Part shown: positions 1 through 64,000 of the stretch, one piece after another
Layout: each line of letters starts with the position of its first letter
Position numbering within the stretch: the first letter of the stretch is position 1
DNA from: an uncultured virus (IMG/VR IMGVR_UViG_3300020049_015491)
Lineage: Duplodnaviria; Heunggongvirae; Uroviricota; Caudoviricetes
Reading direction: 5' to 3' (one strand)
Virus record (IMG/VR): IMGVR_UViG_3300020049_015491
Length of the DNA: 64,000 nt
Notes under the pieces: model-generated
Told to the model about the DNA's origin: nothing
What the model saw: the letters and a program-made list of their open reading frames with translations, nothing else
Database searches by the model: none
Program-made: the position numbers and the translations under genes

Positions 1-1
1 A

Positions 2-271
2 TTGAACATGGCAAATGTAGCGAAAAAGAAAGAATACAAATTGGCAGCAAAACAAAAAGCTGCAGAGAAACTAGAAGAAGAATACTCAGACACGGTTCGC
101 GATTCTCTGCTTTTCGAGGAAACTGCCAGAGTCAGAGCGGGTTAGACGGTAAAGGCAAAATTTACCACAGCAGTCACATTCATTACAAACAACAATACGT
201 GGCTGAATGACTTGATAAGTCAAATCAAAGCCTGCACGACTTGGAACCAACTTAGTAAGATTTCGATATAG
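2..271 (+). pseudogene. Window-edge ORF interrupted by an in-frame TAG at 143-145; C-terminus resembles phage tail-fibre-assembly (DUF4376-like) ends
   Basis: Manual translation MANVAKKKEY...RVRAG*TVKAKF...LISQIKACTTWNQLSKISI*; the frame stays protein-like after the TAG. Confidence 0.4.
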
Positions 272-274
272 ACT

Positions 275-312
275 GGAAAGCTGGTCTAATCCAGCTTCCG
301 TTCCACTTTTAT
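275..312 (+). terminator. Hairpin plus T-tract after the first ORF
   Basis: GGAAAGCTGG...CCAGCTTCC imperfect inverted repeat followed by CACTTTT. Confidence 0.4.
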
Positions 313-1562
313 GAAGACGGGGTGTAGGGGGCAGAGAAAACCAAGGACTTTAGTCCTTGGATGAATCGTGCCCCACTGTTATGCAAAAACTATAAATACA
401 TTCAACCACATAACAATATCTATGCTAAAAGCGTACAAGTTCAGAATCTATCCAACCAAGTCCCAAAGGACGGCAATGGAGAAGACCCTGGACTTGTGTC
501 GCTGGACCTATAATCAAACATTGGCATATCGAAAGAACGCCTTTGAACAAGAAGGTAAATCCGTTTCGAAGTATGAAACTCACAACCTGCTCCCGGCTTG
601 GAAAGAAGAGAAACCAGAACTCAATGAAGTCTTTTCTCAAGTTCTTCAGAACGTCCAAGAACGGGTAGACCTAGGCTTGAAAGCGTTTTTCCGAAGGGTG
701 AAAGCGGGTGAGAACCCTGGATATCCTAGATTCAGAGGGCGGAACTGGTATGACTCATTCACCTATCCTCAGAAGGGATTCAAACTCGATTCTGGCAAGC
801 TCCATCTCTCCAAGATTGGAGATATCAAGATCAAACTCCATCGCCAAATCGATGGTAATATCAAACGTTTGACCATTCGAAGGGCGGCAACTGGTAAATG
901 GTTTGCTGCTTTCTCAGTTGAACTTGAAGATCAACCTAAGCCACCCTGGAAAGATGGATCTCTGGTAGGGATAGATGTCGGGCTTTCTAGTTTTGCCACT
1001 CTTTCCAATGGTGAAAAGATCGCCAATCCAAGATTCTTCAGAGAAGAAGAACAAGAGCTTGCCAGGGTCCAAAGAAAACTCTCCAAAGCTCCTAAAGGAT
1101 CTCTTGACAGAAGGGTCGCTCTTAAAGTAGTTGCAAGAGTCCATGAACGAATAGCTAACAAGCGATATGAATTTGCTCATCAGGTTAGCCGTGATTTGGT
1201 TGACCGTTTCGGCTTAATAGCATTTGAAGATCTGAATATAACTAATATGCTTCAAAACCACAACTTAGCTAAATCCATCTCGGATGTAGCCTGGAACATG
1301 CTGGTGACTTTAACATCCTACAAAGCTGAAAATGCTGGTTCGATAGTGGTCCTAGTAGACCCAAGGAATACGTCTAAGATGTGCTCAAGGTGTGGTATCA
1401 TAGTTGAAAAAACATTGGCCGACCGTGTCCACAATTGCTCTCAATGCGGGCTATCGCTTGACCGAGACTGGAACGCGGCCATAAACATTCTCCGTCTGGG
1501 ACTACAGACGGTCGGCATTGAAGCCGTAGAAGCCCAGGTGCTTTAGCCCTGGGAGTAGTCAC
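313..1562 (+). mobile_element. IS200/IS605-family element, TnpB-only (IS1341-like)
   Basis: Left-end hairpin CCAAGGAC-TTTA-GTCCTTGG (341-360) preceded by guide AAAA, predicting target TTAT (309-312). Right-end hairpin with guide GAAG ends in TCAC at 1562. Confidence 0.9.
422..1546 (+). CDS. tnpB: TnpB RNA-guided nuclease
   Basis: AYKFRIYP N-terminus, RuvC motifs GIDVG / FEDL / DRDWNAA, CxxC...CxxC zinc ribbon; start moved to ATG 422. Confidence 0.95.
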   Translation: MLKAYKFRIYPTKSQRTAMEKTLDLCRWTYNQTLAYRKNAFEQEGKSVSKYETHNLLPAWKEEKPELNEVFSQVLQNVQERVDLGLKAFFRRVKAGENPGYPRFRGRNWYDSFTYPQKGFKLDSGKLHLSKIGDIKIKLHRQIDGNIKRLTIRRAATGKWFAAFSVELEDQPKPPWKDGSLVGIDVGLSSFATLSNGEKIANPRFFREEEQELARVQRKLSKAPKGSLDRRVALKVVARVHERIANKRYEFAHQVSRDLVDRFGLIAFEDLNITNMLQNHNLAKSISDVAWNMLVTLTSYKAENAGSIVVLVDPRNTSKMCSRCGIIVEKTLADRVHNCSQCGLSLDRDWNAAINILRLGLQTVGIEAVEAQVL

Positions 1563-1571
1563 AGAGCTGCC

Positions 1572-2702
1572 TTAAGGCAACTCTCCCCAGCCTTTTCCCC
1601 ACAGATCGCTCAGCCTGCCGAAATATCGATCATACTTTACAGCACAAACTTCCGTGCTAAATCGACTTACGGCCCATTGCCGACATGTTCTTGGTTTTAT
1701 GCGCTCAATGTTTCGAACTGCATTTACGAACTCCTTAAGCACCATACATCTGAATCCAACATGCTCTGGCACGGTTTCCGTGTAACAGCCAAAGTCCGTG
1801 GTGATCACCGGCGTTCCGCTCATCAGAGCCTCTGCTGTAACCCCCTCGAAGGGGCCTATGTAGAGCGTAGACGAGAAAAGACCTTTAGCTCGTGATAATA
1901 GTTCCAACTTCTCCTTTTCGTCTACATAGCCTATATATTCCACATTAGGCGAAGTCAGCTTTACGTCTTCGCCGGGTTGCCCAGCCAGGATGAGATGGCT
2001 GTTAGTGGCCTCGCAGGCTTGGATTGCAATATCAATGCCCTTCCGATGGGCGATTCTGCAATTCATAAAGAAGAAATCTTCCTTGTCTTCTCTGAACTTA
2101 TAATGCCCAGGATGATAGAAATTGGGAATCACATCATCATAGAAGTCACCATTCACGAATCTCTTACTTTGAGTCCATGCCTTGTAGATCCCATAGACGT
2201 AGTGTCTCCAGGCGTTGGATTCGAAGACCCGATGGGTGTTCATGAGAATGCCATCGTAGCCTATTCCCGATTCCACCAGCCAGGGCCATCCATTGGCCAC
2301 TTCGACGCCCCCCTGGCTGACGGGCTTGCAAATATCCTCATAGTAATTTCCCATAGGATTGCACAGGATATCGTTTTTCCCGACACGACTCCCAATCTCC
2401 CGAATTGCATTTTTTCGAAAAATCGTGTAAGCTGGATCGTTTTTTCCATGTTCAAAAAACTTAGCTGAGAACTTATCCAGTGGGCCATATATCCGATTTC
2501 TCTCTTCCTCGGTTAAGACGACAATATTCTCCTTGCAGGCTATCTTCGAGCCCTCCACCCCGTAGAAATATATGTCGTAGCCGATACCTGTCATCATATC
2601 GCAAAAGCGCTTAATCTTCTGAGAATAAGCACATGCGAACATTGGATCAGCAGCCACGGTTGGCAAATGAGCCAACCCCAGTACATGCAGTTTATTCTTC
2701 AT
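1572..2702 (-). CDS. Glycosyltransferase, GT4/GT-B fold
   Basis: RIAHRKG and FEGVTAEALMSGTPVITTDFG motifs. Confidence 0.85.
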   Translation of the reverse strand: MKNKLHVLGLAHLPTVAADPMFACAYSQKIKRFCDMMTGIGYDIYFYGVEGSKIACKENIVVLTEEERNRIYGPLDKFSAKFFEHGKNDPAYTIFRKNAIREIGSRVGKNDILCNPMGNYYEDICKPVSQGGVEVANGWPWLVESGIGYDGILMNTHRVFESNAWRHYVYGIYKAWTQSKRFVNGDFYDDVIPNFYHPGHYKFREDKEDFFFMNCRIAHRKGIDIAIQACEATNSHLILAGQPGEDVKLTSPNVEYIGYVDEKEKLELLSRAKGLFSSTLYIGPFEGVTAEALMSGTPVITTDFGCYTETVPEHVGFRCMVLKEFVNAVRNIERIKPRTCRQWAVSRFSTEVCAVKYDRYFGRLSDLWGKGWGELP

Positions 2703-3915
2703 CTTAACACCTCAGCAGCGGAGACCCCATCCTTTAGGGTGGGGAGGAGCTGCGTACGATAACTATATATCCTTTGAAGATAATCTTCAATGGAATGCTT
2801 CAAACCTTGATGGTGAAACTCGACCCCTCTCCAGAGCAACATAAGATGCTCTGTGAAACAATGAAGAGGTTTAACGAGGCTTGCAACCACATAGCAGAGA
2901 CGGTTTTCTCTTTGCATAGCGCCAACAAGGTTGAAATCCATAAGACAGTTTACTATCCCGTCAGAGAGCATTTTGGCCTCTCGTCCCAGCTCACTATCAG
3001 AGCCATCTCCAAGGTCTGCGAAGCCTATAAGAGGGACAAGTCCATCAAACCAGAGTTTCGGCTTGATGGCGCCATCGTTTACGATCAAAGAATCCTCTCT
3101 TGGAAGGGACTTGAGAAAGTTTCTCTGGTTACTCTTCAAGGCAGACAAACTATTCCTGTTCGCTTCGGGGAGTATCAAAAGGCTAGATTGGATAGGATCA
3201 GAGGTCAAACCGACCTGATCCTCGTCAAAGGGGTGTTCTACCTCTGCGTTGTAGTTGAAGTTCCTGAAGCATCTCCTTATGATCCCAAAGGAGTTCTTGG
3301 CGTAGATCTCGGTATCAAGAACTTGGCAGTAGACAGCGATGGCGAGGTGCATTCTGGTGAGAAAATCCAGAATGTCAGATCCAAGTCGGATCTTCTTAAG
3401 GCCAAGCTTCAAAGTGTTGGGACCAAATCGGCTAAAAGGCATCTCAAGAAACTGTCTGGCAGAATGGCGAGGCTCGCTAGGGATACTAACCATTGTATCT
3501 CCAAGACTCTGATTATGAAGGCTAAAGACACTCTGTCCTTGATCTCCCTCGAAGATCTTGAGGGTATTCGAAATATGACAGAGAGAACGGTTAAGAAGTC
3601 TCAGAGACATAACCATAGTTCTTGGAGTTTCAACCAGCTTAGAGAGTTCGTGACCTATAAGGCTACCATAGCTGGTGTTCCTTTGGTCTACATCGACCCT
3701 GCATATACCTCTCAGGAATGTCCTATTTGCCATTGTATCTCCAAATCTAACCGTCCTACAAGGGATGAATTTTGTTGTACCTGTTGTGGCTTCTCTGGTC
3801 CAGCAGACAACGTTGCAGCTCTGAATATCAGAGCAAGGGTAGAAGTCAACCTACCCATCGTGGCGCGATTTTTTGCGCAGCCGCAAGCCGCGTCCTTTAG
3901 GGCGCGGTAGTTGAC
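2703..3915 (+). mobile_element. IS200/IS605-family element, TnpB-only
   Basis: Left-end hairpin CCCCATCC-TTTA-GGGTGGGG with guide GAGA predicts target TCAT (2699-2702). Right-end hairpin CCGCGTCC-TTTA-GGGCGCGG with guide CAAG ends in TGAC at 3915. Confidence 0.85.
2795..3910 (+). CDS. tnpB: TnpB (Cas12f-related clade) nuclease
   Basis: GVDLG / LEDL / ADNVAALN RuvC motifs, YTSQECPIC...CTCC zinc ribbon. Confidence 0.92.
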   Translation: MLQTLMVKLDPSPEQHKMLCETMKRFNEACNHIAETVFSLHSANKVEIHKTVYYPVREHFGLSSQLTIRAISKVCEAYKRDKSIKPEFRLDGAIVYDQRILSWKGLEKVSLVTLQGRQTIPVRFGEYQKARLDRIRGQTDLILVKGVFYLCVVVEVPEASPYDPKGVLGVDLGIKNLAVDSDGEVHSGEKIQNVRSKSDLLKAKLQSVGTKSAKRHLKKLSGRMARLARDTNHCISKTLIMKAKDTLSLISLEDLEGIRNMTERTVKKSQRHNHSSWSFNQLREFVTYKATIAGVPLVYIDPAYTSQECPICHCISKSNRPTRDEFCCTCCGFSGPADNVAALNIRARVEVNLPIVARFFAQPQAASFRAR

Positions 3916-3936
3916 GTCCTCTCCAGAACCATCAGA

Positions 3937-5484
3937 TTATTTACCAGCCATCCCTTTTATTCTTGCCGTGTCAATAGATTTTCTTATTCTTGACATGATA
4001 TCTTCCGCCCAGGGCTTAGATGACTGTTGTGTGTCCTTAATTACTTTAATTGGAACTGCAACCTCTTTTCGTCTGCCCTTAACCTGCACTATGGCCAACT
4101 GGGTCCGAAGACGCCCAAAGGGATGGTTGTAATCATCTATTTCATCGGATATCTGAACGTCGTATTTTTCACAATCAATAGCATCTACGACTGCCTTTAC
4201 GCCGATGAAGGACATTTCTGAGAAGTAATCGTCGAATACCACGATTGTGTTCGCATGGCTCATCTCCCTGGCCAGCTCCCAGTCCTTTGCGACGGTTTCA
4301 ACAGCATGGCCGCCATCAATGAAGATCAAATCCATTTTTGGCCAACCATTTTCATTTTGCAGTATTTCAGCCGTGAGATCCGTGGAGTTAGCCGCTATCA
4401 GGTTGATATTGGCAGACGTTTCTTGGTTTAGAGTTTTTTGAACAGCACTTTTCTTGGGAGGCACGAATCCGCCAGTAAACTCTTTATTCCACAGCGCTGA
4501 AGTCCCGGTTTCAAAGAGATCGATACCATGATAGTTGATTAGTCCAGCATGCTTTTCATTAGCCACCTGAATCATGCCGATTGCAGTCTGTCCAAAGGAT
4601 GTCCCGATCTCCATGATATTCCGAATATGCGAATTTCCAGCAATCTGGAACAGCTTTCGATAATGCTGGCCTCGTTGCTTAAGATATCCCTCAACATCCC
4701 AGGGAAGCTTAACGTTCCAGTCTGGTTCCGGTAAGATGTCTCGAATGATTCTGGCCAGGAGTGACTTACTACCCCGAACAAAATTGGCATCTATCTTTTC
4801 GAACATGGGTGAAGCCTTAGCATAGAGGTGAATAATCGCTGTATTTTCCGGAAGCTTCAGATCTGGGTTCTCCTGGTACACTTGAGCTATTTCATTGCCT
4901 CCAAATGGGTTGAACACCTCATGCTCTGGAGCTGTGAAGTAGGCAGGACATGTTTGAGATAGCCCAACTATGCTCAACAATATCGGCCCCGACATCCCCC
5001 AAACCATGTCAGGCATGTTGAACAGGGCATCAGAAAACCGATTCATGAGCTTGATCGTTTCAGCTTCCTTATGCGCCAGTATCACTGCATTATTGAATGG
5101 AAATGCAGTATCATCTGGAGTCTTTACATCCAGAGATGCAACCACTCCCTCGTGACCCTCATACCAGTGAGATATGTCTCTGATGCTGATGGTATCCATA
5201 TCAAGTACAGCACCACCATATTCTTGCAGAATTTTCCACTGCATGAAATCCTTCAGGTGTGCTAGTTTGAAGGGCTCACTCTTATTCTGCAAAGCGGGGA
5301 GCTTCGGATCATCAAAATGTTTCACGGTTACGAACCCTGAAATTTTATCCCAATATGGTCCGGTAGGCTCTTCCATGGTCCAAAAAAACACTTCATCGGA
5401 ATCGTGTGTCATTAAACCAGAGAGCACAGAGATCATATGGAGATAGTGAAAATCAGATGAAGTACTTATGAAATGAAGAATCAT
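3937..5484 (-). CDS. DxD glycosyltransferase (GT32-like) fused to a class I SAM methyltransferase (Methyltransf_24-like)
   Basis: YGGAVLDMDT, NNAVI and GPILL in the N-half; MEIGTSFG, DLIFIDGGH and VFDDY in the C-half. Confidence 0.8.
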   Translation of the reverse strand: MILHFISTSSDFHYLHMISVLSGLMTHDSDEVFFWTMEEPTGPYWDKISGFVTVKHFDDPKLPALQNKSEPFKLAHLKDFMQWKILQEYGGAVLDMDTISIRDISHWYEGHEGVVASLDVKTPDDTAFPFNNAVILAHKEAETIKLMNRFSDALFNMPDMVWGMSGPILLSIVGLSQTCPAYFTAPEHEVFNPFGGNEIAQVYQENPDLKLPENTAIIHLYAKASPMFEKIDANFVRGSKSLLARIIRDILPEPDWNVKLPWDVEGYLKQRGQHYRKLFQIAGNSHIRNIMEIGTSFGQTAIGMIQVANEKHAGLINYHGIDLFETGTSALWNKEFTGGFVPPKKSAVQKTLNQETSANINLIAANSTDLTAEILQNENGWPKMDLIFIDGGHAVETVAKDWELAREMSHANTIVVFDDYFSEMSFIGVKAVVDAIDCEKYDVQISDEIDDYNHPFGRLRTQLAIVQVKGRRKEVAVPIKVIKDTQQSSKPWAEDIMSRIRKSIDTARIKGMAGK

Positions 5485-5525
5485 ATTTACACCTCTCGTT
5501 TTTCGAAAAAAAAAGACTGAGAACC

Positions 5526-5759
5526 CTACTCAGGATTCTCCGGTGATATGTCGCAAATAACAACATCACCCAGCTTAGTAGTTCCCAAAACGTCCTCCAG
5601 GCCATCCTTGTCAGGGCCTTCGACCTTCAGAGTGATTTTGGTATCATCAATCACCGCAGTTGCAGATACGACATAGACCATCTTTTTCTTCCCACTGCTC
5701 AACAACTTGACCGGCTTAGGGCCACTGGTGGTTACAGTCAGTTCGACCGTGGAATCCAC
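5526..5759 (-). CDS. Hypothetical protein
   Basis: Overlaps the end of the upstream gene; T-tract follows the stop. Confidence 0.6.
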   Translation of the reverse strand: MDSTVELTVTTSGPKPVKLLSSGKKKMVYVVSATAVIDDTKITLKVEGPDKDGLEDVLGTTKLGDVVICDISPENPE

Positions 5760-6217
5760 TCCGTCCCGACCTTCTCCACCATTGGGAAGTTGACCACAGC
5801 AGGCATCCAGTCCGGGTCACTGTCTTTCTTGGGTCTCTGTCCTCTGGAGCCTCTGAACATGTGGACTTTGATCTCAATCACTCCTTTCTTTCCGACCTTC
5901 CTCCTGACCCCAGTCTCTCTCAGACGGATATCAATCACGCCGGCATTGGCTGCCTTCAGGGCGGCCTGCCTGGGGGCGTGGCCAGTGTACCGTCCAATAT
6001 CGCAATTATCGACATCCATCAGCATGAATACCCGGAACTTTTTCTCTGGATCGGCTTTGGCCGGCTTCACGGCTTTACCAGCTTTGCCAGCTTTGCCAGG
6101 CTTGGTAGCCTTGGCAGCTCTGGCGGTTGCAGTCGCTTTGACGGGGGGCTTAGAAGCTGTCGGCTTGGCAACAGCTACCTTATCGGTCTTGATGATTTTC
6201 TTTTCAGTTTTTCTCAT
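5738..6217 (-). CDS. MC1-family chromosomal protein with Lys/Ala/Pro-rich N-terminal tail
   Basis: GRYTGHAPRQAALKAAN...IRLRETG...KVHMF...PDWMP...VEK matches the MC1 signature; GGAGG SD before ATG 6217. Confidence 0.88.
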   Translation of the reverse strand: MRKTEKKIIKTDKVAVAKPTASKPPVKATATARAAKATKPGKAGKAGKAVKPAKADPEKKFRVFMLMDVDNCDIGRYTGHAPRQAALKAANAGVIDIRLRETGVRRKVGKKGVIEIKVHMFRGSRGQRPKKDSDPDWMPAVVNFPMVEKVGTEWIPRSN

Positions 6218-6253
6218 GTTAACCTCCTGTGATACTGATAACATTTATTCCGA

Positions 6254-7669
6254 CTAAGAAGTTGGCTGAGATTCTGTCAGCCACTTCTTTATCCTAACTC
6301 CGGCATCGGGGGTTAGAGTGAGGTAGGGCTCATCAGCGAATACCCGAGTTCTATCCTTGGTAACTTGAGCCGCGTGACTGGACTGGTCTACTTCCATCGC
6401 TATTGATACCTCATATTCCAGCCCGTCTCTGAAGACGATACCCATGCCGACCTTTTTCGGGGTCATGCCCTTATCAGTTTGGTTGAGCACATACTCCGTC
6501 TTCGACCTGGCCGTGAGGATTACGTGCATGTCGCAAGTCATGATACGCTCAATGAGTTTCGCATGCAGCGGAGTCACATCCTTCCAGGCGGTATAGGAGT
6601 TGCCTGTTCTGCTGGCAGCCGTTATCTTAGTGTGCAAGTCCAACAGGCCGCCTTCCGCCGTCCAGGCATGGGACAGGGAGTCAATAATCAGGCATTCGAT
6701 TCCAGCTTTCTCAGCCATCTCAATGGCCTTGGTGTACCTGGCCACGGTGTACGGGGCGCTCAGGACGATGGTCTGATATTGACCAATCTTCACGCCATCG
6801 ACATCGGTCCCGACATACAGAGATCCGGACCTGTTTTCAGTGTCAATGATCAGAATCTTTGACCAATCTCCGGTTAAACCGAATGCGGTTAACAGAGCAC
6901 CCAACGTTTTACCGCCACCAGATGGTGAGCTGATCAGCATCTTGATGAAAGCCATCTCTCTTCTGGCTGGCACGATGGCCAGCTCTCCGTCATCTGGCAC
7001 AGGTGTCGGGGCGGGCCGAGAGGGCGGGGCGGCCTTGGCCGGCGCGGCGGTGGGCCTGGCTGGAGCAACCACTGGGGGTTTAGCTGGGGCAATTTGGGCG
7101 GCTTTGGCCTTCTCCTGATTTATGAATGCCTGGGTCCCAGGCACGGCCAATGGGGGCTTAGCTGGGGCAGTCTCAGTTATGACCTCTTTCTTGGCGGGCT
7201 TCTCTGGCTTAGTGAAGTGCTTAGGTGGAGCATTGGAAGGCTTGGGGCATACCCTGCCCATATCATCGACTTCCTCCTCCTCAACTGGCACCGGATCAGG
7301 CTCAACGGGGGCATCCGGGGGAGCTGCTTCCACCGTCTTCTTTGCCACCGGGGGCTTGGCCGGGGCAGCAGCCTTGGCAGGCCTGGCTGGCGGAGCTTCA
7401 GGTTCGTCAGGCTCTTCCTTATAAGCCTCCAGGGCCTTTTTCAACGCAGCGCTGAAGTGCTTCTTGATCTTGATCAGCGCAGTTATCTGGTCATCATTGT
7501 CATCATCCAATGGCTCAACCTTCCTCAATGTAAGCTGTCCATCGCCCACGATATTGAATCCGATCTGGCCATACTGGGTTACGATAAGTCCTATCTCATC
7601 CTCAATCTGTGCTTCGTAGCTGAATTTTTCAGCGTACTCTTTCAGAAATTCCTCTAAAAATGGTTGCAT
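6254..7669 (-). CDS. AAA_24/Sak4-like P-loop ATPase with long Pro/Ala-rich N-terminal region
   Basis: Walker A SPSGGGKT, IDTENRS, Walker B IIDSLSHAW, C-terminal KDRT. Confidence 0.8.
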   Translation of the reverse strand: MQPFLEEFLKEYAEKFSYEAQIEDEIGLIVTQYGQIGFNIVGDGQLTLRKVEPLDDDNDDQITALIKIKKHFSAALKKALEAYKEEPDEPEAPPARPAKAAAPAKPPVAKKTVEAAPPDAPVEPDPVPVEEEEVDDMGRVCPKPSNAPPKHFTKPEKPAKKEVITETAPAKPPLAVPGTQAFINQEKAKAAQIAPAKPPVVAPARPTAAPAKAAPPSRPAPTPVPDDGELAIVPARREMAFIKMLISSPSGGGKTLGALLTAFGLTGDWSKILIIDTENRSGSLYVGTDVDGVKIGQYQTIVLSAPYTVARYTKAIEMAEKAGIECLIIDSLSHAWTAEGGLLDLHTKITAASRTGNSYTAWKDVTPLHAKLIERIMTCDMHVILTARSKTEYVLNQTDKGMTPKKVGMGIVFRDGLEYEVSIAMEVDQSSHAAQVTKDRTRVFADEPYLTLTPDAGVRIKKWLTESQPTS

Positions 7670-7675
7670 AGGTCC

Positions 7676-7933
7676 TCACTTTATGTATGGGTCAATTACA
7701 AGAGCTGTAGCCCTTGCATGATCTGCACTCATGTTGAACACTACCTGGGCGGCCTGGTGCTTTCCGGCACGAACTCCCAGGCAGAACGCTCTCTGTTCAC
7801 CTTCAGTCATGTCATTCAGGAGAATGCGTTCATAGTCCTCAGCAGACTCTTTACTGTTGGCCAACTGTTGCATTTTCTTCTCGATCCATTCCTCATCAAC
7901 ATCTATAGATGCTTCAGGTTCCGGGGGTGTCAT
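7676..7933 (-). CDS. Hypothetical protein
   Basis: GAGGTGA SD upstream; operon context. Confidence 0.6.
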   Translation of the reverse strand: MTPPEPEASIDVDEEWIEKKMQQLANSKESAEDYERILLNDMTEGEQRAFCLGVRAGKHQAAQVVFNMSADHARATALVIDPYIK

Positions 7934-8507
7934 TTGGCTTATCACCTCTCAGGATGTTGTCGATCATCTGAATAGTTTGCATGCCGAAATTGACGGAGTT
8001 CTGTTCTCTGCTCCTGAATTCCGAGAGGATATTGGCCATGATGCTTCTTTGAAGGAACACGCCGCGAAGGATGCCCAGCCTCTCCTCATGCGACAAATCA
8101 GACCACTGAGATATGATGTCATCGATGCTCTCAGCACCCCTTACGGCCTGTGTATACTCACCGACACAGGCATCGAAATCCTGGCGGCTGATACCCAGAA
8201 CTCGGATGATGATGCTATCGGAATCAAGGTATTTCCTGGCTTCCTCAATGAACTGAGTGAATTTCTTGCCCGGAGACACCATATCGTCTTTCTCAGTCAG
8301 CACCTCGGCAGCCAACATCAGATTGACGTAGCCATTGGCATGCTGTTCCATCAGGTCAGAGTCCTCTTTGGTAGCTGGTTGGCCGGTGAAAAGCATCACA
8401 GCCATCCTGGCCTTGGGAATCTTGAACTCTTTTGGGACGGAGAACAGTTTATGCATTGGTATCTTGTCATCATACATGCTGGCAATTAGATCTTTAATCT
8501 CTTTCAT
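7914..8507 (-). CDS. Hypothetical protein
   Basis: 197-aa ORF with SD, downstream of a promoter. Confidence 0.7.
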   Translation of the reverse strand: MKEIKDLIASMYDDKIPMHKLFSVPKEFKIPKARMAVMLFTGQPATKEDSDLMEQHANGYVNLMLAAEVLTEKDDMVSPGKKFTQFIEEARKYLDSDSIIIRVLGISRQDFDACVGEYTQAVRGAESIDDIISQWSDLSHEERLGILRGVFLQRSIMANILSEFRSREQNSVNFGMQTIQMIDNILRGDKPNDTPGT

Positions 8508-8556
8508 GCAACCTCACCCAATATTTTTACTACATTTACGTCTTGCGTTTTCCTGG

Positions 8557-8570
8557 TATTTAAACTTTTT
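8557..8570 (-). promoter_or_regulatory. Archaeal BRE-TATA promoter
   Basis: AAAAAG-TTTAAATA on the minus strand about 50 bp upstream of ATG 8507. Confidence 0.6.
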
Positions 8571-8576
8571 TCTACG

Positions 8577-8744
8577 TTAGAACGCTATCGTTTCCTCGCG
8601 ATCAACGTATTCAAAACTCTTGCTGTACTGTTTCCAACCGCGTCCAGCGGCCATTTTGTCAGCAAATTTGAAGCCGACTTCTGCGTTCTCAAAATCACCT
8701 ACCTGATACGTTTTTCCGTCATGGATAATTGTAACGTGAATCAT
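8577..8744 (-). CDS. Small hypothetical protein (55 aa, not in ORF track)
   Basis: MIHVTIIHDGKTYQ...; ATGA overlap with the upstream stop; GGAGG SD. Confidence 0.55.
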   Translation of the reverse strand: MIHVTIIHDGKTYQVGDFENAEVGFKFADKMAAGRGWKQYSKSFEYVDREETIAF

Positions 8745-8932
8745 ACTTCCTCCGGTGGCTCATTTTCGACCTTAGTATGCTCGCCCATCCTGATTTGCAT
8801 TTCTGGGCAATTTTTCAAGAATTCTAGTATAAATTCGCGATCTTCAAGACGAGATGCAAGTTTATTCGCAACCCTTGCCATTGTCGCGTCATCCCCCCAG
8901 GGGAGATCAATGTAAAATTCAATTCGCCTCAT
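8741..8932 (-). CDS. Small hypothetical protein
   Basis: ATGA-coupled to the upstream gene. Confidence 0.55.
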   Translation of the reverse strand: MRRIEFYIDLPWGDDATMARVANKLASRLEDREFILEFLKNCPEMQIRMGEHTKVENEPPEEV

Positions 8933-9210
8933 TGAGACCTCAGCCATTCGTTGAAGGAAGTTGGTTGTAAATTTAATTTTTTTTGTTTATTTAAGTAGCT
9001 GCGGAACTTTTTAGCATGCTGTTCAATCCATTCCTTTCCTGGATAAGGCCCCCATTCCTTGATGCATTCCGGCCCCACGCCCCTGGCAAAGGAAAGCTCA
9101 TCAGTAAGTTGTTTCCCACAGTAGATGCAATGGGTTTTACCATTTCCCAGCGCTTTAAATCCTGGAAAACCTGGCATTACCCGCCCATTTTTAATGAATA
9201 CTCTGCCCAT
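8929..9210 (-). CDS. DUF6011-like zinc-finger protein
   Basis: CIYCGKQLTDELSFARGVGPEC motif. Confidence 0.75.
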   Translation of the reverse strand: MGRVFIKNGRVMPGFPGFKALGNGKTHCIYCGKQLTDELSFARGVGPECIKEWGPYPGKEWIEQHAKKFRSYLNKQKKLNLQPTSFNEWLRSQ

Positions 9211-9242
9211 AAATCATCATCTCCAAATACTACGAAAAAAGA

Positions 9243-9316
9243 TAGGTGTCTAGTCTGAGCACGCAAGGAGCAGGTCGCACCAGCCTGCGAGGAATCGTAC
9301 TCAGATATCTAGCCTA
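9243..9316 (-). ncRNA. BHB-closed hairpin, copy 1
   Basis: UAGG-CUAG-AUA-UCUGAGUACG...CGUGCUCAGA-CUAG-ACA-CCUA: 4-bp helix with two opposed 3-nt bulges. Confidence 0.7.
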
Positions 9317-9334
9317 AAAAATAAAAGGTGCCTT

Positions 9335-9757
9335 CTACTGAGAAGGTTCAGCAGGAGGCAAGAGGAACTTGATGGCCAGCTCGGACTGCTCGTAATTCTT
9401 GGACGTAGCATTTCCGATAAGTCCACCCAGTATGTCTGACTGATCTATAACGAACTTCTCTCCAACCAGACCGGCGATGTCTGTGACCAGATCTCGCTTG
9501 ATCCCGTCCAGGTCCTGCAAGGTATCATTCATGATGGGGCGCGACAAGCGTTCGGCGTACTTCTGAGCTTCATTGCCCTGAAAGCCAGAGCCCACCCTGT
9601 TGCTCATGCCTTCCTGGATTTCGGTATCTAGGTCCTCAACCTCTTCAAAGAATCGGTTAACCTCGCGTTCCATGCTTTCCTTAAAAGCAAGTTTCATGTC
9701 CACAAGCTTTCTGCGTAGCTTATTGACATCAGTGTTATCTTTTACAACTTCAACCAT
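9335..9757 (-). CDS. Hypothetical helical protein lying between the two BHB elements
   Basis: 140-aa ORF with GGAG SD. Confidence 0.7.
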   Translation of the reverse strand: MVEVVKDNTDVNKLRRKLVDMKLAFKESMEREVNRFFEEVEDLDTEIQEGMSNRVGSGFQGNEAQKYAERLSRPIMNDTLQDLDGIKRDLVTDIAGLVGEKFVIDQSDILGGLIGNATSKNYEQSELAIKFLLPPAEPSQ

Positions 9758-9807
9758 TCGGATTTCTCCAAAACACTGTTCACTACATTGTATTTCAACC
9801 TTTGCAA

Positions 9808-9877
9808 AAGTGTCCAGTCCGAGTACAAGGAAGATAGCATGATGCGCTACTGAGGGAAGTACCCGGATATCTGGCCT
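9808..9877 (-). ncRNA. BHB-closed hairpin, copy 2
   Basis: AGG-CCAG-AUA-UCCGGGUAC...GUACUCGGA-CUGG-ACA-CUU; compensatory changes relative to copy 1. Confidence 0.7.
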
Positions 9878-9885
9878 GAAAAAGG

Positions 9886-10170
9886 TTATTGGTCTTTCAA
9901 CATTTCAAGCACATGGTTGAGATCCCGGAGGAACATTTTCCCGGAATCAGTGATTAGATATCGGTCTCGGAGATCCCCCATTATGATTCCTTCTGAACGG
10001 GCGATTTCTCTCGTTCGAGTGAGAACGATAAATTTCCGCTCCATCAGGATGCTGAGAATCTTTTTGGCACTGACTGAGTTTATTCGGACTCGATCTACAA
10101 TATCTGTGAGTACCCTGCTATCGCAAGCATCCAGTACCTCCTTTGTGAGTTCTATTTTATCTCTTACCAT
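9886..10170 (-). CDS. Winged-helix transcriptional regulator
   Basis: LTDIVDRVRINSVSAKKILSILMERKFI...YLITDSG pattern typical of archaeal wHTH proteins. Confidence 0.7.
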   Translation of the reverse strand: MVRDKIELTKEVLDACDSRVLTDIVDRVRINSVSAKKILSILMERKFIVLTRTREIARSEGIIMGDLRDRYLITDSGKMFLRDLNHVLEMLKDQ

Positions 10171-10476
10171 TTAATCACCATCCACTAACGCCCTGGTTGC
10201 CCGCAGAACGTCATGAATTTTCACAGCTATTCCGTTGTACTCTTCCATCGTCTGCCTGGCTGCTTCATCTCGCAGAGCATCCATCACCAAGCTTAATCCG
10301 AACTCCTCAACCAACTCTGCCATAGCTGATTGAAGAGCTTCCCTGCGGTCTCTATTGATAATGACCTGAATTTCGGACATACGCCTCCTTATCGGATATT
10401 TAAATCTCTCCTCTAAGAGATCCCCGGTAGACACATTTTTCGTTTCCGCACATGCTACAAATGCAGACTCGCTCAT
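10171..10476 (-). CDS. Hypothetical protein
   Basis: Abuts the next gene (TAA-ATG). Confidence 0.6.
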   Translation of the reverse strand: MSESAFVACAETKNVSTGDLLEERFKYPIRRRMSEIQVIINRDRREALQSAMAELVEEFGLSLVMDALRDEAARQTMEEYNGIAVKIHDVLRATRALVDGD

Positions 10477-10549
10477 TAACCACGCATCCTATGAGATCAT
10501 CGGTATCCTGTTCTTGCTCATCCTGTAGAATAAATATGAATTGATCCAT

Positions 10550-11296
10550 TTAATTACTCACCTTCTCATGTCTCAGCAGCACTTCAACCAGGGCGAGCTT
10601 TCTTTTCCGGAAGAATTTCTGAAGAATTAGGGTGCCTTCACGCTTCCGGAAATCCGGGTCGTGGCGCATCATTTCCACCACGAACCCGGGATTGCCGTAG
10701 TGCCTCTCCATAACGGCATTGGCGAACAAAGCGGGAACGTAGTACTTCTCTTCGAAGTGATGAAGATAATGGTCCACACCCATTGGATCTGGCCGTTCCG
10801 GATGAGCAGCATCCTTTAGCAGGCAGTTCCAGCAATCCCCAGAATCGGGCTCCTCGATTCCGGCCTCAACGATATGGTTGATAAAGCCTTTGATATAAAC
10901 GCTTACCAACTTATCAATCTTCTGTTTGGCAATTCTTGTTGCAGCATCGTTGTTTTGCGGAATCACCCCACCATCAGAAAGAGTGAAGTGTTCTGTGAAG
11001 AGTGATTTGGTGTCACCAGAGTTGACATACCACAGGCCCTGCTCCTGGGTGATCTGTACTCCACGACTGGCCAGAGCATCATTCATGCGTTCCTTTGTGG
11101 TCCGGGTTCTATATCCTCCAGAGAATAAGACTATCGATCCATCTTTGTGGAAGGTTACTATGTTTGTCTCATGCAGTCTGACAGCATACGATTCGCCTAC
11201 TTGGACAATGTAGGTATGGCCGGCGATTTTCTTGCCGACCGTCTTATCGCGGGCCTTTGCAAATTGGCTCGCAGCATCTTGAAAATTCATGAACAT
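10550..11296 (-). CDS. Hypothetical phage-type protein
   Basis: 248 aa; VRLHETNIV...GGYRTRTTKERMN resembles small phage early proteins. Confidence 0.7.
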   Translation of the reverse strand: MFMNFQDAASQFAKARDKTVGKKIAGHTYIVQVGESYAVRLHETNIVTFHKDGSIVLFSGGYRTRTTKERMNDALASRGVQITQEQGLWYVNSGDTKSLFTEHFTLSDGGVIPQNNDAATRIAKQKIDKLVSVYIKGFINHIVEAGIEEPDSGDCWNCLLKDAAHPERPDPMGVDHYLHHFEEKYYVPALFANAVMERHYGNPGFVVEMMRHDPDFRKREGTLILQKFFRKRKLALVEVLLRHEKVSN

Positions 11297-11312
11297 TCAC
11301 CTCATCAGATCT

Positions 11313-11540
11313 TCAGCGCCAGTAGAACCAGTAACTGTAATAGTACGGGAACACTGATCCGTAGTAGTAATAGTTGTAATTCACAGGACCGCCATAGTTG
11401 TAATAGAACGAAGCATATGGGTTTGACATCATTGCCGCTCCCTGGCCATGTCCGTGGACGTTTCCGCTTGATTCAAACACCGGGACCGCAGCCCCGATGC
11501 TGATCAAGCATATCATTAAGATCGCTAGCAATATCTTCAT
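11313..11540 (-). CDS. Small secreted Tyr-rich protein
   Basis: Signal-peptide-like N-terminus; Tyr-rich C-half. Confidence 0.6.
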   Translation of the reverse strand: MKILLAILMICLISIGAAVPVFESSGNVHGHGQGAAMMSNPYASFYYNYGGPVNYNYYYYGSVFPYYYSYWFYWR

Positions 11541-11851
11541 TATACCTCCATATTATGCCTTTTCAGCATAGCCTGCAATTCTGCCTCCAGTGTTCGAACT
11601 TTGGTTTCAAGCTGTTCAATCTGGCCATTGAAATTTATGCCATATTCTTTTTGAATTTCTCTTCGGGTTCTTTCTGAATCTTCTCGAACGGCTGCAAACC
11701 AAGCGGCCTCATCAACTATAAGAAATTGAAGAACTGGATGAGAAAGATCCTTAATCGCATCATTCAGCCGTGATTTCGCTTCTCCAATGTTAAGATTATC
11801 CAGAGCTTCCTGGGCTTTTACCAAAGCCTGTATGGTTTCGATTATTCTCAT
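11540..11851 (-). CDS. Hypothetical coiled-coil protein
   Basis: Coupled to neighbouring genes by overlaps. Confidence 0.6.
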   Translation of the reverse strand: MRIIETIQALVKAQEALDNLNIGEAKSRLNDAIKDLSHPVLQFLIVDEAAWFAAVREDSERTRREIQKEYGINFNGQIEQLETKVRTLEAELQAMLKRHNMEV

Positions 11852-12084
11852 TTGATCCCCACCGTTGTGCAATGGTTATTGAAAAACCGTCTCCTCCTAA
11901 TGCTTCCCATGTTTTTCCAGACCACGGCAGCAAATTTTTCTTTCAGCATCCATCGTAGCTCTACTCCATCCCAGGCCTCTGGGACTTTTCCGGCATCTAT
12001 CTCGGCGTAAATTTCATCCCGAATAGCAGATACCAGGCTGTTGACCAATTCTTTCTGAACATCGGGTTTCATCCAATCCCTCAT
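11848..12084 (-). CDS. Hypothetical phage-type protein
   Basis: ATGA coupling; GKVPEAWDGVELR. Confidence 0.65.
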   Translation of the reverse strand: MRDWMKPDVQKELVNSLVSAIRDEIYAEIDAGKVPEAWDGVELRWMLKEKFAAVVWKNMGSIRRRRFFNNHCTTVGIK

Positions 12085-12248
12085 TCAAATCCATAGGTGC
12101 CGACCGTATTTCCATTAATGTCTCTCAAGGTGCCTGTCCAATGGCCAGTATCCATCAAACGGGCGCACTCCCGGATAATCCGAGTCAGCTCACCAGGATT
12201 ATCCTTGAAAGCGGCATTGCCGCCAACTATTCTTATGACGAAATTCAT
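12081..12248 (-). CDS. Small hypothetical protein (55 aa, not in track)
   Basis: MNFVIRIVGGNAAF...LRDINGNTVG; ATGA overlaps at both ends. Confidence 0.6.
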   Translation of the reverse strand: MNFVIRIVGGNAAFKDNPGELTRIIRECARLMDTGHWTGTLRDINGNTVGTYGFE

Positions 12249-12412
12249 TGTCCCACCTGATTTACCAGGTATATTTCAACAGTCGGAACCAAGAACCTCA
12301 TTCCGTTATCAGCCAGGATGATGGCTGCCTTCCCGGTGAACGATTCCAGGACGCCATACTGCCATTCATCGAATAACCGGAAATATACTGAATCACCCAA
12401 TTGTAGAACCAT
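12245..12412 (-). CDS. Small hypothetical protein (55 aa, not in track)
   Basis: MVLQLGDSVYF...; ATGA overlap with the next gene. Confidence 0.55.
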   Translation of the reverse strand: MVLQLGDSVYFRLFDEWQYGVLESFTGKAAIILADNGMRFLVPTVEIYLVNQVGQ

Positions 12413-12413
12413 C

Positions 12414-12647
12414 TCAATCATCTTTCCTTAAATTTCCCAGGTCTCGGAGACCATAATTCGTCTCGGCGGTTCCAGCCATCTTCATGGCCCGCTTGGCACC
12501 AACATGGAGCGAACTGAGGGCATCTTCGATGGTCAAAATACCATTTATCACCTGGCAGATATCATCCGTTTCCAGGCCATTATCAAGCATTCTGACGGCT
12601 CTTTTTACCATTTCGGTTTTTTCAGATATATACTCTGCATTATACAC
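12414..12647 (-). CDS. Hypothetical protein
   Basis: Tightly packed operon. Confidence 0.55.
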   Translation of the reverse strand: MYNAEYISEKTEMVKRAVRMLDNGLETDDICQVINGILTIEDALSSLHVGAKRAMKMAGTAETNYGLRDLGNLRKDD

Positions 12648-12851
12648 TCAAAACCACTCTCCAATTTCGTATATTCTCTTATCGAGATATGGTACAATAC
12701 CCTCGAACCCGTAGACCTTGCCTTCTACGATGAATAGGCCACCGTAGTCCTCATCACAGCCAAGCTCTTCAAGCATAGGTTTGACAACCTGGGAGTCGGT
12801 GTAAAGCTCGACTCCGGGGATGTCGTTTATGTCACGTACAAAAACGTACAT
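12648..12851 (-). CDS. Hypothetical protein
   Basis: Tightly packed operon. Confidence 0.6.
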   Translation of the reverse strand: MYVFVRDINDIPGVELYTDSQVVKPMLEELGCDEDYGGLFIVEGKVYGFEGIVPYLDKRIYEIGEWF

Positions 12852-13112
12852 TCAGAACACCTGCTGAGAGATTCTAATCATCCTACCGTTGGCAAAGATC
12901 TCCTTTTCGACCCAGATTTGGAGGAGATCGCCTTCGCAATCGTTGGTTTTGATCTGAATGCCCATGATGGCCGGCCAGGCATCACGACTAAGATCATTGT
13001 TGACCTCACTCCACTCTGCTATCCAGGCCACGATAGCCTTTTTGTTTGATAACTTGCGAAGAATATTGGTCACATCGTTGAGATCTTCAAGATCTTTTTC
13101 AATTGGACCCAT
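12852..13112 (-). CDS. Hypothetical protein
   Basis: GAGGTGA SD before ATG 13112 (MGPIEK). Confidence 0.6.
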   Translation of the reverse strand: MGPIEKDLEDLNDVTNILRKLSNKKAIVAWIAEWSEVNNDLSRDAWPAIMGIQIKTNDCEGDLLQIWVEKEIFANGRMIRISQQVF

Positions 13113-13247
13113 TGTCGTCACCTCATCACAGCCTCCCAGGAGAAGTCTCCCATCAACCATGCTGGCTCCGGATCGCCCAGAAACAACCAGGAGGGGAGTA
13201 TTTTCCGGAAGACCCTATAGAATATTCATCAGCTCTTTTATCATCAT
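13113..13247 (-). pseudogene. Small gene with in-frame TAG at 13215-13217
   Basis: MMIKELMNIL*GLPENTPLLV resembles the common phage MTVKELIExLQxLPED N-terminus. Confidence 0.5.
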
Positions 13248-13291
13248 AACGGTTCCTTCGGAGATAATAATTTCCTACAATGCATTGCCAG

Positions 13292-13474
13292 TCCGTTAAA
13301 ACCGTGGACTTCGATCTTTACACGTCTACCGCCCCGCTTCTCATCGATAGTAGTGAGTACCAGGCAAGCGGGTCCAGAAGCTACGCCTGGGTTATCCAGG
13401 GGAAGCTCGCAACCAACGCGGTCCAAGGAGACAAGCCCAACGAGGCGATTGTCTGTAGGTACGACGAGTTCTGA
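13292..13474 (+). pseudogene. 3' fragment of a gene at the left edge of the insertion
   Basis: ...VIQGKLATNAVQGDKPNEAIVCRYDEF* has no own SD or start inside the block. Confidence 0.5.
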
Positions 13475-13580
13475 AAACAGTTAAATAGTAGTAAGTAGTT
13501 GTGGTGGATGATGTCACTTGTCCGACTCTCCGTACTCACCGGGCATGTGACATCCCCTAATCATTTTTGGTGGTGTGAAC

Positions 13581-14417
13581 ATGGACGATATTAAAAGGTG
13601 GTTTTATCATAAGGACCCTACGAAACCATATAGCACAAGCGTGTGGTGTGGCGTAGAGGCTACCGGTGTAAAGGATTTCGTGGAGGGTGACATGACTGAG
13701 GGCATGTCTGGTAACAGTATGCACGTTACCCATCGCGTGGTTAGACTGGAGGCAAAAAACATCAAGATTTTTGCAAAGTCTTCCACCAACGAGTATGCCC
13801 GCGCCTCCCAAGAAATTGTTATCACAAACGGCATCATCGAGGACATGTACGGAGCGGCATATGTCGGCCCGCACAAGCAGCAAGACGTTCTTGTGGGCGC
13901 ATTCGTGCAACAGACCGTTGGGAGGGCCGAAGGTGAGAGCATCGTTGTAGATGCGGACGGACTGGATTTCACCAGGGCTGCAAACCCAAGGGCCAGGATA
14001 GATACTCGCATAGAGAGAGGCGGGTCACTCGATTTGTACTCTGCCAGGGCACAGACTGTCAGGAAGCCAGGAAACACCAGCGCAGAAGCAATCGTAGAGT
14101 CCATGCGGGCAAATGGACAGATCCGGGAGTTCATTGACGCCAGTTCGAGGGATGGAGACATCTCCTGGTGCGTGCTGAATCTTCTGAGAGGCGAGATCTG
14201 TGAGGAACCGGTGATGGACGACGTTCCTTGCCGGGCATTCGTGGATAATGCCGATTGGAAGAATACCAGTACTACCCTCTCAGCGATCGTGGATTCAAAG
14301 AGCTATGGTGGCGACTACAGAACACATCATAAAATCCCGCACGTCCCACTGAAATCCACGTACAACCAACTGAACCAGGCAGGAAAACAGTCGATTCTTT
14401 TGAGGGCAATAAGTTAA
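13581..14417 (+). CDS. Hypothetical protein
   Basis: ~278-aa ORF with GGTG SD; upstream hairpin GATGTCAC...GTGACATC. Confidence 0.7.
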   Translation: MDDIKRWFYHKDPTKPYSTSVWCGVEATGVKDFVEGDMTEGMSGNSMHVTHRVVRLEAKNIKIFAKSSTNEYARASQEIVITNGIIEDMYGAAYVGPHKQQDVLVGAFVQQTVGRAEGESIVVDADGLDFTRAANPRARIDTRIERGGSLDLYSARAQTVRKPGNTSAEAIVESMRANGQIREFIDASSRDGDISWCVLNLLRGEICEEPVMDDVPCRAFVDNADWKNTSTTLSAIVDSKSYGGDYRTHHKIPHVPLKSTYNQLNQAGKQSILLRAIS

Positions 14418-14451
14418 ACCTCATCTCGACAACATTTTTTTAATAATAGCC

Positions 14452-14973
14452 ATGACGAAATCCTTTGCTGTGATTATGATTATGATGTTGACTTTGCCGG
14501 TCACATCATCGATGGAACACAAATGTGATTTGGTTGGAAACGGGAAACTGGATATGTCATTCGATGGTGGATGGGGGCAAACTTATGTCCGCGGGAGTGG
14601 TGATATCGCGTTGGGGCAAATAGCCAACGCTGACGGGAAGTCATTTTCGGCCCTGACCTTGATTGATTCTGATCTAGGGAGCATTCGGACCAAGACCCCA
14701 GAGTATGATGGAATGTTCGTAGATGTGAAAAATCTCAACGGCTCTATGCAGGTCAGTAGGACGGAAACCATCGAAGAGGAGGCGACAAAACACGGCCTGA
14801 ACGTGTTGTTGAATCTTTCCGGAAATGGGTCAATAGACGAGTCCATGTTCATGAAAGATACCAGATCAAGACCCGCGGTGTCGGTTCTTGAGTTCGCTGG
14901 AGAGTTCAACTACACAAGCATCCTGGACATGACAGAATCGGAGATGTGGACTACCACCAAGAGACTTTTGTGA
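14452..14973 (+). CDS. Secreted hypothetical protein, likely homolog of 40957-41541
   Basis: Signal peptide; GSIRTKTPEY vs GKIRLRTPEY. Confidence 0.65.
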   Translation: MTKSFAVIMIMMLTLPVTSSMEHKCDLVGNGKLDMSFDGGWGQTYVRGSGDIALGQIANADGKSFSALTLIDSDLGSIRTKTPEYDGMFVDVKNLNGSMQVSRTETIEEEATKHGLNVLLNLSGNGSIDESMFMKDTRSRPAVSVLEFAGEFNYTSILDMTESEMWTTTKRLL

Positions 14974-14979
14974 GGATCT

Positions 14980-15300
14980 ATGAAAACCAGTTTTAACGTG
15001 ACGAATAAGGCAAACGCTAACGCGACCCCTCCTGGCGAGGAGTGCTCATCGTGTGATGACTGTAAAGATGGAACATCTGATCAAGCGTGTGGGTGCATCC
15101 CACAGGACCTGGAGCATCGCGTGATGCCAACCGGGTCGTTCAAGCCTGTGGGCCAGGAACGGCGTTACATCACAACCACTGGAAAACGACTCACTAGGAA
15201 GGATTTCATGGAATGGTCTAGAAAAGAGGGCGCACAGGTGGACCCCATAGTATGGTTCACCGAGATGGGGCATGGTCCGGTCCCTGACGATGTTACATGA
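14980..15300 (+). CDS. Cys-containing hypothetical protein, likely homolog of 40619-40960
   Basis: CxxC, GCIP, PTG...RYITTTG...TRKDF...VDP. Confidence 0.65.
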   Translation: MKTSFNVTNKANANATPPGEECSSCDDCKDGTSDQACGCIPQDLEHRVMPTGSFKPVGQERRYITTTGKRLTRKDFMEWSRKEGAQVDPIVWFTEMGHGPVPDDVT

Positions 15301-15337
15301 ATTACCTTTAAATACTTTTTTCAACAATTAATCGCGC

Positions 15338-15787
15338 ATGGCACACGACGAATTAAAGCAGGGAAAGGGAAGACGCGGCGCGCCTCTCCCGGACGAGAAA
15401 GAGTATGCGGAGATGTACAATGACATCAAAAAGAACTCGCATAGCGACAACTCCCTGAGCCTCCAGGATATAGTTGAAAATTCCGCCGTGGTAAATGCAC
15501 TTGCAGATATTCTCATTATAGATGGCGTAATAAAAGAAAAGGATGGCATCGATCCCATAAACAGGATAGACAAAAGTGCCGATTTGTATGGTGGGGTCCT
15601 AGCTGGATTGATAATGATCTTAAAAGAAGATGGGATAATACCAGACCTGGAATCCAAGTTGAACGATGGCATAATAGCCGCGCACCGGACCATGATGCAC
15701 TTCGGGTCGCGGGTGGTGAACTTGGATATCATAGTCAATTATAGGCAGGAATTTTACAAAGCCATTCGAGCTTCCAGACGGAAGTGA
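15338..15787 (+). CDS. Hypothetical protein
   Basis: TTTAAATA box at ~15307 upstream. Confidence 0.65.
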   Translation: MAHDELKQGKGRRGAPLPDEKEYAEMYNDIKKNSHSDNSLSLQDIVENSAVVNALADILIIDGVIKEKDGIDPINRIDKSADLYGGVLAGLIMILKEDGIIPDLESKLNDGIIAAHRTMMHFGSRVVNLDIIVNYRQEFYKAIRASRRK

Positions 15788-15791
15788 TAAC

Positions 15792-16319
15792 ATGTCCATT
15801 CCCGAAAGGAAATACTACTGGATGGGCTATACATCATTGGGTAGAATTGTGCCGCAATTCACGCGAGATGGGACTGAACAACTATGGACTGATGTCCTTT
15901 ATAATTACGAAATCACTCGGATTTATTGGATGCCATTTGACCTGGACTCCGCAGCATGTGCAAGGCTGTCCCCGTCGCTAACGTTTTGGCCTCTGGTATC
16001 AAATTCCCCTGCTATGTGGCTTGACATCCCAAAGAACTCCATCGGGGTCCCTATCTGCACTGAGGACATAGAGCAATATGATTATTGGCACTGCGAGATA
16101 TGTCACGGTGATATGTTTTGGCATGGCGACGATACTCCCCTGGTGTGCCCAGCATGTGGTAGCAAAAACGAATGGGTTTGCCAGGAGCGTTTCAACCAGG
16201 TCCATGAGAGAAACGTCCCAGGTAGATTTATTGACGGTGATTCTGGTCTCTTCAAGCTTCTGAATGAGGCGTTCACCCAGATGGATGGGCTTGCAATAGT
16301 TGTCGTCCTTGCGGTATGA
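15792..16319 (+). CDS. Zn-ribbon protein, truncated at 16184 and running into antisense sequence
   Basis: CEIC...CPAC; downstream of TTGCCAG the frame is the reverse of the split minus-strand gene. Confidence 0.55.
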   Translation: MSIPERKYYWMGYTSLGRIVPQFTRDGTEQLWTDVLYNYEITRIYWMPFDLDSAACARLSPSLTFWPLVSNSPAMWLDIPKNSIGVPICTEDIEQYDYWHCEICHGDMFWHGDDTPLVCPACGSKNEWVCQERFNQVHERNVPGRFIDGDSGLFKLLNEAFTQMDGLAIVVVLAV

Positions 16320-16437
16320 CCACACGTACCAGACTGCGGCACGTTCGATCTTATGTTCGCTCATCGCGAGACAGAATGAGTCTGGGAGGGCAGAATCACA
16401 GCCCCCATTCAGGCCCGTCAGTTCCATTAATCGTCCT

Positions 16438-16686
16438 TTACTGACCATGTTTATCACTCCTCAAAAGATCACCCAGGGTGGTTGCTTTCCATTCTGGAGG
16501 AACTTCCCATCCTTCAGGAAGAGGTTCGAGACATTTCCAGGTTCGGAAAGGCTGCTGGGGAGTTTTCCAGCTACAAGATCGGCATCGGGTGTTGTAGATG
16601 GAGCCGTAATGGTTGGTCGTAAATACCTCCACGGCTCCACAATTTGGGCATTCGTAGCGTTTTGGGGTGGCTTTTCCGGTTATCAT
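16438..16686 (-). CDS. Small Zn-finger protein
   Basis: CPNC...CRSC. Confidence 0.65.
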   Translation of the reverse strand: MITGKATPKRYECPNCGAVEVFTTNHYGSIYNTRCRSCSWKTPQQPFRTWKCLEPLPEGWEVPPEWKATTLGDLLRSDKHGQ

Positions 16687-16816
16687 TCTTCATCCTCCTC
16701 AGTCTCTCCGTGATAGTCACCAGATGTGTAGCCTTCACTTATAAGGCGTGCAATATGCTCCAAATCAGAATCAGATGGGATACCATCTCCAAAATCTATG
16801 TTCCACCAGGGCATAA

Positions 16817-17065
16817 TTACCTCGGAATATGAGTGTACGCTTCTGCAGTTATGGGTGAGTCCTCATCAGTCCAGCCACGACCACAATGGCCGCATTGCCA
16901 TTCAAAGCAGGATGAAGCGCCTATGCGGGCTATTTTCTGAAGTGGTCGAACGTACATCCAGGCATAAGCGGATATGCCGCCGCAGCCGGGACAGTACTCC
17001 AAGTCTCCGGAAGCAAGCAGTTTGGAGACTGGCAATGGCCATAAGGCCCGGAGATAGATGCTCAT
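16817..17065 (-). CDS. Small Zn-finger protein
   Basis: CPGC...CGHC. Confidence 0.6.
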   Translation of the reverse strand: MSIYLRALWPLPVSKLLASGDLEYCPGCGGISAYAWMYVRPLQKIARIGASSCFEWQCGHCGRGWTDEDSPITAEAYTHIPR

Positions 17066-17195
17066 TTTATCAGATCTGGTCGATAGATTTCTTTACGAGT
17101 GGTTGCATTCAGTTGTCGTTCTATCCAGGATGAAACAAAGTGGTGCTGGCGGTTCTGGGTGTTTGGATTTTTGCCCTTTGAACCTCTCTTTTTGC

Positions 17196-17729
17196 TCATA
17201 GTTTCACCACTGAGAAGTTCAATTCCTCATCAGTGAAACCGATTTTGCGAAGGCTTGCTTTCAGTTCGATGAGGATAGCAGCGTCAGGGGTGTCCAGATC
17301 AGGGTCATCAGATTCTAAACCCCATAAGGACTCATATTCGTGGGCAATGAAGGTTTTGCCGTTGATCTCGATTGCGAGGGTGGCATCGTAGACGATGCCT
17401 ATAAACTCCCAAGTACCCTTGTACCATGCTATTGCCCGTTTGAGGTCTTGCTGGGCATAGTGGAATACGGCTTTTTTAAGGCTACCGTATTCGGCTATGA
17501 CCTTAGCTTTTTCCTCATCAGTTATACGTTCCCAACCATCAAGTTTAACCCAGTCACTGGTGCTGGATTTGAAGTATGGGGCGACGGGAAGGTTCGTGCG
17601 AAGAACACCGCTTTCCCAATGGTTAGTGAACTTGCCATAATCTGATTCAAGCATGCCTTGATTATCCAAATCAGGCTCAACCTTCCGGGTTACGCTGGTT
17701 ATCTTGATTCTTGCGTCTACCATTTTCAT
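17196..17729 (-). CDS. Hypothetical phage-type protein
   Basis: WEFIGI...ESLWGLESD motif; ATGA coupling. Confidence 0.7.
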   Translation of the reverse strand: MKMVDARIKITSVTRKVEPDLDNQGMLESDYGKFTNHWESGVLRTNLPVAPYFKSSTSDWVKLDGWERITDEEKAKVIAEYGSLKKAVFHYAQQDLKRAIAWYKGTWEFIGIVYDATLAIEINGKTFIAHEYESLWGLESDDPDLDTPDAAILIELKASLRKIGFTDEELNFSVVKL

Positions 17730-18280
17730 CCCTCGATATTGCTCAATTTACCGTAAATTTGGCCCAGGTCTTCTACGGCTTTGGTCACTTCCAGATCAGT
17801 TGCTTTGTGATCAGGATTGCTCTTCGGACGAAGAAGGTCGATGAGATCACGGATACGGTATTTGAGGATATCGACCTCATCACGCCGAAGGTATTTCTTG
17901 ACTCCCATGCCCCAGGTGAAATCGATGAGAGCGTAAGCGATGGTATCACCCAGATATTCTCGGAGCATATGCTTCCTGGCGAGGTATTGGCTGCCGTGGA
18001 AATGGATCGTTATATCCAGTTCCTTATATATGGTGCCGTTCTGGAAATATCGGCCATTTTTGATTATGACCGAGAAATCCTGCCAGCCTTCGTACATGCC
18101 ACAGTCATTCATGCAGTGGAAGCTGTTTCGACAGGTGATATGATGGGCGTGACCTTCAATCACCCAATCTGCATCGATGCCACTGCCGTGAGGTAATAAG
18201 TCAGGCAGCTCTTCAGCCCAAGCGGGCAGGTTTACTGAAATGGTTTCACGTACTCCGAACATAAAATCATCCTTGTTCAA
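17726..18280 (-). CDS. Hypothetical phage-type protein
   Basis: LPHGSGID...FHCMNDCGMYEGW. Confidence 0.7.
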   Translation of the reverse strand: MNKDDFMFGVRETISVNLPAWAEELPDLLPHGSGIDADWVIEGHAHHITCRNSFHCMNDCGMYEGWQDFSVIIKNGRYFQNGTIYKELDITIHFHGSQYLARKHMLREYLGDTIAYALIDFTWGMGVKKYLRRDEVDILKYRIRDLIDLLRPKSNPDHKATDLEVTKAVEDLGQIYGKLSNIEG

Positions 18281-18494
18281 CTATTTGGCCGGTGCGAACG
18301 GCCATTATCAAATATTCACCATTGCTGTCAACGGTTGTTGCTTTTTGAGCATGGAAAAGTTTAACGTCATCAGTACTGTTCAAGTAGCGCCAGGTTTCGC
18401 TGCCCTTTTTCCGAAAGTAAAAATCATAGGTTAGACGGGCTTTTGGCTCTATGGTTTTTCGTGGGGTGTCGGCATAGTGATCAACAAATTTCAT
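18267..18494 (-). CDS. Hypothetical protein
   Basis: GAGGTGA SD. Confidence 0.6.
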   Translation of the reverse strand: MKFVDHYADTPRKTIEPKARLTYDFYFRKKGSETWRYLNSTDDVKLFHAQKATTVDSNGEYLIMAVRTGQIVEQG

Positions 18495-18498
18495 AATG

Positions 18499-18738
18499 TC
18501 ACCTCATCAGAGAATAGCGGAATCCGTTCACGATTACGATTTTGGGAGGAGCTGGAATTGGTCGGGCTATGTGAAACGGCGTGCTTAAATCGTGTTTGGC
18601 CTTATAGACCTCCGGAATTGCTCCGGAGATGTACCACTCGCCGGCTAAGGGTTGACGATATTCGCCTGTGGATTCAAAGAATTCTTCGCATAGCGGCGGA
18701 AAAGACGCAGCCGTGCGGTATTTGATGCCTGGCCTCAT
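18499..18738 (-). CDS. Hypothetical protein
   Basis: GAGGTGA SD; TGEYRQPLAGEWYISG. Confidence 0.65.
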   Translation of the reverse strand: MRPGIKYRTAASFPPLCEEFFESTGEYRQPLAGEWYISGAIPEVYKAKHDLSTPFHIARPIPAPPKIVIVNGFRYSLMR

Positions 18739-18896
18739 GATATCACCTCATACTGACCTATTCATATTTTCATGGTGTTTGAGCATTATCAGGATGTTAT
18801 TTAGACCGGATAATGCATCTTCGGATAGCGGTTCGCTCCAGATTAGGGCTTGAAGGCGAGTGCGGGCGTCTTCAATTTCGCTGGGAGACCAAATCA

Positions 18897-19355
18897 TTAA
18901 TCCTCCAGGAGGATGGAGCCCCAGGATTTGTTTTTGCGAAGGCTCTCGATTTCCTCATCAGTGAGGGAATTCAGCTTTTTAAATTCTGATATGGGTATTT
19001 TTAGAGAGTAATTCACGTAGTCGGAATCCTCGTGGGGAATGCCCTCATCAAGGATACCAAGAAGGGCTCCTGTTGGAGATGCAGCTTCAACATCCAGGGT
19101 GTTAGTCATGGACCAAATCAGTGGGATTTTGTAGATTTTGCTGGTCATCTGGATTTTAGATAGCTCTTCGATGGGGATTTTAGAACCTCGCCAGTTCACG
19201 TAGATAGGATGGAAATTGCCGATTTGGTGGCCGTCACCCATTCGGGTGAAGGTTTGGCCAAGTTTGTTGTCGAAAATAGTTACCTTAGACCGGGTATGGT
19301 AGCCGGCCTGATCGAGATTGACGGTATCGTAGATGGTGATTTTGTATCTGTCCAT
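18897..19355 (-). CDS. Hypothetical protein
   Basis: GGAGGT SD before ATG 19355, preceded by a hairpin at 19377-19410. Confidence 0.65.
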   Translation of the reverse strand: MDRYKITIYDTVNLDQAGYHTRSKVTIFDNKLGQTFTRMGDGHQIGNFHPIYVNWRGSKIPIEELSKIQMTSKIYKIPLIWSMTNTLDVEAASPTGALLGILDEGIPHEDSDYVNYSLKIPISEFKKLNSLTDEEIESLRKNKSWGSILLED

Positions 19356-19412
19356 TGTTGAACCTCCAAAACTTGCCTGTGAGCCGTAAGGAGGCTTGCG
19401 GCTCATCAGGGT

Positions 19413-19595
19413 TTAGGAAAGTTTTGCGCTGCCGGCACCGTTGGGGAAGATAACGTGGCCGGTGCGTTCTAGGGTTAGGATATGACCGGAGAACCGTTTT
19501 AGGTTGAATTTTTGGGCGGTTAGGGTTAGTGCTTCGGATATTGTTGATGGGTAATAGATCTCCTCATCAGATGGGAATTTGAGGATGAGCTTCAT
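19413..19595 (-). CDS. Small hypothetical protein
   Basis: ATGA coupling. Confidence 0.55.
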   Translation of the reverse strand: MKLILKFPSDEEIYYPSTISEALTLTAQKFNLKRFSGHILTLERTGHVIFPNGAGSAKLS

Positions 19596-19801
19596 TCCTC
19601 ATATTCTCCTACCGACTCAACGGTTTTGAGAGCACGGACTTCGATCCAGGATTGACTACAACAGAGGCAGTCAACTTTCATCCTGATTTTGTCGTCAAGG
19701 CAGAGAATTGGTTGGGATGCATCTAATCGCGACTCGTGGCAGTATGGGCAGGTGTTGGGCTTTTTTCGAAGCTTTGAAATGAGATTAGGAGGAAGAGTCA
19801 T
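19592..19801 (-). CDS. Small Zn-ribbon protein
   Basis: CPYC...CLCC. Confidence 0.6.
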   Translation of the reverse strand: MTLPPNLISKLRKKPNTCPYCHESRLDASQPILCLDDKIRMKVDCLCCSQSWIEVRALKTVESVGEYEE

Positions 19802-20174
19802 CGTTAGACCTCACTGGGAGAGCTTGCAATTCTGCAATTAAGTCGTCATCAGAGAAAGCTATGTGGCCTTCTGGGACTGGAACTGTGAAGATTCGGCTGA
19901 AGAATTCTTCGCTGATCACGATTAGGTTGCAGCTTTTTGGGTTGATTAGCATTATTCCGTGGGAGAGATATTTCTCACGGCAATCGGGACAAACCAGGGA
20001 CGGTTCAACGTAGGACCGGCGCTTAAAGGGTTGGGTGAGCTTGCCGTCCTCAACTTTGGTGCTCATCACGACGCCGGTATCTTGATTGCAAATTGGGCAG
20101 GTAAGAAGGGCGACGTGGGATGGGTCGAAGTAGCGGTCATCGGATTTGTCGATGATTTGAGATTTAATTGGCAT
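19785..20174 (-). CDS. Zn-finger hypothetical protein
   Basis: CPIC...CPDC; GGAGG SD. Confidence 0.7.
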   Translation of the reverse strand: MPIKSQIIDKSDDRYFDPSHVALLTCPICNQDTGVVMSTKVEDGKLTQPFKRRSYVEPSLVCPDCREKYLSHGIMLINPKSCNLIVISEEFFSRIFTVPVPEGHIAFSDDDLIAELQALPVRSNDDSSS

Positions 20175-20548
20175 AAATCCTCCACTGACGAATGAGTTTG
20201 CTCATCACACTATGCGAAAGAGCGTATGAAAGCTCTTCAAAGAGGATAATTTGAATTCGAGACATGGTTACACCTGGCAGAATAGAATCATGATTAGAGT
20301 AAAAAAGGCTACTGACAATGCGCCGGCATATCTAGCGTAAAGGTTGAGGTTTTTGGAGAGTCGCCTCATCAGGATGTCGGTTTTGGACTTTTTTGGGGCC
20401 ATCTAGGTGCCTCCCATATGGGCGAGGATTTTGGCAAGGATAATTAAGAGAAGAAAGAGGCGAAGGGGATTCATGATTCGACCTCCATGCCCACTAATTC
20501 GCCGTCATCATAGAAGTAGATGATGCCATCAATAAGCTGGCTGGACAT
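20164..20548 (-). CDS. Four tandem micro-ORFs (25, 23, 44, 33 aa)
   Basis: 20471-20548, 20403-20474, 20268-20402 and 20164-20265; starts abut or overlap the preceding stop; GGAGG or AGGTG SD for the last three. Confidence 0.5.
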
Positions 20549-20938
20549 TTAGGCCACCAGCTTGAGAGCGGATTTGGTGGCCTCATCAGTGGGCTTGGCC
20601 CAGAAGGGGGCAGCGTTGCCGAAGGGGTTGGCCGGAACATGGCCGTAGTAGTGGAGCCCCAGGGCTTTGTATTGGGCGATTGTGGCCTCATCAGGCTTTT
20701 CAGCGTTTTGAATGGCAATCATGGCCTTGCCCCGGAAATCGTATTCGAGGACCGTGGTCTTAAGGGCCTGGGTGGGCTTAGGCGGTTTGGCCGTGACGGC
20801 CTTTTCAAGGACAGCCAGCTTCGCGGGTGTTTTGGCGCTGTTGGCGAAGATTAGCATGGCGCTGAGGACTGCCTCATCATCGATTTGGTCGAGTAAGGTT
20901 ATGATTTTCTTTCTGATTGCGGTTACTTTCTTGGACAT
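20549..20938 (-). CDS. Basic hypothetical protein, first gene of the leftward operon
   Basis: GAGGTGA SD; Lys/Ala-rich. Confidence 0.7.
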   Translation of the reverse strand: MSKKVTAIRKKIITLLDQIDDEAVLSAMLIFANSAKTPAKLAVLEKAVTAKPPKPTQALKTTVLEYDFRGKAMIAIQNAEKPDEATIAQYKALGLHYYGHVPANPFGNAAPFWAKPTDEATKSALKLVA

Positions 20939-20949
20939 TTTCGTTCACC

Positions 20950-21690
20950 TCATATTGGTTTTTCCCGGTATGGTTGAGTCGGGAAATTATAATAAAGTTC
21001 GACAGCCGAGGCCACGGACTCCCATTAGTAGGTGGCCTGTCGTCAGTTCGGCTCATCAGGAGATATGCCTTGAAATCCTTTCTTGGGAGTAGGGATTTAG
21101 GCAAAAATGGGTTGTGTGAGAATTCATATCTTAGGCAAAGACTCATCAATTCGCCGTCATTTTTGGTGAGATGGAGTCTCTTGATGACGGTTACACTCAG
21201 TGCCTTACATCCTCATCAGTCACTTTTGAGGAATCAGCCTAATCAGGTGGGCTTAATCGGTACTTTCAGGTTGTCGGGAGGTTACTTTTTTCGTCAGGCT
21301 AGCGCTATGGGTGGGCGCTACTGTGATCATTCCTATTCCCTTTGACGGCTCGTCACTCTGGACTGGTCCGTGACTCTGAAAGGATTTAAGTGGCTCATCA
21401 GGCCCTTGAACTTTGTGTTTTAGGGAAACACTAGCCGTTTTTCGGTGTTTCGCACCGACATTGAGCCCTAACAATAGCGTGCTGCGGCTATCGATTTATT
21501 AGGGACGGCTTTTACCCTTTGCCCATTGCAGAGCCGAAGACTTTCGCTTTTGGCGTTCAAGGGCTTAATCGGTAACAGAAAAGGCTATTTCCATCATTCG
21601 CCTTTTTTGTAGCCGATGCCTTGAGATTGCTTTTAGATCACCTTCCTTTTTTGTGTCCGAGAGGTTCATACTTCGCCTTTCGGCAATCCC
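20950..21690 (-). ncRNA. Candidate large structured non-coding RNA or leader (~740 nt)
   Basis: No credible ORF; many helices including a 10-bp long-range pair 21402-21411/21555-21564; directly downstream of a BRE-TATA. Confidence 0.55.
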
Positions 21691-21707
21691 TCCTTAGCTG
21701 GTGAGAA

Positions 21708-21720
21708 TATAAACCTTTCT
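21708..21720 (-). promoter_or_regulatory. Archaeal BRE-TATA promoter
   Basis: AGAAAGG-TTTATA on the minus strand. Confidence 0.7.
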
Positions 21721-21729
21721 CAACAATGA

Positions 21730-23250
21730 TGTCCGGAGATGTGGATTGATGGGTAAATGTGTACGTTGATGTATGTTTTTGTACACTGGGTGGGAGATTG
21801 ACGGCGCGGAACGGCGCGAGAGGTGAGAGGAAAATGGGAGAAAATGGGGCGACGGATGACGGTTTTAGGGCGGCGCGATGGCGGCGCGATGGGTGAAATC
21901 GGTAACAGTGAAGGGGTTAGACGTGCAGTAATATAGGGGAAATGGAAAAATGGGCGAAATGATGGCGACGGATGGCGGTTTTGATGGGATGGATTGAAGG
22001 GTATATTAAATATACGGTAAAATATGAAAAATATATGTATATATATGGTGAAATATATGGGATGGACTGGGAGATATGGGAGATGGATAAAAATCGATAT
22101 GGGATAAACGGAAATGAAAAAAAATTAAAAAAAATGAAAAACATTAAATAATTACAAAAGCTATAATAGGGGTTTTTTCCGATAGAAAAAAGAAATGATC
22201 TTAGGACTATGGGCGACGTCGCCGCCCAGAAATGGCCTGAGAGTCCATTAGACCGGGCCGGGCCGGTGAGAAGGTGAAAGCCTGCCCATATGGGAGATAT
22301 GGCCTATAATGGCTACTAGACCATTTCTATGACCATATGTGAGCATAAGCTGGAGAGTATGGCCGGCAGTCTTCTCGCGCGACGGGCCGGGCCGGGCCGA
22401 GAATGTACATTTTTTTACGTTATCGTTGTTGCATGTATGCATATAGATATTCTTATCTCGCGATGCATATAAATGGATCTATCGGTTTATGGTTAAATCA
22501 GTAGCCAGAGACAGGTTCATATGAACAATAAGAGAGGGAAGGACGAAAATGGACACATGTGTCCATTGATACATGGCCATAAAACGCTATGCGTGGCCAG
22601 CAATACCCTAAAACCAACATTGAGAGGACAAAATACATTAAGTGATACGGTATTCATATGAGCCCTATATCAGCACTACTGTACACATTTGGACATTGTG
22701 GCCTTATCTTGGTTATCAATGGACATATTTGGGCATTGGTGCCGGGATTTGAGCAGAGACGTACTATCTTGGCCAGAAATGGCCAGATACCTACAGGGGT
22801 GTTTATATATAGACAGAAAAATAAAAGAGAGGGCCGAACAGGGAACCCGCAGGTTCCCATTCCCCCCAACGGGGGGATTGAGGGGGGAGTTGCTAGTTGC
22901 AACTAGCACGACAAACAACCCAGGACAGCCAAAGCCAACATGACTCCCAGGACCCACACAGGATAAAGCCACTAAGCCCTAGGACCACAGATCACCCAAC
23001 ACCCAGGCTCCCGGAGGACCCCGGGACCCAAAGTGGGCCTAACGCTAGTGTCCCACAGATCACCCAGTCAACCTATCAACTATCCCAATCATCTCACTCA
23101 TAACATATCTCTAACATAATCTACTCAATAAAATCTTATATATCTATCTCCCCCCACTCTATTATAGAAAATTGAATTAATTATCGTTTTTAGTGAAAAA
23201 AATTGAAAAATCTCAAAAAAAGTAAAAACACTTCCACAGCTATCGATTAA
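21730..23250. other. Non-coding, palindrome-rich GC-skew switch region
   Basis: Plus strand G-rich left of ~22.9 kb and C-rich to the right; perfect palindromes at 22548-22567 and 22891-22908. Confidence 0.6.
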
Positions 23251-23254
23251 CCTC

Positions 23255-23743
23255 TCAACTCTTTTTTCCAGGTTCCTCCGACCCGTGCTCACCTACCGAA
23301 AACACCAATATCGTTATGTCAGAGATATCCAACCACTGAAACTCAATCCCCGTCTCCCGAAACATGACATATACCCTCGGTATTTTCGACCAGGCCAGAG
23401 TCTCCTCCAACTCCTCCCCAGCCATCGCTTCACAGCACTTATCGTCCCCGTCACCCCTATTATCCAACAATTGCTCGCATGCAATAGCCTCAGACGGGAT
23501 CAACCCCCCAGCCATTACCAGTTTTCTCGCGTCCACCTTCCACACTTTTCCTACCAACTCAGGATCTAGTCGCCATACTCGTTTCCAGGGTATCATGCCC
23601 TTTATCCCCTTGGTCGAATATGCCAAACCCGTCTCCGTTGCCTCAATCTCCACCAATCCCTCGCTGTACCGCAATGCCTTCGCAGCCAGTCTCAAAGCCC
23701 CAACTTTGATCCCAAACATTGTTTTGCTCAAATATTCTTCCAT
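23255..23743 (-). CDS. Hypothetical protein
   Basis: 162-aa ORF, G-rich coding strand. Confidence 0.6.
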   Translation of the reverse strand: MEEYLSKTMFGIKVGALRLAAKALRYSEGLVEIEATETGLAYSTKGIKGMIPWKRVWRLDPELVGKVWKVDARKLVMAGGLIPSEAIACEQLLDNRGDGDDKCCEAMAGEELEETLAWSKIPRVYVMFRETGIEFQWLDISDITILVFSVGEHGSEEPGKKS

Positions 23744-23757
23744 TCATATACCCCCCT

Positions 23758-24003
23758 TCATCCCACCAGCCTTTCCAGAACCAATCTCTGCCTGATCGAC
23801 CATACCTTTATCCCATCCTTGGGATACCAATACCCGTTCTCCAAATGAATCCTCCCATCCGTTCCCAGTTTCGTCACCACGCTTTCCCCTACCATCTGGG
23901 TCGCGTCCCAACAGCCACTTACGGACTCCCTAATCCTGACTCTACTCCCAACCACCAGCTCACCCATACCGCGTTCTGCGGAACTCGGTACTCTGTCAAT
24001 CAT
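23758..24003 (-). CDS. Small hypothetical protein
   Basis: GAGGTGA SD before ATG. Confidence 0.5.
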   Translation of the reverse strand: MIDRVPSSAERGMGELVVGSRVRIRESVSGCWDATQMVGESVVTKLGTDGRIHLENGYWYPKDGIKVWSIRQRLVLERLVG

Positions 24004-24167
24004 CCTTCTCCACCTCACATCTGTTCAACGAAACGATCTCAGTCACCATACAATACATCACTTTCCCAATCCTCTCAGCCTCGTCACAGTTCTCCGCCTC
24101 AACCGTCTTCCAGCACAAAACACTACTTCCAGGCCACTGAGGCACCCTAATCGCAAATCTCGGCACT

Positions 24168-24614
24168 TCAATCCACCCATGCCCCGATATACCTCAGCCA
24201 TCTGTAGATCTGCGTGGCCGAAAGCTCCGTCTGCTTGCCCAGCGCCACCATTATCGCCTGGTCGTCCATATCCGAAAGATCCATTCCCTTCATGTCATGG
24301 TTCGGTTCCGGAGCAGCCAGGAACGGTGCCATCCTGCAAATTATCGGCCTGCTGCTATAAATCGAACACCCATCCCGATAAAACTCACATGGCCTCACCT
24401 TCTTGAACGTCATTCTCCGTTGGCCTGCAGGATGAGGAGCCAGGTACTTCTTGGCCACCTCTTTCGGCGTACTATGAAACCTGTGAGCCAACCTGAACGT
24501 ATCCTCCACCACTACATCAATCACTCCGGGCCTGGTGCAGCAATGACCGCACCTCCCACACACGAACCGGGCTTGCGCGATGGCCCTAGTTTTCCAGCCT
24601 GCGTTCCACGTCAT
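24168..24614 (-). CDS. YkgJ-family CxxCxxCC (Fe-S/Zn) protein
   Basis: CGRCGHCC...CEFY...CSIYSSRPIICRMAPF. Confidence 0.85.
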   Translation of the reverse strand: MTWNAGWKTRAIAQARFVCGRCGHCCTRPGVIDVVVEDTFRLAHRFHSTPKEVAKKYLAPHPAGQRRMTFKKVRPCEFYRDGCSIYSSRPIICRMAPFLAAPEPNHDMKGMDLSDMDDQAIMVALGKQTELSATQIYRWLRYIGAWVD

Positions 24615-24969
24615 TTTCGATCCTATCCTTCAGAAACTGATCATAGTCAACACCATTCTTCTCCGCCGCCTCTCTTCCCCAGATCACAGATCCACCCAGG
24701 ATTACCAACGTTGCCATGACAATAACACCATAAACAAATGCCTCCACATCATTTAGATGCTGGTTTGATAACTGTTCTGGAAGATTATCCCAAAACGTTT
24801 GCGGGGTTTCCGCCTTGAGAACCTGCTTCTTGACCTCTTGAATCAAATCGTTGTACTTTTTAATATCCAAAGCAAGCGAATATGCTGTATGCACTGATAA
24901 CGCCTCAGACTCAGATCGAGACGCAATTAACGCAGCAACCAGTTCCGAACCGTTTATCGGTCTCCCAAT
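24586..24969 (-). CDS. Hypothetical protein, probable ATT start
   Basis: GAGGTG-5nt-ATT in frame with ORF 24586-24894. Confidence 0.55.
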   Translation of the reverse strand: MGRPINGSELVAALIASRSESEALSVHTAYSLALDIKKYNDLIQEVKKQVLKAETPQTFWDNLPEQLSNQHLNDVEAFVYGVIVMATLVILGGSVIWGREAAEKNGVDYDQFLKDRIENDVERRLEN

Positions 24970-24978
24970 ATCAACACC

Positions 24979-25341
24979 TCAGAACGTCATGGTTTCTTCA
25001 AAATCTTCAGCCTTTTCCGGGCTACTGAAATATCTCTCAAAGAATGCCCCAAATTGCTTCCGAACATACTTTTTTCCATTCTTAAAGTACGTCCTGCTCT
25101 CAGCCGTAATGGTCATAAAAAGCACCCATGTCGCAGGTGTTCGAACCTTTCTGACCCGCCCAGCTACCTCTACAGCATCCACAAATGGCGTAATTTCGAT
25201 ATCCCCAACCAAATGTTTCATATATTCTGGCATGTAGTTCGGTTGATTGTACCGATATGCACCTACTGCATAGTCATTCTGCAGATAGACCATTGATAAA
25301 TTGAGCATCGGATAGTCATAGACAACGGTTTCGTTGCTCAT
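24979..25341 (-). CDS. Hypothetical protein
   Basis: ORF in the minus-strand operon. Confidence 0.6.
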   Translation of the reverse strand: MSNETVVYDYPMLNLSMVYLQNDYAVGAYRYNQPNYMPEYMKHLVGDIEITPFVDAVEVAGRVRKVRTPATWVLFMTITAESRTYFKNGKKYVRKQFGAFFERYFSSPEKAEDFEETMTF

Positions 25342-25393
25342 GGTTCCTTTACCCACAAACCTGGCCAACCATGGGGGATTTTTATGGTATTCT

Positions 25394-26059
25394 TCATTTC
25401 TTGGGCCTCAACAGAACTCGAAGATTCCCATTTTCAACGATCTCGTAATTCATGGCCTGGGCCAGATCGTTGCAAAATTCGTTTAGGCGTTTCTCAGTGG
25501 TCTGGCAACCAATGCCTACACCCAGGGTTACGCGAATCGGAAAACCCTGTAAGGGGCCAAACGTGGAGAAGTCAAAGACGGAATCCGCAAATAGAGTTAA
25601 ACGGATCTCACTACGACTAGGATGCATTCTGGCCAGGTTGGACATGATATTATCAAATACCTGGTCATGACCACCCAGGGCCTTATAGGCAGGCCTGGAG
25701 CGCGAAGTTTTGATGCTCAGGAAGACTGCATCAAACCCGTCAACCAGCTTAGAAGAGCCACAGGTTTCAATGGCCACCTTCATGCTCATGCCGTGAGCCT
25801 GTTCAATTATGTATCGGCAGGCTTCTACCTGGATACTTGGTTCGCCACCACTGATTACAACGTGATCTACAAACTGGGATGCCAGAAGCATTCTTGAGGT
25901 AATATTGGTATCTTTAACCAGATTGACCCCAGTTTTGAAAATTTCATTGTGGCAATGAGGACATTTCATGGGGCAGCCCCGCAGGAAAATCACCATGGCT
26001 GATTTGCCAAACCAGTCAATGGTTGAGAGGACTACGATTCCAGCCAGGTTGATTCTCAT
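25394..26059 (-). CDS. Radical SAM anaerobic ribonucleotide reductase activase-like (NrdG-like)
   Basis: STIDWFG...FLRGCPMKCPHCHN and SGGEP motifs. Confidence 0.8.
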   Translation of the reverse strand: MRINLAGIVVLSTIDWFGKSAMVIFLRGCPMKCPHCHNEIFKTGVNLVKDTNITSRMLLASQFVDHVVISGGEPSIQVEACRYIIEQAHGMSMKVAIETCGSSKLVDGFDAVFLSIKTSRSRPAYKALGGHDQVFDNIMSNLARMHPSRSEIRLTLFADSVFDFSTFGPLQGFPIRVTLGVGIGCQTTEKRLNEFCNDLAQAMNYEIVENGNLRVLLRPKK

Positions 26060-26358
26060 TTCAGATACCCTAACTCAGCTTTTTTGTCCGTAAGCAATTG
26101 CGTAATTCGACCAGTCCTGGTCAACCATCCCTGCACTTCGGGAGGAAGGATCTCCCCACGAAGGATACGGATGTCAAAGTCAGTTATTGCCTTGACATAG
26201 ATCTTCTGCATACATCGATTTAAGGGTTAAACGTATATAATCTTTTCGATAGGATAAGTGATTTTGATTTAGAACGTCAGAAAAACATGCTGGAATGATA
26301 AGTATGCGTATAAAGGAATGAGAAGATTTATATGGTTGGACATGCTTAAAGTTTTTGC

Positions 26359-27045
26359 ATGAAAGGACCCGTAACTATTGATATTGAGACGGTACGCGGA
26401 ACTGCCGAACAACTGCAGACCTACCGAGACGTAAAATGCGCCAAATGCGCCCATAATCCTGAGCTGCATCCAAAGCAGAAGAAAGATTATTGCACCGAGT
26501 GCTATGATGAGGCAGCACTGAGATGGCATACCAGCCAGACCGTGTGCATTACGGCCAAGCCCCTGGGTCAAGAGGCAGTTTGCTTCTGTGATGCTCGCGA
26601 AGAGGTAGTCCTGGAACAGGCATTCGAGTACCTGGAGGAGATAGCTCCCAGGCCCTATGTTGGATTTAATGTGAAGGATTTCGATATCGTTCATTTGAAG
26701 ATGAGAGGTATGGTTAGAGGGATACCCTTTGTCCATATATTACCCCAGGGAAAATATGATAAAAATTGCGTGGATCTCTATGATGTGCTGGTTGAAGGGA
26801 AGTGGAATAAGCAACAGTCAGCTTCGTTGGAGATGTTTGCAGCCATGCTGGGGTTCAAAGAGCTGCTTTACGGACATGGCAGCCAGGTCCCTAACTGGTT
26901 CTTGAATGGAGAGCTGGATGAGATAAAAAGACATAACATCGGAGACGTTTTGGCTACGGAACAATTGTATATGAGGTATGCCAATATTTATAGTGATTAT
27001 AAAAAGAGAAAAGAAAGTGATTTTGATGAAGTAATCACTATCTAG
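26359..27045 (+). CDS. DEDD 3'-5' exonuclease (PolB-exo/RNase H-like)
   Basis: IDIET, GFNVKDFD, HNIGDV motifs; inserted CxxC...CxxC. Confidence 0.85.
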   Translation: MKGPVTIDIETVRGTAEQLQTYRDVKCAKCAHNPELHPKQKKDYCTECYDEAALRWHTSQTVCITAKPLGQEAVCFCDAREEVVLEQAFEYLEEIAPRPYVGFNVKDFDIVHLKMRGMVRGIPFVHILPQGKYDKNCVDLYDVLVEGKWNKQQSASLEMFAAMLGFKELLYGHGSQVPNWFLNGELDEIKRHNIGDVLATEQLYMRYANIYSDYKKRKESDFDEVITI

Positions 27046-27548
27046 GCTTGATATTTGTTGGCATTGATGCCAGTAAGACCCTTTTTCTCTTTTTCTCCAG
27101 CACTCAGTCCCGGACCACCACCCATCTTGGGAGCTGGACCTTTCCATTTTCCGGAACTGGAGCTGGAACCGGAACTACTACTGCCCGATGAAACTACGGA
27201 TTTGGCTGGAACTGGTTTCTGGATGGAGCCCTTGGATTTGGTGAGGGAGGCCGCAAAGACTTTTACTTTGGAGGTGATGTTTTCCGGAGTCTTTTGCTTG
27301 AAGACAATGGTTCGAGTAGGAGTAGGCGTGGGTTTGGAGAATGGTTTGTTGTATTTGAAACTGCTTCCACTAGTACCGAATTCACGGAATGAGCTGGGTG
27401 GTTTCGGTTTTGTGGAAAATGAAGATACTGGTTTTCCGGTTACTGCTGACGTTGCCCTCGGTTGAACCGAGAAAGAGCCAGTGCCGCTTATTGATTTTTT
27501 AGATGAAAGTGCGGCAGAAGCTTTTTTACCTGTCGTGAATGAGGCCAT
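27042..27548 (-). CDS. Basic Ser/Lys-rich protein resembling the N-terminus of the 2525-aa protein
   Basis: MASFTT... / PTRTIVFK / poly-Ser. Confidence 0.6.
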   Translation of the reverse strand: MASFTTGKKASAALSSKKSISGTGSFSVQPRATSAVTGKPVSSFSTKPKPPSSFREFGTSGSSFKYNKPFSKPTPTPTRTIVFKQKTPENITSKVKVFAASLTKSKGSIQKPVPAKSVVSSGSSSSGSSSSSGKWKGPAPKMGGGPGLSAGEKEKKGLTGINANKYQA

Positions 27549-27579
27549 GCCGATATGTAGGTTGCTGGATTTATAAAGT

Positions 27580-27843
27580 TTACTCTATATATACGATGGA
27601 GCCATGACAGTCTTTTCGAGTGCCTTTGATACACCCAACCCTCAGGTGCATGTGAAACATGTCCATGAGCTTACGAGCATGGATATTCAAGGTCTTTGCT
27701 GATCCTGGACTGATCTGAATGTCTTTGATACGTTTCTCTTTCAAAACGATGATGTCTTCCAGGCTTGGACGAAAGGATAAGATGACAGCTTTGGTCTTTA
27801 CGCTATCTAGCTCCTCCATGTTCGAAATAATTGTGGCCTTCAT
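27580..27843 (-). CDS. DUF1699-like methanogen protein
   Basis: ILSFRPS...IQISPGSAKTL...GTRKD pattern. Confidence 0.65.
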   Translation of the reverse strand: MKATIISNMEELDSVKTKAVILSFRPSLEDIIVLKEKRIKDIQISPGSAKTLNIHARKLMDMFHMHLRVGCIKGTRKDCHGSIVYIE

Positions 27844-27948
27844 ACCAAAAATCTGTGAGTTAAAGGTATTTAAGGATTTCTGCAGGTTCTTCTGATAACG
27901 GTTGATGGTATATATAATGAATTGTAACGGATTGTAATGAATCCAATT

Positions 27949-28408
27949 TGGGAACTCTGGGAACTTTTAGATCAAAAATGGGAACCATACGATAACAATA
28001 TAACATATATATATATAATATACAATAACATCATCATCATCATCATCATACCAAATTCATTTCATTCAGTTCCCAAGTTCCCACGATTCCCATAAAATAC
28101 ATCACTTTTTTCAACCTCGCATTTTCAAGTTAATTTCTAGTTAATACTGCCGCTAACGATTCCTTAAGATTTCACGAGAAACACGTATCAAGCGACATCA
28201 ATTTTTACTAAGTTTCATAGGGGCATTTTTTTCTCTCTCTTATGAAACAACTGGGATCTTTGGGAATTCGGGAACTCGATGTCACTCGTTATCGGTTTGT
28301 GGTTCCCGAAGTTCCCAATAATGGATGTGTAAAAAAGGGTTAAAATGCCGTCTGAGCCTGGTTTTTTCATTTTGGGAACTAGCCGGGTTTTGGGATTTCG
28401 GGAACTGG
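27949..28408. repeat. Iteron-like GGGAAC repeats around an AT-rich tract (origin candidate)
   Basis: (T)GGGAAC(T) x3, then TA-rich and (TCA)n tracts, then AGTTCCCA-like x3; a second inverted set at 28252-28318. Confidence 0.7.
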
Positions 28409-31126
28409 CAACTTTGGAGCAATATCAATAAAATCGCTCTTAATTAACCATCCCCTAACTGCTATACCATTCAGCTTGATTTTATATTTAATTCTCCCAT
28501 CATCTGGTTGAGCTATTAGCGCCCCCAGCTCAAACAGTGCTCTCCCCATGCTCCTTTCTGTAGGTATCTGCTCGAAGATGCCACTTTTAGTCAGCCTCTC
28601 AAGCACCACCAATGGGAGTACAAACAGCCCTTCTGGCATCCATTTACCAATAGTGATGTTTCCTCCACCGCTTATAACAGCCGTGGTATTTTGACCTTGG
28701 ATCATCATAGGGGTAGAACTGATCATTTCCTTCAAGCCAGTTAAAAAGCGCGAGGTCTCAGTCTCCTCGCTTACCACCTCCCCCTGCTCGGTCATTACCG
28801 AGTCAAGTGCCTTAACGAACTCGTCTCTACGTTCGACAAATACGTCTCCAAGCGGCGATACTTCCAGCAAAGCCCAGATGCTTTTCAGCATAGCAAATTT
28901 GCTTGCAAGCCTTCCTGTATTCGAAAATCCTCTTTGAGCAAACTTCTCACTTATGACATTTCGATACTCGTGATACTCTTTTCCAAGCACCTCTTCGGTT
29001 TCGTGCAAGAACTTGATCCAATGCCATCCCACGTATGGGAGGTGGTCGCGCACCTGGCGCAGCTCCTCTGCCATCTCAGACGCATGTTTCATTTCCTCCC
29101 TGTTCAAAGTCCAGCTCAGGCCCAACACCCTGGCCGAGGTGCTTGACTCTGACGGTGCAACCTCCCCAGTAATGATTGGCGTGCTGTGGAAGGCAATAGT
29201 CTCCCTGGCATTGCCCTCCCTGTCACTTCGGGCTTTCTCTCGCCCCTCCATGACTCCATGGATCATTGACACATATGCCTGGATGTCTCTTTTATCAACC
29301 GATTTCAGGTTATCATAAAGCTGTGGTAAAAATCCAGCAGCCTTAAAAATATCCATCTGGGCGTTGATGGTGGACCCATTGCGTCCAGCCTTCAGCATCG
29401 GCCCATGCAGATATTCTTTCCCCCAGAACCCCATGGCATATGTCGCGCAGACGGTCTTAAAAGTCCCTGATGGCCCCCATATCCCAAGCGCGAATTTCTC
29501 ATCTGGCAGCCATCTCGCGACGGCTGGAGCCCCCAGGGACGTTGCTGCCACTATGCATGCCAATTTGTGGATGCTCATGAATTTTCTCAAAGCATCTTTT
29601 GCCTTCTCCAGATCTCCATTTTCAACTTCTGCAGGAATGGATGGATTTAGCTTGAAAAATGTGTCGAATTCCGTTTCATACCCTGGAATCATGGGTGTAT
29701 TTTCATTCCATCTCGGGCTTGTAACTTTAATTGTATGTTTAATATGATTTGTTATAAGCTGAACCTGCTCGAAATCCAGCTCTCCCATCCGGTTCATGCC
29801 ACCAAATGCATTTAGTACTGCAGCCTTGAACTTCTTACTGTCTGCCAGGGATGCTGCCGGCAAGTTGAATACCACTTCTCGACCATCGCGAGACCCAACT
29901 CCTCTGAAAATGTACTCAGTGGTGTCCTCATTTTTCAGTTCCGTGTCGATCCAGATGACACAATCGCTTATCCAGACTGCCACTTTTTTCATAGCATCTT
30001 TTTTGCTGGGTTCGATTCTCACCAGCGCTCCAGTTGGTTCAAACCGGCCAATTTCCCAGAACTTACTATCCAGGGTCACTGATTTTACTGCCCGATCCAG
30101 ATCCAACTTGGCTTCTCTCTCACTGATTAGACCTTTCGTAACCGCATACTGCAGGGTCTTTTCCAGTGCCGTCCGGTCTTTTAAGACGCCGGATTTTGCT
30201 TTCTCCCAGGGGACTGCCCCGCACTCGCACGCCAGCCAAACCCATGCATCTCCACCCGCATTCAACCCGTTATGCATGTAGCAGTAGACGTTCATGGTGG
30301 GGTTCACCACTAGGTTTTTCCCAGTAGTACTCCCAAGGGTTGGGTGCGGCCCCAGGAGCTGCCCCCCGGAGGAGACGAAGCCATTTGTATTTATAACATC
30401 GAGAATATGAATTGCCGGAAGACTTGATTCACTGGATGGATTGTTTTTATTTTCCTCATGAGGAACTTCTCTGAGCATCCAATCCGCAACTGTTTTAACC
30501 AATGGAGCAGTTCTATCTTCCACCGGGAAGCATAGATCCTCGATCCACACTCCAGTCAGTGACAGATGCCTCCCGGATTCATAAAGTTCAAAAGAATTAA
30601 AAACAGGTTCGCCTTTATTAAATTTCGCTAGCGATGTTGGTTTTGTGGCAAAAATGCGTTGTTTAGTTTCGTCTGGTATGTCCTCTTGGGTGCCTTGCCC
30701 TTCTAATTTATCCCTGCCTATGCTGCCCATCACGAAAAATCTAATACCGCACTTCGAAGGGCTTACTTCCGTGTAGAAAGGAAGCACCTTCATGATGAAT
30801 TCCTCAGCCCAGGGGCTTAGCATTCCTGTCTCAGGGTCTCGACAGCAGTCCAGGTCTCCCCCGATGAGCACAGGCCTTGGTTGCCCGGATTCCCGGTTCA
30901 TTAGGAACCCAAGCGCTTCAACTTGTCGGGGCTTATCCTGGAACATGACAATTTCTCGCCGCTCGATGGCGGCCAGAGCTTCCTCAAAAGACAACCAGTT
31001 GCCCTTATTTTTCGACCATCCTCTTGACACGAATCCTTTCTTTCCTCGCACGTATGGTTGCTTTTCTACGCGAACGCAAAACTGGCGCAGAGACCGCAAG
31101 CTATCAGGAATATGGCTGTAATCCAT
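28379..31126 (-). CDS. Primase-polymerase (AEP, NrS-1-like) fused to a DUF927-like helicase
   Basis: GDLDCC, YTEVSPS, HPTLGSTTG, Walker A GPSGTFKT, LYDN, IITGE. Confidence 0.8.
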   Translation of the reverse strand: MDYSHIPDSLRSLRQFCVRVEKQPYVRGKKGFVSRGWSKNKGNWLSFEEALAAIERREIVMFQDKPRQVEALGFLMNRESGQPRPVLIGGDLDCCRDPETGMLSPWAEEFIMKVLPFYTEVSPSKCGIRFFVMGSIGRDKLEGQGTQEDIPDETKQRIFATKPTSLAKFNKGEPVFNSFELYESGRHLSLTGVWIEDLCFPVEDRTAPLVKTVADWMLREVPHEENKNNPSSESSLPAIHILDVINTNGFVSSGGQLLGPHPTLGSTTGKNLVVNPTMNVYCYMHNGLNAGGDAWVWLACECGAVPWEKAKSGVLKDRTALEKTLQYAVTKGLISEREAKLDLDRAVKSVTLDSKFWEIGRFEPTGALVRIEPSKKDAMKKVAVWISDCVIWIDTELKNEDTTEYIFRGVGSRDGREVVFNLPAASLADSKKFKAAVLNAFGGMNRMGELDFEQVQLITNHIKHTIKVTSPRWNENTPMIPGYETEFDTFFKLNPSIPAEVENGDLEKAKDALRKFMSIHKLACIVAATSLGAPAVARWLPDEKFALGIWGPSGTFKTVCATYAMGFWGKEYLHGPMLKAGRNGSTINAQMDIFKAAGFLPQLYDNLKSVDKRDIQAYVSMIHGVMEGREKARSDREGNARETIAFHSTPIITGEVAPSESSTSARVLGLSWTLNREEMKHASEMAEELRQVRDHLPYVGWHWIKFLHETEEVLGKEYHEYRNVISEKFAQRGFSNTGRLASKFAMLKSIWALLEVSPLGDVFVERRDEFVKALDSVMTEQGEVVSEETETSRFLTGLKEMISSTPMMIQGQNTTAVISGGGNITIGKWMPEGLFVLPLVVLERLTKSGIFEQIPTERSMGRALFELGALIAQPDDGRIKYKIKLNGIAVRGWLIKSDFIDIAPKLPVPEIPKPG

Positions 31127-31130
31127 AAAA

Positions 31131-31313
31131 TCACTCTTTGGGAATTTCAAATGAATCGAGGTGTGCAAGCACTAAATCTTGTAGAGCTGTCGATCTTGAA
31201 ATTTTATTCACCTTGCAGTATTTATTTATTTTCCTGGCCGCAGACTTTTTTATTCTGAATGAGATAATCAGATCTCTTCGGTCCTTTTTAGGAATGTAAC
31301 AGCTTTTCGGCAT
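31131..31313 (-). CDS. Ribbon-helix-helix (CopG-like) regulator
   Basis: IISFRI...INKYCKVNKISRSTALQDLV; directly upstream of the primase. Confidence 0.65.
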   Translation of the reverse strand: MPKSCYIPKKDRRDLIISFRIKKSAARKINKYCKVNKISRSTALQDLVLAHLDSFEIPKE

Positions 31314-31361
31314 AAATCGTATAATGTGTACGTTGTTATTTAAAGGTGTTGCTGTATGTGA

Positions 31362-32492
31362 CTACTCCCCCGAATAAATTCGGGGGCATCTAACGCTTTG
31401 ACGTACAGACTGTAGTCCCAGTCTGAGAATATTTAAGGCTGCATTATGATCTCTATCGAGAGTCAGCCCGCATGAAGGGCATGAATGAGTTCTTTCTGAT
31501 AGGTCTTTATGAACGATCTGACCGCAGCCTGAGCATATTTGGGATGTGTTATTTGGGTTCACGAGTTCAACACGCTTACCGGCCCATTCTGCCTTGTAAG
31601 TCGTGGCAGTTATCAGTTTGTTCCAAGAAGCATCCGCAATATGCTTTGCAAGACAATGGTTCTTAACCATGCCTCTGATATTCAGATCTTCGAATACTAT
31701 TAAGTCATAGGATTTGATTATGGATAGGGACAGTTTTTGAACAAAATCATCTCTCTTGTTTGTGATTCTCTCATGAACTCTATGAACCACTTTCAGAGCA
31801 TTCTTCCTCGCGGAGGTGCCCTTGGGTGCCTTTGAAAGTTTCCTTTGAGCTTTGGCAAGAGCTTTTTCTTCATGAATGAAGAACCTTGGATTATCGACCT
31901 GGTCACCGCTGGATAAGGTGATGAAGCTTTTCAGGCCCACATCAATGCCAATAGATTCTCCTGTGAGAGGCAGCGGCTCATCAGGTTCGACTTCAACCAG
32001 GAAAGAGGCAAACCACTTCCCAGTAGGCATCTTCCTTATGTTGACTCTCTGGATCGCTCCCTCTACAGCTCTATGGAGCTTGATTTTAATCTCGCCGATC
32101 TTGGAAAGCCATAGTTTACCCGGCTTCAATGAAAAGCCTGTCTGGGTGTAGGTGAAGCTGTCATATCTGCCTTTACCTCTGAATCTAGGGTAGCCTGGAT
32201 CACCGCCTTCTTTCACCCTTCTGAAGAAAGCTTTGTATGCCAGGTCAACCCTCTTCACTACTTCCTGAAGTACTTGAGAGTGGACGCCTTTCAGTTCAGG
32301 TTTCTCATCTTTCCAATGAGGTAGAAGCTTCTTAGTTTCATAATAGGAGACGGATATTTCCTCTTTCTCCCAAGCATTCTTTCTAGTTGCCAGGGTCTCG
32401 TTATAGGTCCATCTGCAAAGCTCCAGGGTATCATCCATCTTAGATCTCTGGGACTTTGTGGGATAGATCCTATACCGGAGAACCTTCAGCAA
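31362..32492 (-). CDS. tnpB: TnpB nuclease
   Basis: GIDVG / FEDL / DRDHNAA motifs, Zn ribbon. Confidence 0.95.
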   Translation of the reverse strand: MLKVLRYRIYPTKSQRSKMDDTLELCRWTYNETLATRKNAWEKEEISVSYYETKKLLPHWKDEKPELKGVHSQVLQEVVKRVDLAYKAFFRRVKEGGDPGYPRFRGKGRYDSFTYTQTGFSLKPGKLWLSKIGEIKIKLHRAVEGAIQRVNIRKMPTGKWFASFLVEVEPDEPLPLTGESIGIDVGLKSFITLSSGDQVDNPRFFIHEEKALAKAQRKLSKAPKGTSARKNALKVVHRVHERITNKRDDFVQKLSLSIIKSYDLIVFEDLNIRGMVKNHCLAKHIADASWNKLITATTYKAEWAGKRVELVNPNNTSQICSGCGQIVHKDLSERTHSCPSCGLTLDRDHNAALNILRLGLQSVRQSVRCPRIYSGE

Positions 32493-32493
32493 A

Positions 32494-32904
32494 TCACTTC
32501 ACCTTTTGCGACTCTACATATCTCTCTATTACGTCCTTGGTGGCGTCTCCGCAAGTGCCGACATAATAAGACGGATTCCAGAGATGGCCGTTCCAAAGCT
32601 GTTGTTTCAGTTCGGGATGCATTTCAAAGAGCTTCTTTGCTGTGATGCCTTTGAATATCTTGGTTATGTTGGCTGGAGAGAATTTTGGATGGGCTGTTAT
32701 GAAGAGATGAACATGGTCTGGCATGATTTCCTGTTCTATCAAGGTAACTCCTTTCTGCTCTGCTATCAGTTCATGCAACTGATGCAAGTCTTCAGCGACT
32801 TGGCCAGTCAGCACTTTTCTTCTGTACTTCACAGACCATACGAGATGGTAATACACGTTGTATACGCATCCCCGCGCGCTCACCCAATGCTCTTGTTTAG
32901 GCAT
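32494..32904 (-). CDS. tnpA: IS200-type Y1 transposase
   Basis: YHLVWSVKYRR, HUH DHVH, YVESQ. Confidence 0.95.
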   Translation of the reverse strand: MPKQEHWVSARGCVYNVYYHLVWSVKYRRKVLTGQVAEDLHQLHELIAEQKGVTLIEQEIMPDHVHLFITAHPKFSPANITKIFKGITAKKLFEMHPELKQQLWNGHLWNPSYYVGTCGDATKDVIERYVESQKVK

Positions 32905-33111
32905 TCCAATCTATACATATGGTCACCACACGTATATATACCTATCGATAGGTACGGGCTGTATCCCACGACTGAAGTCGCGGGGATTAGCCCTGATTCC
33001 GTCCTAAAGTTTATATCTGCCCTCCCTGGGCGGATTCTCTTCTTATTGCTTCAAAATCTTTTTATGCTTGAACGTCAATCATATCTTCAACACGATATAG
33101 AAGGTGGTCGT

Positions 33112-33465
33112 ATTCAGGATAAAGTAGTAAGCGTGTTTACTGATGAAGAAATAAGCTTCGTGAACAATTTGATAACCCTTGGTTTCCGTAGGAAAACCGC
33201 CAACGTCCTAGCCTATCTGCTTCTGGTTGGAGAAGGAACATCATACGAGATCGAGACTGCAACCGGACTGCGCCAGCCTGAGACAAGCACTGGACTTAAA
33301 GAGCTTGGGGTATGGTTGACTACAACCAAGGTTCCAAAATCCCATACGCGCAAGTATGCGTTGACCTCGCCAAAGGATGCCATTGCGTCAGCCCGTAATA
33401 AACTGGTGGAAGCCAGGAAAGCTCAAGATGCGGCATATGTTCGAATTTGCCAACTGGTGGAATAG
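33112..33465 (+). CDS. Winged-helix transcriptional regulator (methanogen type); probable ATT start, alternative ATG 33064
   Basis: TSYEIETATGLRQPETS motif; GGTGG SD before ATT. Confidence 0.7.
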   Translation: MQDKVVSVFTDEEISFVNNLITLGFRRKTANVLAYLLLVGEGTSYEIETATGLRQPETSTGLKELGVWLTTTKVPKSHTRKYALTSPKDAIASARNKLVEARKAQDAAYVRICQLVE

Positions 33466-33702
33466 ATGCCAGTATTCAAGCTTTCGAATACAGTAGGCCC
33501 TAGAGTCAATTATCTGGCCAAGCATACCAAGCTTGGCATTCTCCTTTATTTGATGGATGATGGCGAGCAAATCCCGTACTGGTTTCCGAAAAATAGCTGT
33601 TCGCTTAAAAAGTCATCTGATGCTACATTTGAGGTTAACGTTCCTGACTGGCTGTGGAACAAAAGAGAGAGAGCAAAACCTATGGGGGTACCATGCAGGT
33701 GA
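33466..33702 (+). CDS. Hypothetical protein
   Basis: WFPKN...VPDWL small phage-type motif; TAG-ATG coupling. Confidence 0.65.
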   Translation: MPVFKLSNTVGPRVNYLAKHTKLGILLYLMDDGEQIPYWFPKNSCSLKKSSDATFEVNVPDWLWNKRERAKPMGVPCR

Positions 33703-33708
33703 GTATGA

Positions 33709-33754
33709 ATAGCTCCGGGCGTCCTGTGAACCCGGAACTATCATAAACTTTTTT
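33709..33754. terminator. Hairpin/T-tract between convergent genes
   Basis: ATAGCTCCGGG...CCCGGAACTAT followed by a T-tract. Confidence 0.5.
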
Positions 33755-34038
33755 TAGTCGTATGCGGGCGGGTTATTTTTTGGGTCCATCCTGTACCTGG
33801 CTGCAGCCAAGGCGTTGTTCATTTTAGCTTGAACCGTCGCGATGTTAGCAAGTCCTTTGGTCTGCATGGCCTGGTAGTCTGGCCTTGTTTCTGAAGCTCC
33901 AAACGTTATAGAGCCCACCCCAGCGCACTTTCCAACTACTTTATCAATGGCTGGTAACGCTGGGCATTGCATTCTTTGTTCGCCGTTTACGCATTTTAGT
34001 TGGCAGCCGGCTCGCATGCCTTGCATGGGGTTAGCCAT
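33754..34038 (-). CDS. Hypothetical protein
   Basis: 94-aa ORF with upstream TATA-like box. Confidence 0.6.
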   Translation of the reverse strand: MANPMQGMRAGCQLKCVNGEQRMQCPALPAIDKVVGKCAGVGSITFGASETRPDYQAMQTKGLANIATVQAKMNNALAAARYRMDPKNNPPAYD

Positions 34039-34115
34039 GCTGTAATATTTTATGTTCTAGGCTAAATACTTATCATGCCAAAAAGTCTTTATACCTGAGA
34101 TTAAGCGTATACATT

Positions 34116-34769
34116 ATGAGACCTATGAGAATAGTGCTGCTGGTTGTTTTGCTGGTTACTTTGGCTACTGGCATGCCCGAGAGAGGTCATTATTACGTAT
34201 ATGTCCCATGGGAGGATCATACTGAACAGGGATTGCATGAGCTAATTGGTGATTCCGTGTTCACGGTGAAATATAATGCTGGTGCATTTGATTGTAGCGA
34301 CATGACTGCATATCTTGATTGGTTTTTGAAAAGCCATGGCTTTCATACTTACATTTGTATAGTGGAAACTGAATATGTATGTCATAGTTATCTTGCCGTT
34401 AAAGTAGATATACCAAATTCCAGTTCGCAGGATATCGTTTATGTAGAATCTACTACGGTTATTATTCAAATAGTTAATCGCAACCATCCTGAATATGGCT
34501 CATACCAAAACGAATCTGAGCATTATGATGATATATGGGCTGCTAATGTAGATATGGCAGAAAATGAAATAGACTGGTGGTCAAATATTAAGGACGTTCC
34601 TATGAATTCGACATTTGTGGCGAAATCGAACATTCCATTGCTTTCGATTTCAGAAACGTCCTTTCCATCTTTAACCCTGGGGAGCGGAGAGGGCGCAGCG
34701 GGAAGTCCCCGGCCTTCAGGCCGTGGGATGAGAGCGAAGCCCTCCCTGTTCTTACATGCCTACCAATAA
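34116..34769 (+). CDS. Secreted transglutaminase/cysteine-protease-like protein; C-terminus extended by IS sequence
   Basis: Signal peptide, FDCSD...HSY...VE triad-like motif; the empty site predicts a native end SLT*. Confidence 0.6.
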   Translation: MRPMRIVLLVVLLVTLATGMPERGHYYVYVPWEDHTEQGLHELIGDSVFTVKYNAGAFDCSDMTAYLDWFLKSHGFHTYICIVETEYVCHSYLAVKVDIPNSSSQDIVYVESTTVIIQIVNRNHPEYGSYQNESEHYDDIWAANVDMAENEIDWWSNIKDVPMNSTFVAKSNIPLLSISETSFPSLTLGSGEGAAGSPRPSGRGMRAKPSLFLHAYQ

Positions 34770-34812
34770 CTATTTAAGGTAATAATGGGATACTTATATT
34801 TCGGTAAAACCC

Positions 34813-35220
34813 ATGAAGTACAAGCTCGATAGATCGGCGCATTCCGTGTATTCACTGCATTACCATTTGGTGATAGTGGTAAAATACAGGAGGAAGGCAC
34901 TCTACGATGATGTGATCAGAGAGCGCCTAAAGCAGATCATATGGGGCTTGACGGATGATCTCGGAATAGAGATTCTTGCACAAGAGCCCGCCGAAGATCA
35001 TCTTCATGTGCTGTTCAAGGGCACACCTAAAACCAACCTGGTCAACGTTGTAAACGTCATAAAGGGTGTCACTGCTAGAAGGCTCAGACAAGAATTTCCA
35101 CAAACAAAAGAGTTTCTTTGGGGAGATTCCTTTTGGTCTGACTCATACTTCATAGCCTCAACCGGACAGGTTAGCCTTGATATTCTGATGCAGTATGTAG
35201 AATCTCAGATGGAGAAATAA
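34813..35220 (+). CDS. tnpA: IS200-type Y1 transposase
   Basis: YHLVIVVKYRR, DHLH, YVESQ. Confidence 0.95.
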   Translation: MKYKLDRSAHSVYSLHYHLVIVVKYRRKALYDDVIRERLKQIIWGLTDDLGIEILAQEPAEDHLHVLFKGTPKTNLVNVVNVIKGVTARRLRQEFPQTKEFLWGDSFWSDSYFIASTGQVSLDILMQYVESQMEK

Positions 35221-36407
35221 TGATTATCAGCTACAAGTATCCCATATTCCCTGATAAGGCAACACAGCAAAAGTTAGCCGAAGCTTTGGATGCTTGTAGA
35301 TGGCTCTATAACAAGCTTCTTGAGAGGATGAACGAAGCCAGAGAGAACGGCTTCAAGCTCAGTACATACGAAACTCAGAACATGATACCATCTATGAAGC
35401 TTGAGAATCCCAAACTGAACCTAGTCTATTCCAAAGCCCTTCAGATGGTGAACTACACACTACATAGCAATATTTCCGCCCTGGCTGCCTTGAAGAGGAA
35501 TGGGTATGAAGTTGGTCCTCTAAGATTCAAGGGCTACGGATGGTACAAAACCATCAACTATAACCAGTCTGGCTTCAAACTTGATCAAAACCATAGTTGT
35601 TTGCGCATCTCCAAGATAGGTAACATCAAGATCAAAATGCATCGTAAGATTTGGGGATGCATCAAGGCCATCCTACTCAAGAAAGAAGGCAAACGGTGGT
35701 TTGCTATCGTTCAGGTAGACCAAGAACCTGAGATATTACCTGATAATGGGAAATCCGTAGGTATAGATGTTGGCCTGAAATCGTTTGCTGTTGACACTGA
35801 TGGCAGATCTGTTGAGAATCCCAGATTTGCAGAGAAGGCGGCTACCAAGGTTAAGAACATCCAGAGGAGGCTGTCGAGGGCTAAGAAGGGCTCCAATAAT
35901 CGCCAGAAGCTTCGGGATAAGCTGGATAAGGCAAATGATAGAATCAACCGCCAGAGAAACGACTTCCTCCATAAGTTATCCAGATCTTATGTCAACAACT
36001 ACGATATAATCTGCGTTGAAGATCTTGATGTCAAAGGGCTAAAAGAGAAGGGTTACAACAAAAGCACGCATCGGAACATTCATGATGCGTCCTGGTCCAG
36101 ATTTCTATTCATGCTTTCGTACAAGGCTGAAAGTGCTGGTCGAAGGCTGATCAAAGTAGATCCCAGGAACACCACTCAGAGGTGTTCCGCTTGTGGAAGC
36201 ATTGTGAAGAAAGAGCTATCTGATAGGGTTCATGAGTGCCCTTATTGCGGTTTCTCATGTGATAGAGACTATAATGCTTCCATAAATATACTCATTGCAG
36301 GGATGGAACAGCCCATAGCGCCCACAGAGTCAAAACCTCTACGTCACATTTCTGTGATGCAAGTTTTGGCGATGAAGTGGGAAGCCCTACCCTTCAGGGT
36401 AGGGTAG
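35220..36407 (+). CDS. tnpB: TnpB nuclease
   Basis: GIDVG / VEDL / DRDYNAS motifs, Zn ribbon. Confidence 0.95.
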   Translation: MIISYKYPIFPDKATQQKLAEALDACRWLYNKLLERMNEARENGFKLSTYETQNMIPSMKLENPKLNLVYSKALQMVNYTLHSNISALAALKRNGYEVGPLRFKGYGWYKTINYNQSGFKLDQNHSCLRISKIGNIKIKMHRKIWGCIKAILLKKEGKRWFAIVQVDQEPEILPDNGKSVGIDVGLKSFAVDTDGRSVENPRFAEKAATKVKNIQRRLSRAKKGSNNRQKLRDKLDKANDRINRQRNDFLHKLSRSYVNNYDIICVEDLDVKGLKEKGYNKSTHRNIHDASWSRFLFMLSYKAESAGRRLIKVDPRNTTQRCSACGSIVKKELSDRVHECPYCGFSCDRDYNASINILIAGMEQPIAPTESKPLRHISVMQVLAMKWEALPFRVG

Positions 36408-36630
36408 TTCACCGTGAAATACAGTATGGTACCTATTCATTTTGAACCTAAAATTAAATTTTACTTTCGGAGATATAAATGTATTCCACTATTCGTCCCA
36501 CTCCTGACCAGTATTTCATGGGAGATAATTCGGCTTTTTTGATGCTTGTATCTTTTCAGTTTACGTAAACTTTCAATTTACGAAATAATATATATACTAT
36601 TCGTGATTAGTGGGGGTTGAGGTTACTACA

Positions 36631-36867
36631 ATGGCATTTATACCCCTCAATAAGGCAAGCAAGGCCGGTATCGTCATGTCCGGCTATGGAAAGCCGTATC
36701 TGAAGACTGCATCCTATGAGAAGGGCTACAACCCCCAGCATCTGCAAGCTTACCAGTCTGCGTTCTCTCAGGCATCCAAGGAGTGCTCCGCTGCGACTAG
36801 GGGCATGACTGGCATGGAGAGAGCTAAGGCCAAGTCTGCCTGCATGTCCAGCACTCTGAAGAGATAG
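36631..36867 (+). CDS. Small basic hypothetical protein
   Basis: GAGGT SD before ATG 36631; T-tract after the stop. Confidence 0.65.
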   Translation: MAFIPLNKASKAGIVMSGYGKPYLKTASYEKGYNPQHLQAYQSAFSQASKECSAATRGMTGMERAKAKSACMSSTLKR

Positions 36868-37068
36868 GTTAGTACCTGTCTCTCCTTAAACCTTTTTTAA
36901 AAAAATTATGGTGGGCATTCTATATCTTGTTCGCGTGACTTTTTCTTGGTGTTTTCGAACTTCTCCTTTTTGATTTTATCTTCTTTATCGGACTTCTTTT
37001 TTTTCGGAGCCGTCATTACTGCCATTCTTGCTTTTCGTTCTTTTGCAGTTAATTTTTTTTTAGCCATT

Positions 37069-37321
37069 TCATGCCTCCAAGATACTTCGTAACTTCTCCG
37101 GATCTATATTTCCGTTTTTAAATAGGTCGGGCTCAGTATAAAAATCGATCCCAACTTGTAGTACTGGAGCAGATCGCGCAAAGACGCCATTAATTCGTAG
37201 ATGAGTGAGAGCTGCAGGTTCGCGCATGTCTACTACTGTAATGCCCTCTGGGAGTGCTCCCTTGAGCACCTGACATTTTGGGCAGATTGGGGTTGAATAT
37301 AATACTATTTTTTTAGCCATG
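37069..37321 (-). CDS. Glutaredoxin/NrdH-like protein
   Basis: LYSTPICPKC...SAPVLQV. Confidence 0.8.
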
Positions 37322-37450
37322 TGTCTATCCTCTGGAAATGCTGTTGTTTCTTGTCTTGGCATGCTTTATTTGACCTATCATATAGTGGTTCCATTATTCC
37401 CATTCGTCTTTCACTTCTCTGTTTCGCGACAGATCCTTCTTTAATTACCA

Positions 37451-37930
37451 TTAGTAATGCCTCCGCACCATGGTTGAATCTTTTCCGAACGCTTTCCAGC
37501 GATCATCATTACCACATCTTGGGTCATATTGGTATCGGCACCCCCATATCTCACCACATATTCCACATTCATAGACTTGATATCCTTCGTTTTTAGAATC
37601 CTTTTTATTCTCAGGATGTTGAATTGGACGTAATTCGTGGTTGACCAAATGCATTCGACATGCCCGACACATGTCTTCTTTTATGACGCAATTTTCCTTA
37701 TTGGTTGGAATTACTGCAGCGGTGAATTTGCATATGAGGTTGGGTGATCGCAATTGAATCGCGAATATTAGTTCATCATTGTCGATTACTATTGGAATTG
37801 CTCGTCCTTCGATACTGGCTATTTCTTTAGTTTTATACCTACCTCCACATTTCCCACATGCGCAATGGCGCATTTCTCCCTCGATCATTTTTACGATATC
37901 GTGGCACAGTGGACAAAAAAATAGTTTCAT
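37451..37930 (-). CDS. Cys-rich Zn-binding hypothetical protein
   Basis: Multiple CxxC/CxC motifs. Confidence 0.65.
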   Translation of the reverse strand: MKLFFCPLCHDIVKMIEGEMRHCACGKCGGRYKTKEIASIEGRAIPIVIDNDELIFAIQLRSPNLICKFTAAVIPTNKENCVIKEDMCRACRMHLVNHELRPIQHPENKKDSKNEGYQVYECGICGEIWGCRYQYDPRCGNDDRWKAFGKDSTMVRRHY

Positions 37931-38289
37931 AGTTGTTCACCGATTCCTGTTACATGATGTGGTTTTTCCAAGATTTTCAGGATCTGAATCATATTTTTGG
38001 TCCCAGGGCTCTCTCCGTCCCAGAACAACAATGCTGCATCAGCATATTCGCACATGGCTTTGTTTCGAACTTTGATTGCGTTTTCGCCATCTTTGCTTTT
38101 GTTCTGCAGCATAGGTCTGACTTTTATTCCATTTTCTTCAGCCCATTGTTTTCCAAGCTCTTCTGCCCCTCTCAAGCCTCCGAAGATCACCTCTGTTATT
38201 TCATCTACGTTGTCATTGACTCGCTGTGCTGTACCACATAGGAAAGCATAATCGGTAAACGATCTGCTACCGGATATAATTAGTTTCAT
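37927..38289 (-). CDS. SLOG/YspA-like (DUF2493) protein
   Basis: IISGSRSF...GG.RGAE...RNKAM...FWDGESPGTKNMI. Confidence 0.85.
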   Translation of the reverse strand: MKLIISGSRSFTDYAFLCGTAQRVNDNVDEITEVIFGGLRGAEELGKQWAEENGIKVRPMLQNKSKDGENAIKVRNKAMCEYADAALLFWDGESPGTKNMIQILKILEKPHHVTGIGEQL

Positions 38290-39953
38290 ATAGCACTCCT
38301 CTTTCTCATTTCACGCTGTTCTTTCGTCTCCCAAACCAGGGCATCTTTGAACCATTTTTCAAAGAATATTTTATTCTGGCTAAAGAAATATCCGAAATTA
38401 GCATCAAGGATATATGTTTTTGAAAAATCCTTTGGCCCCCTGGTGCATCTGCCGGCTGCTTGCTGAATCGCGACAGATGTTTCGAGTCTATACCATTTAT
38501 TTAGGCCCAGCTCTTTTTCGTCTAATACATTGCGTTTTACCACCCATTCGTCACCCAGTCCTGGGTACGGTACTTTTGGAATAATATTTAGTTCAAACAG
38601 ATTTCCGTCCAGGCTCAACCCTTCAGCGTAGCCCACGCTTAGCCAGATTATCTGGCCACTATGGGTTAAGAATTTCTCAAGTGCGTCATCGCGATTGCCA
38701 CAGAAATCATCATTTGGGGGTGCATTTTTCTTCTCTTGCAGGAGGACTATCTTCTTGAAGGTTGGCTGTTGTTGAACTATTTCGTCTCTTAGCATCCGAG
38801 CCAGGGTATAACTGTGGCAATGAACCAAAGTCTTCTTTGGATTTGCTTTATGCAGGGCTATGATTCGGCTTGCCATTCGAGGCAAGGTATCTTTCACGTT
38901 GTTCATGCTCATCTTGCCTTCAGGACTGTAGTAGACCCTCCTGCGATCTACAGGGATTGGGTGAGGAGCCTCGATTCTGGTGTAGTTTTCAGTCAACAGA
39001 GAAGTGGTTGGAGTGCCGGATGACATGATGACGAATTCGAGGTCTTTTATCATTCCATAGAATGGCCACTTTCCGCGCATAAGTTTGAATTTTCGCTCGT
39101 GATCAATGAAATATGCATCTGGATCACTTGCCATGCTAATAATTCGACTTACCGTACCCTGTTTTCTTTCCACCTTATTAAGGCGACTAGTTATGTCCAT
39201 AACTTGTTTCAGCACTTTTGGGTCTCGTCTTTCGAGAGCAAACCCTAGATCATCCAACTGATCCTGGTATATCAGTTGCTGTTCCATGAGATCTACAAGC
39301 CAATCGTGTAATGACGGCACCAAATTGGCAATATCCACATGATCAGGCAGAGTAATTCCGAATTGGTGCAGCAATTTATTTTCTAAGCTGGCCGATTCAT
39401 CGATAATTAAAGCGTCTCTGGGACCTGGTTTATTCGGATCTTTGCGTTTATGGTTATATAGAAAGAAATCCAGGGTGGATGCTACCAAAGGTTGCTGCTT
39501 AAACATGGCTTTTTTTCTCAAATATTCGCAGTTCCTGCATTCTTCAGGCCGCATTCTGATAAGCATGGCTGTCCGGTAGGGGCAGCTATCAGCCATCATT
39601 CCCATTCCCAGAGTGCAACATGGATAATTTGATCTTCCCATAACGGTGGGAATCCCCAAGGCATGTTCATCAGCGATTTGTTTGACGAGATTTCGAAGTG
39701 GCGTGGTGTAAATCACTTTTGATATATTACCTGGATACAGTTTTAATAATGCCATCCCGGTAGCTCTATTGATGGCTGTTTTCCCAGAGCCTGTTGGGGA
39801 TGATAATTCAAAGATTTTACTTTTTATTTTCCCGGTGCGATAGTTCTCGTATGCTTGAAGCGCTCCTCGGACTGATTCCGCCTGACCAATCCGATAACTT
39901 GGATATATATTAAATTGGTTTAAATCTAATTTATCAATATCAATGGATTCCAT
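38286..39953 (-). CDS. DinG/XPD-like SF2 helicase
   Basis: PTGSGKT, GRSNYPC Fe-S cysteines, DESA, QAAGRCTR. Confidence 0.85.
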   Translation of the reverse strand: MESIDIDKLDLNQFNIYPSYRIGQAESVRGALQAYENYRTGKIKSKIFELSSPTGSGKTAINRATGMALLKLYPGNISKVIYTTPLRNLVKQIADEHALGIPTVMGRSNYPCCTLGMGMMADSCPYRTAMLIRMRPEECRNCEYLRKKAMFKQQPLVASTLDFFLYNHKRKDPNKPGPRDALIIDESASLENKLLHQFGITLPDHVDIANLVPSLHDWLVDLMEQQLIYQDQLDDLGFALERRDPKVLKQVMDITSRLNKVERKQGTVSRIISMASDPDAYFIDHERKFKLMRGKWPFYGMIKDLEFVIMSSGTPTTSLLTENYTRIEAPHPIPVDRRRVYYSPEGKMSMNNVKDTLPRMASRIIALHKANPKKTLVHCHSYTLARMLRDEIVQQQPTFKKIVLLQEKKNAPPNDDFCGNRDDALEKFLTHSGQIIWLSVGYAEGLSLDGNLFELNIIPKVPYPGLGDEWVVKRNVLDEKELGLNKWYRLETSVAIQQAAGRCTRGPKDFSKTYILDANFGYFFSQNKIFFEKWFKDALVWETKEQREMRKRSAI

Positions 39954-40028
39954 GTTACCCTCATAAGTGTTTTATACTTGTATGTTGATTAATGCCATGC
40001 ACTGTGGGATATTCGGACCCTCCGTATC

Positions 40029-40328
40029 TCATGGTGCATCTAATGCTGCTTTTATTCTGATAAGAAGCATCGTTAACCGATTTTCCTTATCCAACACATA
40101 GATTCTCCCACGGCCAACAGAATCTACGGTTTTAAGTATGTGATATTTATCCAATAGGTCCCATACTTTATACAAGGTGTTGCGGCCCATTGAAAGCTTG
40201 ATTCCGACCTCGGATTTATTTAGGTTATTTGGGCTTTCTTCGATGAACAATTCCACTACACGCATAGCGGATTTGTTACCGATTAACTTCAAGAAATTGC
40301 TCTCTATGAACTCAGGCTCATTGGTCAT
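40029..40328 (-). CDS. HTH transcriptional regulator
   Basis: NKSEVGIKLSMGRNTLYKVWDLL wHTH pattern. Confidence 0.7.
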   Translation of the reverse strand: MTNEPEFIESNFLKLIGNKSAMRVVELFIEESPNNLNKSEVGIKLSMGRNTLYKVWDLLDKYHILKTVDSVGRGRIYVLDKENRLTMLLIRIKAALDAP

Positions 40329-40618
40329 TGTATCACTAGCAAAACATTAGTAATTCAAAAGTTTAAATACGTTTCGGTAATGAAACATTAAATGTTTAAA
40401 GAACAGTACATTAAGAGAGGAGTTATCGCACTCCTCAAGCGGAATGGGTGATCCTGCCATCCTCAGGAGATTGAATGCGGGAGGACCGTATGTTCAGGCT
40501 AAGCCTGTTACCGAATGCTTAGAGGTGCCGGCAACCTTATTCAAGGGCTCAACCTTTGTCGCGATTAATTGATTCGCTGGTGTCATACTAATCCTCATGT
40601 TACCCCTTATGGGTGTAA

Positions 40619-40960
40619 CTAGCAAGTTTTCTGAATTTTAGCTCTCATCTTGGTGTAAGCCACTTCTGGGTCTATGTTATACTTTGCGCGATATTCTTTT
40701 TTAGTATATTGATTTCCCAGAGAATCTACATATCGTGCTTCGCCCACTACCGGAATTATTTTGCCGGAGGGCAGCGCCCATTCAAATCCGGTTGGTGCCA
40801 TGCACCCCAGCCAGTTCTCGTCTACGGGGTCCTCGTCAAGATTTACATCAGCACAGGTTCCGCACTGGGGACAGCATACTTTAGCCATTCCTAAATCATG
40901 TGGCTGAGAACCTGTTCTTATTTTCTGCAGCCTTCTTTTCAAATCATCCAGATAGCTCAT
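40619..40960 (-). CDS. Cys-containing hypothetical protein
   Basis: CPQC; similar to 14980-15300. Confidence 0.65.
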   Translation of the reverse strand: MSYLDDLKRRLQKIRTGSQPHDLGMAKVCCPQCGTCADVNLDEDPVDENWLGCMAPTGFEWALPSGKIIPVVGEARYVDSLGNQYTKKEYRAKYNIDPEVAYTKMRAKIQKTC

Positions 40961-41541
40961 AACTTTTCACCTTCCCAGATATCCTTTCCACTGAGTTCAA
41001 GCGTCCTATTAAACAGTAGCGCTCCACCCATTTGATCTACTTCCGCAATGGTCAGTGGTCGTCCTTTGTATGGCACGTTAATTCTCTCAGTTACTATAGC
41101 ATTTCGCAATGCTGAAACATCAAATACTATTGCAGAGTTTGCCATCATGGTTGTAGTAGTGAGTATGGTAGTGCTGTTATCTTGCGTATCTGTGACTTCA
41201 ACTTCGACAGGCTTTATTGCAAATCCGTAGATCACGCTTGCATTGATATATTCACCTGATACCAAATTAACATATTCGGGAGTTCTTAACCTGATTTTTC
41301 CAGCATCTGCATCTAATTGGGCTATTCCTTCGGTACTGTCTTTGGATATCATTTTGGTTCCGGAGTATGCCATTGCGCCAATGGTAGATACATCTATCGA
41401 ACCACGTTGACTATTTTCTATTATGCGAGTTTGCCCGCTGTCATCGCAAACAGCATCGAGGCTGGTCGTAATCGTTGCTTGTGCAGGAGCAGGAAAGAAC
41501 ATCAGCCCCAGCATAATCAGAAGCGCATAAGCAATTGACAT
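40957..41541 (-). CDS. Secreted hypothetical protein
   Basis: Signal peptide; similar to 14452-14973. Confidence 0.65.
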   Translation of the reverse strand: MSIAYALLIMLGLMFFPAPAQATITTSLDAVCDDSGQTRIIENSQRGSIDVSTIGAMAYSGTKMISKDSTEGIAQLDADAGKIRLRTPEYVNLVSGEYINASVIYGFAIKPVEVEVTDTQDNSTTILTTTTMMANSAIVFDVSALRNAIVTERINVPYKGRPLTIAEVDQMGGALLFNRTLELSGKDIWEGEKL

Positions 41542-41575
41542 AATCCTAATTTTACCTGCACAGATAAAAAACTAT

Positions 41576-44065
41576 TCACCAGGAGAATATCGATTGCTGT
41601 CGAGACTTTTGCATTAAATCCTGTTCACTGATATTAAAACTGGCAAATATCCTAGACAGGGGTGGTAGTAGTTGTTTTTTGACATAATATTCAGTGTCGA
41701 TAGGTATATTGTTCTCCATAGCATATTCTGGGTCTTCTGCGCGAGCGGTCATGAGTTCCTGGCGTGAACCTTTTTTTCGTTGACTTTTGATAATTACAAA
41801 AGGAATTCTGTCACCCAATACGTATTTTTGAACCCCTCGTTTTTTCATCTTTTTGACCAGCTCTGCATGGGGCTGGGCCTGGTCATAATTTTCGGGGTTT
41901 CGAGTCAATGTTCGGGTTAAGATCAGATCTTTGATAGTATCTTCAGATGGTTCTTTTACACTGGTGAGAGCAATTCGAGCATGGTTGAGGGCATCATCCA
42001 CGTTACCCTCGATCAATATTTTTTCCAAGCATGCGGTTAGAGTCCTGGCTGTGAGATTGCACCAATCGCGACGCACTGTTTCAATACCCTTGGCTTTAAT
42101 GACTCCTGTGTCAGCGTTTTCGAATCGGTACATGGCATAATGCTTTTTGGCGATAATTAGGATTCTTCTAGCATATGCTTCGAATACCAGCTCCATTGGA
42201 TCTGGTAGACCCGCCGTGATGGTCTTGGCGATCTGTATTCCGGTCTCCTTGGCTTCCTCAAATGTGAGATGCTTAGAGACTGAGATAAAGACAGAATCCG
42301 TGTCCCCCGCTATTACTTTTAGGGATTTGCCATCTACTGTTCCAATATCCTCTACGATTTTGCAGGTTCTGAGCAGATTCTCTCGGCCATAGCTCGTAAC
42401 TGAGTTGGCGATGATGGGGGAGAAAAGTCTGGCCCTGGTATAGCCTGAGTAGCCGTACATTGAGTTTAACAGGATTTTCATGGCGTATTGCTTGGCATCA
42501 AGGGCGTCGCGCTCTTCGGGGCTTTTAGCCTGTTTCATGGCCTTTTTGGCAGCTATGCGTTCATTAAGAATTTTAGATAGTACTCGAGGGATGATACCTT
42601 TATAAACATGGGGGGAGACGAACCGGCCTCCGCTGGGGGAGGTTATGATTTGACCATCTGGTGGCTCCTCATCTCGTATTTCGGTGGAATAACAGAGATT
42701 ATAGGCCATCATAATGGTTGGATATAGCGATTTGAAGTCAAGGATAAGGACTTCCTCAGTCAATCCGATAACTGGGGGCAGCACTATGGCTCCGGTAATT
42801 GTGTCTTTCTCATCGAAATCATCTTCGTCCAGGGCTTGCTTGACGCCCATCACTCGATGCTCGAGGATAAACTCTCGTGCCAATCGTGCTTCAATCATAT
42901 TCGACTGGCCTCCATTTACCACTACTTGTAGTAAGGCACCGCTGGCTTTAGCTAGAGCTATGTATTTGTCCATGACCTTCAGTTCTTTTATAAGTCGCAT
43001 GACAAGCCACGAGTCGCGTCTGGAGTAAGAAATAAAGCGTTTGATGTCGGGGCCTTCCCAGAGCGCTCTCATTTCATTTGCTTTAACATCCAGCTTTTCA
43101 CTATGCAGGATCTCCTGCGCTACCGTGGCCAGGCGGTAATTTTTCAACCTATATTTGTCGATGGCCTTGACCGCTGGAAGCATGTCGAGAACTATTCTCC
43201 CCTGGATGGTTGCTGAATATTTTCCCAAAAAGCTTTTGCACCACGGAGGCCGGCCATCTCTGGACATGCGAAGCTGGATTTTTAGAGTCTTGGATCTGTC
43301 CACCAGGTAGGGCAAATCGAATCCAACAATGTTATATCCGGATACGATATCCGGATCATATTCTGCAACTATGAAAGACAGTTTTTTCAGCATATCTGTT
43401 TCATTTTTCGCCATAATTACGTCTGGTCGTAGACAACCAATATCCTTGGCCATCATTACCACATCAGTCTGGCCTCGCCAGGCTGGGCTGAAAGACATAC
43501 TGATCAAGATGACTGGATCTTCGTCTGCAGTTGGGAATCGACCATCTTCTTTTGGTAGAGCTTCGATATCCAGTGTCATTATTTTCATGGGGGCATTGGC
43601 TTTTTCGTTAATTCCAATCACATCGGTATGGTTGATATGGGATTCTTTAGGCACTATCACCCATCCTGCGCCAGTGATTCCATGATCTATCATGAATCGG
43701 TCTCGGAATATGATATCGCTTTCGTAGGATACGTATCCATCGTGGTTGCAGAAGTCCTGTAGTATGCGAATATCTTTTGGATTTTTGACATAAACTTTCA
43801 GCATCGGAACCGGCTTGGTCTGATATCCAATTGGTTTGAATCGATTTACTGTCATAATTTCTATTTCGATTCCAATCTTCTTGGTAAGCTCGGTGATATA
43901 GATTTCAGCTTTTTTAAGGTCTTTACTGTAGATATAAAAATAAGATATAAATCCATGCACATATTTAATGCAGGATTTGCCATCCATGGTTATCCCGTAG
44001 AGCGTAACTACGGGAAACCCTTGGTTATCTAAATAATGGCCGGCGTCTATTACTTGGATCTGCAT
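41576..44065 (-). CDS. polB: Family B DNA polymerase
   Basis: DIE, YNIVGFD, YSRRD exonuclease motifs; DFKSLYP, KILLNSMYG, GDTDS, KGIETVRRD. Confidence 0.97.
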   Translation of the reverse strand: MQIQVIDAGHYLDNQGFPVVTLYGITMDGKSCIKYVHGFISYFYIYSKDLKKAEIYITELTKKIGIEIEIMTVNRFKPIGYQTKPVPMLKVYVKNPKDIRILQDFCNHDGYVSYESDIIFRDRFMIDHGITGAGWVIVPKESHINHTDVIGINEKANAPMKIMTLDIEALPKEDGRFPTADEDPVILISMSFSPAWRGQTDVVMMAKDIGCLRPDVIMAKNETDMLKKLSFIVAEYDPDIVSGYNIVGFDLPYLVDRSKTLKIQLRMSRDGRPPWCKSFLGKYSATIQGRIVLDMLPAVKAIDKYRLKNYRLATVAQEILHSEKLDVKANEMRALWEGPDIKRFISYSRRDSWLVMRLIKELKVMDKYIALAKASGALLQVVVNGGQSNMIEARLAREFILEHRVMGVKQALDEDDFDEKDTITGAIVLPPVIGLTEEVLILDFKSLYPTIMMAYNLCYSTEIRDEEPPDGQIITSPSGGRFVSPHVYKGIIPRVLSKILNERIAAKKAMKQAKSPEERDALDAKQYAMKILLNSMYGYSGYTRARLFSPIIANSVTSYGRENLLRTCKIVEDIGTVDGKSLKVIAGDTDSVFISVSKHLTFEEAKETGIQIAKTITAGLPDPMELVFEAYARRILIIAKKHYAMYRFENADTGVIKAKGIETVRRDWCNLTARTLTACLEKILIEGNVDDALNHARIALTSVKEPSEDTIKDLILTRTLTRNPENYDQAQPHAELVKKMKKRGVQKYVLGDRIPFVIIKSQRKKGSRQELMTARAEDPEYAMENNIPIDTEYYVKKQLLPPLSRIFASFNISEQDLMQKSRQQSIFSW

Positions 44066-44370
44066 TTACCCCATCCTCTGCATTCGAAATCCTGGAATCG
44101 TTCGAAGGTATGCTGGATGCCTAATTTTAAAACGTCACTGGGAATTAGGCCCATATCATAGCATAACATTTCGATTTGCACCATAGCATCTCCGAGTTCC
44201 AGTTTAGCGGAAGCGATCTGCTCTTTTTCTTCGGTTGGAAAAATCCTGGCTTGCAGTAAATGATAAGCAGCATTGGATATTTCCTTATTTAATATCACTA
44301 TCCGGTCAATTGGTGTTTTGCGATCTTTCTCTAAGATATGGAGAGTTCTAGTGTTTCTTTCAAATGCCAT
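44050..44370 (-). CDS. MazG-like NTP pyrophosphohydrolase
   Basis: KLELGDAMVQ helix motif; lies between ThyA-like and polB genes. Confidence 0.55.
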   Translation of the reverse strand: MAFERNTRTLHILEKDRKTPIDRIVILNKEISNAAYHLLQARIFPTEEKEQIASAKLELGDAMVQIEMLCYDMGLIPSDVLKLGIQHTFERFQDFECRGWGKCRSK

Positions 44371-45322
44371 GATGTGATGCTCCAGGAGTTCCTAATTCAC
44401 CAGTCGGTCCATTGAGTTCAGTCTCATGAACGCCGGGTCCGATTTCATAAGCGCACATGTCACGCAGATTTGATATGTTCCATGTTGGATTTTCTAAGAG
44501 CTGGAGTACTTCTGGAATTGAGGTATCGTAGATGTGCAGCGAGTCATTAACATCGTAGATTATGACGATGGTGCAATTGTTGGGCTGAACAACCTCTGTG
44601 AATATCGAATTGATGATGCCGATGAGATTGGGTTGCCAGGCTCCCCATGCATCCCTGGATCGCCAGTTGAGATGGATAGAGACCTGTAGGTCGCCCTCGT
44701 ATCGGACTCTGCAGCGCTGCAGGCAGGGGCTGGCTGGATGCCCGATATCGACGGATGGCCGCCAGGTAATGAGTTGGCTGCGGTTGGTGGCAATTCCGGT
44801 ATGTATTTGCTCTTTTAGATCTCTGCGAAGAGCTGTGAGCTGATTTATCGTTGGTACGCATAGCCTGGGTCGGTTGGCGAAACAGGCTATTAGTCGGTGG
44901 AATAGAGAGCTACTACGGGATTGGATTATCTGACTTTCAACAGGGTATCTGGTAAACCGATCATAGTAGGTGTAGACGAATCGATCTTTGGGATCTTTGG
45001 CATCTTGGTCATCCAAAAATGCCTGGTTGAACTCATTTCGGTATTGCGTGGTTAACTTAAATGGGCTGTTTGGGTGAATCTGGTTATTCAGGATCTGCGT
45101 GATTGCATTTCCCTCAAGTACGATATCCTGAACGGTGTCACGAGCTTTTTTGGGATTTTTAGCATCTCCGAAAATGATCACTTTACCTTGCATGCAGTTC
45201 TGAAGAATTTCCATCCACGCCTGGTTGAAATCCTTGGATTTGATATGACAGATTGGCGGTAACATATATCGAAAAAAGGATTTAAACCTATATAAGAGTT
45301 TTGCTACGTTTAGAGTTCCCAC
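44360..45322 (-). CDS. Thymidylate synthase-like (archaeal ThyA type)
   Basis: FVYTYYDR, SPCLQ, WRSRD, GAWQPN, SLHIY; start uncertain. Confidence 0.85.
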   Translation of the reverse strand: MGTLNVAKLLYRFKSFFRYMLPPICHIKSKDFNQAWMEILQNCMQGKVIIFGDAKNPKKARDTVQDIVLEGNAITQILNNQIHPNSPFKLTTQYRNEFNQAFLDDQDAKDPKDRFVYTYYDRFTRYPVESQIIQSRSSSLFHRLIACFANRPRLCVPTINQLTALRRDLKEQIHTGIATNRSQLITWRPSVDIGHPASPCLQRCRVRYEGDLQVSIHLNWRSRDAWGAWQPNLIGIINSIFTEVVQPNNCTIVIIYDVNDSLHIYDTSIPEVLQLLENPTWNISNLRDMCAYEIGPGVHETELNGPTGELGTPGASHHGI

Positions 45323-46056
45323 AGGTTTTCGACTTGGAAGATCTTTCTGGCGTTCTTACCTAGTTTACGGTTATTGATCTTGATATCCTCCAATCTGGAA
45401 TACTCGTCTGCATCTAAGCATTGCTGAGCGATTATCATGAAGTTCATGACGGAACCGAACTGCTTAATAATTTCTTCTGAGCGCTCCCACCCAAAGCCCG
45501 GTAGATTTGACAGCACATTTAGGGCATGCATGTTTTTATAAGGCTTGGTGAGTATTGTGACGGGGGGATCGTCTGTGATATCATGTGTCATATATTTCAG
45601 TAATGTTCGATATGCCATGATGGGATTCTTGGATAAGAATAATGGGGTGATTCCAAGTTCTTTGATATCCCCTAAAATGGCTAGTAACATGTCCTCATCT
45701 TTACTGAGCTGATCTTCGGTGCGTTCTATGATATCGTTATTCTTGTCGCGATATACCTTTGGGACTGCCGCCAACACGCTATCCTGGCTGCCCATAATAG
45801 CAAGATAGCCATGATCACATGTAACTGCGATATCCATGCATTGGCGGCCAAGGCGGCCTCGTGGTGGCAATGACGCCCATAAATCATTAACCTCTTTTAC
45901 TTCTGCTCCTACTCTTTTTTCGTTTCCGGTCAGGAGCACATCGAATAGTAGTTCAGCTTTCTGAGGAACGGATATCTGTTTTTTATAATACACCCAGGCG
46001 TCCATTAAGAAATCAGGTCTGGAGGACTGGGTTTCATTGGAATCGTACTGCAGCAA
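45310..46056 (-). CDS. ERCC4/XPF-like nuclease with HhH
   Basis: YDSNE...DVL...EVKEVNDLWAS...Q; LPGFG HhH. Confidence 0.7.
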   Translation of the reverse strand: MLQYDSNETQSSRPDFLMDAWVYYKKQISVPQKAELLFDVLLTGNEKRVGAEVKEVNDLWASLPPRGRLGRQCMDIAVTCDHGYLAIMGSQDSVLAAVPKVYRDKNNDIIERTEDQLSKDEDMLLAILGDIKELGITPLFLSKNPIMAYRTLLKYMTHDITDDPPVTILTKPYKNMHALNVLSNLPGFGWERSEEIIKQFGSVMNFMIIAQQCLDADEYSRLEDIKINNRKLGKNARKIFQVENLWEL

Positions 46057-46079
46057 AAAAATATATAGACCCCCTGATT

Positions 46080-46418
46080 TTATTTCTTAGTTAGCCTAGC
46101 CACATCTGTCTCTTTTCTGGAGTCGAAGTAGCTTTTCAAAGCCGATAAGAGAGCTTCGAATATGCCCATCAGGACTACACCAGTGGCTATTTCCGGCACA
46201 TCATATTTCAGAGCTGACATTGCCATCACGCCTAGTGTTATGACGCCTGTCATAATCATTAGGTAGATTGTGAGCCGATATCTCGTAGATTCCACGGTTG
46301 GGGTCTGCAGGCGTTGAATTAGCTCTGCTGTCAATTCCTCTTTCAACTGTGCTATGGCATCTTCCAAGGCTTTGGGTGCCACGTTGACCGAATTCTGGTC
46401 GTTTAGATTGTCGTCCAT
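46080..46418 (-). CDS. Two-TM membrane protein
   Basis: Two hydrophobic segments and a basic C-terminus. Confidence 0.65.
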   Translation of the reverse strand: MDDNLNDQNSVNVAPKALEDAIAQLKEELTAELIQRLQTPTVESTRYRLTIYLMIMTGVITLGVMAMSALKYDVPEIATGVVLMGIFEALLSALKSYFDSRKETDVARLTKK

Positions 46419-46428
46419 AAAACCTCTT

Positions 46429-46668
46429 TTATTTAAGTGATTCGCAAATACGGTTGCAGGAAGTTGACATTCCTGCAGCTACCTGTCCAAGTGGACAATA
46501 GGTATCTGTGAACTGATCTTTGTTTATTTTCCCCAATTTTCGTAAGGTCTCAAGTACCTCATTCACTACATCGGGAGGAAGCGCGACGTTTCGTACTATC
46601 TCCTCCTTAGTCTTGCAGGATGTTAAAGCACCTATTACAATATTTAGGTCTTCAAGAGTCGCCGGCAT
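46429..46668 (-). CDS. Small wHTH-like protein
   Basis: TKEEIVRNVALPPDVVNEVLETLRKLGKI. Confidence 0.5.
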   Translation of the reverse strand: MPATLEDLNIVIGALTSCKTKEEIVRNVALPPDVVNEVLETLRKLGKINKDQFTDTYCPLGQVAAGMSTSCNRICESLK

Positions 46669-46718
46669 AAGTTCACCATGTACCTGTATTGGTAGTTATC
46701 CTATTAAAAAGATTTTGG

Positions 46719-47894
46719 TCAATCATTGGAATTTAGAATAGCATCCCAATGAGTGACGTTGCCGATATTTGTGGGGACTACGAATTTGGCCCAAAGAGTA
46801 ACGGTAGACCCGTCTGCAGGCACAGATGTCTGGTACTGGGTGGAACCTGTGAATTCGTAACTGCCTGCGGAACCGTGTACGATTACACCCATCCATCCTC
46901 GCCAGGCCTTATTTCCTATATTACGTACCTTATATCCGAACCAGGTTTGTTCTGGTGGCGATTTGATGTAGTTGCAGACTGGCCCAACCATTTCCAGGGA
47001 GGCCAGGGTAGATACTGGCTGGTTGCTAGATCTGCATCCTGATACTTGAATACCAATTTGTTTTGCCTTGAACGACTCGGCTCCAGGCTTATAAGGTACG
47101 CCCTGGCCTTCGAGAATCATGAGCTGGTTGATGTTGGTCCCGCTAGAATCATACACGATGCATATTTGTCGGCTGTAGGGGTCGGAACCCTTGATGAGCA
47201 GCCTAATGGATGATCCCGGGGGTATGTGATCAGCCAGCCAGGTTTTAGCCGTGCGTCCGGACTGGAAGTTCAGTTCGGATGAGGACATCCCATCCAGTCT
47301 TACTGTGAATGGGGTGATAACGCATAGTTGGCCGGCAGCGCAAACTTGGGACGCCTCAAACGTGTCACCGTCGATTATGGATATCACTCGCGCATTAATC
47401 TCTGAGCCGGTGGCAGGAGTTACGATTGCTAGATTTGCAATATATGTCATCAAAGATTCATTTATGTTCTCGTTTCCTTTCATAACAATATATTGATTGC
47501 CAGATACCTGCGCCAATGTAACAATGGAACCCATAGGTACGTGAAGTTGCAACCATCCCACGGCTTCGGATTCGTGGTCGCCTGGGACTACTCCCTCCAG
47601 TGAAACAGATTTGGGGGTGAGGTCGCAAACTTGCCCCAGGGGGCAGTCCAGTAAGACCAGCATCGAGTTTCCACTGGTTATTTGGGTCACTCTACCTGTC
47701 TTCTCATACTCAATGGCTATGGGGGTGTAAGTGCTTCCCAGTGATGAGTACATCCAGCTTATATCTGGAATATCGATATCTGTAGTATTGTCGAGGTCGG
47801 ACAGAATTGCATTCATGAGGCTGGATGCAGTTATAAGACCGTTACCAAAAAAGTTGGAGGAAAGCCAACTCTTTCTGGTTTCGCTGATTGCCAT
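46719..47894 (-). CDS. Thermonuclease (SNase) domain protein
   Basis: IIDGDT...VRLDG...DPYSR...INQLMILEG; GGAGGTG SD before ATG 47894. Confidence 0.8.
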   Translation of the reverse strand: MAISETRKSWLSSNFFGNGLITASSLMNAILSDLDNTTDIDIPDISWMYSSLGSTYTPIAIEYEKTGRVTQITSGNSMLVLLDCPLGQVCDLTPKSVSLEGVVPGDHESEAVGWLQLHVPMGSIVTLAQVSGNQYIVMKGNENINESLMTYIANLAIVTPATGSEINARVISIIDGDTFEASQVCAAGQLCVITPFTVRLDGMSSSELNFQSGRTAKTWLADHIPPGSSIRLLIKGSDPYSRQICIVYDSSGTNINQLMILEGQGVPYKPGAESFKAKQIGIQVSGCRSSNQPVSTLASLEMVGPVCNYIKSPPEQTWFGYKVRNIGNKAWRGWMGVIVHGSAGSYEFTGSTQYQTSVPADGSTVTLWAKFVVPTNIGNVTHWDAILNSND

Positions 47895-47895
47895 T

Positions 47896-50800
47896 TTAAG
47901 CACCTCCATAGGCGGTAATAAGAGCCTTAACATCGGTTACGGTAAAGCTCCACGATCCGGAAATTGTTGGCACTGCACTTGCTTTGGCATTGGCTGCCAG
48001 GGCGGTGTTATTCTTGAGGGTTGCATATGCGAACATGATGTGATCTGGGTTCAGTGCGTTTTCTCCACCGATGGCGGTTATGAATTTTTGGGCCTGGGTT
48101 TGGGTGGTGGTGTCAGTGTATAGGGTTACTGATTTTCTGGCAATGCTACCGGAATACACTTGCACTGGAATGGTATATGACTTGTACCCTGATTTCTTGA
48201 TTGTCACCGTGTGAACGCCGGCCTCGACATCAATGATGACATCGGTTAAACCGATCTTCTCACCGTTCTCCCAGACCTCTGCACTGATGCCGGCAGCATC
48301 GATGAAAATGCCTGTCTGACCAGTGGTTTTAGAATAGCTCGATCCACTGCTCTTTTTGCTACTCGATCCACTGGATTTACTACTGCTGGATTTACTGGAT
48401 GATCCGCTACCCTTCCAAGTTTGAATCCAGTTTTCCGGATTGGCCAGGAAGCCAGCCAAATCAGTTCCGCCCGTATTCACCCAGGCTGCATATTTCCCAG
48501 TGTCGATGGTGTATTCGGAGCCATCTGCTTCGGTTCTCTTCTGGTCGATATCATATTGGCCGGTTGCAGGGTTGAGAAGTTTAGATGACTTGACCACTTC
48601 CTCGGTATGTGGATATCCGGTATCATCCACCCATGTAGCCTTTCCGCCGACTACGGATAATTTGAACTTGGATGGATCGTTTTGCTTGGCATTGAACGCT
48701 GCAGCATCTGCAGGATTCAAATATTGCTCTACCCTAGCATTTTCGTTGATCAACCCTTCAGCCTTGTACTGGTTGAGCTTGGCCGCTACGGCAGCCGGAT
48801 CTCCACCAACGGATTGGATGTCTGCCTTGACTGCTTTGTTGATAGCTTCATCCGGGAACAGAGACTGTATTTCTGCAGATGTCATATCCGGATAAACGCT
48901 TTTTAATTTAGCAATATCGAGAGCACCATCTGGATTAACGAAAATGGACCGCCAGGCTTGGGCGTCCGTGGGTTGGGTGCCTCCGAAGGTGGCATATCTG
49001 GCCAGAGCTTCAGCTTTAGTTGGAGCTACGGCGAGGGCTGCCTGTTGATCGGGGGTTAATGTTCCAATGGGAGCAGTTCCCCTGGTGCTCGGAACGCCTA
49101 TTGGTGTAACCGAGCCATCCGGATTTAGCTGGCCTACCACTGATGCTGGATTGGTTATGGCGCTGCCTAAGACGGTCGTCCCATCGGCCAGGATATATGT
49201 GGTGGCTGGATCTAATGCGGCTGTTGGAGATGTTGTTCCTGAACTAGCTAAGGCTGCAACGTAAGCTTGCTGAGCGAGTTCTGATTTCGCCCCTCCTTTG
49301 ACCAGCATGTCATATGCATTTGTGAATTCTTTCGTGAGCGTTTCTTTTGCTCCCATGTTTCCGGCTGCAATCATGTGGCCCATGCCTACTTGGACTGCTT
49401 GAGCTGGGTCAGTAATGCCCAGGCCCTGGGCGATGAGATTGTTGGGACCTACTGTGCCATCTGGTTGCATGTCATAAATGCGTCTGACCAAATCTCCATC
49501 CAGGAAACCAATTGTATCTGGATGGGCAGCCCAGTAGGCGGGTCTTTCTGATTCTGGTCGAAGGCTACCGTAGCAACCTGGGCCGAATTCACATCCAGTG
49601 CCTGGAACCCACAGACCTCCGTTGATGCCTTTTTGGAGCTTATCTTTTAGGATACTTGGCATTGCTTCATCGTTATACCACTTGAAACCAGCAGCAGCAG
49701 GGAACAATACGCTTGCAAAAGGCACGTTCTCCATGATCCAGTCGAGGGGGCCTAGGATTTCTTCAACCCTTTCCATTGCTGGAATACCTTGGCTATCCAT
49801 GAATTCCATGTACTGATCGAGTGGAGTATTCCATCCAGTCATCTGGATAATTGTCTGAACACCCTCTTCTGCAGCGAAGTAGACAAACATGAGACCGTTA
49901 GCTATGACCCAGGCTTTGAATGTTCCTTTTAGCAAGCTTTTACCGGCGGATAGAGGGCTGGATGCTGCATTTTTAAGGAATCCGCCTGCTCCTGTAACGG
50001 TTCCACGAATCAGCTTCTGAAACGTGCTAAGTCCAAGAGTGTCACGAATCTCTGCCAGACGATTTATATCTTCAGCAGTATATGATCTCTTGGTATAGAG
50101 CGTGTCTACGAATTCTTTATTTTTCTTGCTCATCTTGGCATATTCGGGTGAAGCTCGAATATCCGATAAAATGTTATCCTGCGCTGCTTTTTGGAATTGT
50201 GCCGCCACATCTGGATTGATATCATAAACCTTGGCAAATGTTTCTTCTGCAAACGTTTCGTCTCGCAATGCTGTTTTAACATCCTGATCAGACAACAGTT
50301 TTTTGAGTTCCCCAGCCTTGTCAGCCATGGGCGAATCAAGCACGGAATTAACTTTTACCCTACCTAGATCTGCACCTACTGAAACTCCGCTATAAGCATT
50401 GGAGTTATCCAGAATCCTGGTGAGCTGCTGATAGTCATTAGGGGATAGCTGGTTGAGTTTGGCTTTGGCAATCAGCTCTTGATCGGATTTGGTCATTTTC
50501 GACAGGGTGGTTGGATCGATTCTCTGAGCTGCCCCCTGGTAGTGGTAGTTCATGAGTTTCTGAGCATATGTTCGATCACTACCCAGGGCCTCGCTCACCT
50601 GAGAGGCCATTGCTTCGGCCTCCTCCCTGGAGGTGTTTCGTAAGACTTCTTTGAGGGAATCGCTCTTGGCCAGGGCCTCGTCTACTGCCTCTTTGCCTTC
50701 TCGAACAGATGTGCTCTGCAGGGTATTCATAAGGTCATCGTAAGAGGTTCGGCCATCTACGAGTTGGGAGCCCCTGGTGGTAGCAGCTCTCTGAGCTTCC

Positions 50801-51204
50801 CAGGATTCTTGAGCCAAACGCTTTACGCGACTGGTTGCAGCGCTGGCCTGTGCTTTTACGCCGTCGAGCTGTGCTTTAATTGCAGCCTTCTCGCTTTTGG
50901 GTGCTGCGGCCAACTTTTCGCCCAGTTCCGCTATTTTGCTACCGAGTTGAGAAGCTGTATCTTCGGCAGCTATTCTTTCTGCTTGTTTAGCGGCTGCTAA
51001 TTTTACAGATTCTTGTAGCTCGGATGCTATTGCGGCTGGGGAGTCGATTACTGTTGGAATTCTGGCAGTTTCGCCTACACCGGAGGGGCTAAATGGTACT
51101 TTTAAGGATGAGAGTAACCTCTCATCCCTGGCTATTGAGGAAGATACATTGTCAATACATGCATCCGCCATGCATTTAGTGCTTGGCATTTTAGAATCCT
51201 CCAT
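47896..51204 (-). CDS. Large putative virion/membrane protein with C-terminal PEGA-like domain
   Basis: Coiled N-terminus, hydrophobic segment, S/K linker, IGLT...VEAGVHTVTIKKSGYKSY. Confidence 0.7.
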   Translation of the reverse strand: MEDSKMPSTKCMADACIDNVSSSIARDERLLSSLKVPFSPSGVGETARIPTVIDSPAAIASELQESVKLAAAKQAERIAAEDTASQLGSKIAELGEKLAAAPKSEKAAIKAQLDGVKAQASAATSRVKRLAQESWEAQRAATTRGSQLVDGRTSYDDLMNTLQSTSVREGKEAVDEALAKSDSLKEVLRNTSREEAEAMASQVSEALGSDRTYAQKLMNYHYQGAAQRIDPTTLSKMTKSDQELIAKAKLNQLSPNDYQQLTRILDNSNAYSGVSVGADLGRVKVNSVLDSPMADKAGELKKLLSDQDVKTALRDETFAEETFAKVYDINPDVAAQFQKAAQDNILSDIRASPEYAKMSKKNKEFVDTLYTKRSYTAEDINRLAEIRDTLGLSTFQKLIRGTVTGAGGFLKNAASSPLSAGKSLLKGTFKAWVIANGLMFVYFAAEEGVQTIIQMTGWNTPLDQYMEFMDSQGIPAMERVEEILGPLDWIMENVPFASVLFPAAAGFKWYNDEAMPSILKDKLQKGINGGLWVPGTGCEFGPGCYGSLRPESERPAYWAAHPDTIGFLDGDLVRRIYDMQPDGTVGPNNLIAQGLGITDPAQAVQVGMGHMIAAGNMGAKETLTKEFTNAYDMLVKGGAKSELAQQAYVAALASSGTTSPTAALDPATTYILADGTTVLGSAITNPASVVGQLNPDGSVTPIGVPSTRGTAPIGTLTPDQQAALAVAPTKAEALARYATFGGTQPTDAQAWRSIFVNPDGALDIAKLKSVYPDMTSAEIQSLFPDEAINKAVKADIQSVGGDPAAVAAKLNQYKAEGLINENARVEQYLNPADAAAFNAKQNDPSKFKLSVVGGKATWVDDTGYPHTEEVVKSSKLLNPATGQYDIDQKRTEADGSEYTIDTGKYAAWVNTGGTDLAGFLANPENWIQTWKGSGSSSKSSSSKSSGSSSKKSSGSSYSKTTGQTGIFIDAAGISAEVWENGEKIGLTDVIIDVEAGVHTVTIKKSGYKSYTIPVQVYSGSIARKSVTLYTDTTTQTQAQKFITAIGGENALNPDHIMFAYATLKNNTALAANAKASAVPTISGSWSFTVTDVKALITAYGGA

Positions 51205-54200
51205 TTATTTCTTCTTGAGTTAGTTCACGAATGATATATGGTAAATCGGTTTTAGCGATTTCCTTTCCTCGCATAGTGTTTCCGCTCTTAGTCATGTAAT
51301 ACCCCTCTGGGTTTATTTGGTTCGTGCTAATTGAACCAGCACTTGCAGATCTTGTTTGCGTGGTAGTAGCTTTTGGTTGTTTGGAATAATAGATTTGTAT
51401 TGCTTCTTTTTCGGTGTACTCTTGATATTTGCCATCACTTGTTTTATAGCTCGATAAATCTTCTGCTGTTAAATCTGATCCTCGTTTTGGATACGCATTT
51501 GGCACATTTGACTTTCTGTAGTAAAATGCGTTCGGGTCTATCGTATCTACAAGTTTTCCTCCTGGTTTGGGTGTCACATTGGCAGGACCGTTATCAGTTG
51601 AGCCAAATAATCTATTTGCAGCGATGGTTGCTGCAGATGCTACTACTGCCGGAGCAGCAACTTTTGCGAAGTCACTCAGGGGCTCAAGGGTTAAGGTTGC
51701 AGCTCTGGAGGCAGCCGTCGATGCTGCACCACCTGCAGCAGCTACCCCACCAGAAACAGCGCATTCAATGGGTGCTACATCGTTGAATCTCTTATCGAAT
51801 GCTTTCTGGATGTTTTTCACATCGTCTATGATGTTCTGCTTCTGGGCTATTCCCTTTTTAACCAGGTCGGAGTATTCTGAAGCTGATATCTCTCCAGCGC
51901 GGTAACTATCACCGGCCTTAGCAAGGTTTTCATCGATAACCTTGAACTCATCATTCGCGTTTCTGATGAACTTTCTATCTTTAATTTCGGCCTCGATGAG
52001 AGAACGTTGCCTGGGTGTAAGATCGAGGTTATCCAGGTTGGTTTTCTCGATATCGTCCATGTTATTGGCTACTGCAGACCTGAAATCCCGGTCTTCTATA
52101 TCCTTAAAGGTGTTTTTCCACTCACGCTCAAGATCTGCATTTCCAACTATTTTTTCGGTCACTTTTTCGACTTCGGAAACAGGGGTTACTTCTGCAGATC
52201 TGATATCGGTAACGATATCTGACCTAGTTTCGTCAAGATATTTTGTCAGGTATGGGAGATCGGCATCGCTGAGATTACGAATCTCGACTGCATTATCTGC
52301 TACGAATGCTCGGTATTCTGCAGCCGACATAGCCTGCAAATCCTTCCCGGTCTTTCCGGCAACAGATACTGGTGCCTGCTCAACTACATCTACGTATTTT
52401 CCGACTTGGAATGATTTAGCTTTATCGGCTTCACGGATACTGGTCCATTTGACACCGCTGGGAGATATTAAGTCAATAGCTACGTATTCCTTGGTCATAT
52501 CTTTTCCAAGGCCACCAGATGCAGTTACTCCAGCCCATTCACTTTCGCCCATACTCATGGCATCGACACGGTTAACTGCTACGATTTGGCTGCCATCAGC
52601 ATCTGCGGGTATCCTCATATGAGATGGGACATTGGTTGGCTTTTCCCAGAAATACATGTCTAGTGGAGACCTTACGGCTTCCAGAGCTTCATCTGCATTC
52701 GTAACCAGATCATTTTTACGAATGAAACTGTATTTGCCATCTGCAGATCGAACCACCCAGCCATCCTCATTCTTGAAGGTATGAGAGAATGCCGACCACC
52801 CATCGTCCGTACCTGTAACCATGCCTACTTCTGCGTTTTTCAGGTATGCAGATTCCATGCTAATTTGGGTGGGGTTACGAGTGACGGTTACTAACTGGTC
52901 GGCATACTTGTTTTTACCGAGAGCCAGCTCTGCTACCCCATAATCGGCGTTTTCGACTTTCCACCAGTCAGGCATATCGTTTAGCAGCTTACTGGATGAC
53001 CGGATGGCCTCGATAGACCTATCCCAGAGTTGGGATGTTTGGAGAGTCCAGGTACTTTTAACCCCGTTGAATTTATTAAGCAGGTTAGATATTTGGCTGG
53101 GCTCACCTGCGTAATATCCAATCTCGGCCCTGATTATGTCTTGGGTCTCGGCTGGAGCATTTTTGAAGTCATCCGTGGCAAAGAACTTGGCCATGTTCTC
53201 TTCTGCTTTCACTTGATGGACTACGATCTCTTTCTCAGGTGCAAGACCAGACGACTTGATTTCGGCATCAGACATGTTTGCGATTGCGTCTTTGTTGGAT
53301 CGCATTAGATTTTCGAAATCAGTCTGGTACATCAGGTTCACGGAGGTCTCTCCTCCGGTAGCTGCGTCAAATGCTACCTGTCCTTCTGCAGACATCTGAG
53401 AGCGTAGATATTGAGCCCTAGCGATCTCTTTTTCGGTTAAAGATTCACCGTTCTTGGCTTTTGCCAGTATCTGTAGGTCAGATTCAGATCCAGACACCAG
53501 TTTATTGAAATCATCGGTTTGGGTGAATGCTGTCCAGGCATCTGCAGTTCCTGCAGCTCCACCAGCTCGGGAGGCTACGGCTTCTGTTGCCATCTCATAC
53601 GACTGCTGGAGATTTGGAACATAGGACGAATAGCTCTCTGCCGGCTGAGAATAGGTGGAAAGCTGGGTGGGTGTAGCTGCAGCAGTCGCAGCCGCGTTTT
53701 TAGAAGCTAGGTATGCTGCATATTCTTCTGGAGTCTGCTTTGCATTCGTAAAGGGGTTCAGGATTGTGAAGGTCCCATCGGAATTGCGGAAATAGTAGTA
53801 GCCATCTGGATTCCAAATCGGGGTTTCAGCAGATCCTTTTAGCGTGGTATATGCTTCTTTATTTAGCCAGATACCAGTATCAGTATCGAGATATTCTACT
53901 TTATCTCCCAGAGTCCTGGTTCGGGCATTGCCTACTGAAGCATCTACGCTATATACATAGGCGGGATTATTGGCTGCAATAGCTGCTCTTTCTGCGTCAA
54001 GGTCTGCTTTAGACACCCAACCACCGGCAGAATCTTGGTAAAGGGTATCCAACGCCTTGGTTTCTGAGTTCCAAGTCTGTTTCTTGTAGGTGTTGGTTTC
54101 GCTATCGTATTTGGATCTTCTGGCTTCGATTCTTTCCGTAGCTACCTTTTCGTAATCGGTAGTTGAGTAGATAGTTCCGGTCTCAGGATCTTTCACTTCC

Positions 54201-57200
54201 CAGGTTTTACCACCATCTAAGCTCCTGATCTCAGCGCCCCAGTCGGAATTCGCAGTCCATTTGGAGACATCTTCTGTAGTTCCAGTTCCATATGATGGGG
54301 TATATCCATCTCCACCCCCACCTCCGGATGAGTAACTTCCACTTCCACCACCGCTTCCGCCGGCATCTTCAGCATTGAGGTTGGCATTGATCTCAGCTAG
54401 CTCATCTTCCATCTGTTTTTGCATGTCTTCAACATTTTTGATGGTTTCGTCATAGAGCCCGCTGCCTGGCGTATTTTCAGCTATCTTAGCCATGTCGGCC
54501 AGGGATGTTCCAGGTGCTATTGTTATACCGGCTGCGGCGGCGTCCTCATAGGCTTGCAGAGCTTGGCTAATGGTATCATAGCTCTTTGCATCTTCTGCAG
54601 CTACTCTTACTGTTTTGATTGCTCCGTCAGCATTTGTGTAGGTGACATGGAATTTACTACCATCAGCGGAATCAAGCCGGGTAATGACAGCTTTTCCTGT
54701 TTCATCTACATCCTGCACAGCCAGTATGCCTCTTTCTGCTGGGTTGTAATCATCTGCGACTGTCAGATAGTTATCTTTGCCGTACTTTACATATTTCGTT
54801 CCTGTTGGTCCTTTATAGACCCCGTTTCCTAAATCGGTCAACTGTCCTAGATCAGCACTGGTGAGCGCTTTATACGGCGTGATTCCTTCGGCAGCTTTTG
54901 TAGCCTCTGCAATCATTTCTGGAGTTAACACGGTGGGGGTTGGCCCCTTTGCTATATCTTCAGCAGTTCCAGTCTTTTTGAAATAATCAGCGGCTGCAGC
55001 TAAATCAGATGATGTAGCTTTAACTTCATTTGCTGGGGTTGCTTTGAAGGTTATGGTTTTGGTTGCAGTTGCTGGAGTCTTTTTGGCGGAACCGAGAGCT
55101 TCTGAGAGCTTACTGAAATCGACAGTAGTTGTAGATGCTTTTACCCCAGATATAACTTCTGTGGGGGCTTTGACGGGGGCTGAAACTACTTCTTTTGCAG
55201 TAGATTTTATGGTAGCCGGCGTAATTTCAGTAGCTTTAACGGTGTTTCCTACTACCTCAACTTCTGTTTTACTACCATCAACACCAGCAATGGTGAACAG
55301 TTTTCCGGTAGTGTCTCCCTCTTTTACAACTAATTTTCCTAACACCTCACCATTTCTCATAGCCGTGATGCCACCATCACCCAACTTGGTGAAAGTTAGA
55401 ACTGCTTTAGATTCAGCTACTCCTTTTCCAACTCCCGTAACTACCAATGGGGCTTTTCCAACGGTTAGTATTGGTAATAAAAGAGCGTTTACTGCGGGAT
55501 ATGGCGTGATTGGGTCGATACCTACCTCACGAACCAATTGGCCGAGCTGATTTTTCTCATATTCTTCCATGTCGGCAAAGTTTGTGCTGGATGCAGTGCC
55601 GGCTATGTTTTCTCTGCCGGCCCATTCAAGAGAGCTTTTCAGAATGTCGCCAGGAGCAGTTTTATCGTTTTTCTTTTCTGAGTTGCTCATTTCGTTGGTA
55701 AATTCAGCAAGCTCTGATTCAGTCATTGATTTAAAAACAGCATCCCAGTAGCTGTCACCCATTTTTGATTCGATGACTGGCTGAATAGCTCCATCGGACG
55801 ATGCACCTAATATCAATCGTGGATTGTTCTTGGCAATTTTTTCTAAGGTATCCTTATCTGCGTATTGCATTGTGGTAGTAAATGTCTCGTAGGCAGTTAA
55901 TCCCTGTACGGGTTTTACGTCTTTTACGGTAGCTCCAGGTTTCGACAAGTCGTTGGCTACTTCATTCAATTTCAGAAGTCCTGCCACAGTTGGCTGCAGA
56001 TCATAGCCGTTTTCATATTGCGGTTTTACCAAACCCGTATATACGGATTCACCAGTTTGAACCGCTTTAGATAGTAGGTAGTCAAGAGGATGTTCTGCTG
56101 GATTGGGTGTTGAGTCTTCTATAGCTTGTTTTTGGGCGGCTGTTCGTGGAACTTCAACAAACAATCCAGATTCGACCTTTCGTTCGCCGGGGAGTTGCAG
56201 AGCTGCTTGAACGGTTGTACCGACAAGACTACCAGTTATGTCACCAGATGTTACAGGGGTTACTGATCCCACAGATAATGTATTCATTTGATTCAGCATT
56301 CCCTGGGGAATGGCTGCAATATCTTTGTCCGATACCCCCAATGCTTGCAGCTTTTTGTAGGTCCACTCCGGAACCTGCACAGATGATTTACCGTCTTCAG
56401 TTCTAAGTCCGATGTATGGGGTAGCTTGGAATAATCCGCTATCGGAATCCAGGGTATTGGTTGGATCATCTGCGAGCATTCCAATTTTTACTTTATTGGT
56501 CTTGTCATCGTATTTTATGCCCATCTTACCGCTGTTCAGGCTGTTTGCTATTGTGAGATCCGAATATCCAGTTTCTTTCAACTGGTCATAGATGTCGGTA
56601 TCTACTTTTACAGCTACGCCTGATGATGATTTCACGCTCGTAAATCCGGCTGGTGTAAATGAAATCACCTTGTAAGATTCTGGTAGTGCGGCCTTACCTA
56701 TAGATTTTCCAAGAGTTCCTAACGTGGCAGCCAAGCTACTAAGCGTTGATTTTTCAGTTGCTGTGGAAGTGGGTGATACCATTTCCCCTGCTGGTATTGC
56801 TGATGGAATAGATGATGGTGCGGCACTGGTTGGAGCAAAGCCGGTTACAAATGGCAAATCTGATGCCAATAAATCTTTGCCCAGGTATATGTTGCCACTT
56901 TTAGTGGTATATTGTTTATTGGGGTCGATATCTTTTAACGATGTTGGTTTCTTGAAAACTGGTGTGCTGGTAGCCGTAGTCTTTTTTGAACTAGCTGATG
57001 AACCGGATGAAGTTGCTGCTGATTGGGCCAATGCCGGTTGAGAGATAGTTATCTTGTCATCGGATTTAACTACAGTTTTTTTACCAGATGAGTCAACTGA
57101 AACCATCTTATTTCTATCAGCAGCCTGTGTAGTAGACGTTTGAGAGGTTATTGCTTTTTGAACTGGAGTTTTATCTTTTATTGTAGGAGTAGATAACGGT

Positions 57201-58768
57201 TGTGGATTCGCACGGTTAGATGCATCTACTTCTGCCTGTAAATCTCGGCTGTGTCCGGTGGTTTCCGTAACCTGCTGCACTACCAGTTTCGTAGAGAGCT
57301 GGTTGATGGCGTCTTGAGCTTTGGCGGTGTTCATCGTGCCATCTGAATTGGCATACTGCTTTAATTGTTTCAATATGGTAGCATATCTTTCAGCCCAGAC
57401 CTCGGTTTTGACAGGTTCATCTCCATAAATTTCCGTGTATGCTAGTTTGGCTAACTCGTCTACTTTTGCCTTTGGATTTATGGTAAGCGTTTTGATTACA
57501 TTGGTTGGAGATGTCTTCCATCCGAGCATTGCTTTCTCACCCAGGCCAGTTTGCGCCTTTGTAGCAGCTTTTGTCATGCCAGTTGAGAATATCATCTTGA
57601 TGTCTGTCTGCTTTGCAACAGCAGTGGATGTGCTATTCTTTACAAGATTCTGAATAGCGTCAACCAGTGCGGAATGATCACCATCCAATGTTGATTCTGA
57701 TGCCTTTTTAAATTCGATCACACGATCTATGGCGGCATTGGCGGCAGTGCTAACGTCCTGCATGGCTGCTTCAGATTTAGCACTTTTAATTCCAGATGCT
57801 GCAAATTTGGCAATCGTGTTCATAGCTGATGCGAAGTCTGCGTTATTTTGTTTCTTCGCAGTGGTTGTTTTTACGGTCACAGTATCTACGGCAGCCTTTG
57901 CAATTGATGACAGGGTAGATAACTGGGGCTGCAGCAGAGCATTAAAAGATTCAATTGGTTTGGCGTTCGATATGGCTTTCTGCAGAGCCGTTTGAATCTT
58001 TTCGGTCATATCAGTTTTTTGAATCTGACTGATATTGAAATTCCATACATCGTCTGTCCTTTTTGCGACTGCTGCAGATGCTTTATTTGCAGTAGATAGG
58101 ATATCATTTACTGCATTTTGGACATCTGCTGCTAGTTTGGGTGCGATTAGAGCCGGTGAATTCAACAGGCTATTGCTGGCCGTTGGAACATTGTTCGTAG
58201 CCTGCCCGACAGTGATAGCTTTGATTGCAGATGCCAGGCTTTCGCTTACGGCAGCCTGAACACTGGGGGAGACCTGGACTGCAGTAGCTGGTTTTGGAGC
58301 TACTGTCGCAAATTCAATGGTCTTTGTTACTGGCTGAGGTTCATTGGTCGCCAGTTTGGATGCAGCGGCTACTAACGCCGCAGATGGAGTAAGAGCGGAA
58401 GGTTTGACTTCAATACTTTGAATCGCAGATGCCAGACTTTCGCTCACTGCAGATTTAGTGCTTGCTGATATAGATGGGGTAGATAAGGGTTCTGCGGTCT
58501 TAAATTCAATAGTTTTAGTTGGTACTGGTTGAGCTGTTTTTGATGATTGGGTGAGCTTTTCAGCAGCCGCTACCAGTGCTGCGGATGGTGTTGGGGTAGT
58601 AGTTGTTTTGAACGTAATGGTTTTAGTAACTACTGGGGTGGTTGCTGGGCGAGACACTGAGGACCCGGACGATGAGGACTTTGTAGACGAGCTAGATGAT
58701 GAGCTTTTAAATGTGATAGTTTTCGTGGGAGTTCTCGCCGGGGTTTTATTCAATGTAAATGATACCAT
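51191..58768 (-). CDS. Giant 2525-aa Ala/Thr/Ser-rich putative virion protein with internal repeats
   Basis: Uninterrupted ORF; repeated TKTIxF and I[DN]PxxxYxxKS modules. Confidence 0.75.
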   Translation of the reverse strand: MVSFTLNKTPARTPTKTITFKSSSSSSSTKSSSSGSSVSRPATTPVVTKTITFKTTTTPTPSAALVAAAEKLTQSSKTAQPVPTKTIEFKTAEPLSTPSISASTKSAVSESLASAIQSIEVKPSALTPSAALVAAASKLATNEPQPVTKTIEFATVAPKPATAVQVSPSVQAAVSESLASAIKAITVGQATNNVPTASNSLLNSPALIAPKLAADVQNAVNDILSTANKASAAVAKRTDDVWNFNISQIQKTDMTEKIQTALQKAISNAKPIESFNALLQPQLSTLSSIAKAAVDTVTVKTTTAKKQNNADFASAMNTIAKFAASGIKSAKSEAAMQDVSTAANAAIDRVIEFKKASESTLDGDHSALVDAIQNLVKNSTSTAVAKQTDIKMIFSTGMTKAATKAQTGLGEKAMLGWKTSPTNVIKTLTINPKAKVDELAKLAYTEIYGDEPVKTEVWAERYATILKQLKQYANSDGTMNTAKAQDAINQLSTKLVVQQVTETTGHSRDLQAEVDASNRANPQPLSTPTIKDKTPVQKAITSQTSTTQAADRNKMVSVDSSGKKTVVKSDDKITISQPALAQSAATSSGSSASSKKTTATSTPVFKKPTSLKDIDPNKQYTTKSGNIYLGKDLLASDLPFVTGFAPTSAAPSSIPSAIPAGEMVSPTSTATEKSTLSSLAATLGTLGKSIGKAALPESYKVISFTPAGFTSVKSSSGVAVKVDTDIYDQLKETGYSDLTIANSLNSGKMGIKYDDKTNKVKIGMLADDPTNTLDSDSGLFQATPYIGLRTEDGKSSVQVPEWTYKKLQALGVSDKDIAAIPQGMLNQMNTLSVGSVTPVTSGDITGSLVGTTVQAALQLPGERKVESGLFVEVPRTAAQKQAIEDSTPNPAEHPLDYLLSKAVQTGESVYTGLVKPQYENGYDLQPTVAGLLKLNEVANDLSKPGATVKDVKPVQGLTAYETFTTTMQYADKDTLEKIAKNNPRLILGASSDGAIQPVIESKMGDSYWDAVFKSMTESELAEFTNEMSNSEKKNDKTAPGDILKSSLEWAGRENIAGTASSTNFADMEEYEKNQLGQLVREVGIDPITPYPAVNALLLPILTVGKAPLVVTGVGKGVAESKAVLTFTKLGDGGITAMRNGEVLGKLVVKEGDTTGKLFTIAGVDGSKTEVEVVGNTVKATEITPATIKSTAKEVVSAPVKAPTEVISGVKASTTTVDFSKLSEALGSAKKTPATATKTITFKATPANEVKATSSDLAAAADYFKKTGTAEDIAKGPTPTVLTPEMIAEATKAAEGITPYKALTSADLGQLTDLGNGVYKGPTGTKYVKYGKDNYLTVADDYNPAERGILAVQDVDETGKAVITRLDSADGSKFHVTYTNADGAIKTVRVAAEDAKSYDTISQALQAYEDAAAAGITIAPGTSLADMAKIAENTPGSGLYDETIKNVEDMQKQMEDELAEINANLNAEDAGGSGGGSGSYSSGGGGGDGYTPSYGTGTTEDVSKWTANSDWGAEIRSLDGGKTWEVKDPETGTIYSTTDYEKVATERIEARRSKYDSETNTYKKQTWNSETKALDTLYQDSAGGWVSKADLDAERAAIAANNPAYVYSVDASVGNARTRTLGDKVEYLDTDTGIWLNKEAYTTLKGSAETPIWNPDGYYYFRNSDGTFTILNPFTNAKQTPEEYAAYLASKNAAATAAATPTQLSTYSQPAESYSSYVPNLQQSYEMATEAVASRAGGAAGTADAWTAFTQTDDFNKLVSGSESDLQILAKAKNGESLTEKEIARAQYLRSQMSAEGQVAFDAATGGETSVNLMYQTDFENLMRSNKDAIANMSDAEIKSSGLAPEKEIVVHQVKAEENMAKFFATDDFKNAPAETQDIIRAEIGYYAGEPSQISNLLNKFNGVKSTWTLQTSQLWDRSIEAIRSSSKLLNDMPDWWKVENADYGVAELALGKNKYADQLVTVTRNPTQISMESAYLKNAEVGMVTGTDDGWSAFSHTFKNEDGWVVRSADGKYSFIRKNDLVTNADEALEAVRSPLDMYFWEKPTNVPSHMRIPADADGSQIVAVNRVDAMSMGESEWAGVTASGGLGKDMTKEYVAIDLISPSGVKWTSIREADKAKSFQVGKYVDVVEQAPVSVAGKTGKDLQAMSAAEYRAFVADNAVEIRNLSDADLPYLTKYLDETRSDIVTDIRSAEVTPVSEVEKVTEKIVGNADLEREWKNTFKDIEDRDFRSAVANNMDDIEKTNLDNLDLTPRQRSLIEAEIKDRKFIRNANDEFKVIDENLAKAGDSYRAGEISASEYSDLVKKGIAQKQNIIDDVKNIQKAFDKRFNDVAPIECAVSGGVAAAGGAASTAASRAATLTLEPLSDFAKVAAPAVVASAATIAANRLFGSTDNGPANVTPKPGGKLVDTIDPNAFYYRKSNVPNAYPKRGSDLTAEDLSSYKTSDGKYQEYTEKEAIQIYYSKQPKATTTQTRSASAGSISTNQINPEGYYMTKSGNTMRGKEIAKTDLPYIIRELTQEEINGGF

Positions 58769-59021
58769 TATTTGTTGCCTCTTTTTATTTTTTGTAGCGC
58801 TGCTTGAATGTCCCTATCTATCTGTTCCTTTGCTTTCTTTGCTCGATTCTGCAATTCTTTATCATCCATCGAAATCACTTGACCTTACTTAACCGCCCAC
58901 ATAGATATATATTCTTGCCGAAGATTCAAATACTCAGAAAACACTTGGATGCTTATGAGAATCGTAGTTAGCTGTGGACCAATCGAGAGGCTTGAAATGC
59001 CCCTTATACATGTTTTAGGAG

Positions 59022-60254
59022 GTGACGAGAATGGCAGACGATCTGACCGATCTGACTTATCCAGTACCGACAGAATACGACATCCTTCAGATTGAGAGTA
59101 AAACGGATGCCTTAGCTCGGCAGTGGTTGACCAGGATTCAGACGAACTTCTGGCAGTTTGATGCTGCAGTACGAACCCGAGTTACATGGTTCAACGAACA
59201 GCATTATAATCCACTAAAAGTTTATGAAGGGATACTGGATCATTATACAGCTATACGCAGTGATCTCAGCCAATTCAAAGCATTTCTGGATAGCAACAAT
59301 TTTCCATTAACAAGCTCATATTATCAATATTATAATGCATATGCTCAATATTACGATGCTTATGCAGATGTGGCTACTCCACCTGCTTTGGTACAAGAAG
59401 ACTTAGATAAAGGACGAATAGTCGGTATTTGTGAAAAAGTAGATGACGGAGACACGATTTTCGTAAACGGTAAAGAAGTAAGACTGGTTGGAATTGATTC
59501 CAAAGAGAAAGGAACCTTCCGAGGAGGCATTACGGCTACCAAGCGCATGGAGGAACTGCTTCTCGGAAAGATGGTAACGGTATATTTCGACCCCCATACC
59601 CCTCTGGAGATGTACCGCCGAGTCCTGGGCGCGGTTTACTTGGGAGATGGAGATCGCGAAGCTCTGTATCTCAGGTCAGATTGGAAAGACATTTTCGTCA
59701 ATTACATTCTGGTAAATGAGTGCCTGGCAGAGCCTAATGACAAAGGCCGGAACCAATATATTGATCCGGAGATGTTTAAGGGAGCCTGGCAGAAATGCAA
59801 GCTGGCTGATTTTCCAGATCAGGTGCGGCTGACCATCAAAACTAAATCTACTCATGCAAGAATATACGTGGATGGGGTTGACTCCAATAAGGTAACTCCT
59901 GGATTCGTAGATGTGACGCCAGGCACCCATCACATAACCCTGGCCGCAGACGGTTGCAGCGCCTGGCATGAAGACATTACAGTAGGATATGGTGACAACA
60001 CGATATTCAGAACATTGGCCGCGTTACCAGTAGCCAATGGTGTAATATCCATATTTACTGTACCCAGCGATTGCGACATAATCTTGAATGATATGCCTCA
60101 GGGAGTAGCACCCATCATAGGGTTGCAGATTGTGGCCAGCCAACCAGCAGTGATCACGGCTACTAAAGAGGGTTTCGTGTCAAAAACGATAAGCATTGTC
60201 CCAGTAGCTGGCAGAAACATTGATGTGGTATTTGATCCACTTCAAAAAGCTTAA
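59022..60254 (+). CDS. SNase-domain protein with C-terminal PEGA repeats
   Basis: VDDGDT...VRLVGIDSKE...YRRVLG; IYVDG...TPG...PGTHHITL. Confidence 0.85.
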   Translation: MTRMADDLTDLTYPVPTEYDILQIESKTDALARQWLTRIQTNFWQFDAAVRTRVTWFNEQHYNPLKVYEGILDHYTAIRSDLSQFKAFLDSNNFPLTSSYYQYYNAYAQYYDAYADVATPPALVQEDLDKGRIVGICEKVDDGDTIFVNGKEVRLVGIDSKEKGTFRGGITATKRMEELLLGKMVTVYFDPHTPLEMYRRVLGAVYLGDGDREALYLRSDWKDIFVNYILVNECLAEPNDKGRNQYIDPEMFKGAWQKCKLADFPDQVRLTIKTKSTHARIYVDGVDSNKVTPGFVDVTPGTHHITLAADGCSAWHEDITVGYGDNTIFRTLAALPVANGVISIFTVPSDCDIILNDMPQGVAPIIGLQIVASQPAVITATKEGFVSKTISIVPVAGRNIDVVFDPLQKA

Positions 60255-60389
60255 ATAGGTTAAAAGACACGTAGGATATGCACCTCTAAGCAGAAGAGGG
60301 CCAGACTCTAAGGGAACGTCTCTGCAGCTTGCACGGCCAAACACCTTGCTCCCGGTGAATAGGTCCACCGGGGGCTAAAAATTACTTTT

Positions 60390-60779
60390 TCAGATGGTTA
60401 TAGGAAGAATAGCTGCTTTGCCATCTGGTTTGGTTATTTTGAGAATCTGGCCTATTTGAGTAAAATCAATACCCTCTTCGGTAATGATAAGTAACGCTCC
60501 TTTTCCGATTATCATTTCATCCGATAGAGAATATACTGTTATGGTTCTGGTAGATGTTTCTGTCTTTGCCTGATGTGCTTGCAGAAATCCGTCATCTACC
60601 ATGATCTTGAGGTGCTTCTTAAAACGATTTAACTTTTTCAACCTATCTGCATTATCTTCTTTCCCATTTTCGTCCACTTCGATGCCATAGATCTCGCGAA
60701 CCAGGTCGGTCAGAGATCTCTGACCTTCCCGTTGCAAGATTTCAATAGCTTTTATGTCATCCGGATTGATGGCCCACAT
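60390..60779 (-). CDS. Winged-helix protein
   Basis: SLTDLVREIY...HLKIMVDDGFL...VYSL. Confidence 0.6.
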   Translation of the reverse strand: MWAINPDDIKAIEILQREGQRSLTDLVREIYGIEVDENGKEDNADRLKKLNRFKKHLKIMVDDGFLQAHQAKTETSTRTITVYSLSDEMIIGKGALLIITEEGIDFTQIGQILKITKPDGKAAILPITI

Positions 60780-60787
60780 AGCTTCTC

Positions 60788-61651
60788 CTATTCTAGTGGT
60801 ATTGCTGCCATAGCGCTCTCGATGTCTGGTTGTCTCCCTCGGTAGATGGCTGCTGCAATCTTCATACGATATTTCTGAGCAGTACCTTCGAGTCTCGGAT
60901 CGCTGGCAACCCCTTTATAAAATTCCACCCATTCATTCGTTTTGGCAGGCGTTTTGGCAGGTGGTTTCTTCTGGACATTATCATCTGTTGCGACTGGCAC
61001 ATCTACAGGAACCTTTTTGTAGCCCGCGACCATGAAATTTTCGTCTATGACGGTTCTAGTACGCTCTATTAAATGGCGGAGTTCATTTTCGCACGCCGGA
61101 TCTCCATGATGACAAACGGCCTCAACGAATTGGGCATTTGCTCGTATGATATCCGCATCAGCAGCGCACATACCGCAGTTATTCGGAGAATTGGGTTCTT
61201 TGGTGGATTTTTGCTCTATCTCAAGCAGTTTGTCAAATTCATCAAATTGACCATGTTCGATCATTTGAAGTCCGTCGAGATAGATTTGTAACTTTTTTAC
61301 TGCTTTAGACTCAACATCCGGGTCCACATTTTTGTCTTTTACGTATGCATATTGCATATCTTTTTGTGATTTGGTGTTTGGAACCCAGGCTTTCCTCCCA
61401 TAATGATTGAGATAAGCTTCTGAGACGAAAAAAGTACAACCACATACTTGGTCTTCTGGTGGCCTGTTCGGGTCTTTAATCCTTACCAGAGCATCGTCAC
61501 AGGGGCAACTGGGTGCATGCTTGCATGGGCATTGTCCATTGTTTGTTTCCAGTACCTCAGCCCATTCCTGAGGTGAGATACGACCATGTATTTGAATGCC
61601 ATTTTTGGTTGCAAAATCAATGATCTCCAGAACTTTCGCACCCTTATCCAT
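60788..61651 (-). CDS. Protein with N-terminal ferredoxin-thioredoxin-reductase-like Cys motif
   Basis: GQCPC...CPC...VCGCTFF. Confidence 0.6.
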   Translation of the reverse strand: MDKGAKVLEIIDFATKNGIQIHGRISPQEWAEVLETNNGQCPCKHAPSCPCDDALVRIKDPNRPPEDQVCGCTFFVSEAYLNHYGRKAWVPNTKSQKDMQYAYVKDKNVDPDVESKAVKKLQIYLDGLQMIEHGQFDEFDKLLEIEQKSTKEPNSPNNCGMCAADADIIRANAQFVEAVCHHGDPACENELRHLIERTRTVIDENFMVAGYKKVPVDVPVATDDNVQKKPPAKTPAKTNEWVEFYKGVASDPRLEGTAQKYRMKIAAAIYRGRQPDIESAMAAIPLE

Positions 61652-62079
61652 TAGATCTCACTCCCTCTTTCTGCCCTCAGGGCGATAATGATCTTATTAA
61701 GCTTCTCCGGGATTGGAATATGAGCAGCCTCTTGCTCCTCAGCCCATTTCAGAATGGCCATGGAGTTAGATTTGTTATGAGATTTTGCAAAATGAACTGC
61801 TGCATCTATGAATCCCACTGGATTATCCGACATTTTGATTGCCCTAAGTATAACTTCTGCGCCATCTGATATTTCAGTAACGTCCTTTGCCATGTCATCC
61901 ATATACTCACGGCATTTGGTCTTATCTTTATCGTCTGGCAGAAATTCACACGCGGCGCGGGTAGATGCCCAAGCACCCATGATCCCTGGGAGTAAGCAGG
62001 GCAAGCATGGTTTTTCTTCTGCACCGGGTTCGGGTGTATTTTGACCACGAGCCTCTACAACCTTTATATCGTTTGCCAT
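61651..62079 (-). CDS. Hypothetical protein
   Basis: GGAG SD; coupled to the next gene. Confidence 0.65.
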   Translation of the reverse strand: MANDIKVVEARGQNTPEPGAEEKPCLPCLLPGIMGAWASTRAACEFLPDDKDKTKCREYMDDMAKDVTEISDGAEVILRAIKMSDNPVGFIDAAVHFAKSHNKSNSMAILKWAEEQEAAHIPIPEKLNKIIIALRAERGSEI

Positions 62080-62090
62080 ATTCGAACTCC

Positions 62091-62525
62091 TTAGCGTTTA
62101 ATATAATAAACCTTTTTTAATGGTTGAATTTTGTTGGGATCTACCAACACGGCATCTCCATTTATGATTGCTCCAACCAGTTTTGTTATGATTGAATCTG
62201 GAAAAACTACTATTGGTATCTTTCCCTTGGCCATAAGATCAAGCATTTCTGCGATGATTGACTCTTTTCGTACATTATCCGGTAGATCTTCTGGAGCCGG
62301 GCCGTCGCGCACAATCCGGTCAGCCACCAGATGATAATAGGCCGCCCAAGCCGCTTCTAAGCTTCTAGTAGCTTGATAGATGTCGGTTACTGTTTTGTCG
62401 TCATGGAATAACCGCCGATGGTTGGGTCCCTCACCGGACAAGATATCCATGAACTGATGGACATCAGTAAACTTCTTTCCAATCATAATGTCATCAATAT
62501 TAAAATGGATCTCATGCTGAGGCAT
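62091..62525 (-). CDS. His-rich hypothetical protein (possible metal hydrolase)
   Basis: VHQFMD...HRRLFHD...HLVAD. Confidence 0.6.
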   Translation of the reverse strand: MPQHEIHFNIDDIMIGKKFTDVHQFMDILSGEGPNHRRLFHDDKTVTDIYQATRSLEAAWAAYYHLVADRIVRDGPAPEDLPDNVRKESIIAEMLDLMAKGKIPIVVFPDSIITKLVGAIINGDAVLVDPNKIQPLKKVYYIKR

Positions 62526-62769
62526 CGGCTTCCTCCGATAACGGTTCTAGGGTATCTATGATCATCTTGGTAGTGAATAAGATACAATAGGAAACGAAAG
62601 AAGACTGGTCGTCATTGCATAAACCAGCTTCACTAGCCAGTGCTGAAGCATGAATGACAGCTTCCAATTCGCTCTTATCAACTTTGCCAGTTAGCACGCC
62701 AGTCTTGACCGGGAACCACATGTATCGAGTGTAGGGAAGGCAACCTTTATATGTATTTCTATAAATCAT
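62512..62769 (-). CDS. Hypothetical protein
   Basis: Overlaps the start of the next gene; start uncertain. Confidence 0.45.
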   Translation of the reverse strand: MIYRNTYKGCLPYTRYMWFPVKTGVLTGKVDKSELEAVIHASALASEAGLCNDDQSSFVSYCILFTTKMIIDTLEPLSEEADASA

Positions 62770-62774
62770 AATTT

Positions 62775-63962
62775 ATGACGCGCAAACCAGGTCGTCCTCC
62801 TGCTGACGAGGTATCAGACGTAGCTGCGAAGCAGGTATTGGATGCTAAGAAGATTACCACTAATGATGAGACTGCTGGTTTATTAGAGCGAGCAAATGCA
62901 ATGCTGGAGCAAACCGCAAAGAATGCTCTTTTGAACACGGCAGTGACCAGTGCTAAAAAGGCAGAAATAATTTCAAAACGTGAGCTAAAAGAAATCCAAG
63001 ATGAAGATATACCAAAAACAGGAAACAGCGTTCAAAGGATGGCTGGGGGTATGAGTGTGGATGATATTCGAACAGTTGCAGAAACATTACCTGAAGCTAA
63101 CCGAGAAGAATTTATTCGACAGGCACTGGGGATGCAAACCGCAATGAGTGGTGGGAATCCAATGATGAGCGCATGGTTCCAGAATAAAACTGCTCAGGCC
63201 CGTCAACCTCAACCAGCAACGGATACTCCACCTATGACCCTATCTGACACCATCCAGGCTATGATGGGCATGATGATGATGCAAAGTCAGATCAACCAAC
63301 AGAAGTCGGATGCCTGGAGGGAGCAGCAAGAGTTCGAAGAAAAGGCGCATAAAAGACGCATGGAAGAGCTTCGCGAAGCCAGGGGAAATAATGCTGTCCC
63401 TACAACCAGTCCAGAAATTGAAGCTCTTAAATTACAAATGGAATTTTATAAAGAAACCATAAAAGAAAATCAGGCATTGATCAAAGAGTTTGCTACGGCT
63501 AAACCAAATGCAGGCGACAGTGAACTGCGCACTGAAATAATGGCGCTCACAAAGAAGAATTTAGAAGATCAAAAACAGGCACTGGATGAGAAGGTTAAAA
63601 CCCTGGAAGGCAGATTGGCCGATGCCAGTCGGTTTAACCTCAATGTTCATGAAATGGTCAAGCAGGCTAACGAAGCCGGCGCGAACCTTCACGTTGGAGA
63701 TACTACCGATGTGCAGCTCGCGAACGAACATGAGTTCAGAATGGAACAGTTGAAGCAGCAATCTCTCCGAGAACAGCGAGACTATGAGCAATCCATAGCA
63801 AACGCCAATGCTCAGGCAGAAGCGGCCAGAGCCCAGCAAGATGCCATCAAAATGATCCTCACAGAGGTCGGAGGCGCAATCGTCCAAAGTAAATTTGCTC
63901 CACCCAAAAGCCTGGCTGAATCAAGTCCAAACGTACAATCGATAGTTGGGGGATATAAATGA
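62775..63962 (+). CDS. Coiled-coil, Met/Gln/Glu-rich hypothetical protein
   Basis: 395-aa ORF; ATGA overlap with a following ORF at the window edge. Confidence 0.75.
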   Translation: MTRKPGRPPADEVSDVAAKQVLDAKKITTNDETAGLLERANAMLEQTAKNALLNTAVTSAKKAEIISKRELKEIQDEDIPKTGNSVQRMAGGMSVDDIRTVAETLPEANREEFIRQALGMQTAMSGGNPMMSAWFQNKTAQARQPQPATDTPPMTLSDTIQAMMGMMMMQSQINQQKSDAWREQQEFEEKAHKRRMEELREARGNNAVPTTSPEIEALKLQMEFYKETIKENQALIKEFATAKPNAGDSELRTEIMALTKKNLEDQKQALDEKVKTLEGRLADASRFNLNVHEMVKQANEAGANLHVGDTTDVQLANEHEFRMEQLKQQSLREQRDYEQSIANANAQAEAARAQQDAIKMILTEVGGAIVQSKFAPPKSLAESSPNVQSIVGGYK

Positions 63963-64000
63963 CACTACCCCAACTAAAAATTATTCTTGATGTTTTTCGT

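Follow-up and report, generated by a model that had tools for sequence, protein, structure and literature searches.

A TnpB insertion sequence at a start codon carries an outward Shine-Dalgarno motif and a stop-free antisense frame and may act as a translational bridge

Introduction

Among TnpB transposons, IStrons, which are IS605/IS607 elements with a group I intron, limit the harm done to the gene that they interrupt, and work on IS608 established that a 4-nt guide pairs base by base with the cleavage site. The closest precedent in working for the locus described here, going by its published passages, is IS900 with its hed frame (IS110 family, Mycobacterium avium subsp. paratuberculosis), with which work by Doran from 1997 is reportedly linked. 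In the portions of PMC8141618 that deal with IS900, its target CATG-N6-TCTCCTT is a start codon and ribosome-binding site (RBS) on the other strand, and hed is an ORF opposite the transposase that spans the element, lacks an RBS or start of its own and relies on the RBS of the host.

Within the IS200/IS605 family, the closest relatives in the passages of two papers are IS605B-1_MA and ISC1-1_MA, which target N|ATGA (PMC4810608), and the IscB element ISGst, with TAM TTCAT (10.1101/2023.03.14.532601). TCAT-type targets are already known from both sources, and guide-TAM pairing is described in the second. The element reported here shares with these relatives its hairpin ends, 4-nt DNA guides and insertion 3' of TCAT without duplication, and as in the elements of both papers, tnpB and iscB occur in opposite orientations on shared ends. 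In contrast to what is found here, the same passages contain no link between target and start codon, no outward Shine-Dalgarno (SD) motif and no antisense open frame, and the term 'start codon' has 0 occurrences in the running text of PMC4810608, figures apart. Across the literature covered, i.e., the main text of papers outside subscription, no report of an outward SD or an antisense open frame in IS200/IS605 was found. What is new here is a tnpB whose back strand is kept stop-free as far as the TGA within the target ATGA, where it ends.

As in IS900, the insertion falls between RBS and start codon, and an antisense ORF spans the element (383 of 404 codons open); unlike IS900, the transposase family is a different one (Pfam matched only TnpB domains and no DEDD/IS110 transposase), a 4-5-nt target is read, the SD lies on the element itself, and the frame stops on the host ATGA. 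Unlike an IStron, the element has no intron: tnpB fills it, beginning 92 nt after the cut with no group I intron at the left end, and an Rfam search of window positions 1-6000 (E<=1) returned no intron family but only a weak HEARO match, so that any repair would act at translation and not at splicing. As in the ATGA gene pairs treated in passages of PMC6728339, stop and start overlap and an SD lies within the 3' end of the upstream ORF, whereas here the upstream ORF is mobile, unconstrained in sequence and opposite to tnpB, and its stop is supplied by the host target. From these sequence features we favor the reading that the element probably works as a translational bridge using termination-reinitiation.

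Results

An IS1341-type element at the start codon of a glycosyltransferase gene

The window (the whole stretch of 64,000 nt that was analyzed) appears to come from an archaeal virus or mobile element of large size, judging by Pfam matches to an MC1 chromatin protein, a family B polymerase and PEGA proteins, and the carrier of the element is probably a virus of a methane-producing archaeon; the host group was deduced from the relatives of the window's IS elements, which are mostly in Methanothrix/Methanotrichaceae records. The MC1 protein (5738-6244) has an N-terminal extension rich in lysine and alanine, the polymerase is at 41576-44065, and a 2,525-aa ORF at 51191-58768 has no Pfam match. 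Four TnpB elements are present in the window, two of them with a Y1 tnpA (Pfam).

The element studied here occupies 2703..3915 on the plus strand (1,213 bp). It has subterminal hairpins at both ends without terminal inverted repeats, it lies 3' of its target without duplication and leaves a scarless empty site, and it carries tnpB without a tnpA of its own, the two Y1 tnpA genes elsewhere in the window being potential sources of TnpA in trans; it is thus an ordinary IS200/IS605 member of the IS1341 type (solo TnpB). Its target and predicted TAM, TTCAT (2698..2702, plus strand), reads ATGAA on the minus strand, where the host ATG (2702-2700) overlaps a TGA (2701-2699). TCAT itself (2699-2702) is followed by the leader CTTAACACCTC (2703-2713) and by a left-end structure at 2715..2753, defined by the DNA fold and by guide-target covariation and consisting of an outer stem (2715-2719/2749-2753), the guide GAGA (2721-2724) and a hairpin (2725-2744). 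A TATA-like box (2764..2771), with similar boxes in relatives, is by its sequence most likely the tnpB promoter. The tnpB gene (2795..3910, plus strand) encodes 371 aa with the RuvC-type motifs GVDLG, LEDLE and ADNVAA and two CxxC motifs; its Pfam domains are OrfB_IS605 and Cas12f1-like_TNB, with no HTH domain match. The catalytic motifs of this TnpB are present, and its TAM is predicted to be TTCAT. The right end (3884..3915) comprises the guide CAAG (3884-3887), a hairpin and the cleavage site TGAC (3912-3915), and an omega-RNA region is predicted at about 3765-3915 (weak HEARO match, E 0.71, far under the gathering score).

The interrupted gene encodes a GT1 glycosyltransferase of 376 aa (1572..2702, minus strand; PF00534), whose start codon is the insertion target. 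Met1 at 2702 is its true N-terminus, as the homologs P0001 (99%) and P0002 (94%) begin at the same residue; a viral_contigs search found no relative of the gene. The co-directional upstream gene (3937..5484, minus strand; methyltransferase/DXD domains, Pfam), whose stop lies 21 nt from the IS right end, is a probable operon partner.

In the four runs compared, from four studies, 2702 is joined unambiguously to 3916 with exactly 1,213 nt skipped, and the empty allele reads native GGAGAGGAC-ATG. These junctions come from run contigs, the exact empty junction not being found in the viral_contigs search. The run shares of 0.57-0.67 in 18 runs, 4 of which were compared by contig alignment, are consistent with absence of the IS; the inserted allele was found in none of these 4 runs, which counts against the bridge reading. 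In the window, the displaced native SD GGAGAGGAC lies just beyond the right end (3916..3924, minus strand), and its plus strand is the start of the predicted omega-RNA guide (3916-3935). This guide runs antisense to the part of the glycosyltransferase mRNA that contains the native SD. That this guide could pair with transcripts of the empty allele is a speculation.

The outward Shine-Dalgarno motif is borne by the element

Across the junction, the minus strand reads GAGGTG-TTAAG-ATG, i.e., an SD (2708..2713) that is unpaired in the left-end DNA fold and separated from the host ATG by a 5-nt spacer (2707-2703). Its duplex with the anti-SD GATCACCTCC, which was found in 5/5 Methanotrichaceae-group genomes searched, has an energy of -9.5 kcal/mol, attained at 1-1.5% of random positions. 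The same calculation gives -9.7 for the gene at 5484, and the native GGAGAGGAC that the insertion displaced comes to -6.4. The leader is IS-borne, because at 6 other sites the identical 11 nt adjoin flanks that are unrelated; 4 further close variants were also found. The alternative of a native SD, with the IS beginning further in, is rejected by this recurrence together with the empty-allele joint. The original prediction, made from the window alone, had placed a consensus SD at native spacing in the left end, a displaced native SD at 3916-3924 that an empty allele would rejoin to ATG, and the same leader at the left end of other copies, and all of this is borne out.

The target is start-like and gene starts are enriched among insertion sites

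The guide rule, said in the prediction to fit all eight IS ends of the window, does fit 8/8 ends of its four elements, including the guide GAGA that specifies TCAT at the glycosyltransferase ATGA. Over 181 resolved sites, GAGA corresponds to TCAT in 109/112, GAAA to TCAT in 24/27, GAGT to TCAA in 14/14 and GAGG/GAAG to TCAC in 26/26 cases, counts that are partly circular as the script looked for the predicted 4-mer (3/184 sites unresolved). Two corrections apply to the TCAT rule: the preferred target is the 5-nt TTCAT, position -5 being T in 98/134 unique TCAT sites (155 sites less 19 with short flanks and 2 merged), and GAGA-guide elements are occasionally found at TCAC (2/112 resolved sites). 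With the target TTCAT, the element therefore always lands just 5' of an opposite-strand ATGA, which is often a host start codon.

Gene starts account for 23/58 TCAT sites with both flanks (window excluded; L050 and L078 are a single locus counted twice), compared with 5.2-6.1% of background ATGA/ATGAA sites, to which an identical criterion was applied (400 kb of G057, the window and the insertion flanks). This enrichment of about 7-fold upholds the predicted bias toward ATGA starts. An independent classifier gave 9/32 starts (window included) versus 22/400 in the background, and 6/32 intragenic sites versus 283/400; several insertions, for example L083, L162 and L160, are at clear N-termini (Pfam).

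Survival of insertions that are not disruptive can account for much of the enrichment. This is the starting point of an alternative that we consider unlikely, namely that an open antisense frame shields any host transcript crossing the element from termination or decay, that the start enrichment is a survivor effect of a start-like TAM, and that the SD is secondary or minor. It accounts for the depletion of intragenic sites, and passages of PMC11616081 offer, as a hypothesis only, a monitoring of uncoupled transcription and RNA by FttA; against it, starts exceed their share of the non-intragenic background (23/58 versus 22/117, p 2e-4, the two classifiers being different).

It also agrees with the finding that the share of start sites is not raised by the SD, either over all sites (15/44 SD-bearing versus 32/89 SD-less), in the both-flank set (8/26 versus 15/32) or by the independent classifier (3/12 versus 6/20). 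The idea that the SD increases start-site insertion, examined in these three ways, is unsupported, and the equal occurrence of SD-bearing and SD-less elements at starts is counted against the bridge reading. Among the other sites of the present leader type, 1-3/10 are starts, L026, L119 and L156 being the only possible ones and L026 being classified as a start in one scheme and not in the other.

The SD is associated with the target within one left-end scaffold

Leaders and targets were sampled for one left-end scaffold from 392 Methanosarcinia-class genomes plus viral contigs, leaving out 16 unresolved matches and the doubtful L307 and L309. An outward SD (-5.5 or better) is present in 20/26 distinct TCAT leaders and in 2/3 TCAC leaders, versus 0/46 leaders with TTAT, TTAC, TTAG, TGAC, TGAT or TCAA, the leaders with non-TCAT targets being shorter; in 500 shuffles of the leaders, a mean of 2.1 and a maximum of 7 had an SD. 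This target specificity within a scaffold also argues against general read-through tolerance. Outside the scaffold, the SD is absent from the two commonest TCAT leaders, and one TCAA leader has an anti-SD score of -8.3.

A quick TnpB tree (83 rows, several long-branch and probably mis-extracted ORFs being retained) places the SD-bearing elements in one clade plus one end swap (L016, in which this leader type is joined to tnpB of another clade, i.e., end/gene swapping), with two TCAA members without SD nested inside the clade. The link between SD and target is not significant in an independent-pairs test on this tree (median p 0.5), so that the association is weakened by kinship, and this too is counted against the bridge reading. 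Native SDs were replaced by 6/8 SD-bearing elements versus 5/15 without SD (p 0.09), which is only suggestive of more frequent displacement.

The single clade is equally what would be expected if the SD had been captured neutrally, a quite unlikely account in which the ancestor targeted TCAC with an end starting CTC inside a native SD, and a guide change from GAGG to GAGA shifted the cut outwards, so that native spacer and SD were captured and merely inherited. The leader of L119 does include TCAC|CTC, GAGG/TCAC elements with CTC starts occur in the same TnpB clade, and flexible spacing with capture is reported in passages of 10.1101/2023.03.14.532601. However, the TCAT leaders have fully diverged, unrelated spacers and keep the anti-SD match in shifting registers, and capture leaves the frame-specific avoidance of stops described below unexplained; it can moreover be the origin of the motif and selection its maintenance.

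Seen against these results, the predicted adaptation of the IS to ATGA starts, with repair of initiation, holds in part: start enrichment and the scaffold-wide association of SD and target speak for it, whereas the SD-independent start share, the independent-pairs test, the SD-less commonest TCAT leaders and the few starts among other sites of this leader type do not.

Stop codons are avoided on the strand opposite tnpB

An antisense ORF of 344 aa runs from an ATG at 3733 to the TGA of the target ATGA (2699..3733, minus strand), in exact antisense register to tnpB and without Pfam match, and its frame is open for 383 codons from 3850. A GGAG SD-like motif (3739..3742, minus strand; -6.4 kcal/mol) lies 5 nt before the antisense ATG; this pair may be a by-product of tnpB codons or of a conserved His motif, the latter being counted against the bridge reading.

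For this frame to be open, tnpB must avoid TTA, CTA and TCA. Antisense stops occur at 1/58 Leu/TCN codons of the gene versus 39/175 in the three further tnpBs that the window carries (p 8e-5). At matched GC, the usage of TTA/CTA/TCA is 0.010/0.007/0.016 in 24 TCAT genes versus 0.069/0.143/0.185 in 12 TT/TG genes, i.e., 7-20-fold lower, while other A-ending codons shift less than 2-fold and out-of-frame counts are unchanged. Avoidance of a motif at the DNA level and general avoidance of A-ending codons or of TA are rejected by this frame-specific comparison. The frame stays open despite synonymous divergence (dS up to 1.9), antisense dN/dS is 1.2-1.9, no different from that of closed tnpBs, and there is no reduction of sense dN/dS. 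The antisense peptide sequence is unconstrained; the absence of antisense stops is under selection.

Across 74 distinct tnpBs, antisense frames of at least 280 codons are present in 24/28 TCAT, 9/16 TCAC, 2/5 TCAA, 1/1 GGAT and 1/24 TT/TG genes. The open frames of TCAC and TCAA relatives, which are counted against the bridge reading, and those of SD-less TCAT clades are in line with read-through tolerance, as are the 18 of 37 open frames that stop away from the target TGA, the other 19 ending on it. Elements with TT/TG targets face the same read-through problem, yet their frames are closed, which argues against that alternative. The present leader type has an open frame at 10/11 sites, extending either through all of the sequence available or over 288 codons or more as far as the target TGA; family-wide, the frame reaches the target stop in 14/35 cases, not significantly above the 11/45 of TT/TG controls (p 0.15), which again counts against the bridge. 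Among 6 of the 25 cultured plasmid relatives listed, four TCAC elements are closed (46-56%) and one GC-rich TCAC element is open but uninformative; a distant cultured TCAT element (Rhodothermus, 38.5%) has an open frame. Given the four closed relatives, the idea that all of the TnpB subfamily shares an open frame is rejected.

Near the right end, an SD-led ATG is found in the antisense register of 22/27 TCAT tnpBs, versus 2 and 0 in the other frames. Together with the 344-aa ORF and its own SD-led ATG, this speaks for a functional antisense protein, which we treat jointly with a requirement of the leader motif for the TnpA end structure as a very improbable explanation. The protein is contradicted by the dN/dS values and the missing Pfam match. 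The leader could serve the end structure through CCTC, which is complementary to GGAGG after the hairpin, but it is predicted to be unpaired, the motif is missing from TCAA elements that share this GGAGGA (0/4), and the AGGTGA and GGTG registers are unable to pair with GGAGGAG.

In five relatives (L002, L027, L171, L351, L352), the right-end region repeats one left-end leader motif, CAT followed by CTTAACCTC, and this repeat forms the SD-led ATG that opens the antisense frame. Inside the IS, the host strand contains no T-run longer than 4 nt, which is weakly compatible with read-through. An outward promoter is not claimed, the sigma-70-type scan match at 2790-2762 overlapping the tnpB TATA box and the scan being unsuited to archaea.

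A possible route across the element

The SD appears to belong to a larger device, a stop-free antisense frame ending on an ATGA overlap. Building on the observed target, ends, IS-borne and target-linked SD, start enrichment, lack of antisense stops and, in this lineage, ATGA overlap, we envisage that the element, with its SD and its stop-free back strand, is probably crossed by ribosomes, so that the host protein would still be made. On the host strand, the element reads as a dummy cistron: opposite tnpB there is a stop-free frame of 340-400 codons, whose stop in this lineage is the TGA of the target ATGA, with the SD before it at 5-nt spacing. A host transcript from the upstream gene would read through the element, ribosomes would translate the dummy frame until they terminate at the ATGA overlap, and reinitiation on the host gene would be helped by the IS-borne SD; the 1.2 kb of foreign RNA would stay covered by ribosomes and polarity would be limited, the antisense peptide itself probably being irrelevant. 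TnpB, with its predicted TAM TTCAT, would cut the empty allele and so keep the insertion in place.

Tight coupling of translation at ATGA overlaps, and a variable contribution of internal SDs to reinitiation, are described for Haloferax and E. coli in the passages of PMC6728339 on such gene pairs. The same passages describe the SD as not essential for reinitiation and transcripts with long untranslated parts as stable in H. volcanii, both of which are counted against the bridge reading. Tentatively, the proposal may extend to a widespread TnpB/IscB clade in which the target (host-strand ATGA), the outward SD and synonymous tnpB codons have co-evolved, so that the whole element would serve as a portable upstream cistron from which ribosomes pass to the interrupted gene.

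If true, IS200/IS605 elements would have a third way to avoid harm in addition to IStron splicing and the avoidance of genes, and it would be concealed in the codon choice of a gene that has been studied intensively for genome editing. It would explain the start-codon-like target choice of some IS200/IS605 elements and their persistence at operon junctions without splicing. Codon usage in tnpB and the C-terminal tails of iscB would then be under a constraint that is hidden. Methanogenic archaea and their viruses would provide a naturally occurring, testable example of translational coupling that is portable, and non-polar insertion cassettes could be designed on this principle.

IscB-bearing, gene-less and minimal relatives

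Many elements with these ends have a minus-strand gene in place of tnpB. Among 15 minus-strand ORFs scanned (Pfam), chosen by eye from 37 candidates, 14 are IscB, and 12/14 of these genes stop -4 to +8 nt from the cut, in a set that held no recognized non-TCAT IscB as control. The real gene of these relatives is thus directed into the host start codon and would give them the geometry of the bridge.

Where a right end was found, about half of the SD-bearing sites are short or gene-less, with 12/27 under 500 nt, which is counted against the bridge reading. Seven elements (L019, L027, L154, L160, L066, L070, L213) are gene-less, 360-420 nt long and have both ends; several are at operon junctions, and their 300-400-nt interior may be an RNA. 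Six others (L301, L311, L319, L299, L322, L312) are minimal elements of 58-60 nt with a TCAT target and an outward SD, in which a single hairpin apparently serves both ends (the cut plus about 60 nt); the one in L319 is located before a 596-codon ORF.

Three elements (L155, L228, L231) are inserted right at the right-end cleavage site of another IS200/IS605 element, giving tandems. Related elements are also present in G038, G057 and G098. Elements with a TCAC target are found at probable GTG starts in L009, L276 and L377; L276 combines an SD leader with an antisense frame whose stop lies directly at the junction, and L377 adjoins an annotated GTG start. Finally, another element of the window, IS-A (313-1562), is missing from the 4/4 runs compared, which have 144 other letters between 312 and 1563; loose contig ends with other IS-type hairpins occur near 251-255, as if this intergenic position were a hotspot of insertion or a mini-element had been replaced here.

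Follow-up and report, generated by a model that had tools for sequence, protein, structure and literature searches.

Co-varying bulge-helix-bulge RNA elements between genes of virus-like elements: a family of candidate introns for the tRNA-splicing endonuclease of methanogens

Do mobile elements of archaea make use of the splicing endonuclease of their host? This question is raised by a 64,000-nucleotide stretch of DNA from an uncultured virus (IMG/VR record IMGVR_UViG_3300020049_015491), hereafter called the window, in which two intergenic hairpins resemble the bulge-helix-bulge (BHB) substrate of the archaeal endonuclease EndA. A preliminary description, made from the sequence without database searches, proposed that host tRNA splicing uses them to release small circular RNAs, which might repress translation, or to process the polycistronic message. 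We followed up this proposal by computational analysis of the window, its relatives and likely host genomes.

Both elements were recovered on the minus strand as described, by inspection of the sequence, a strict motif scan of both strands, folds and covariance models. Copy 1 (9243..9316, minus strand) contains a 4-bp outer helix (UAGG 9316-9313 with CCUA 9246-9243), a central helix (CUAG 9312-9309 with CUAG 9253-9250) and the bulges AUA (9308-9306) and ACA (9249-9247), and its interior consists of a 10-bp inner stem, a pyrimidine internal loop and an apical hairpin. Copy 2 (9808..9877, minus strand) contains a 3-bp outer helix with one G-U pair (AGG 9877-9875 with CUU 9810-9808), a central helix (CCAG 9874-9871 with CUGG 9817-9814), the bulges AUA (9870-9868) and ACA (9813-9811), and a 9-bp inner stem. 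In both copies each bulge lies 3′ of its central-helix strand, which is the polarity of tRNA introns. With the cut placed after the second bulge base, a register taken from the available text of PMC4090602, the predicted excised introns or rings would span 9248..9306 (59 nt) and 9812..9868 (57 nt) on the minus strand, reproducing the coordinates first proposed.

When folded as minus-strand RNA, copy 1 had a z-score of -3.27 and none of 200 shuffles was equally stable; for copy 2 the z-score was -2.45 (3 of 200 shuffles equally stable), compared to -0.65 for the plus strand. A strict BHB motif (inner stem of at least 9 bp, at most one G-U pair, outer helix of at least 3 bp), whose thresholds were fitted to both window copies, occurred twice on the two strands of the window versus a mean of 0.05 and a maximum of 1 in 100 dinucleotide shuffles. 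A looser motif (inner stem of at least 7 bp) also gave two occurrences versus a shuffle mean of 0.57, and 10 of 100 dinucleotide shuffles reached two. The outer helices depended on context: pair probability in copy 1 fell from 0.95 to 0.13-0.28 in wider contexts, and the outer helix of copy 2 was weakly predicted (0.09-0.13 locally, 0 in wider contexts). No tRNA gene was found in the window, no Rfam family reached its gathering score there, and no Rfam match to E<=10 overlapped either BHB element, in line with the earlier statement that neither element is in a tRNA or rRNA. The joined exons fold as a plain hairpin rather than a tRNA or rRNA, which sets the elements apart from tRNA and rRNA introns.

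Homologous loci were fetched by protein and not by structure, using an alignment of DUF6011 proteins as bait, which yielded 13 loci in JGI metagenomes and 15 in IMG/VR. A covariance model trained on nothing but the two window copies, a search that the preliminary description had called for, detected 8 homologues in these DUF6011-fetched loci (E 6e-9 to 4e-5), and a pattern scan added L054 and L034/L053. The element was present in 10 of the 13 JGI loci; those lacking it were L057 and L060, with only 195 and 120 upstream bases, and L061, a 26-residue match in another context. Among the 15 IMG/VR loci it was present in one, L034, which is from the same genome as L053 and is the sole full-length DUF6011 match. 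A model rebuilt from the family found no third copy in the window and one copy in the relative G110.

Searches by DNA pattern returned little. Patterns from the two window copies had no match in IMG/VR or in JGI metagenomes, a looser pattern gave 14 IMG/VR matches of which none folds as a BHB, and a family consensus pattern, which cannot match L034 or L054, had no match in IMG/VR and matched 8 of 74 fetched loci. The winged-helix and MC1 proteins, used as queries, retrieved no IMG/VR loci; close winged-helix relatives exist. In host genomes of the family Methanotrichaceae the element pattern was found in 0 of 105; model R1 gave one weak match with no BHB, and model R2, with 37 candidates scored per genome, gave 7 weak matches (E 0.04-0.43), none folding as the element.

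Sequence comparison provided evidence for the structure. Across 11 aligned versions, 93.8% of pair cells were paired and 15 of 18 pairs had changed on both sides. In a non-redundant set of 8 versions, obtained by removing the near-duplicates L050, L055 and L056 from the 11 rows, which hold about 8 independent versions, the corresponding values were 93.8% and 11 of 14, and slid controls gave 23-45%. None of 500 shuffles was as high in either set (for the smaller one, in cells and in score), but these counts ignore the relatives' ancestry and are not probabilities, because the relatives share ancestry. RNAalifold recovered the BHB with no structure supplied. In addition, a 5′ bulge of 3 nt allowed 54 of 56 inner pairs versus 18-23 for bulges of 1, 2, 4 or 5 nt, and a 3′ bulge of 3 nt allowed 22 of 24 outer pairs versus 9-15 for other sizes, from which we infer that bulge size is selected. 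Of 22 bulges, 21 have A as their first base, the 3′ bulge begins with AC in 11 of 11 versions, and G16, C21 and AC are invariant within the central helix and bulges.

The preliminary description had named, as the sign of an ordinary terminator hairpin, homologs that keep the stem and lose the 3-4-3 geometry. What we found is a canonical arrangement in 10 of 11 versions, with all four central pairs, and three of four central pairs in L034. The inner helix has 8-10 bp in all versions, the first two outer pairs are kept in 10 of 11, and several relatives have outer helices of 5 to more than 10 pairs; in L059 the central helix was out-competed in a wide-context fold (0.01). Intron length ranges from 52 to 82 nt. 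Sense-strand pairs include 7 G-U versus 2 C-A across versions, which bears out the argument that G-U pairs on the minus strand point to RNA. An ordinary terminator hairpin, a DNA palindrome or a chance structure is largely refuted by these data and very improbable. Copy 1 is followed by six T and T-runs precede most copies, but the T-run after the hairpin is at most 4 in 10 of 11 versions and a terminator scan called neither element; the G-U bias, the exact bulge sizes and the shuffle results are further arguments against this explanation. The data thus show an RNA structure with EndA-type BHB geometry, on the minus strand and under selection.

By the definition in the available text of bioRxiv 10.64898/2026.10.13.758758, an EndA-type hBHBh′ element has a 4-bp central helix that joins the exon strand to the intron strand, flanking helices of at least 2 contiguous pairs, and two 3-nt bulges, one per strand, that follow their helix strand on its 3′ side. 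The flanking helices are present, with that of copy 2 predicted to be weak on the outer side, and the bulges have this arrangement in 11 of 11 versions. The family has every structural feature of an hBHBh′ intron and is a candidate member of this class.

What carries these elements, and in which host? Proteins encoded in the window include MC1, a family B polymerase, a primase-helicase, a helicase and four IS605 TnpB-like proteins. Most of its long frames are shared, at 40-75% identity, with G110, a relative of 77,180 bp with direct terminal repeats that is complete according to IMG/VR. No terminase, capsid or portal/head family was recognized in the window (29 proteins) or in G110, and we therefore use the term virus-like element; the label 'virus' comes from the IMG/VR listing of the relative and two tail-family matches. 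The polymerase frame of G110 (L078-L081) is ~380 aa longer than that of the window and may contain an intein. A non-coding stretch at ~27940-28100, beside the primase-helicase gene, carries GGGAAC/GTTCCC inverted repeats around GAT and AT runs and is a candidate replication origin. The MC1 chromatin protein gene (5738-6244) has an Ala/Lys-rich N-terminal extension and is kept in relatives.

The likely host is a member of the Methanotrichaceae, a link that is indirect and made at the family level. Four IS605 TnpB/Cas12f-like genes are located at 368-1546, 2774-3910, 31362-32492 and 35220-36407; the best matches of the first and second to Methanotrichaceae DNA are at 78% and 83%, and some match was seen in 76 of 105 genomes. 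In a Methanotrichaceae CRISPR array with 78 repeats (L021 8197-13808), 2 of 77 spacers match the family of the 140-aa gene that separates the two BHB copies (27 of 34 bases in the window, 30 of 34 in L023). Two other observations were set aside: two 36-base host matches at 5939-5974 (92%) correspond to host MC1 genes and not to spacers, and a likeness to the host CRISPR repeat, noticed by eye, is limited to stretches of 6-7 bases that are not common to both copies. All five Methanotrichaceae genomes tested encode EndA, with PF01974 twice in one 352-377-aa frame (two-domain, alpha2), and all five encode RtcB (PF01139), so that both EndA and an RNA ligase are found in the host as indirectly assigned. 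The available text of PMC4090602 reports for alpha2 EndA enzymes a strict requirement for the full BHB motif. Because the fold is the exact shape cut in tRNA-intron removal, the host probably excises small rings from the viral message, and we regard cutting by EndA followed by ligation by RtcB as likely.

BHB introns outside tRNA and rRNA have precedents. In the parts of PMC7714728 available, two archaeal cases of BHB splicing in mRNA are named, cbf5 and HVO_1309, both chromosomal. The HVO_1309 5′-UTR intron of Haloferax volcanii, which is 46 nt long, BHB-bounded, circular and cut in vitro (PMC7714728), is the nearest precedent for a short BHB intron in untranslated mRNA with a possible effect on downstream expression. 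The conserved BHB family described here is real and would work like the HVO_1309 intron, with several differences from what that source describes: HVO_1309 is a chromosomal, single case in a 5′ leader for which cutting was shown, whereas here cutting is predicted for a family on virus-like elements of methanogens, located between cistrons, tied to a winged-helix gene and carrying conserved CCUY loops. The cbf5 mRNA intron of Crenarchaeota, named in the available text of PMC7714728, is also of the EndA type and interrupts a reading frame; here, in contrast, both splice sites are outside coding frames and no frame is restored by splicing. Compared to archaeal tRNA and pre-rRNA introns, as the available sources describe them, geometry (hBHBh′) and polarity are the same, but there is no surrounding tRNA or rRNA and there are no C/D boxes. 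We found no report of BHB introns in viral mRNA in the literature searched, with subscription journals and supplements outside its scope. The HFTV1 preprint, in its available portion, mentions only a viral tRNA intron, and the available portions of PMC12558985, PMC12918454, PMC6379350 and PMC10515664 deal with host RNAs.

RNA data consisted of contigs from 4 runs, in assembled form only; X14 and X15, a small share, had no cover of the elements and were not used. No spliced or circular joints were detected in these contigs, which drop rare forms and usually lose short rings. In X1 and X2, which come from one study, contigs run through both copies without splicing and at a flat depth that may stem from DNA. 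X1 and X2 each contain a pair of contigs that share positions 9782-9811; the downstream one would therefore begin at 9811, where the 3′ exon of copy 2 is predicted to begin, and it has the greater depth (43.4 versus 35.8 in X1; 36.1 versus 21.9 in X2). A 5′ end made by processing, a stop of reverse transcriptase or a strain diverging at 9782 could each account for this break. The upstream contig is unbroken near 9868, although a full spliced path should break there too, and copy 1 has no such break; we consider the break at 9811 ambiguous, a lead and not support. The X1/X2 strain seems to differ from the window at 9809, within the weak outer helix of copy 2. A second contig of X2 departs at 9316, just before copy 1 on the minus strand, and would represent a strain that has the 140-aa gene followed by another downstream region, perhaps lacking copy 1.

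Given that only unspliced forms were seen, we considered whether the RNA could be a BHB mimic or decoy that binds host EndA, RtcB or another protein, either titrating tRNA/rRNA maturation or staying bound uncut. The central helix and bulges are conserved in sequence beyond the needs of cutting, as the invariant G16, C21 and AC illustrate, which speaks for this reading. However, there are one or two copies per genome, inside an operon, and a perfect substrate would turn over instead of blocking the enzyme. The CCUY motifs of the interior would also be left without explanation. A decoy is therefore improbable.

If the element is excised, does the released piece do anything? CCUY motifs are unpaired in circular folds and are strongly enriched, with 28 in 8 introns versus 9.0 in base shuffles (maximum 18 in 1000 shuffles). 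The first CCUY is at intron position 14-15 in 8 of 8 introns, and long versions carry up to six; the positions are 15 and 39 in copy 1 and 14 and 39 in copy 2. The 3′ tail of host 16S rRNA reads CACCUCCU, and its hexamer CCUCCU is present in 3 of 8 introns. This enrichment and fixed position agree with the earlier observation of conserved pyrimidine tracts akin to the anti-Shine-Dalgarno (anti-SD) sequence. The motifs may be seeds that pair with ribosome sites or a protein site; they fit both. A search for a specific target of these 4-6-nt seeds, which are too short to single one out, found none.

Known regulators offer a model for such rings. Methanosarcina mazei sRNA162 is a small RNA that masks ribosome sites (PMC3510493, available text), and Listeria LhrC masks ribosome sites through redundant CU-rich sites (PMC4132741, available text). 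Like these, the predicted rings would have unpaired, repeated CU-rich seeds able to pair with ribosome-binding sites; unlike them, they are predicted rings, with no sequence relation to sRNA162 or LhrC, which the same sources describe as linear, separately transcribed RNAs with tested targets. We regard pairing of the rings with SD sites in trans as a tentative suggestion. The preliminary interpretation is partly supported: it holds with regard to minus-strand RNA, EndA geometry, host EndA and RtcB and anti-SD-like motifs; its cleavage, circles and translational repression did not gain such backing, as no joint was seen in RNA contigs and no target emerged.

Excised introns can be functional RNAs: the archaeal tRNA-Trp BHB intron nests a C/D guide (PMC4090602, PMC6379350 and PMC10515664, in their available parts). 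Another reading is an H/ACA-type guide released by splicing, in which the internal loop would be a pseudouridylation pocket and ACA the box, and 9 of 11 versions do have ACA after a hairpin whose internal loop is two-sided. Nevertheless, pattern searches found neither a kink-turn nor C/D boxes: the C box (RUGAUGA) is absent from 11 of 11 versions, and CUGA (box D) occurs in 1 of 11, inside a stem. In H/ACA RNAs the ACA lies 14-16 nt from the top of the pocket. Here, it lies 12-14 nt below the loop bottom and ~19-20 nt from the loop top, the pocket is not kept in long versions, and the host 16S-23S region offers nothing beyond G-rich 4+4 wobble matches. A guide of this type is barely credible.

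The position of the element gives further clues. In 8 of 8 relatives tested, as also for copy 2, the gene upstream is a PF14947 winged-helix gene (7 of the 8 above the family cut-off), and 0-11 nt separate its stop from the central helix in 10 of 11 versions. In the window this gene (HTH_45, 94 aa, 9886..10170, minus strand) stops 11 nt before the central helix of copy 2. The two copies were initially described as flanking one gene, and in the window they do; the association is with the upstream winged-helix gene and not with the flanked 140-aa gene (9335..9757, minus strand), which is of no known family and has 91 relatives. The element is absent from 10 fetched relatives of this gene (67-78% identity) and from the whole records G001-G004, and an Atlas lookup of the 140-aa protein gave no lead. 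The gene downstream varies and can be DUF6011, a 54-57-aa frame, a 209-aa frame or the 140-aa gene; in the window, DUF6011 (PF19474, 93 aa, 8929..9210, minus strand) is the first long frame after copy 1 and served as homologue bait. Splicing neither extends nor fuses reading frames, as stop codons precede the 5′ site.

The two-copy layout seems to have a history. A stretch of 8 bases at 9325..9332 (minus strand) matches the final winged-helix codons of L054 and L058 exactly and is equally far from the central helix, and within the 24 bases upstream of copy 1, 16 and 15 equal those of L054 and L058 versus 3-13 for other relatives. This stretch is probably a remnant from a time when copy 1 followed a winged-helix gene. 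Because copy 1, although placed after the 140-aa gene, keeps this remnant, the best reading of the layout is a recombinant in which the 140-aa gene was captured between two versions of the element. In L054, L055, L056 and L058, extra genes (54-57 aa, 209 aa) are directly behind the element, marking a hot spot of gene capture. Two short minus-strand frames were also noticed: copy 2 is followed by an SD-like AGGU and then an ATG-TAG start-stop (9801-9783), and a 9-codon frame overlaps the DUF6011 start after copy 1 (9220-9191). Both are near the places of relatives' downstream gene starts (14-28 nt after the bulge) and are possible relics or small regulatory frames.

Such exchange of neighbors raises the possibility of a neutral or selfish insert, that is, mobile or relic sequence tolerated through host splicing that is also a recombination point for gene capture. 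The differing genes directly downstream among relatives, and the 140-aa gene flanked by two copies, are what such an insert could produce. However, the element occupies a single fixed locus, has strong compensatory change and conserved unpaired motifs, is not repeated elsewhere in the window or in complete G110, and would form rings with no conserved coding frame. We consider a neutral insert quite unlikely.

Flanking exons may have a role of their own. For 5 of 9 relatives, opening the SD core of the next gene was costlier than after nearly every shuffle of the 20 bases upstream (0-1 of 100 as high), with SD cores chosen by eye; in the other 4 of 9, 11-18 of 100 shuffles were as high and masking was not clear. 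Neither window copy showed masking of the ribosome site (82 and 92 of 100 shuffles as high). The mask was kept in ligated exons and lost in the cut 3′ piece, which was far more open. A modelled ribosome at the upstream stop (9 bases past the stop unpaired) lowered the opening cost by at least 3 kcal/mol in 7 of 9 relatives and also removed the outer helix. On these models, the outer helix of many relatives would form between the 3′ end of the winged-helix gene and the ribosome site that follows, suggesting a second role, in cis.

This raises the main rival explanation, a processing switch acting only in cis. Here EndA would cut the polycistronic message, with or without ligation, to split or retune it and free the downstream ribosome site; the excised piece would be a by-product, and CCUY would bind a regulator, such as the winged-helix protein, on the precursor. 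The constant place of the element after the winged-helix stop (10 of 11 versions) and the masked ribosome sites, open in the cut 3′ piece but not in the ligated form, favor this explanation. So does the down-regulation of HVO_1309 under EndA repression (PMC7714728, available text), and the X1/X2 contig start at 9811 is a weak and ambiguous hint in the same direction. On the other hand, both window copies keep the BHB with no masking, CCUY is multiplied inside long introns where a by-product would not need it, and the downstream genes differ. A switch confined to cis is possible, although we think it is not the likely answer.

Our best reading, which we judge about evenly balanced, is that of host-spliced UTR introns whose rings are functional RNAs. 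The setting would be an untranslated gap of an early/replication operon, carried by circular Methanotrichaceae virus-like elements of 77-83 kb. A few bases downstream of the winged-helix gene, the transcript of this operon would adopt a strict BHB fold. Both bulges would be cut by the alpha2 EndA of the host and the ends joined by RtcB, yielding a shortened message and a ring of 52-82 nt that is presumably stable. The ring would itself be under selection and display unpaired CCUY, most likely as seeds pairing with SD-like GAGG/AGGA of putative target messages, or as a site for a protein that binds the 16S tail. Since the outer helix spans the winged-helix end and the next ribosome site, translation of the winged-helix gene would affect both the site and the BHB: it would expose the ribosome site of the following gene and is expected to melt the outer helix on which EndA depends. 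If splicing occurs, a functional ring is somewhat favored; taken over both steps, ring function is as much open to doubt as to belief. The fullest version, in which viral circular sRNAs are made by host tRNA splicing, imitate the anti-SD tail through CCUY and throttle translation in trans, with ring production coupled to winged-helix translation, is speculative and should be taken as a minority view among the readings above.

In this study, we describe a conserved, co-varying BHB family on virus-like elements, suggesting that mobile elements put the splicing endonuclease of their host to use on messages of their own. The family would be the first comparative handle on the purpose of UTR BHB introns and provides short natural substrates (52-82 nt) for a direct cleavage test. 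Annotation tools ignore intergenic BHBs outside tRNAs, and our findings suggest searching all archaeal virus genomes for them. If the trans reading is true, the elements would represent a class of virus-encoded circular regulatory RNAs and a splicing-gated switch in archaea.

Follow-up and report, generated by a model that had tools for sequence, protein, structure and literature searches.

The window, i.e., the whole stretch of DNA that was analysed, covers bases 1–64000 of an 82,690-bp IMG/VR virus record that is classed as linear and 100% complete. No terminal repeat of 20–400 nt was present at the contig ends, and the contig was therefore not called circular; the end sequences do recur elsewhere in the genome. 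Genes identified in the window encode an MC1 chromatin protein, a family B polymerase, a primase/helicase, an AAA_24 ATPase (471 aa, 6254–7669; weakly matching Sak4 in PHROG, E = 4e-5), and TnpA and TnpB of the IS200/IS605 type. Because MC1 signal among 14 control genomes was restricted to Haloferax and Methanosarcina, and because a virus with Methanosarcinales recorded as its host (vir525) carries two of the gene families of the block described below, the host is likely a methane-making archaeon (methanogen). The feature under study lies within an array of small minus-strand early genes, where a 2887-bp block (13287–16173, genes on the plus strand) of foreign DNA from another virus has been swapped in for 277 native bases.

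From left to right, the block holds the rear part of one gene, four intact genes, and the front part of another gene. The rear part (gene A, 13289–13474) comprises the final 61 codons of a virion-module gene that has been cut and would measure about 196–201 aa when whole; its translation (13292–13471) is 78% identical to residues 137–196 of the 196-aa protein P0033, and its profile match spans positions 134–196 only. It is followed by an intact 278-aa orphan (13581–14417), which shares 36–38% identity over the full length with its homologues P0002 and P0003. This orphan was predicted to be all-beta with long strands (pLDDT 75, pTM 0.77), a fold that is possibly undescribed, and a Foldseek search of the model against PDB and BFVD returned no match at E ≤ 0.001. 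The next genes encode an intact protein of 173 aa whose hydrophobic N-terminus is likely a signal peptide (14452–14973; predicted model unusable, pLDDT 32), an intact 106-aa cysteine-containing protein (14980–15300), and an intact 149-aa orphan (15338–15787) without a family in PHROGs, Pfam, PADLOC, or NCBIfam. The front part at the right edge (gene B, 15792–16181) comprises the initial 130 codons of a truncated zinc-ribbon gene, which encodes 201–252 aa when whole, as judged from the alignment of homologues and from a profile match spanning positions 8–137 of 225 only; its frame continues past the break through native antisense DNA to 16319.

The four passengers, i.e., the intact genes, gave no notable family or defence match in PHROG, Pfam, PADLOC, or NCBIfam, and no recombinase or transposase family matched any block protein, in agreement with the original prediction. 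Matches of the passengers to PDB sequences were weak (best E = 0.007), those in the ESM Atlas serve as leads only, and the 278-aa and 106-aa proteins had no match in the phage collection. No Rfam match was obtained, and a promoter and terminator scan with bacterial-type models yielded hits at chance level. Two of the passengers had been related to a gene pair at 40.6–41.5 kb, which was borne out: the 173-aa protein is a distant homologue of the native 194-aa gene product (40957–41541; 28% identity over 98 aa, single-comparison E-value 2e-6), the 106-aa protein is a homologue of the native 113-aa gene product (40619–40960; 27% over 79 aa, single-comparison E-value 6e-9) and of a 93-aa gene product in G002, and the gene order of both pairs is the same. 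A signal-peptide protein paired with a small cysteine-containing protein thus occurs both in the recipient (40619–41541) and in the donor block (14452–15300), and the small cysteine-containing partner in G002 (L005 9980–10261) adjoins a baseplate-like gene. No family or fold was identified for this pair; kinship was likewise not demonstrable between the 173-aa protein and a 242-aa gene product near the G002 homologue, or between the 278-aa and 173-aa families. The two passengers distantly duplicate a pair already present in the virus, and any benefit of this is speculative.

The limits of the block were placed by comparison with sequencing runs. Twenty-four runs were listed, 20 of which contain part of 12000–18000, none of them half of its words; four of the 20 (from four studies) were aligned to the window. 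All four cover the flanks and have zero depth inside the block. Contigs of runs X1, X2, and X6 connect 13286 to 16174 via 277 other letters (shorter sides of 22, 255, and 103 letters, respectively), and run X9 has loose ends at both joints. The true joints are accordingly 13286/13287 and 16173/16174, with 277 native bases gone between them. Since the empty allele carries 277 other bases, the event was a replacement (2887 bp in, 277 bp out) and not an insertion between target duplications. The original prediction had placed an insertion between two copies of TTGCCAG and proposed a search for the empty site; the positions of both copies are correct and a block-free allele does exist (four of four aligned runs), but the copies do not delimit an insertion that duplicated its target, and there is no clean 7-bp empty site. 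Among 55 windows of 2.9 kb, none is more atypical in 4-mer usage than the block; GC3 does not set the block apart from the neighbouring early genes. No second copy of the block was found in the genome. The 277-bp parental allele is still common in other samples, and the exchange is very recent.

Both joints lie within native genes. At the right, a native minus-strand gene (16174–16448) has had its last 8 residues replaced by antisense read-through to 15999, which turns a 100-aa product into one of 149 aa (P0006 compared with P0007–P0009). Besides the 149-aa form of the window, its protein cluster contains three members of 100 aa that come from other sources and share the C-terminus ...LLANPQDVDITIR; the natural form of this gene is 100 aa long with that different end (three of three other cluster members). 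At the left, the minus-strand segment 13244–13286 is an orphan 3′ end: 30 letters of the X9 loose end behind 13286 suggest that these 14 codons would close a different small gene, most of which disappeared along with the 277 bp. In-silico deletion between the two 7-mers does yield the 103-aa frame ending at 13244 that had been taken as a gene restored by excision. This frame is a chance fusion of two different genes, as its 13244–13284 tail stems from a gene other than the one at 16448; whether the latter naturally ends differently had been put forward as a check, and it does. The recombinant appears to survive because little was sacrificed, namely one small gene and the final 8 residues of a second.

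The early region is plastic beyond the block, as evident from a 225-bp indel and other swaps in the aligned runs. At 11576–11587, 1.7 kb from the block, about 225 additional bases flanked by a 12-nt repeat are present in X2 and X6, and loose ends occur in X1. Just downstream in the minus-strand array, the gene at 12852–13247 is 131 aa long in two cluster members and has TAG at codon 11 in the window where these members have Trp, i.e., a nonsense allele or amber read-through; X1 and X2 are identical to the window in this gene letter for letter. At 10027–10028, X1 and X6 have loose ends whose letters resemble an IS200/IS605 end, presumably marking a mobile element that other strains carry and the window lacks. 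Between 18004 and 21159, X2 diverges from the window, and X1, X6, and X9 have a common divergent patch near 18350–18470, pointing to further module swaps.

Genes A and B were traced in other viruses. The 131 codons from 15792 match nine proteins, eight of which (201–252 aa) were aligned, leaving out the 567-aa repeat protein P0027; all eight carry a second CxxC and at least 70 further residues beyond the break. In G001, A and B are whole and adjacent in this order, downstream of capsid-like genes, a setting that we take to be a virion module from gene order. In vir525, the order is A, a TnpB gene, B, and a baseplate gene, with A and B whole, and in G002, A and B are again whole and adjacent in this order, with the homologue of the 106-aa protein located elsewhere. 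An annotated reverse transcriptase gene of vir525 (L003 18310–19329) adjoins a tail protein gene, presumably the arrangement seen in diversity-generating retroelements. A profile search found no gene A or B of the recipient virus's own. Because three tailed viruses carry A and B as complete, separate genes in this order, the donor contribution was presumably a linear piece cut inside a gene at each end; the four passengers were not found between A and B in G001, vir525, and G002, and a donor with additional genes at that place has to be assumed. No donor was found in viral contigs (searched with the block and flank proteins, P0033, and an exact 22-nt pattern), JGI metagenomes, or GTDB genomes, searches from which very near records may have been omitted.

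The absence of the block from all four aligned runs, together with the fact that no run contains half of the 12000–18000 words and that every contig with block genes is of JGI/IMG origin, would also fit an artefact in which two viruses of a single sample were fused during assembly or amplification, and no reads or independent contigs spanning either junction were seen. We consider such a chimera unlikely, as block proteins occur on five JGI/IMG contigs and each junction-spanning protein on three, although these possibly derive from one study. Two contig entries of 23,039 bp, one with a block protein and one with an AAA variant differing from the window in one of 471 residues, probably represent a second assembly and may or may not be one and the same contig. 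A co-assembled donor might also have left an identical full-length gene A or B on a separate contig, and none was present among proteins of 106–2000 aa and 72–230 aa, respectively. Finally, the joints would involve at most 11 shared nucleotides, which is shorter than usual assembly k-mers.

The sequence at the joints bears on how the block arrived. The two copies of TTGCCAG start at 13285 and 16178, 2893 nt apart, and cannot be extended. As placed by the run joints, the left copy (13285–13291, plus strand) consists of two native letters and five coding letters of gene A; gene A of G001 (L002) has the same five letters at the same codons, preceded there by A rather than TT. The right copy (16178–16184, plus strand) is wholly native and lies 4–10 nt inside native DNA. 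If the edges are chosen blindly, nine maximal repeats of at least 7 nt link the two zones concerned, and the 7-mer repeat alone is therefore not strong evidence; only one of the nine passes both frame tests. In about 20,000 draws, a repeat of at least 7 nt lay within 4 nt of two random junctions in 1.6%. The 7-mer at both edges is thus mildly non-random, and chance does not fully explain it. No inverted repeat was found at the block edges among the 25 longest of 88 pairs, and neither joint has an unusual hairpin. Mobilisation by the IS200/IS605 element, for which TnpA and TnpB genes are present, was rejected, there being no end hairpins and no clean target.

The right joint additionally carries letters that were probably shared by both parents. 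The W-x-C codons of gene B (16173–16181) hold C in eight of eight and W in seven of eight homologues, and from 16174 onward the sequence is native, so that native letters (16174–16181, plus strand) complete these codons according to homologues and runs. The chance of such a completion is 1 in 440, and donor and recipient therefore likely shared at least about 8 nt, perhaps 11, in which case the stretch would extend to 16184. From sequence, a microhomology of about 8–11 nt is thus suggested for the right joint, and little or no homology is expected for the left one.

We regard it as the most probable course (probability of roughly 0.7) that a 2887-bp piece of another tailed virus replaced the 277 bp and was captured once via microhomology-guided, non-homologous repair. 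The donor would have been a co-infecting virus or a resident provirus. The first step would have been a break, or the stalling of a fork, among the small genes; the right-hand end may then have annealed to the donor at about 8–11 shared nucleotides inside gene B, whereupon 2.9 kb of the donor would have been copied or joined in reverse orientation. The new end would have been linked back to the left arm in a near-blunt fashion, with hardly any homology involved and with loss of the 277 bp. The 7-mer could be due to chance, or else to a second, short-lived template switch that returned to the recipient at five shared letters before the final join. Candidate agents are the Sak4-like AAA ATPase of the virus and host end-joining. 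Capture from another virus, one of the options in the original prediction, is hereby upheld, and so, probably, is the role it gave to microhomology.

The same joints were considered under two readings that involve a circle. Joining the block's own ends does yield, as had been noted, an in-frame ORF (191 aa), and both joins being in frame on paper would suit a minicircle, or an insertion flanked by 7-bp target duplications and precise enough for its excision to restore a 103-aa gene. We consider this reading highly improbable, given the 277 extra bases in the empty allele and the natural length of 100 aa; moreover, the block contains no replication or integration gene, and the circle frame is chimeric. 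The 191-aa frame consists of the gene B head and the gene A tail, which are whole and separate in three viruses, and circularisation consequently restores no natural frame. P0024, the closest gene B homologue, shows no similarity to the left tail of the block, and the front of P0033 is unrelated to gene B, so a satellite-like minicircle, whose junction frame would unite two unrelated truncated genes without forming a natural gene, was abandoned.

It is doubtful, albeit less so, that a 2893-bp circle formed first, the donor piece looping out at the five to seven letters in common, and that a broken end of this virus copied the circle once and rejoined 283 nt away, or that integration of the circle was succeeded by a deletion. 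Such an intermediate would explain in full why the 7-mer stands at both edges and why the circle join is in frame. It would, however, require the scar to coincide with the priming site, for which we estimate odds of roughly 11 in 2893 without a sequence-specific enzyme; in addition, the fused frame matches no natural protein, and the five left letters are ordinary gene A codons. It seems rather improbable that the edge letters record a virus-to-virus capture route in methanogens, in which a segment, freed from one virus as a small circle or accessed through serial template switches, is copied a single time into a broken second virus by a short-homology enzyme (the Sak4-like ATPase or the primase). 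If such a route were true, it would have delivered four intact genes, including a second secreted-protein/Cys-protein pair that may act on superinfection. The preferred reading of a single microhomology-guided capture of a linear piece is the one compared with known systems below.

Insertion sequences and integrative elements with target-site duplication, as well as phage satellites, are taken here as commonly defined. The block resembles insertion sequences and integrative elements in the short direct repeat near both of its edges. Unlike these elements and satellites, it has no transposase, integrase, or replication gene and no terminal inverted repeats among the pairs listed, its target lost 277 bp instead of being duplicated, and both of its ends cut through genes. 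General searches of the open-licence literature found no description of the locus.

With respect to candidate enzymes, Sak4 anneals complementary 81-mers, with stimulation by the cognate SSB, according to the consulted excerpts of Hutinet et al. 2018 (PMC5928155), which report no activity at 8–11 nt; the AAA_24 ATPase of the window has a weak Sak4-like match, and the presumed shared stretch here is about 8–11 nt. According to the available portion of a 2025 study (PMC12019639), an archaeal primase needs only a few bases for annealing and can continue synthesis over templates that are discontinuous, and such annealing and synthesis could give joints like those of the block. That activity was shown in Saccharolobus and led mostly to 1–2-bp indels, and the portion of PMC12019639 referred to reports no kilobase capture from another virus.

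The closest parallel is provided by phage mosaics without a homology trace. In the sections of De Paepe et al. 2014 (PMC3945230) drawn on here, homology traces are given for about 30% of recent phage mosaics, the origin of the other 70% is left open, and the minimum for Red-beta is stated as 30 bp. The block is like the mosaics without a trace, as described in these sections, in being a recent exchange within one host group with borders inside genes. It differs from the mosaics of that source in the likely archaeal nature of the virus and in the inverted, non-syntenic position of the piece, apparently without long shared flanking homology; in addition, the presumed shared stretch of about 8–11 nt falls below the 30-bp Red-beta minimum. 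As in illegitimate mosaics, the borders ignore gene limits, and two end genes of the donor as well as two genes of the recipient are cut. The example is limited to one event, with the donor not found and the passengers without assigned function; as a non-homologous capture between two different, likely methanogen-infecting viruses, it bears on the origin of mosaics without homology traces, which the cited sections of PMC3945230 leave open. The locus represents ordinary viral mosaicism, resolved to the base, and adds an example to it and not a new system.

What the first reader, a model, noticed from the sequence alone, without database searches (positions are those of the whole stretch)
20950..21720. 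~740-nt densely structured non-coding RNA candidate directly behind a strong promoter
Seen: BRE-TATA at 21720-21708, then ~740 nt with no credible ORF before the first SD-led gene. The region holds GCC-GAAA-GGC and UCGGUG-CGAAA-CACCGA hairpins, a perfect 10-bp long-range helix (21555-21564 with 21402-21411) closing a multi-branch domain, and a 14-nt direct repeat TACCGATTAAGCCC (~21250 and ~21561). Interleaved complementary pairs 21139-44/21174-79 and 21154-60/21184-90 give a possible pseudoknot. Further hairpins lie at 21300-21320, 21066-21103, 21005-21053 and 20962-20985, with A-rich linkers and about eight UGAYGA-like motifs. Known: bacterial phages carry large structured RNAs (GOLLD, ROOL); I do not recognise this sequence as one of them. 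Inference: a new large viral ncRNA, ribozyme or antitermination leader for the ~13-kb leftward operon.
Basis: partly seen in the sequence, partly recalled or inferred. Interest (0 to 1): 0.8.

Follow-up and report, generated by a model that had tools for sequence, protein, structure and literature searches.

The report
Large knotted RNA of methanogen viruses
A family of viruses that probably infects methane-making archaea carries, behind its early promoter, a gene for a roughly 700-base RNA that makes no protein, keeps an intricate knotted fold while half of its letters change, and matches no catalogued RNA family.

Summary
Real. Window 21684-21004 (minus strand) is a conserved, non-coding, highly structured element behind a conserved archaeal BRE-TATA promoter. 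I found 12 distinct full-length copies and one partial, in five lineages; the four full-length lineages are 47-56% identical. It is single-copy and syntenic in 7 of 7 related IMG/VR viruses. Helices keep pairing while the letters change (one domain: 88% paired, 20 of 24 pairs with two-sided change, 0 of 500 shuffles). Three pseudoknots or kissing loops covary; a fourth is invariant. No Rfam, tRNA/tmRNA or group II domain-5 match. In one metatranscriptome both contigs laid lie inside the RNA body (weak hint of a discrete transcript). Best reading: a stand-alone ornate viral RNA, cut from the early transcript, that works like GOLLD/ROOL as an RNA assembly acting as scaffold or decoy. It is not a member of either family, and function is untested. 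Against: the G-U versus A-C strand test is weak (26 vs 15, p=0.06). Two earlier notes of this scan describe the same family in other viruses.

The parts
21707..21721 (-). Archaeal promoter: BRE-like purine run and TATA box
   Evidence: Same TATA, spacing and downstream CTAAG block in 9 of 9 copies printed, from four lineages
21004..21684 (-). Conserved RNA body, about 680 nt. Start at G21684 is inferred (29 nt below the TATA, at a pyrimidine-purine step). Relatives run about 610-900 nt, mostly through 5' insertions
   Evidence: nhmmer and alignments; RNA contigs end at 21655 and 21677
21675..21684 (-). P1, 5' terminal hairpin (variable)
   Evidence: different hairpins at this place in relatives (by eye)
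21638..21642 (-). PK1 5' strand, pairs with 21169-21165 in the P16 loop across about 470 nt
   Evidence: 59 of 60 cells paired but almost invariant, no two-sided change: inferred
21568..21617 (-). P3 hairpin; its loop 21595-21590 pairs with 21175-21170 (PK2, loop-loop)
   Evidence: PK2 72 of 72 cells paired with one A-U to C-G change; P3 stem differs in sequence between lineages
21433..21510 (-). Three-way junction P5 (21510-05/21438-33), P6 (21504-496/21474-66), P7 (21458-53/21447-42)
   Evidence: P5 60/60, P6 83/84, P7 79/84 cells paired; 12 of 19 pairs compensatory; cross-lineage swaps pair 65% (P6) and 62% (P7)
21237..21403 (-). Long stem P8 (21403-397/21243-37), P9, P10 (21382-76/21269-63) whose apex carries the conserved core
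   Evidence: Cognate duplex energies about twice swapped or shuffled for P8 and P10; P9 weaker. A read variant at 21241 turns a G-U into G-C
21346..21369 (-). Most conserved block; largely unpaired; its last bases may pair with the 3' end (21008-21004)
   Evidence: Its 20-nt centre is identical in 11 of 12 full-length copies and rewritten in G498; two changes in L089. 3'-end pairing 44 of 48 cells, no covariation, fails in G498 at this register
21324..21329 (-). Self-complementary hexamer in a linker, candidate intermolecular contact
   Evidence: 10 of 12 copies; absent in L083 and L085
21300..21320 (-). P13 hairpin; C-rich loop 21311-21307 kisses the P18 loop 21025-21021 (PK3)
   Evidence: PK3 60 of 60 cells paired, with an A-U to C-G change between lineages; 5-9 bp depending on copy
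21117..21232 (-). 3' core domain: P14, P15, P16 (loop is the partner of PK1 and PK2) and H-type pseudoknot PK4 (21145-42/21120-17)
   Evidence: 88% paired, 20 of 24 pairs with two-sided change, 0 of 500 shuffles, slid controls 30-49%
21010..21104 (-). P17 (21104-21065) and P18 (21037-21010)
   Evidence: P18 47 of 48 cells, 2 of 4 pairs compensatory
20962..20996 (-). A/U-rich linker (20996-20986) and hairpin P19 (20985-20962): candidate 3' processing or termination site
   Evidence: Similar linker in window, L082-L085, G498, L090 and L097, followed by a hairpin by eye; replaced by a tRNA-like minihelix in 6 of 8 clade-B copies
20549..20951 (-). SD (20951-20946) and 129-aa basic protein gene of no known family, always downstream of the RNA
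   Evidence: 12 homologues; 61-349 nt behind the RNA in the 11 copies measured; no Pfam or PHROG hit; fold search inconclusive

Best explanation
A new family of large ornate viral RNAs in 60-77 kb viruses of methanogenic archaea (host probably Methanothrix-like). SHOWN: a conserved promoter; a non-coding body whose helices covary; three covarying long-range knots (PK2, PK3, PK4) and one invariant candidate (PK1); one copy per virus at the head of the early region. INFERRED: host RNA polymerase makes it as the first part of the early transcript. It is then cut free at its 3' side, at the A/U-rich linker in most lineages, or by host RNase P at the tRNA-like minihelix in clade B. It persists as a stable RNA packed by invariant unpaired adenosines. 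Its loop-loop pairs, and the self-complementary hexamer, form partly between chains and build an RNA-only oligomer as GOLLD and ROOL do. GUESSED: the particle works in trans early in infection as a scaffold or decoy that holds a host factor (RNA-processing, translation or defence machinery).
For: Covariation. 7 of 7 IMG/VR viruses found through an unrelated gene (the exonuclease) carry it. One copy per virus, none in 105 and 151 cellular genomes, positive control worked. 107 invariant columns; 57 fall outside the helices drawn, most of them adenosines. Independent of the first gene: the 3' end lies 61-349 nt from the conserved gene, with small ORFs inserted in L085 and G498, and no conserved helix covers an SD. 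Two different 3' flanks both look like processing signals. In run X7, 2 of 2 contigs laid on 18500-24500 fall within 21055-21655, and X17's one contig covers 21525-21677. In GOLLD and ROOL, kissing loops first found by covariation proved to be intermolecular bridges (PMC12286853, sections 6-7).
Against: No oligomer, partner or function was tested. RNA evidence is contigs only: no strand, ends or level. The runs were chosen by a query spanning this place, X1 covers 29 of 30 bins (probably DNA), and X14 has a contig running from the RNA's 3' end into the ORF (20855-21042). The strand test is weak: G-U 26 vs A-C 15 distinct events, p=0.06, and 14 vs 9 in covarying helices. The antisense strand has the lower folding energy in 8 of 8 copies, though an A-rich sense strand would produce that. 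The self-complementary hexamer is missing in one lineage. All knots can also close within one chain.
Confidence: 0.45

Rival explanations
1. Cis-acting 5' leader: the nascent RNA folds on the transcribing polymerase and makes it resistant to termination (as recalled for HK022 put or EAR), or shields the early mRNA, so that the long early region is read through.
For: Always directly behind the promoter and ahead of the early genes. A contig in run X14 crosses the 3' end into the first gene. No intrinsic terminator pattern at its end (bacterial-type scan).
Against: Far larger than such a role needs. PK1 and PK2 can close only after about 500 nt are made. The 3' flanks look like cut sites, spacing to the genes is free, and X7 covers only the RNA body.
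Confidence: 0.2
2. RNA subunit of a ribonucleoprotein with the 129-aa basic protein encoded right behind it, for example an RNA-controlled host-takeover or anti-defence factor.
For: Co-occurrence: 9 of 11 metagenome loci found with the protein have the RNA upstream, and the 2 misses are weak 56-residue matches. 7 of 7 viruses carry both. The C-terminal alpha/beta domain has weak likeness to eIF1, MotA and PC4 folds.
Against: Linkage is expected from synteny in one virus family, and the metagenome loci were selected by this protein. Fold matches are all Z <= 5.3 or E >= 0.15, which is background. Binding was not tested.
Confidence: 0.13
3. A new large ribozyme (self-processing or acting in trans) whose active site is the conserved 24-nt block held by the pseudoknots.
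For: Size, multiple knots and a near-invariant single-stranded block, as in known large ribozymes (established knowledge).
Against: The block is rewritten at several positions in G498 while the scaffold is kept. No Rfam ribozyme or intron hit. No domain-5 geometry in any of the 12 window, clade-A and clade-B rows scanned, and two unrelated, non-homologous chance hits in L165 and L089. No joints in the contigs.
Confidence: 0.12
4. A replication or packaging element: a pre-primer RNA or single-stranded DNA structure beside the origin, or a phi29-type packaging RNA.
For: It lies next to an A/T-rich, repeat-bearing stretch at a GC-skew switch (22100-23200). The G-U/A-C test does not firmly separate RNA from DNA. 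Loop-loop pairs could build a ring.
Against: Transcription points away from the A/T-rich stretch. The virus encodes a primase-helicase. Unpaired invariants are adenosines on the promoter strand. RNA-library contigs hold it. It sits in the early region, far from the structural genes.
Confidence: 0.08
5. Chance structure in a long untranslated leader, or a mobile-element remnant.
Against: Covariation far above shuffles and slides; single copy and fixed position.
Confidence: 0.02

Closest known systems
ROOL RNA (PMC12286853, section 6 read)
   Same: About 660 nt, virus-borne, many helices and pseudoknots, kissing loops seen by covariation, function unknown
   Different: No Rfam match; archaeal-type virus and promoter; no tRNA genes in the window; assembly not tested here
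GOLLD RNA (PMC12286853, section 7 read)
   Same: Up to 800-900 nt; variable 5' part on a conserved 3' part (43-198 nt before PK1); association with tRNA-like sequence (minihelix in 6 of 8 clade-B copies)
   Different: No Rfam match; here the 5' and 3' halves are tied by PK1 and PK2; the tRNA-like piece lies after the 3' end and is not a full tRNA
Group II and circularly permuted group II introns (PMC8637638, passages read)
   Same: Size and long-range contacts; GUGCG near the inferred start in some clade-B copies
   Different: No domain-5 triad-plus-bulge hairpin, no Rfam hit, no reverse transcriptase among the 49 window proteins scanned
tmRNA (recalled)
   Same: Several pseudoknots plus a tRNA-like acceptor and T arm without an anticodon arm
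   Different: ARAGORN finds none; the tRNA-like piece is formed locally outside the conserved body and is missing in most lineages, including this window
MALAT1/mascRNA-type 3' end formation by RNase P at a tRNA-like tail (recalled)
   Same: A tRNA-like element directly behind a long non-coding RNA (clade B only)
   Different: Analogy only; unrelated sequence and domain of life; cleavage not tested

Membership tests
GOLLD | Match to the family covariance model | tested here: not met
   No hit at gathering score in the window, nor at E<=10 or E<=5 in four relatives; that Rfam 15 holds GOLLD and ROOL models is recalled
GOLLD | Often beside tRNA genes in bacterial phages and prophages | tested here: not met
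   0 tRNA genes in the window and in 11 loci; only a tRNA-like minihelix in 6 copies; host archaeal
ROOL | Match to the family covariance model | tested here: not met
GOLLD/ROOL-like ornate RNAs (as a kind) | More than 500 nt, non-coding, extensive covarying structure with pseudoknots, virus-borne | tested here: met
GOLLD/ROOL-like ornate RNAs (as a kind) | Discrete, highly abundant transcript | tested here: inconclusive
   Contigs only; X7 2 of 2 contigs inside the body, X1 covers everything
GOLLD/ROOL-like ornate RNAs (as a kind) | Self-assembly into an RNA-only oligomer | not testable with these tools
   Candidate contacts PK2, PK3 and a palindromic hexamer
Group II intron / CP group II | Domain 5 with AGC triad, 5 bp, 2-nt bulge | tested here: not met
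   definition from PMC8637638 passages
Group I intron, RNase P, SRP, known self-cleaving ribozymes, phi29 pRNA | Match to Rfam models | tested here: not met
   (best rows E 1.9, 7.7, and 0.44 outside the RNA)
Any ribozyme | Catalysis | not testable with these tools
   No joints in contigs, which cannot show absence
tmRNA | tRNA-like domain from 5' and 3' ends plus tag frame | tested here: not met
Box C/D guide RNAs or arrays | Conserved C and D boxes at regular spacing | tested here: not met
   UGAYGA 7 in the window but 1-3 in seven relatives; only a chance-level sR2 row outside the region
MITE / mobile remnant | Multiple dispersed copies, terminal inverted repeats | tested here: not met
   One copy per genome; no terminal repeat pair among the 25 longest inverted repeats shown

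The most novel reading that the evidence does not exclude
An RNA-only nanocage or ring made by an archaeal virus that is probably tailless with a jelly-roll capsid: an independent invention of the GOLLD/ROOL architecture outside bacteria, matured by host RNase P or an A/U-specific nuclease. It either captures host machinery at the start of infection or carries a new catalytic activity in its conserved core.
Probability: 0.35. Interest if true: 0.88.

Novelty: new variant of a known kind. Interest (0 to 1): 0.7.

Why it matters
Few classes of large ornate RNA are known, and the ones in the paper I read (GOLLD, ROOL, OLE) are bacterial and of poorly understood function. This is an unrelated family from archaeal viruses with a covariation-supported model, natural size variants of about 610-900 nt and defined candidate inter-chain contacts. 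It makes directly testable whether cage formation is a general solution for large viral RNAs, a question PMC12286853 leaves open. It also supplies a ready cryo-EM target, and points to RNA-based host control in viruses of the methanogens of anaerobic digesters.

Tried and rejected
No whole genome is held for the window. No meaningful DNA match in 50,697 phage records (10 chance rows of 22-32 nt); the best PolB hits are about 25% identical haloviruses. The 14-nt repeat gave 81 IMG/VR matches, all chance; the best (L007) is an unrelated phage terminator. Single-protein scans of IMG/VR with three window proteins and alignment A1 found nothing. Genome-contig pattern scan: 31 of 32 hits were chance; the real one (L117) is a 2.4-kb contig in an alphaproteobacterial MAG, probably misbinned. 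Pairing of the core with the P14 loop fails in L085 and by eye in L089 and G498; a P14-loop pairing with an upstream segment is no better than shuffles. No long antisense match to the virus's own genome in 3 of 3 tested, best 12-16 nt. No CRISPR-spacer evidence for the host in 105 genomes searched with window 4000-23999 only; two of four short hits were checked and lie in no spacer array. One search used a structure string that I had mis-registered by one column in two helices (64% paired); one search is the corrected count on the same alignment. The 'reader PK' row was also off by one; one search holds the right register. Plain MAFFT mis-registers several helices, so one search uses motif anchors, with shifts of up to 1-2 nt for five helices (P3, P13, P14, P15, P16, and PK4 which needed none) allowed equally in the swap control. 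The 129-aa protein has no family, Atlas or significant fold hit. No terminase or HK97 capsid was recognised among the G002 proteins scanned, which is not proof of absence. The RNA runs with small word shares that I did not lay (X10-X13, X15, X16) are not used as evidence.

Full report
1. Observation. The region reads on the minus strand. The 741-nt stretch folds better than 20 of 20 dinucleotide shuffles (z -3.6). Rfam gives nothing at gathering score in the whole window and only two chance rows (E 1.9 and 7.7) in a permissive search of 20700-22000. ARAGORN finds no tRNA or tmRNA.

2. Setting. The window carries the archaeal chromatin protein MC1, family B polymerase, helicase, exonuclease and a primase-helicase. 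It is largely syntenic with two IMG/VR viruses of 70 and 76 kb. The cellular genomes with the closest MC1 among 401 sampled from the phylum have mcrA (5 of 5 tested) and lack mtaB (0 of 5). That fits Methanotrichaceae by established knowledge; the host is inferred, and no spacer match was found. A 396-aa protein present in 5 of 5 family members tested resembles PRD1-type capsid proteins by language-model features. Its low-confidence model (pLDDT 41) matches jelly-roll folds at Z up to 7.8. A tailless jelly-roll virus is therefore a lead, not a result. No homologue of that gene was found among the window's ORFs; by synteny it would lie just beyond the window's end.

3. Homologues. The 129-aa gene behind the region has 12 relatives. 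A metagenome scan with their alignment returned 11 loci. Six hold the full element upstream, three hold the part that the contig reaches, and two weak 56-residue matches hold none. A 20-nt core pattern found 6 IMG/VR viruses, the same 6 as the protein alignment. To get a denominator that does not depend on the element, I searched with the exonuclease gene about 5 kb away. That gave 7 viruses, and the seventh (G498) has a diverged copy and the gene. A scan of 185,579 species genomes gave 32 pattern hits, one real (L117, a small contig probably misbinned). After removing identical rows (L088 = L083; L086 and L087 = L085) there are 12 distinct full-length copies and one partial (L089) in five lineages. 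The four full-length lineages are 47-56% identical to each other. A covariance model of the 3' domain finds one copy per virus, none in 105 genomes of the probable host family and none in 151 of its class, with a working positive control.

4. Structure. Helices were read from the alignments and tested three ways. (a) Duplex energy of cognate strands against strands swapped between lineages and against shuffles, 11 copies: for example P6 -10.5 / -4.3 / -4.7, P7 -9.1 / -4.3 / -2.3, P14 -8.6 / -2.6 / -4.0, P16 -10.8 / -4.1 / -4.1, PK3 -14.4 / -8.8 / -8.6 kcal/mol. P9 and PK4 separate poorly by energy. (b) Motif-anchored pair tables, 12-13 copies: P5 60/60, P6 83/84, P7 79/84, P16 85/91, PK2 72/72, PK3 60/60, PK4 52/52 cells paired, with two-sided changes in all of these. 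PK1 (59/60) and the core-to-3'-end pairing (44/48) show no two-sided change and remain inferred. (c) The pair-count tool on an unedited MAFFT alignment of the 3' domain, 11 sequences from all five lineages: 88% paired, 20 of 24 pairs with two-sided change, covariation 0.59 against 0.20 in shuffles (0 of 500) and at most 0.22 when slid. The structure was derived from these same sequences and eight copies are close kin, so the numbers are not probabilities; but the changes separate lineages that are only half identical.

5. Architecture. A variable 5' part (43-198 nt before PK1) is followed by the PK1 strand, the P3 hairpin and a three-way junction. Next comes a long stem whose apex holds a 24-nt conserved block and a hairpin with a C-rich loop. 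Then comes a 3' domain whose P16 loop pairs with both PK1 and the P3 loop, an H-type pseudoknot, and a last hairpin whose G-rich loop kisses the C-rich loop. Of 107 invariant columns, 57 fall outside the helices drawn in that call, and most are adenosines, as expected for A-minor packing. Of four strain variants inside the body seen in RNA-library contigs, two turn wobble pairs into Watson-Crick pairs, one is unpaired and one breaks a terminal pair.

6. What is not conserved. The 14-nt repeat is specific to the window among 8 copies tested, and the UGAYGA count drops to 1-3 elsewhere. Half of the proposed pseudoknot pairs fully in only 3 of 13 copies and competes with PK2 and PK4. The 20-nt core centre, identical in 11 of 12 full-length copies, is rewritten in G498, which weakens the case for a fixed catalytic centre.

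7. Is it an RNA, and a separate one? For: the promoter and its spacing are conserved in 9 of 9 copies printed. 17 of 20 listed runs hold the stretch or part of it, 8 of them on record as RNA. Of the 4 runs laid, X7 has 2 of 2 contigs inside 21055-21655 and X17 one at 21525-21677, with nothing else in the 6 kb laid. Against or neutral: these are contigs chosen by a query over this place; X1 covers 29 of 30 bins and probably contains DNA; X14 bridges the 3' end and the gene. It gave G-U 26 against A-C 15 distinct events (p 0.06; the helix set includes chance helices) and 14 against 9 in covarying helices. The antisense strand folds to lower energy in 8 of 8 copies. RNA on the minus strand is likely but not proven by covariation alone.

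8. 3' side. The body ends 61-349 nt before the conserved gene, with small ORFs between them in two lineages. No conserved helix covers a ribosome-binding site, so a translational switch is unlikely. The window and most lineages have an A/U-rich linker and a hairpin next. Six of eight clade-B copies have instead a 7-bp acceptor stem plus T arm joined by a 10-nt linker. Two unrelated flanks that both look like cut sites suggest the RNA is released from the early transcript; this is inference.

9. Mechanism. Most likely (0.45) a stand-alone ornate RNA that assembles through its loop-loop contacts and acts in trans as scaffold or decoy. In ROOL and GOLLD, kissing loops found by covariation turned out to be inter-chain bridges of RNA-only cages (PMC12286853, sections 6 and 7 and passages read). 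Rivals: cis antitermination or stabilising leader 0.2, ribonucleoprotein with the 129-aa protein 0.13, new ribozyme 0.12, replication or packaging element 0.08, chance 0.02. That the element is a real conserved structure I put at about 0.97, and that it acts as RNA at about 0.9.

10. Known families and print. It works like GOLLD/ROOL in size, complexity and viral setting but fails their models, and fails the tests for group II introns (PMC8637638, passages), tmRNA, C/D guides and MITEs. Eight literature searches (listings and abstract starts seen) turned up no description of this RNA or of this virus family; the library lacks most subscription journals. The IMG/VR survey PMC10690425 (passages read) reports only candidates of 29-151 nt; its supplements, not seen, could hold fragments. 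Two earlier notes of this scan describe the same family in other viruses (e1-6218010, e1-5897802). They are not independent evidence, and the abundance claimed in the first could not be checked here.

11. Verdict. A real, previously uncatalogued family of large pseudoknotted viral RNA in archaeal viruses: a new variant of a known but functionally unexplained kind. Interest 0.7.

Noticed in passing
L095 about 3368-3410 (+); also L093, L094, L096, L098, L117: tRNA-like minihelix (7-bp acceptor stem with an A-U first pair, 10-nt linker, 5-bp T stem with a canonical T loop) directly behind the RNA; absent in L090, L097 and the window; not found by ARAGORN or Rfam.
   Followed up: partly
L165 about 1980-1912 (-); same place before the 129-aa gene in L090, L093, L095, L097: A second conserved leader hairpin just ahead of the SD of the 129-aa gene, with compensatory changes in L097; absent in the window.
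   Followed up: partly
window 22100-23200: A/T-rich tracts, short repeats and inverted repeats at a GC-skew switch, with blocks conserved in L085, L088 and L090: candidate replication origin.
   Followed up: no
L138:8838-10025 (G002 28847-30025): Conserved 396-aa protein, candidate jelly-roll major capsid protein; would make this an unusually large tailless archaeal virus family. Low-confidence model.
   Followed up: partly
L137:74-979 and L140:8799-9947 (G002): Reverse transcriptase and an Mtd-domain tail protein on either side of the contig junction: probable diversity-generating retroelement, far from the RNA.
   Followed up: no
window 5738-6244 (-): Virus-encoded MC1 chromatin protein with a Lys/Ala-rich N-terminal extension, shared by the family.
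   Followed up: partly
window 13575-16319 (+): Rightward gene block inside the leftward early region; one of its ORFs (14980-15300) is 66% identical to a gene on a contig of cellular genome G436, a possible host-derived or shared mobile insert.
   Followed up: partly
window 368-1546, 2774-3910, 31362-32904, 34813-36407: Several ORFs that look like IS200/IS605 TnpB and TnpA by their N-terminal sequence (label recalled, not scanned).
   Followed up: no
window 47896-58768 (-): Very large Ser/Thr-rich (2525 aa) and PEGA-domain (1102 aa) proteins conserved in the family, of unknown role.
   Followed up: no
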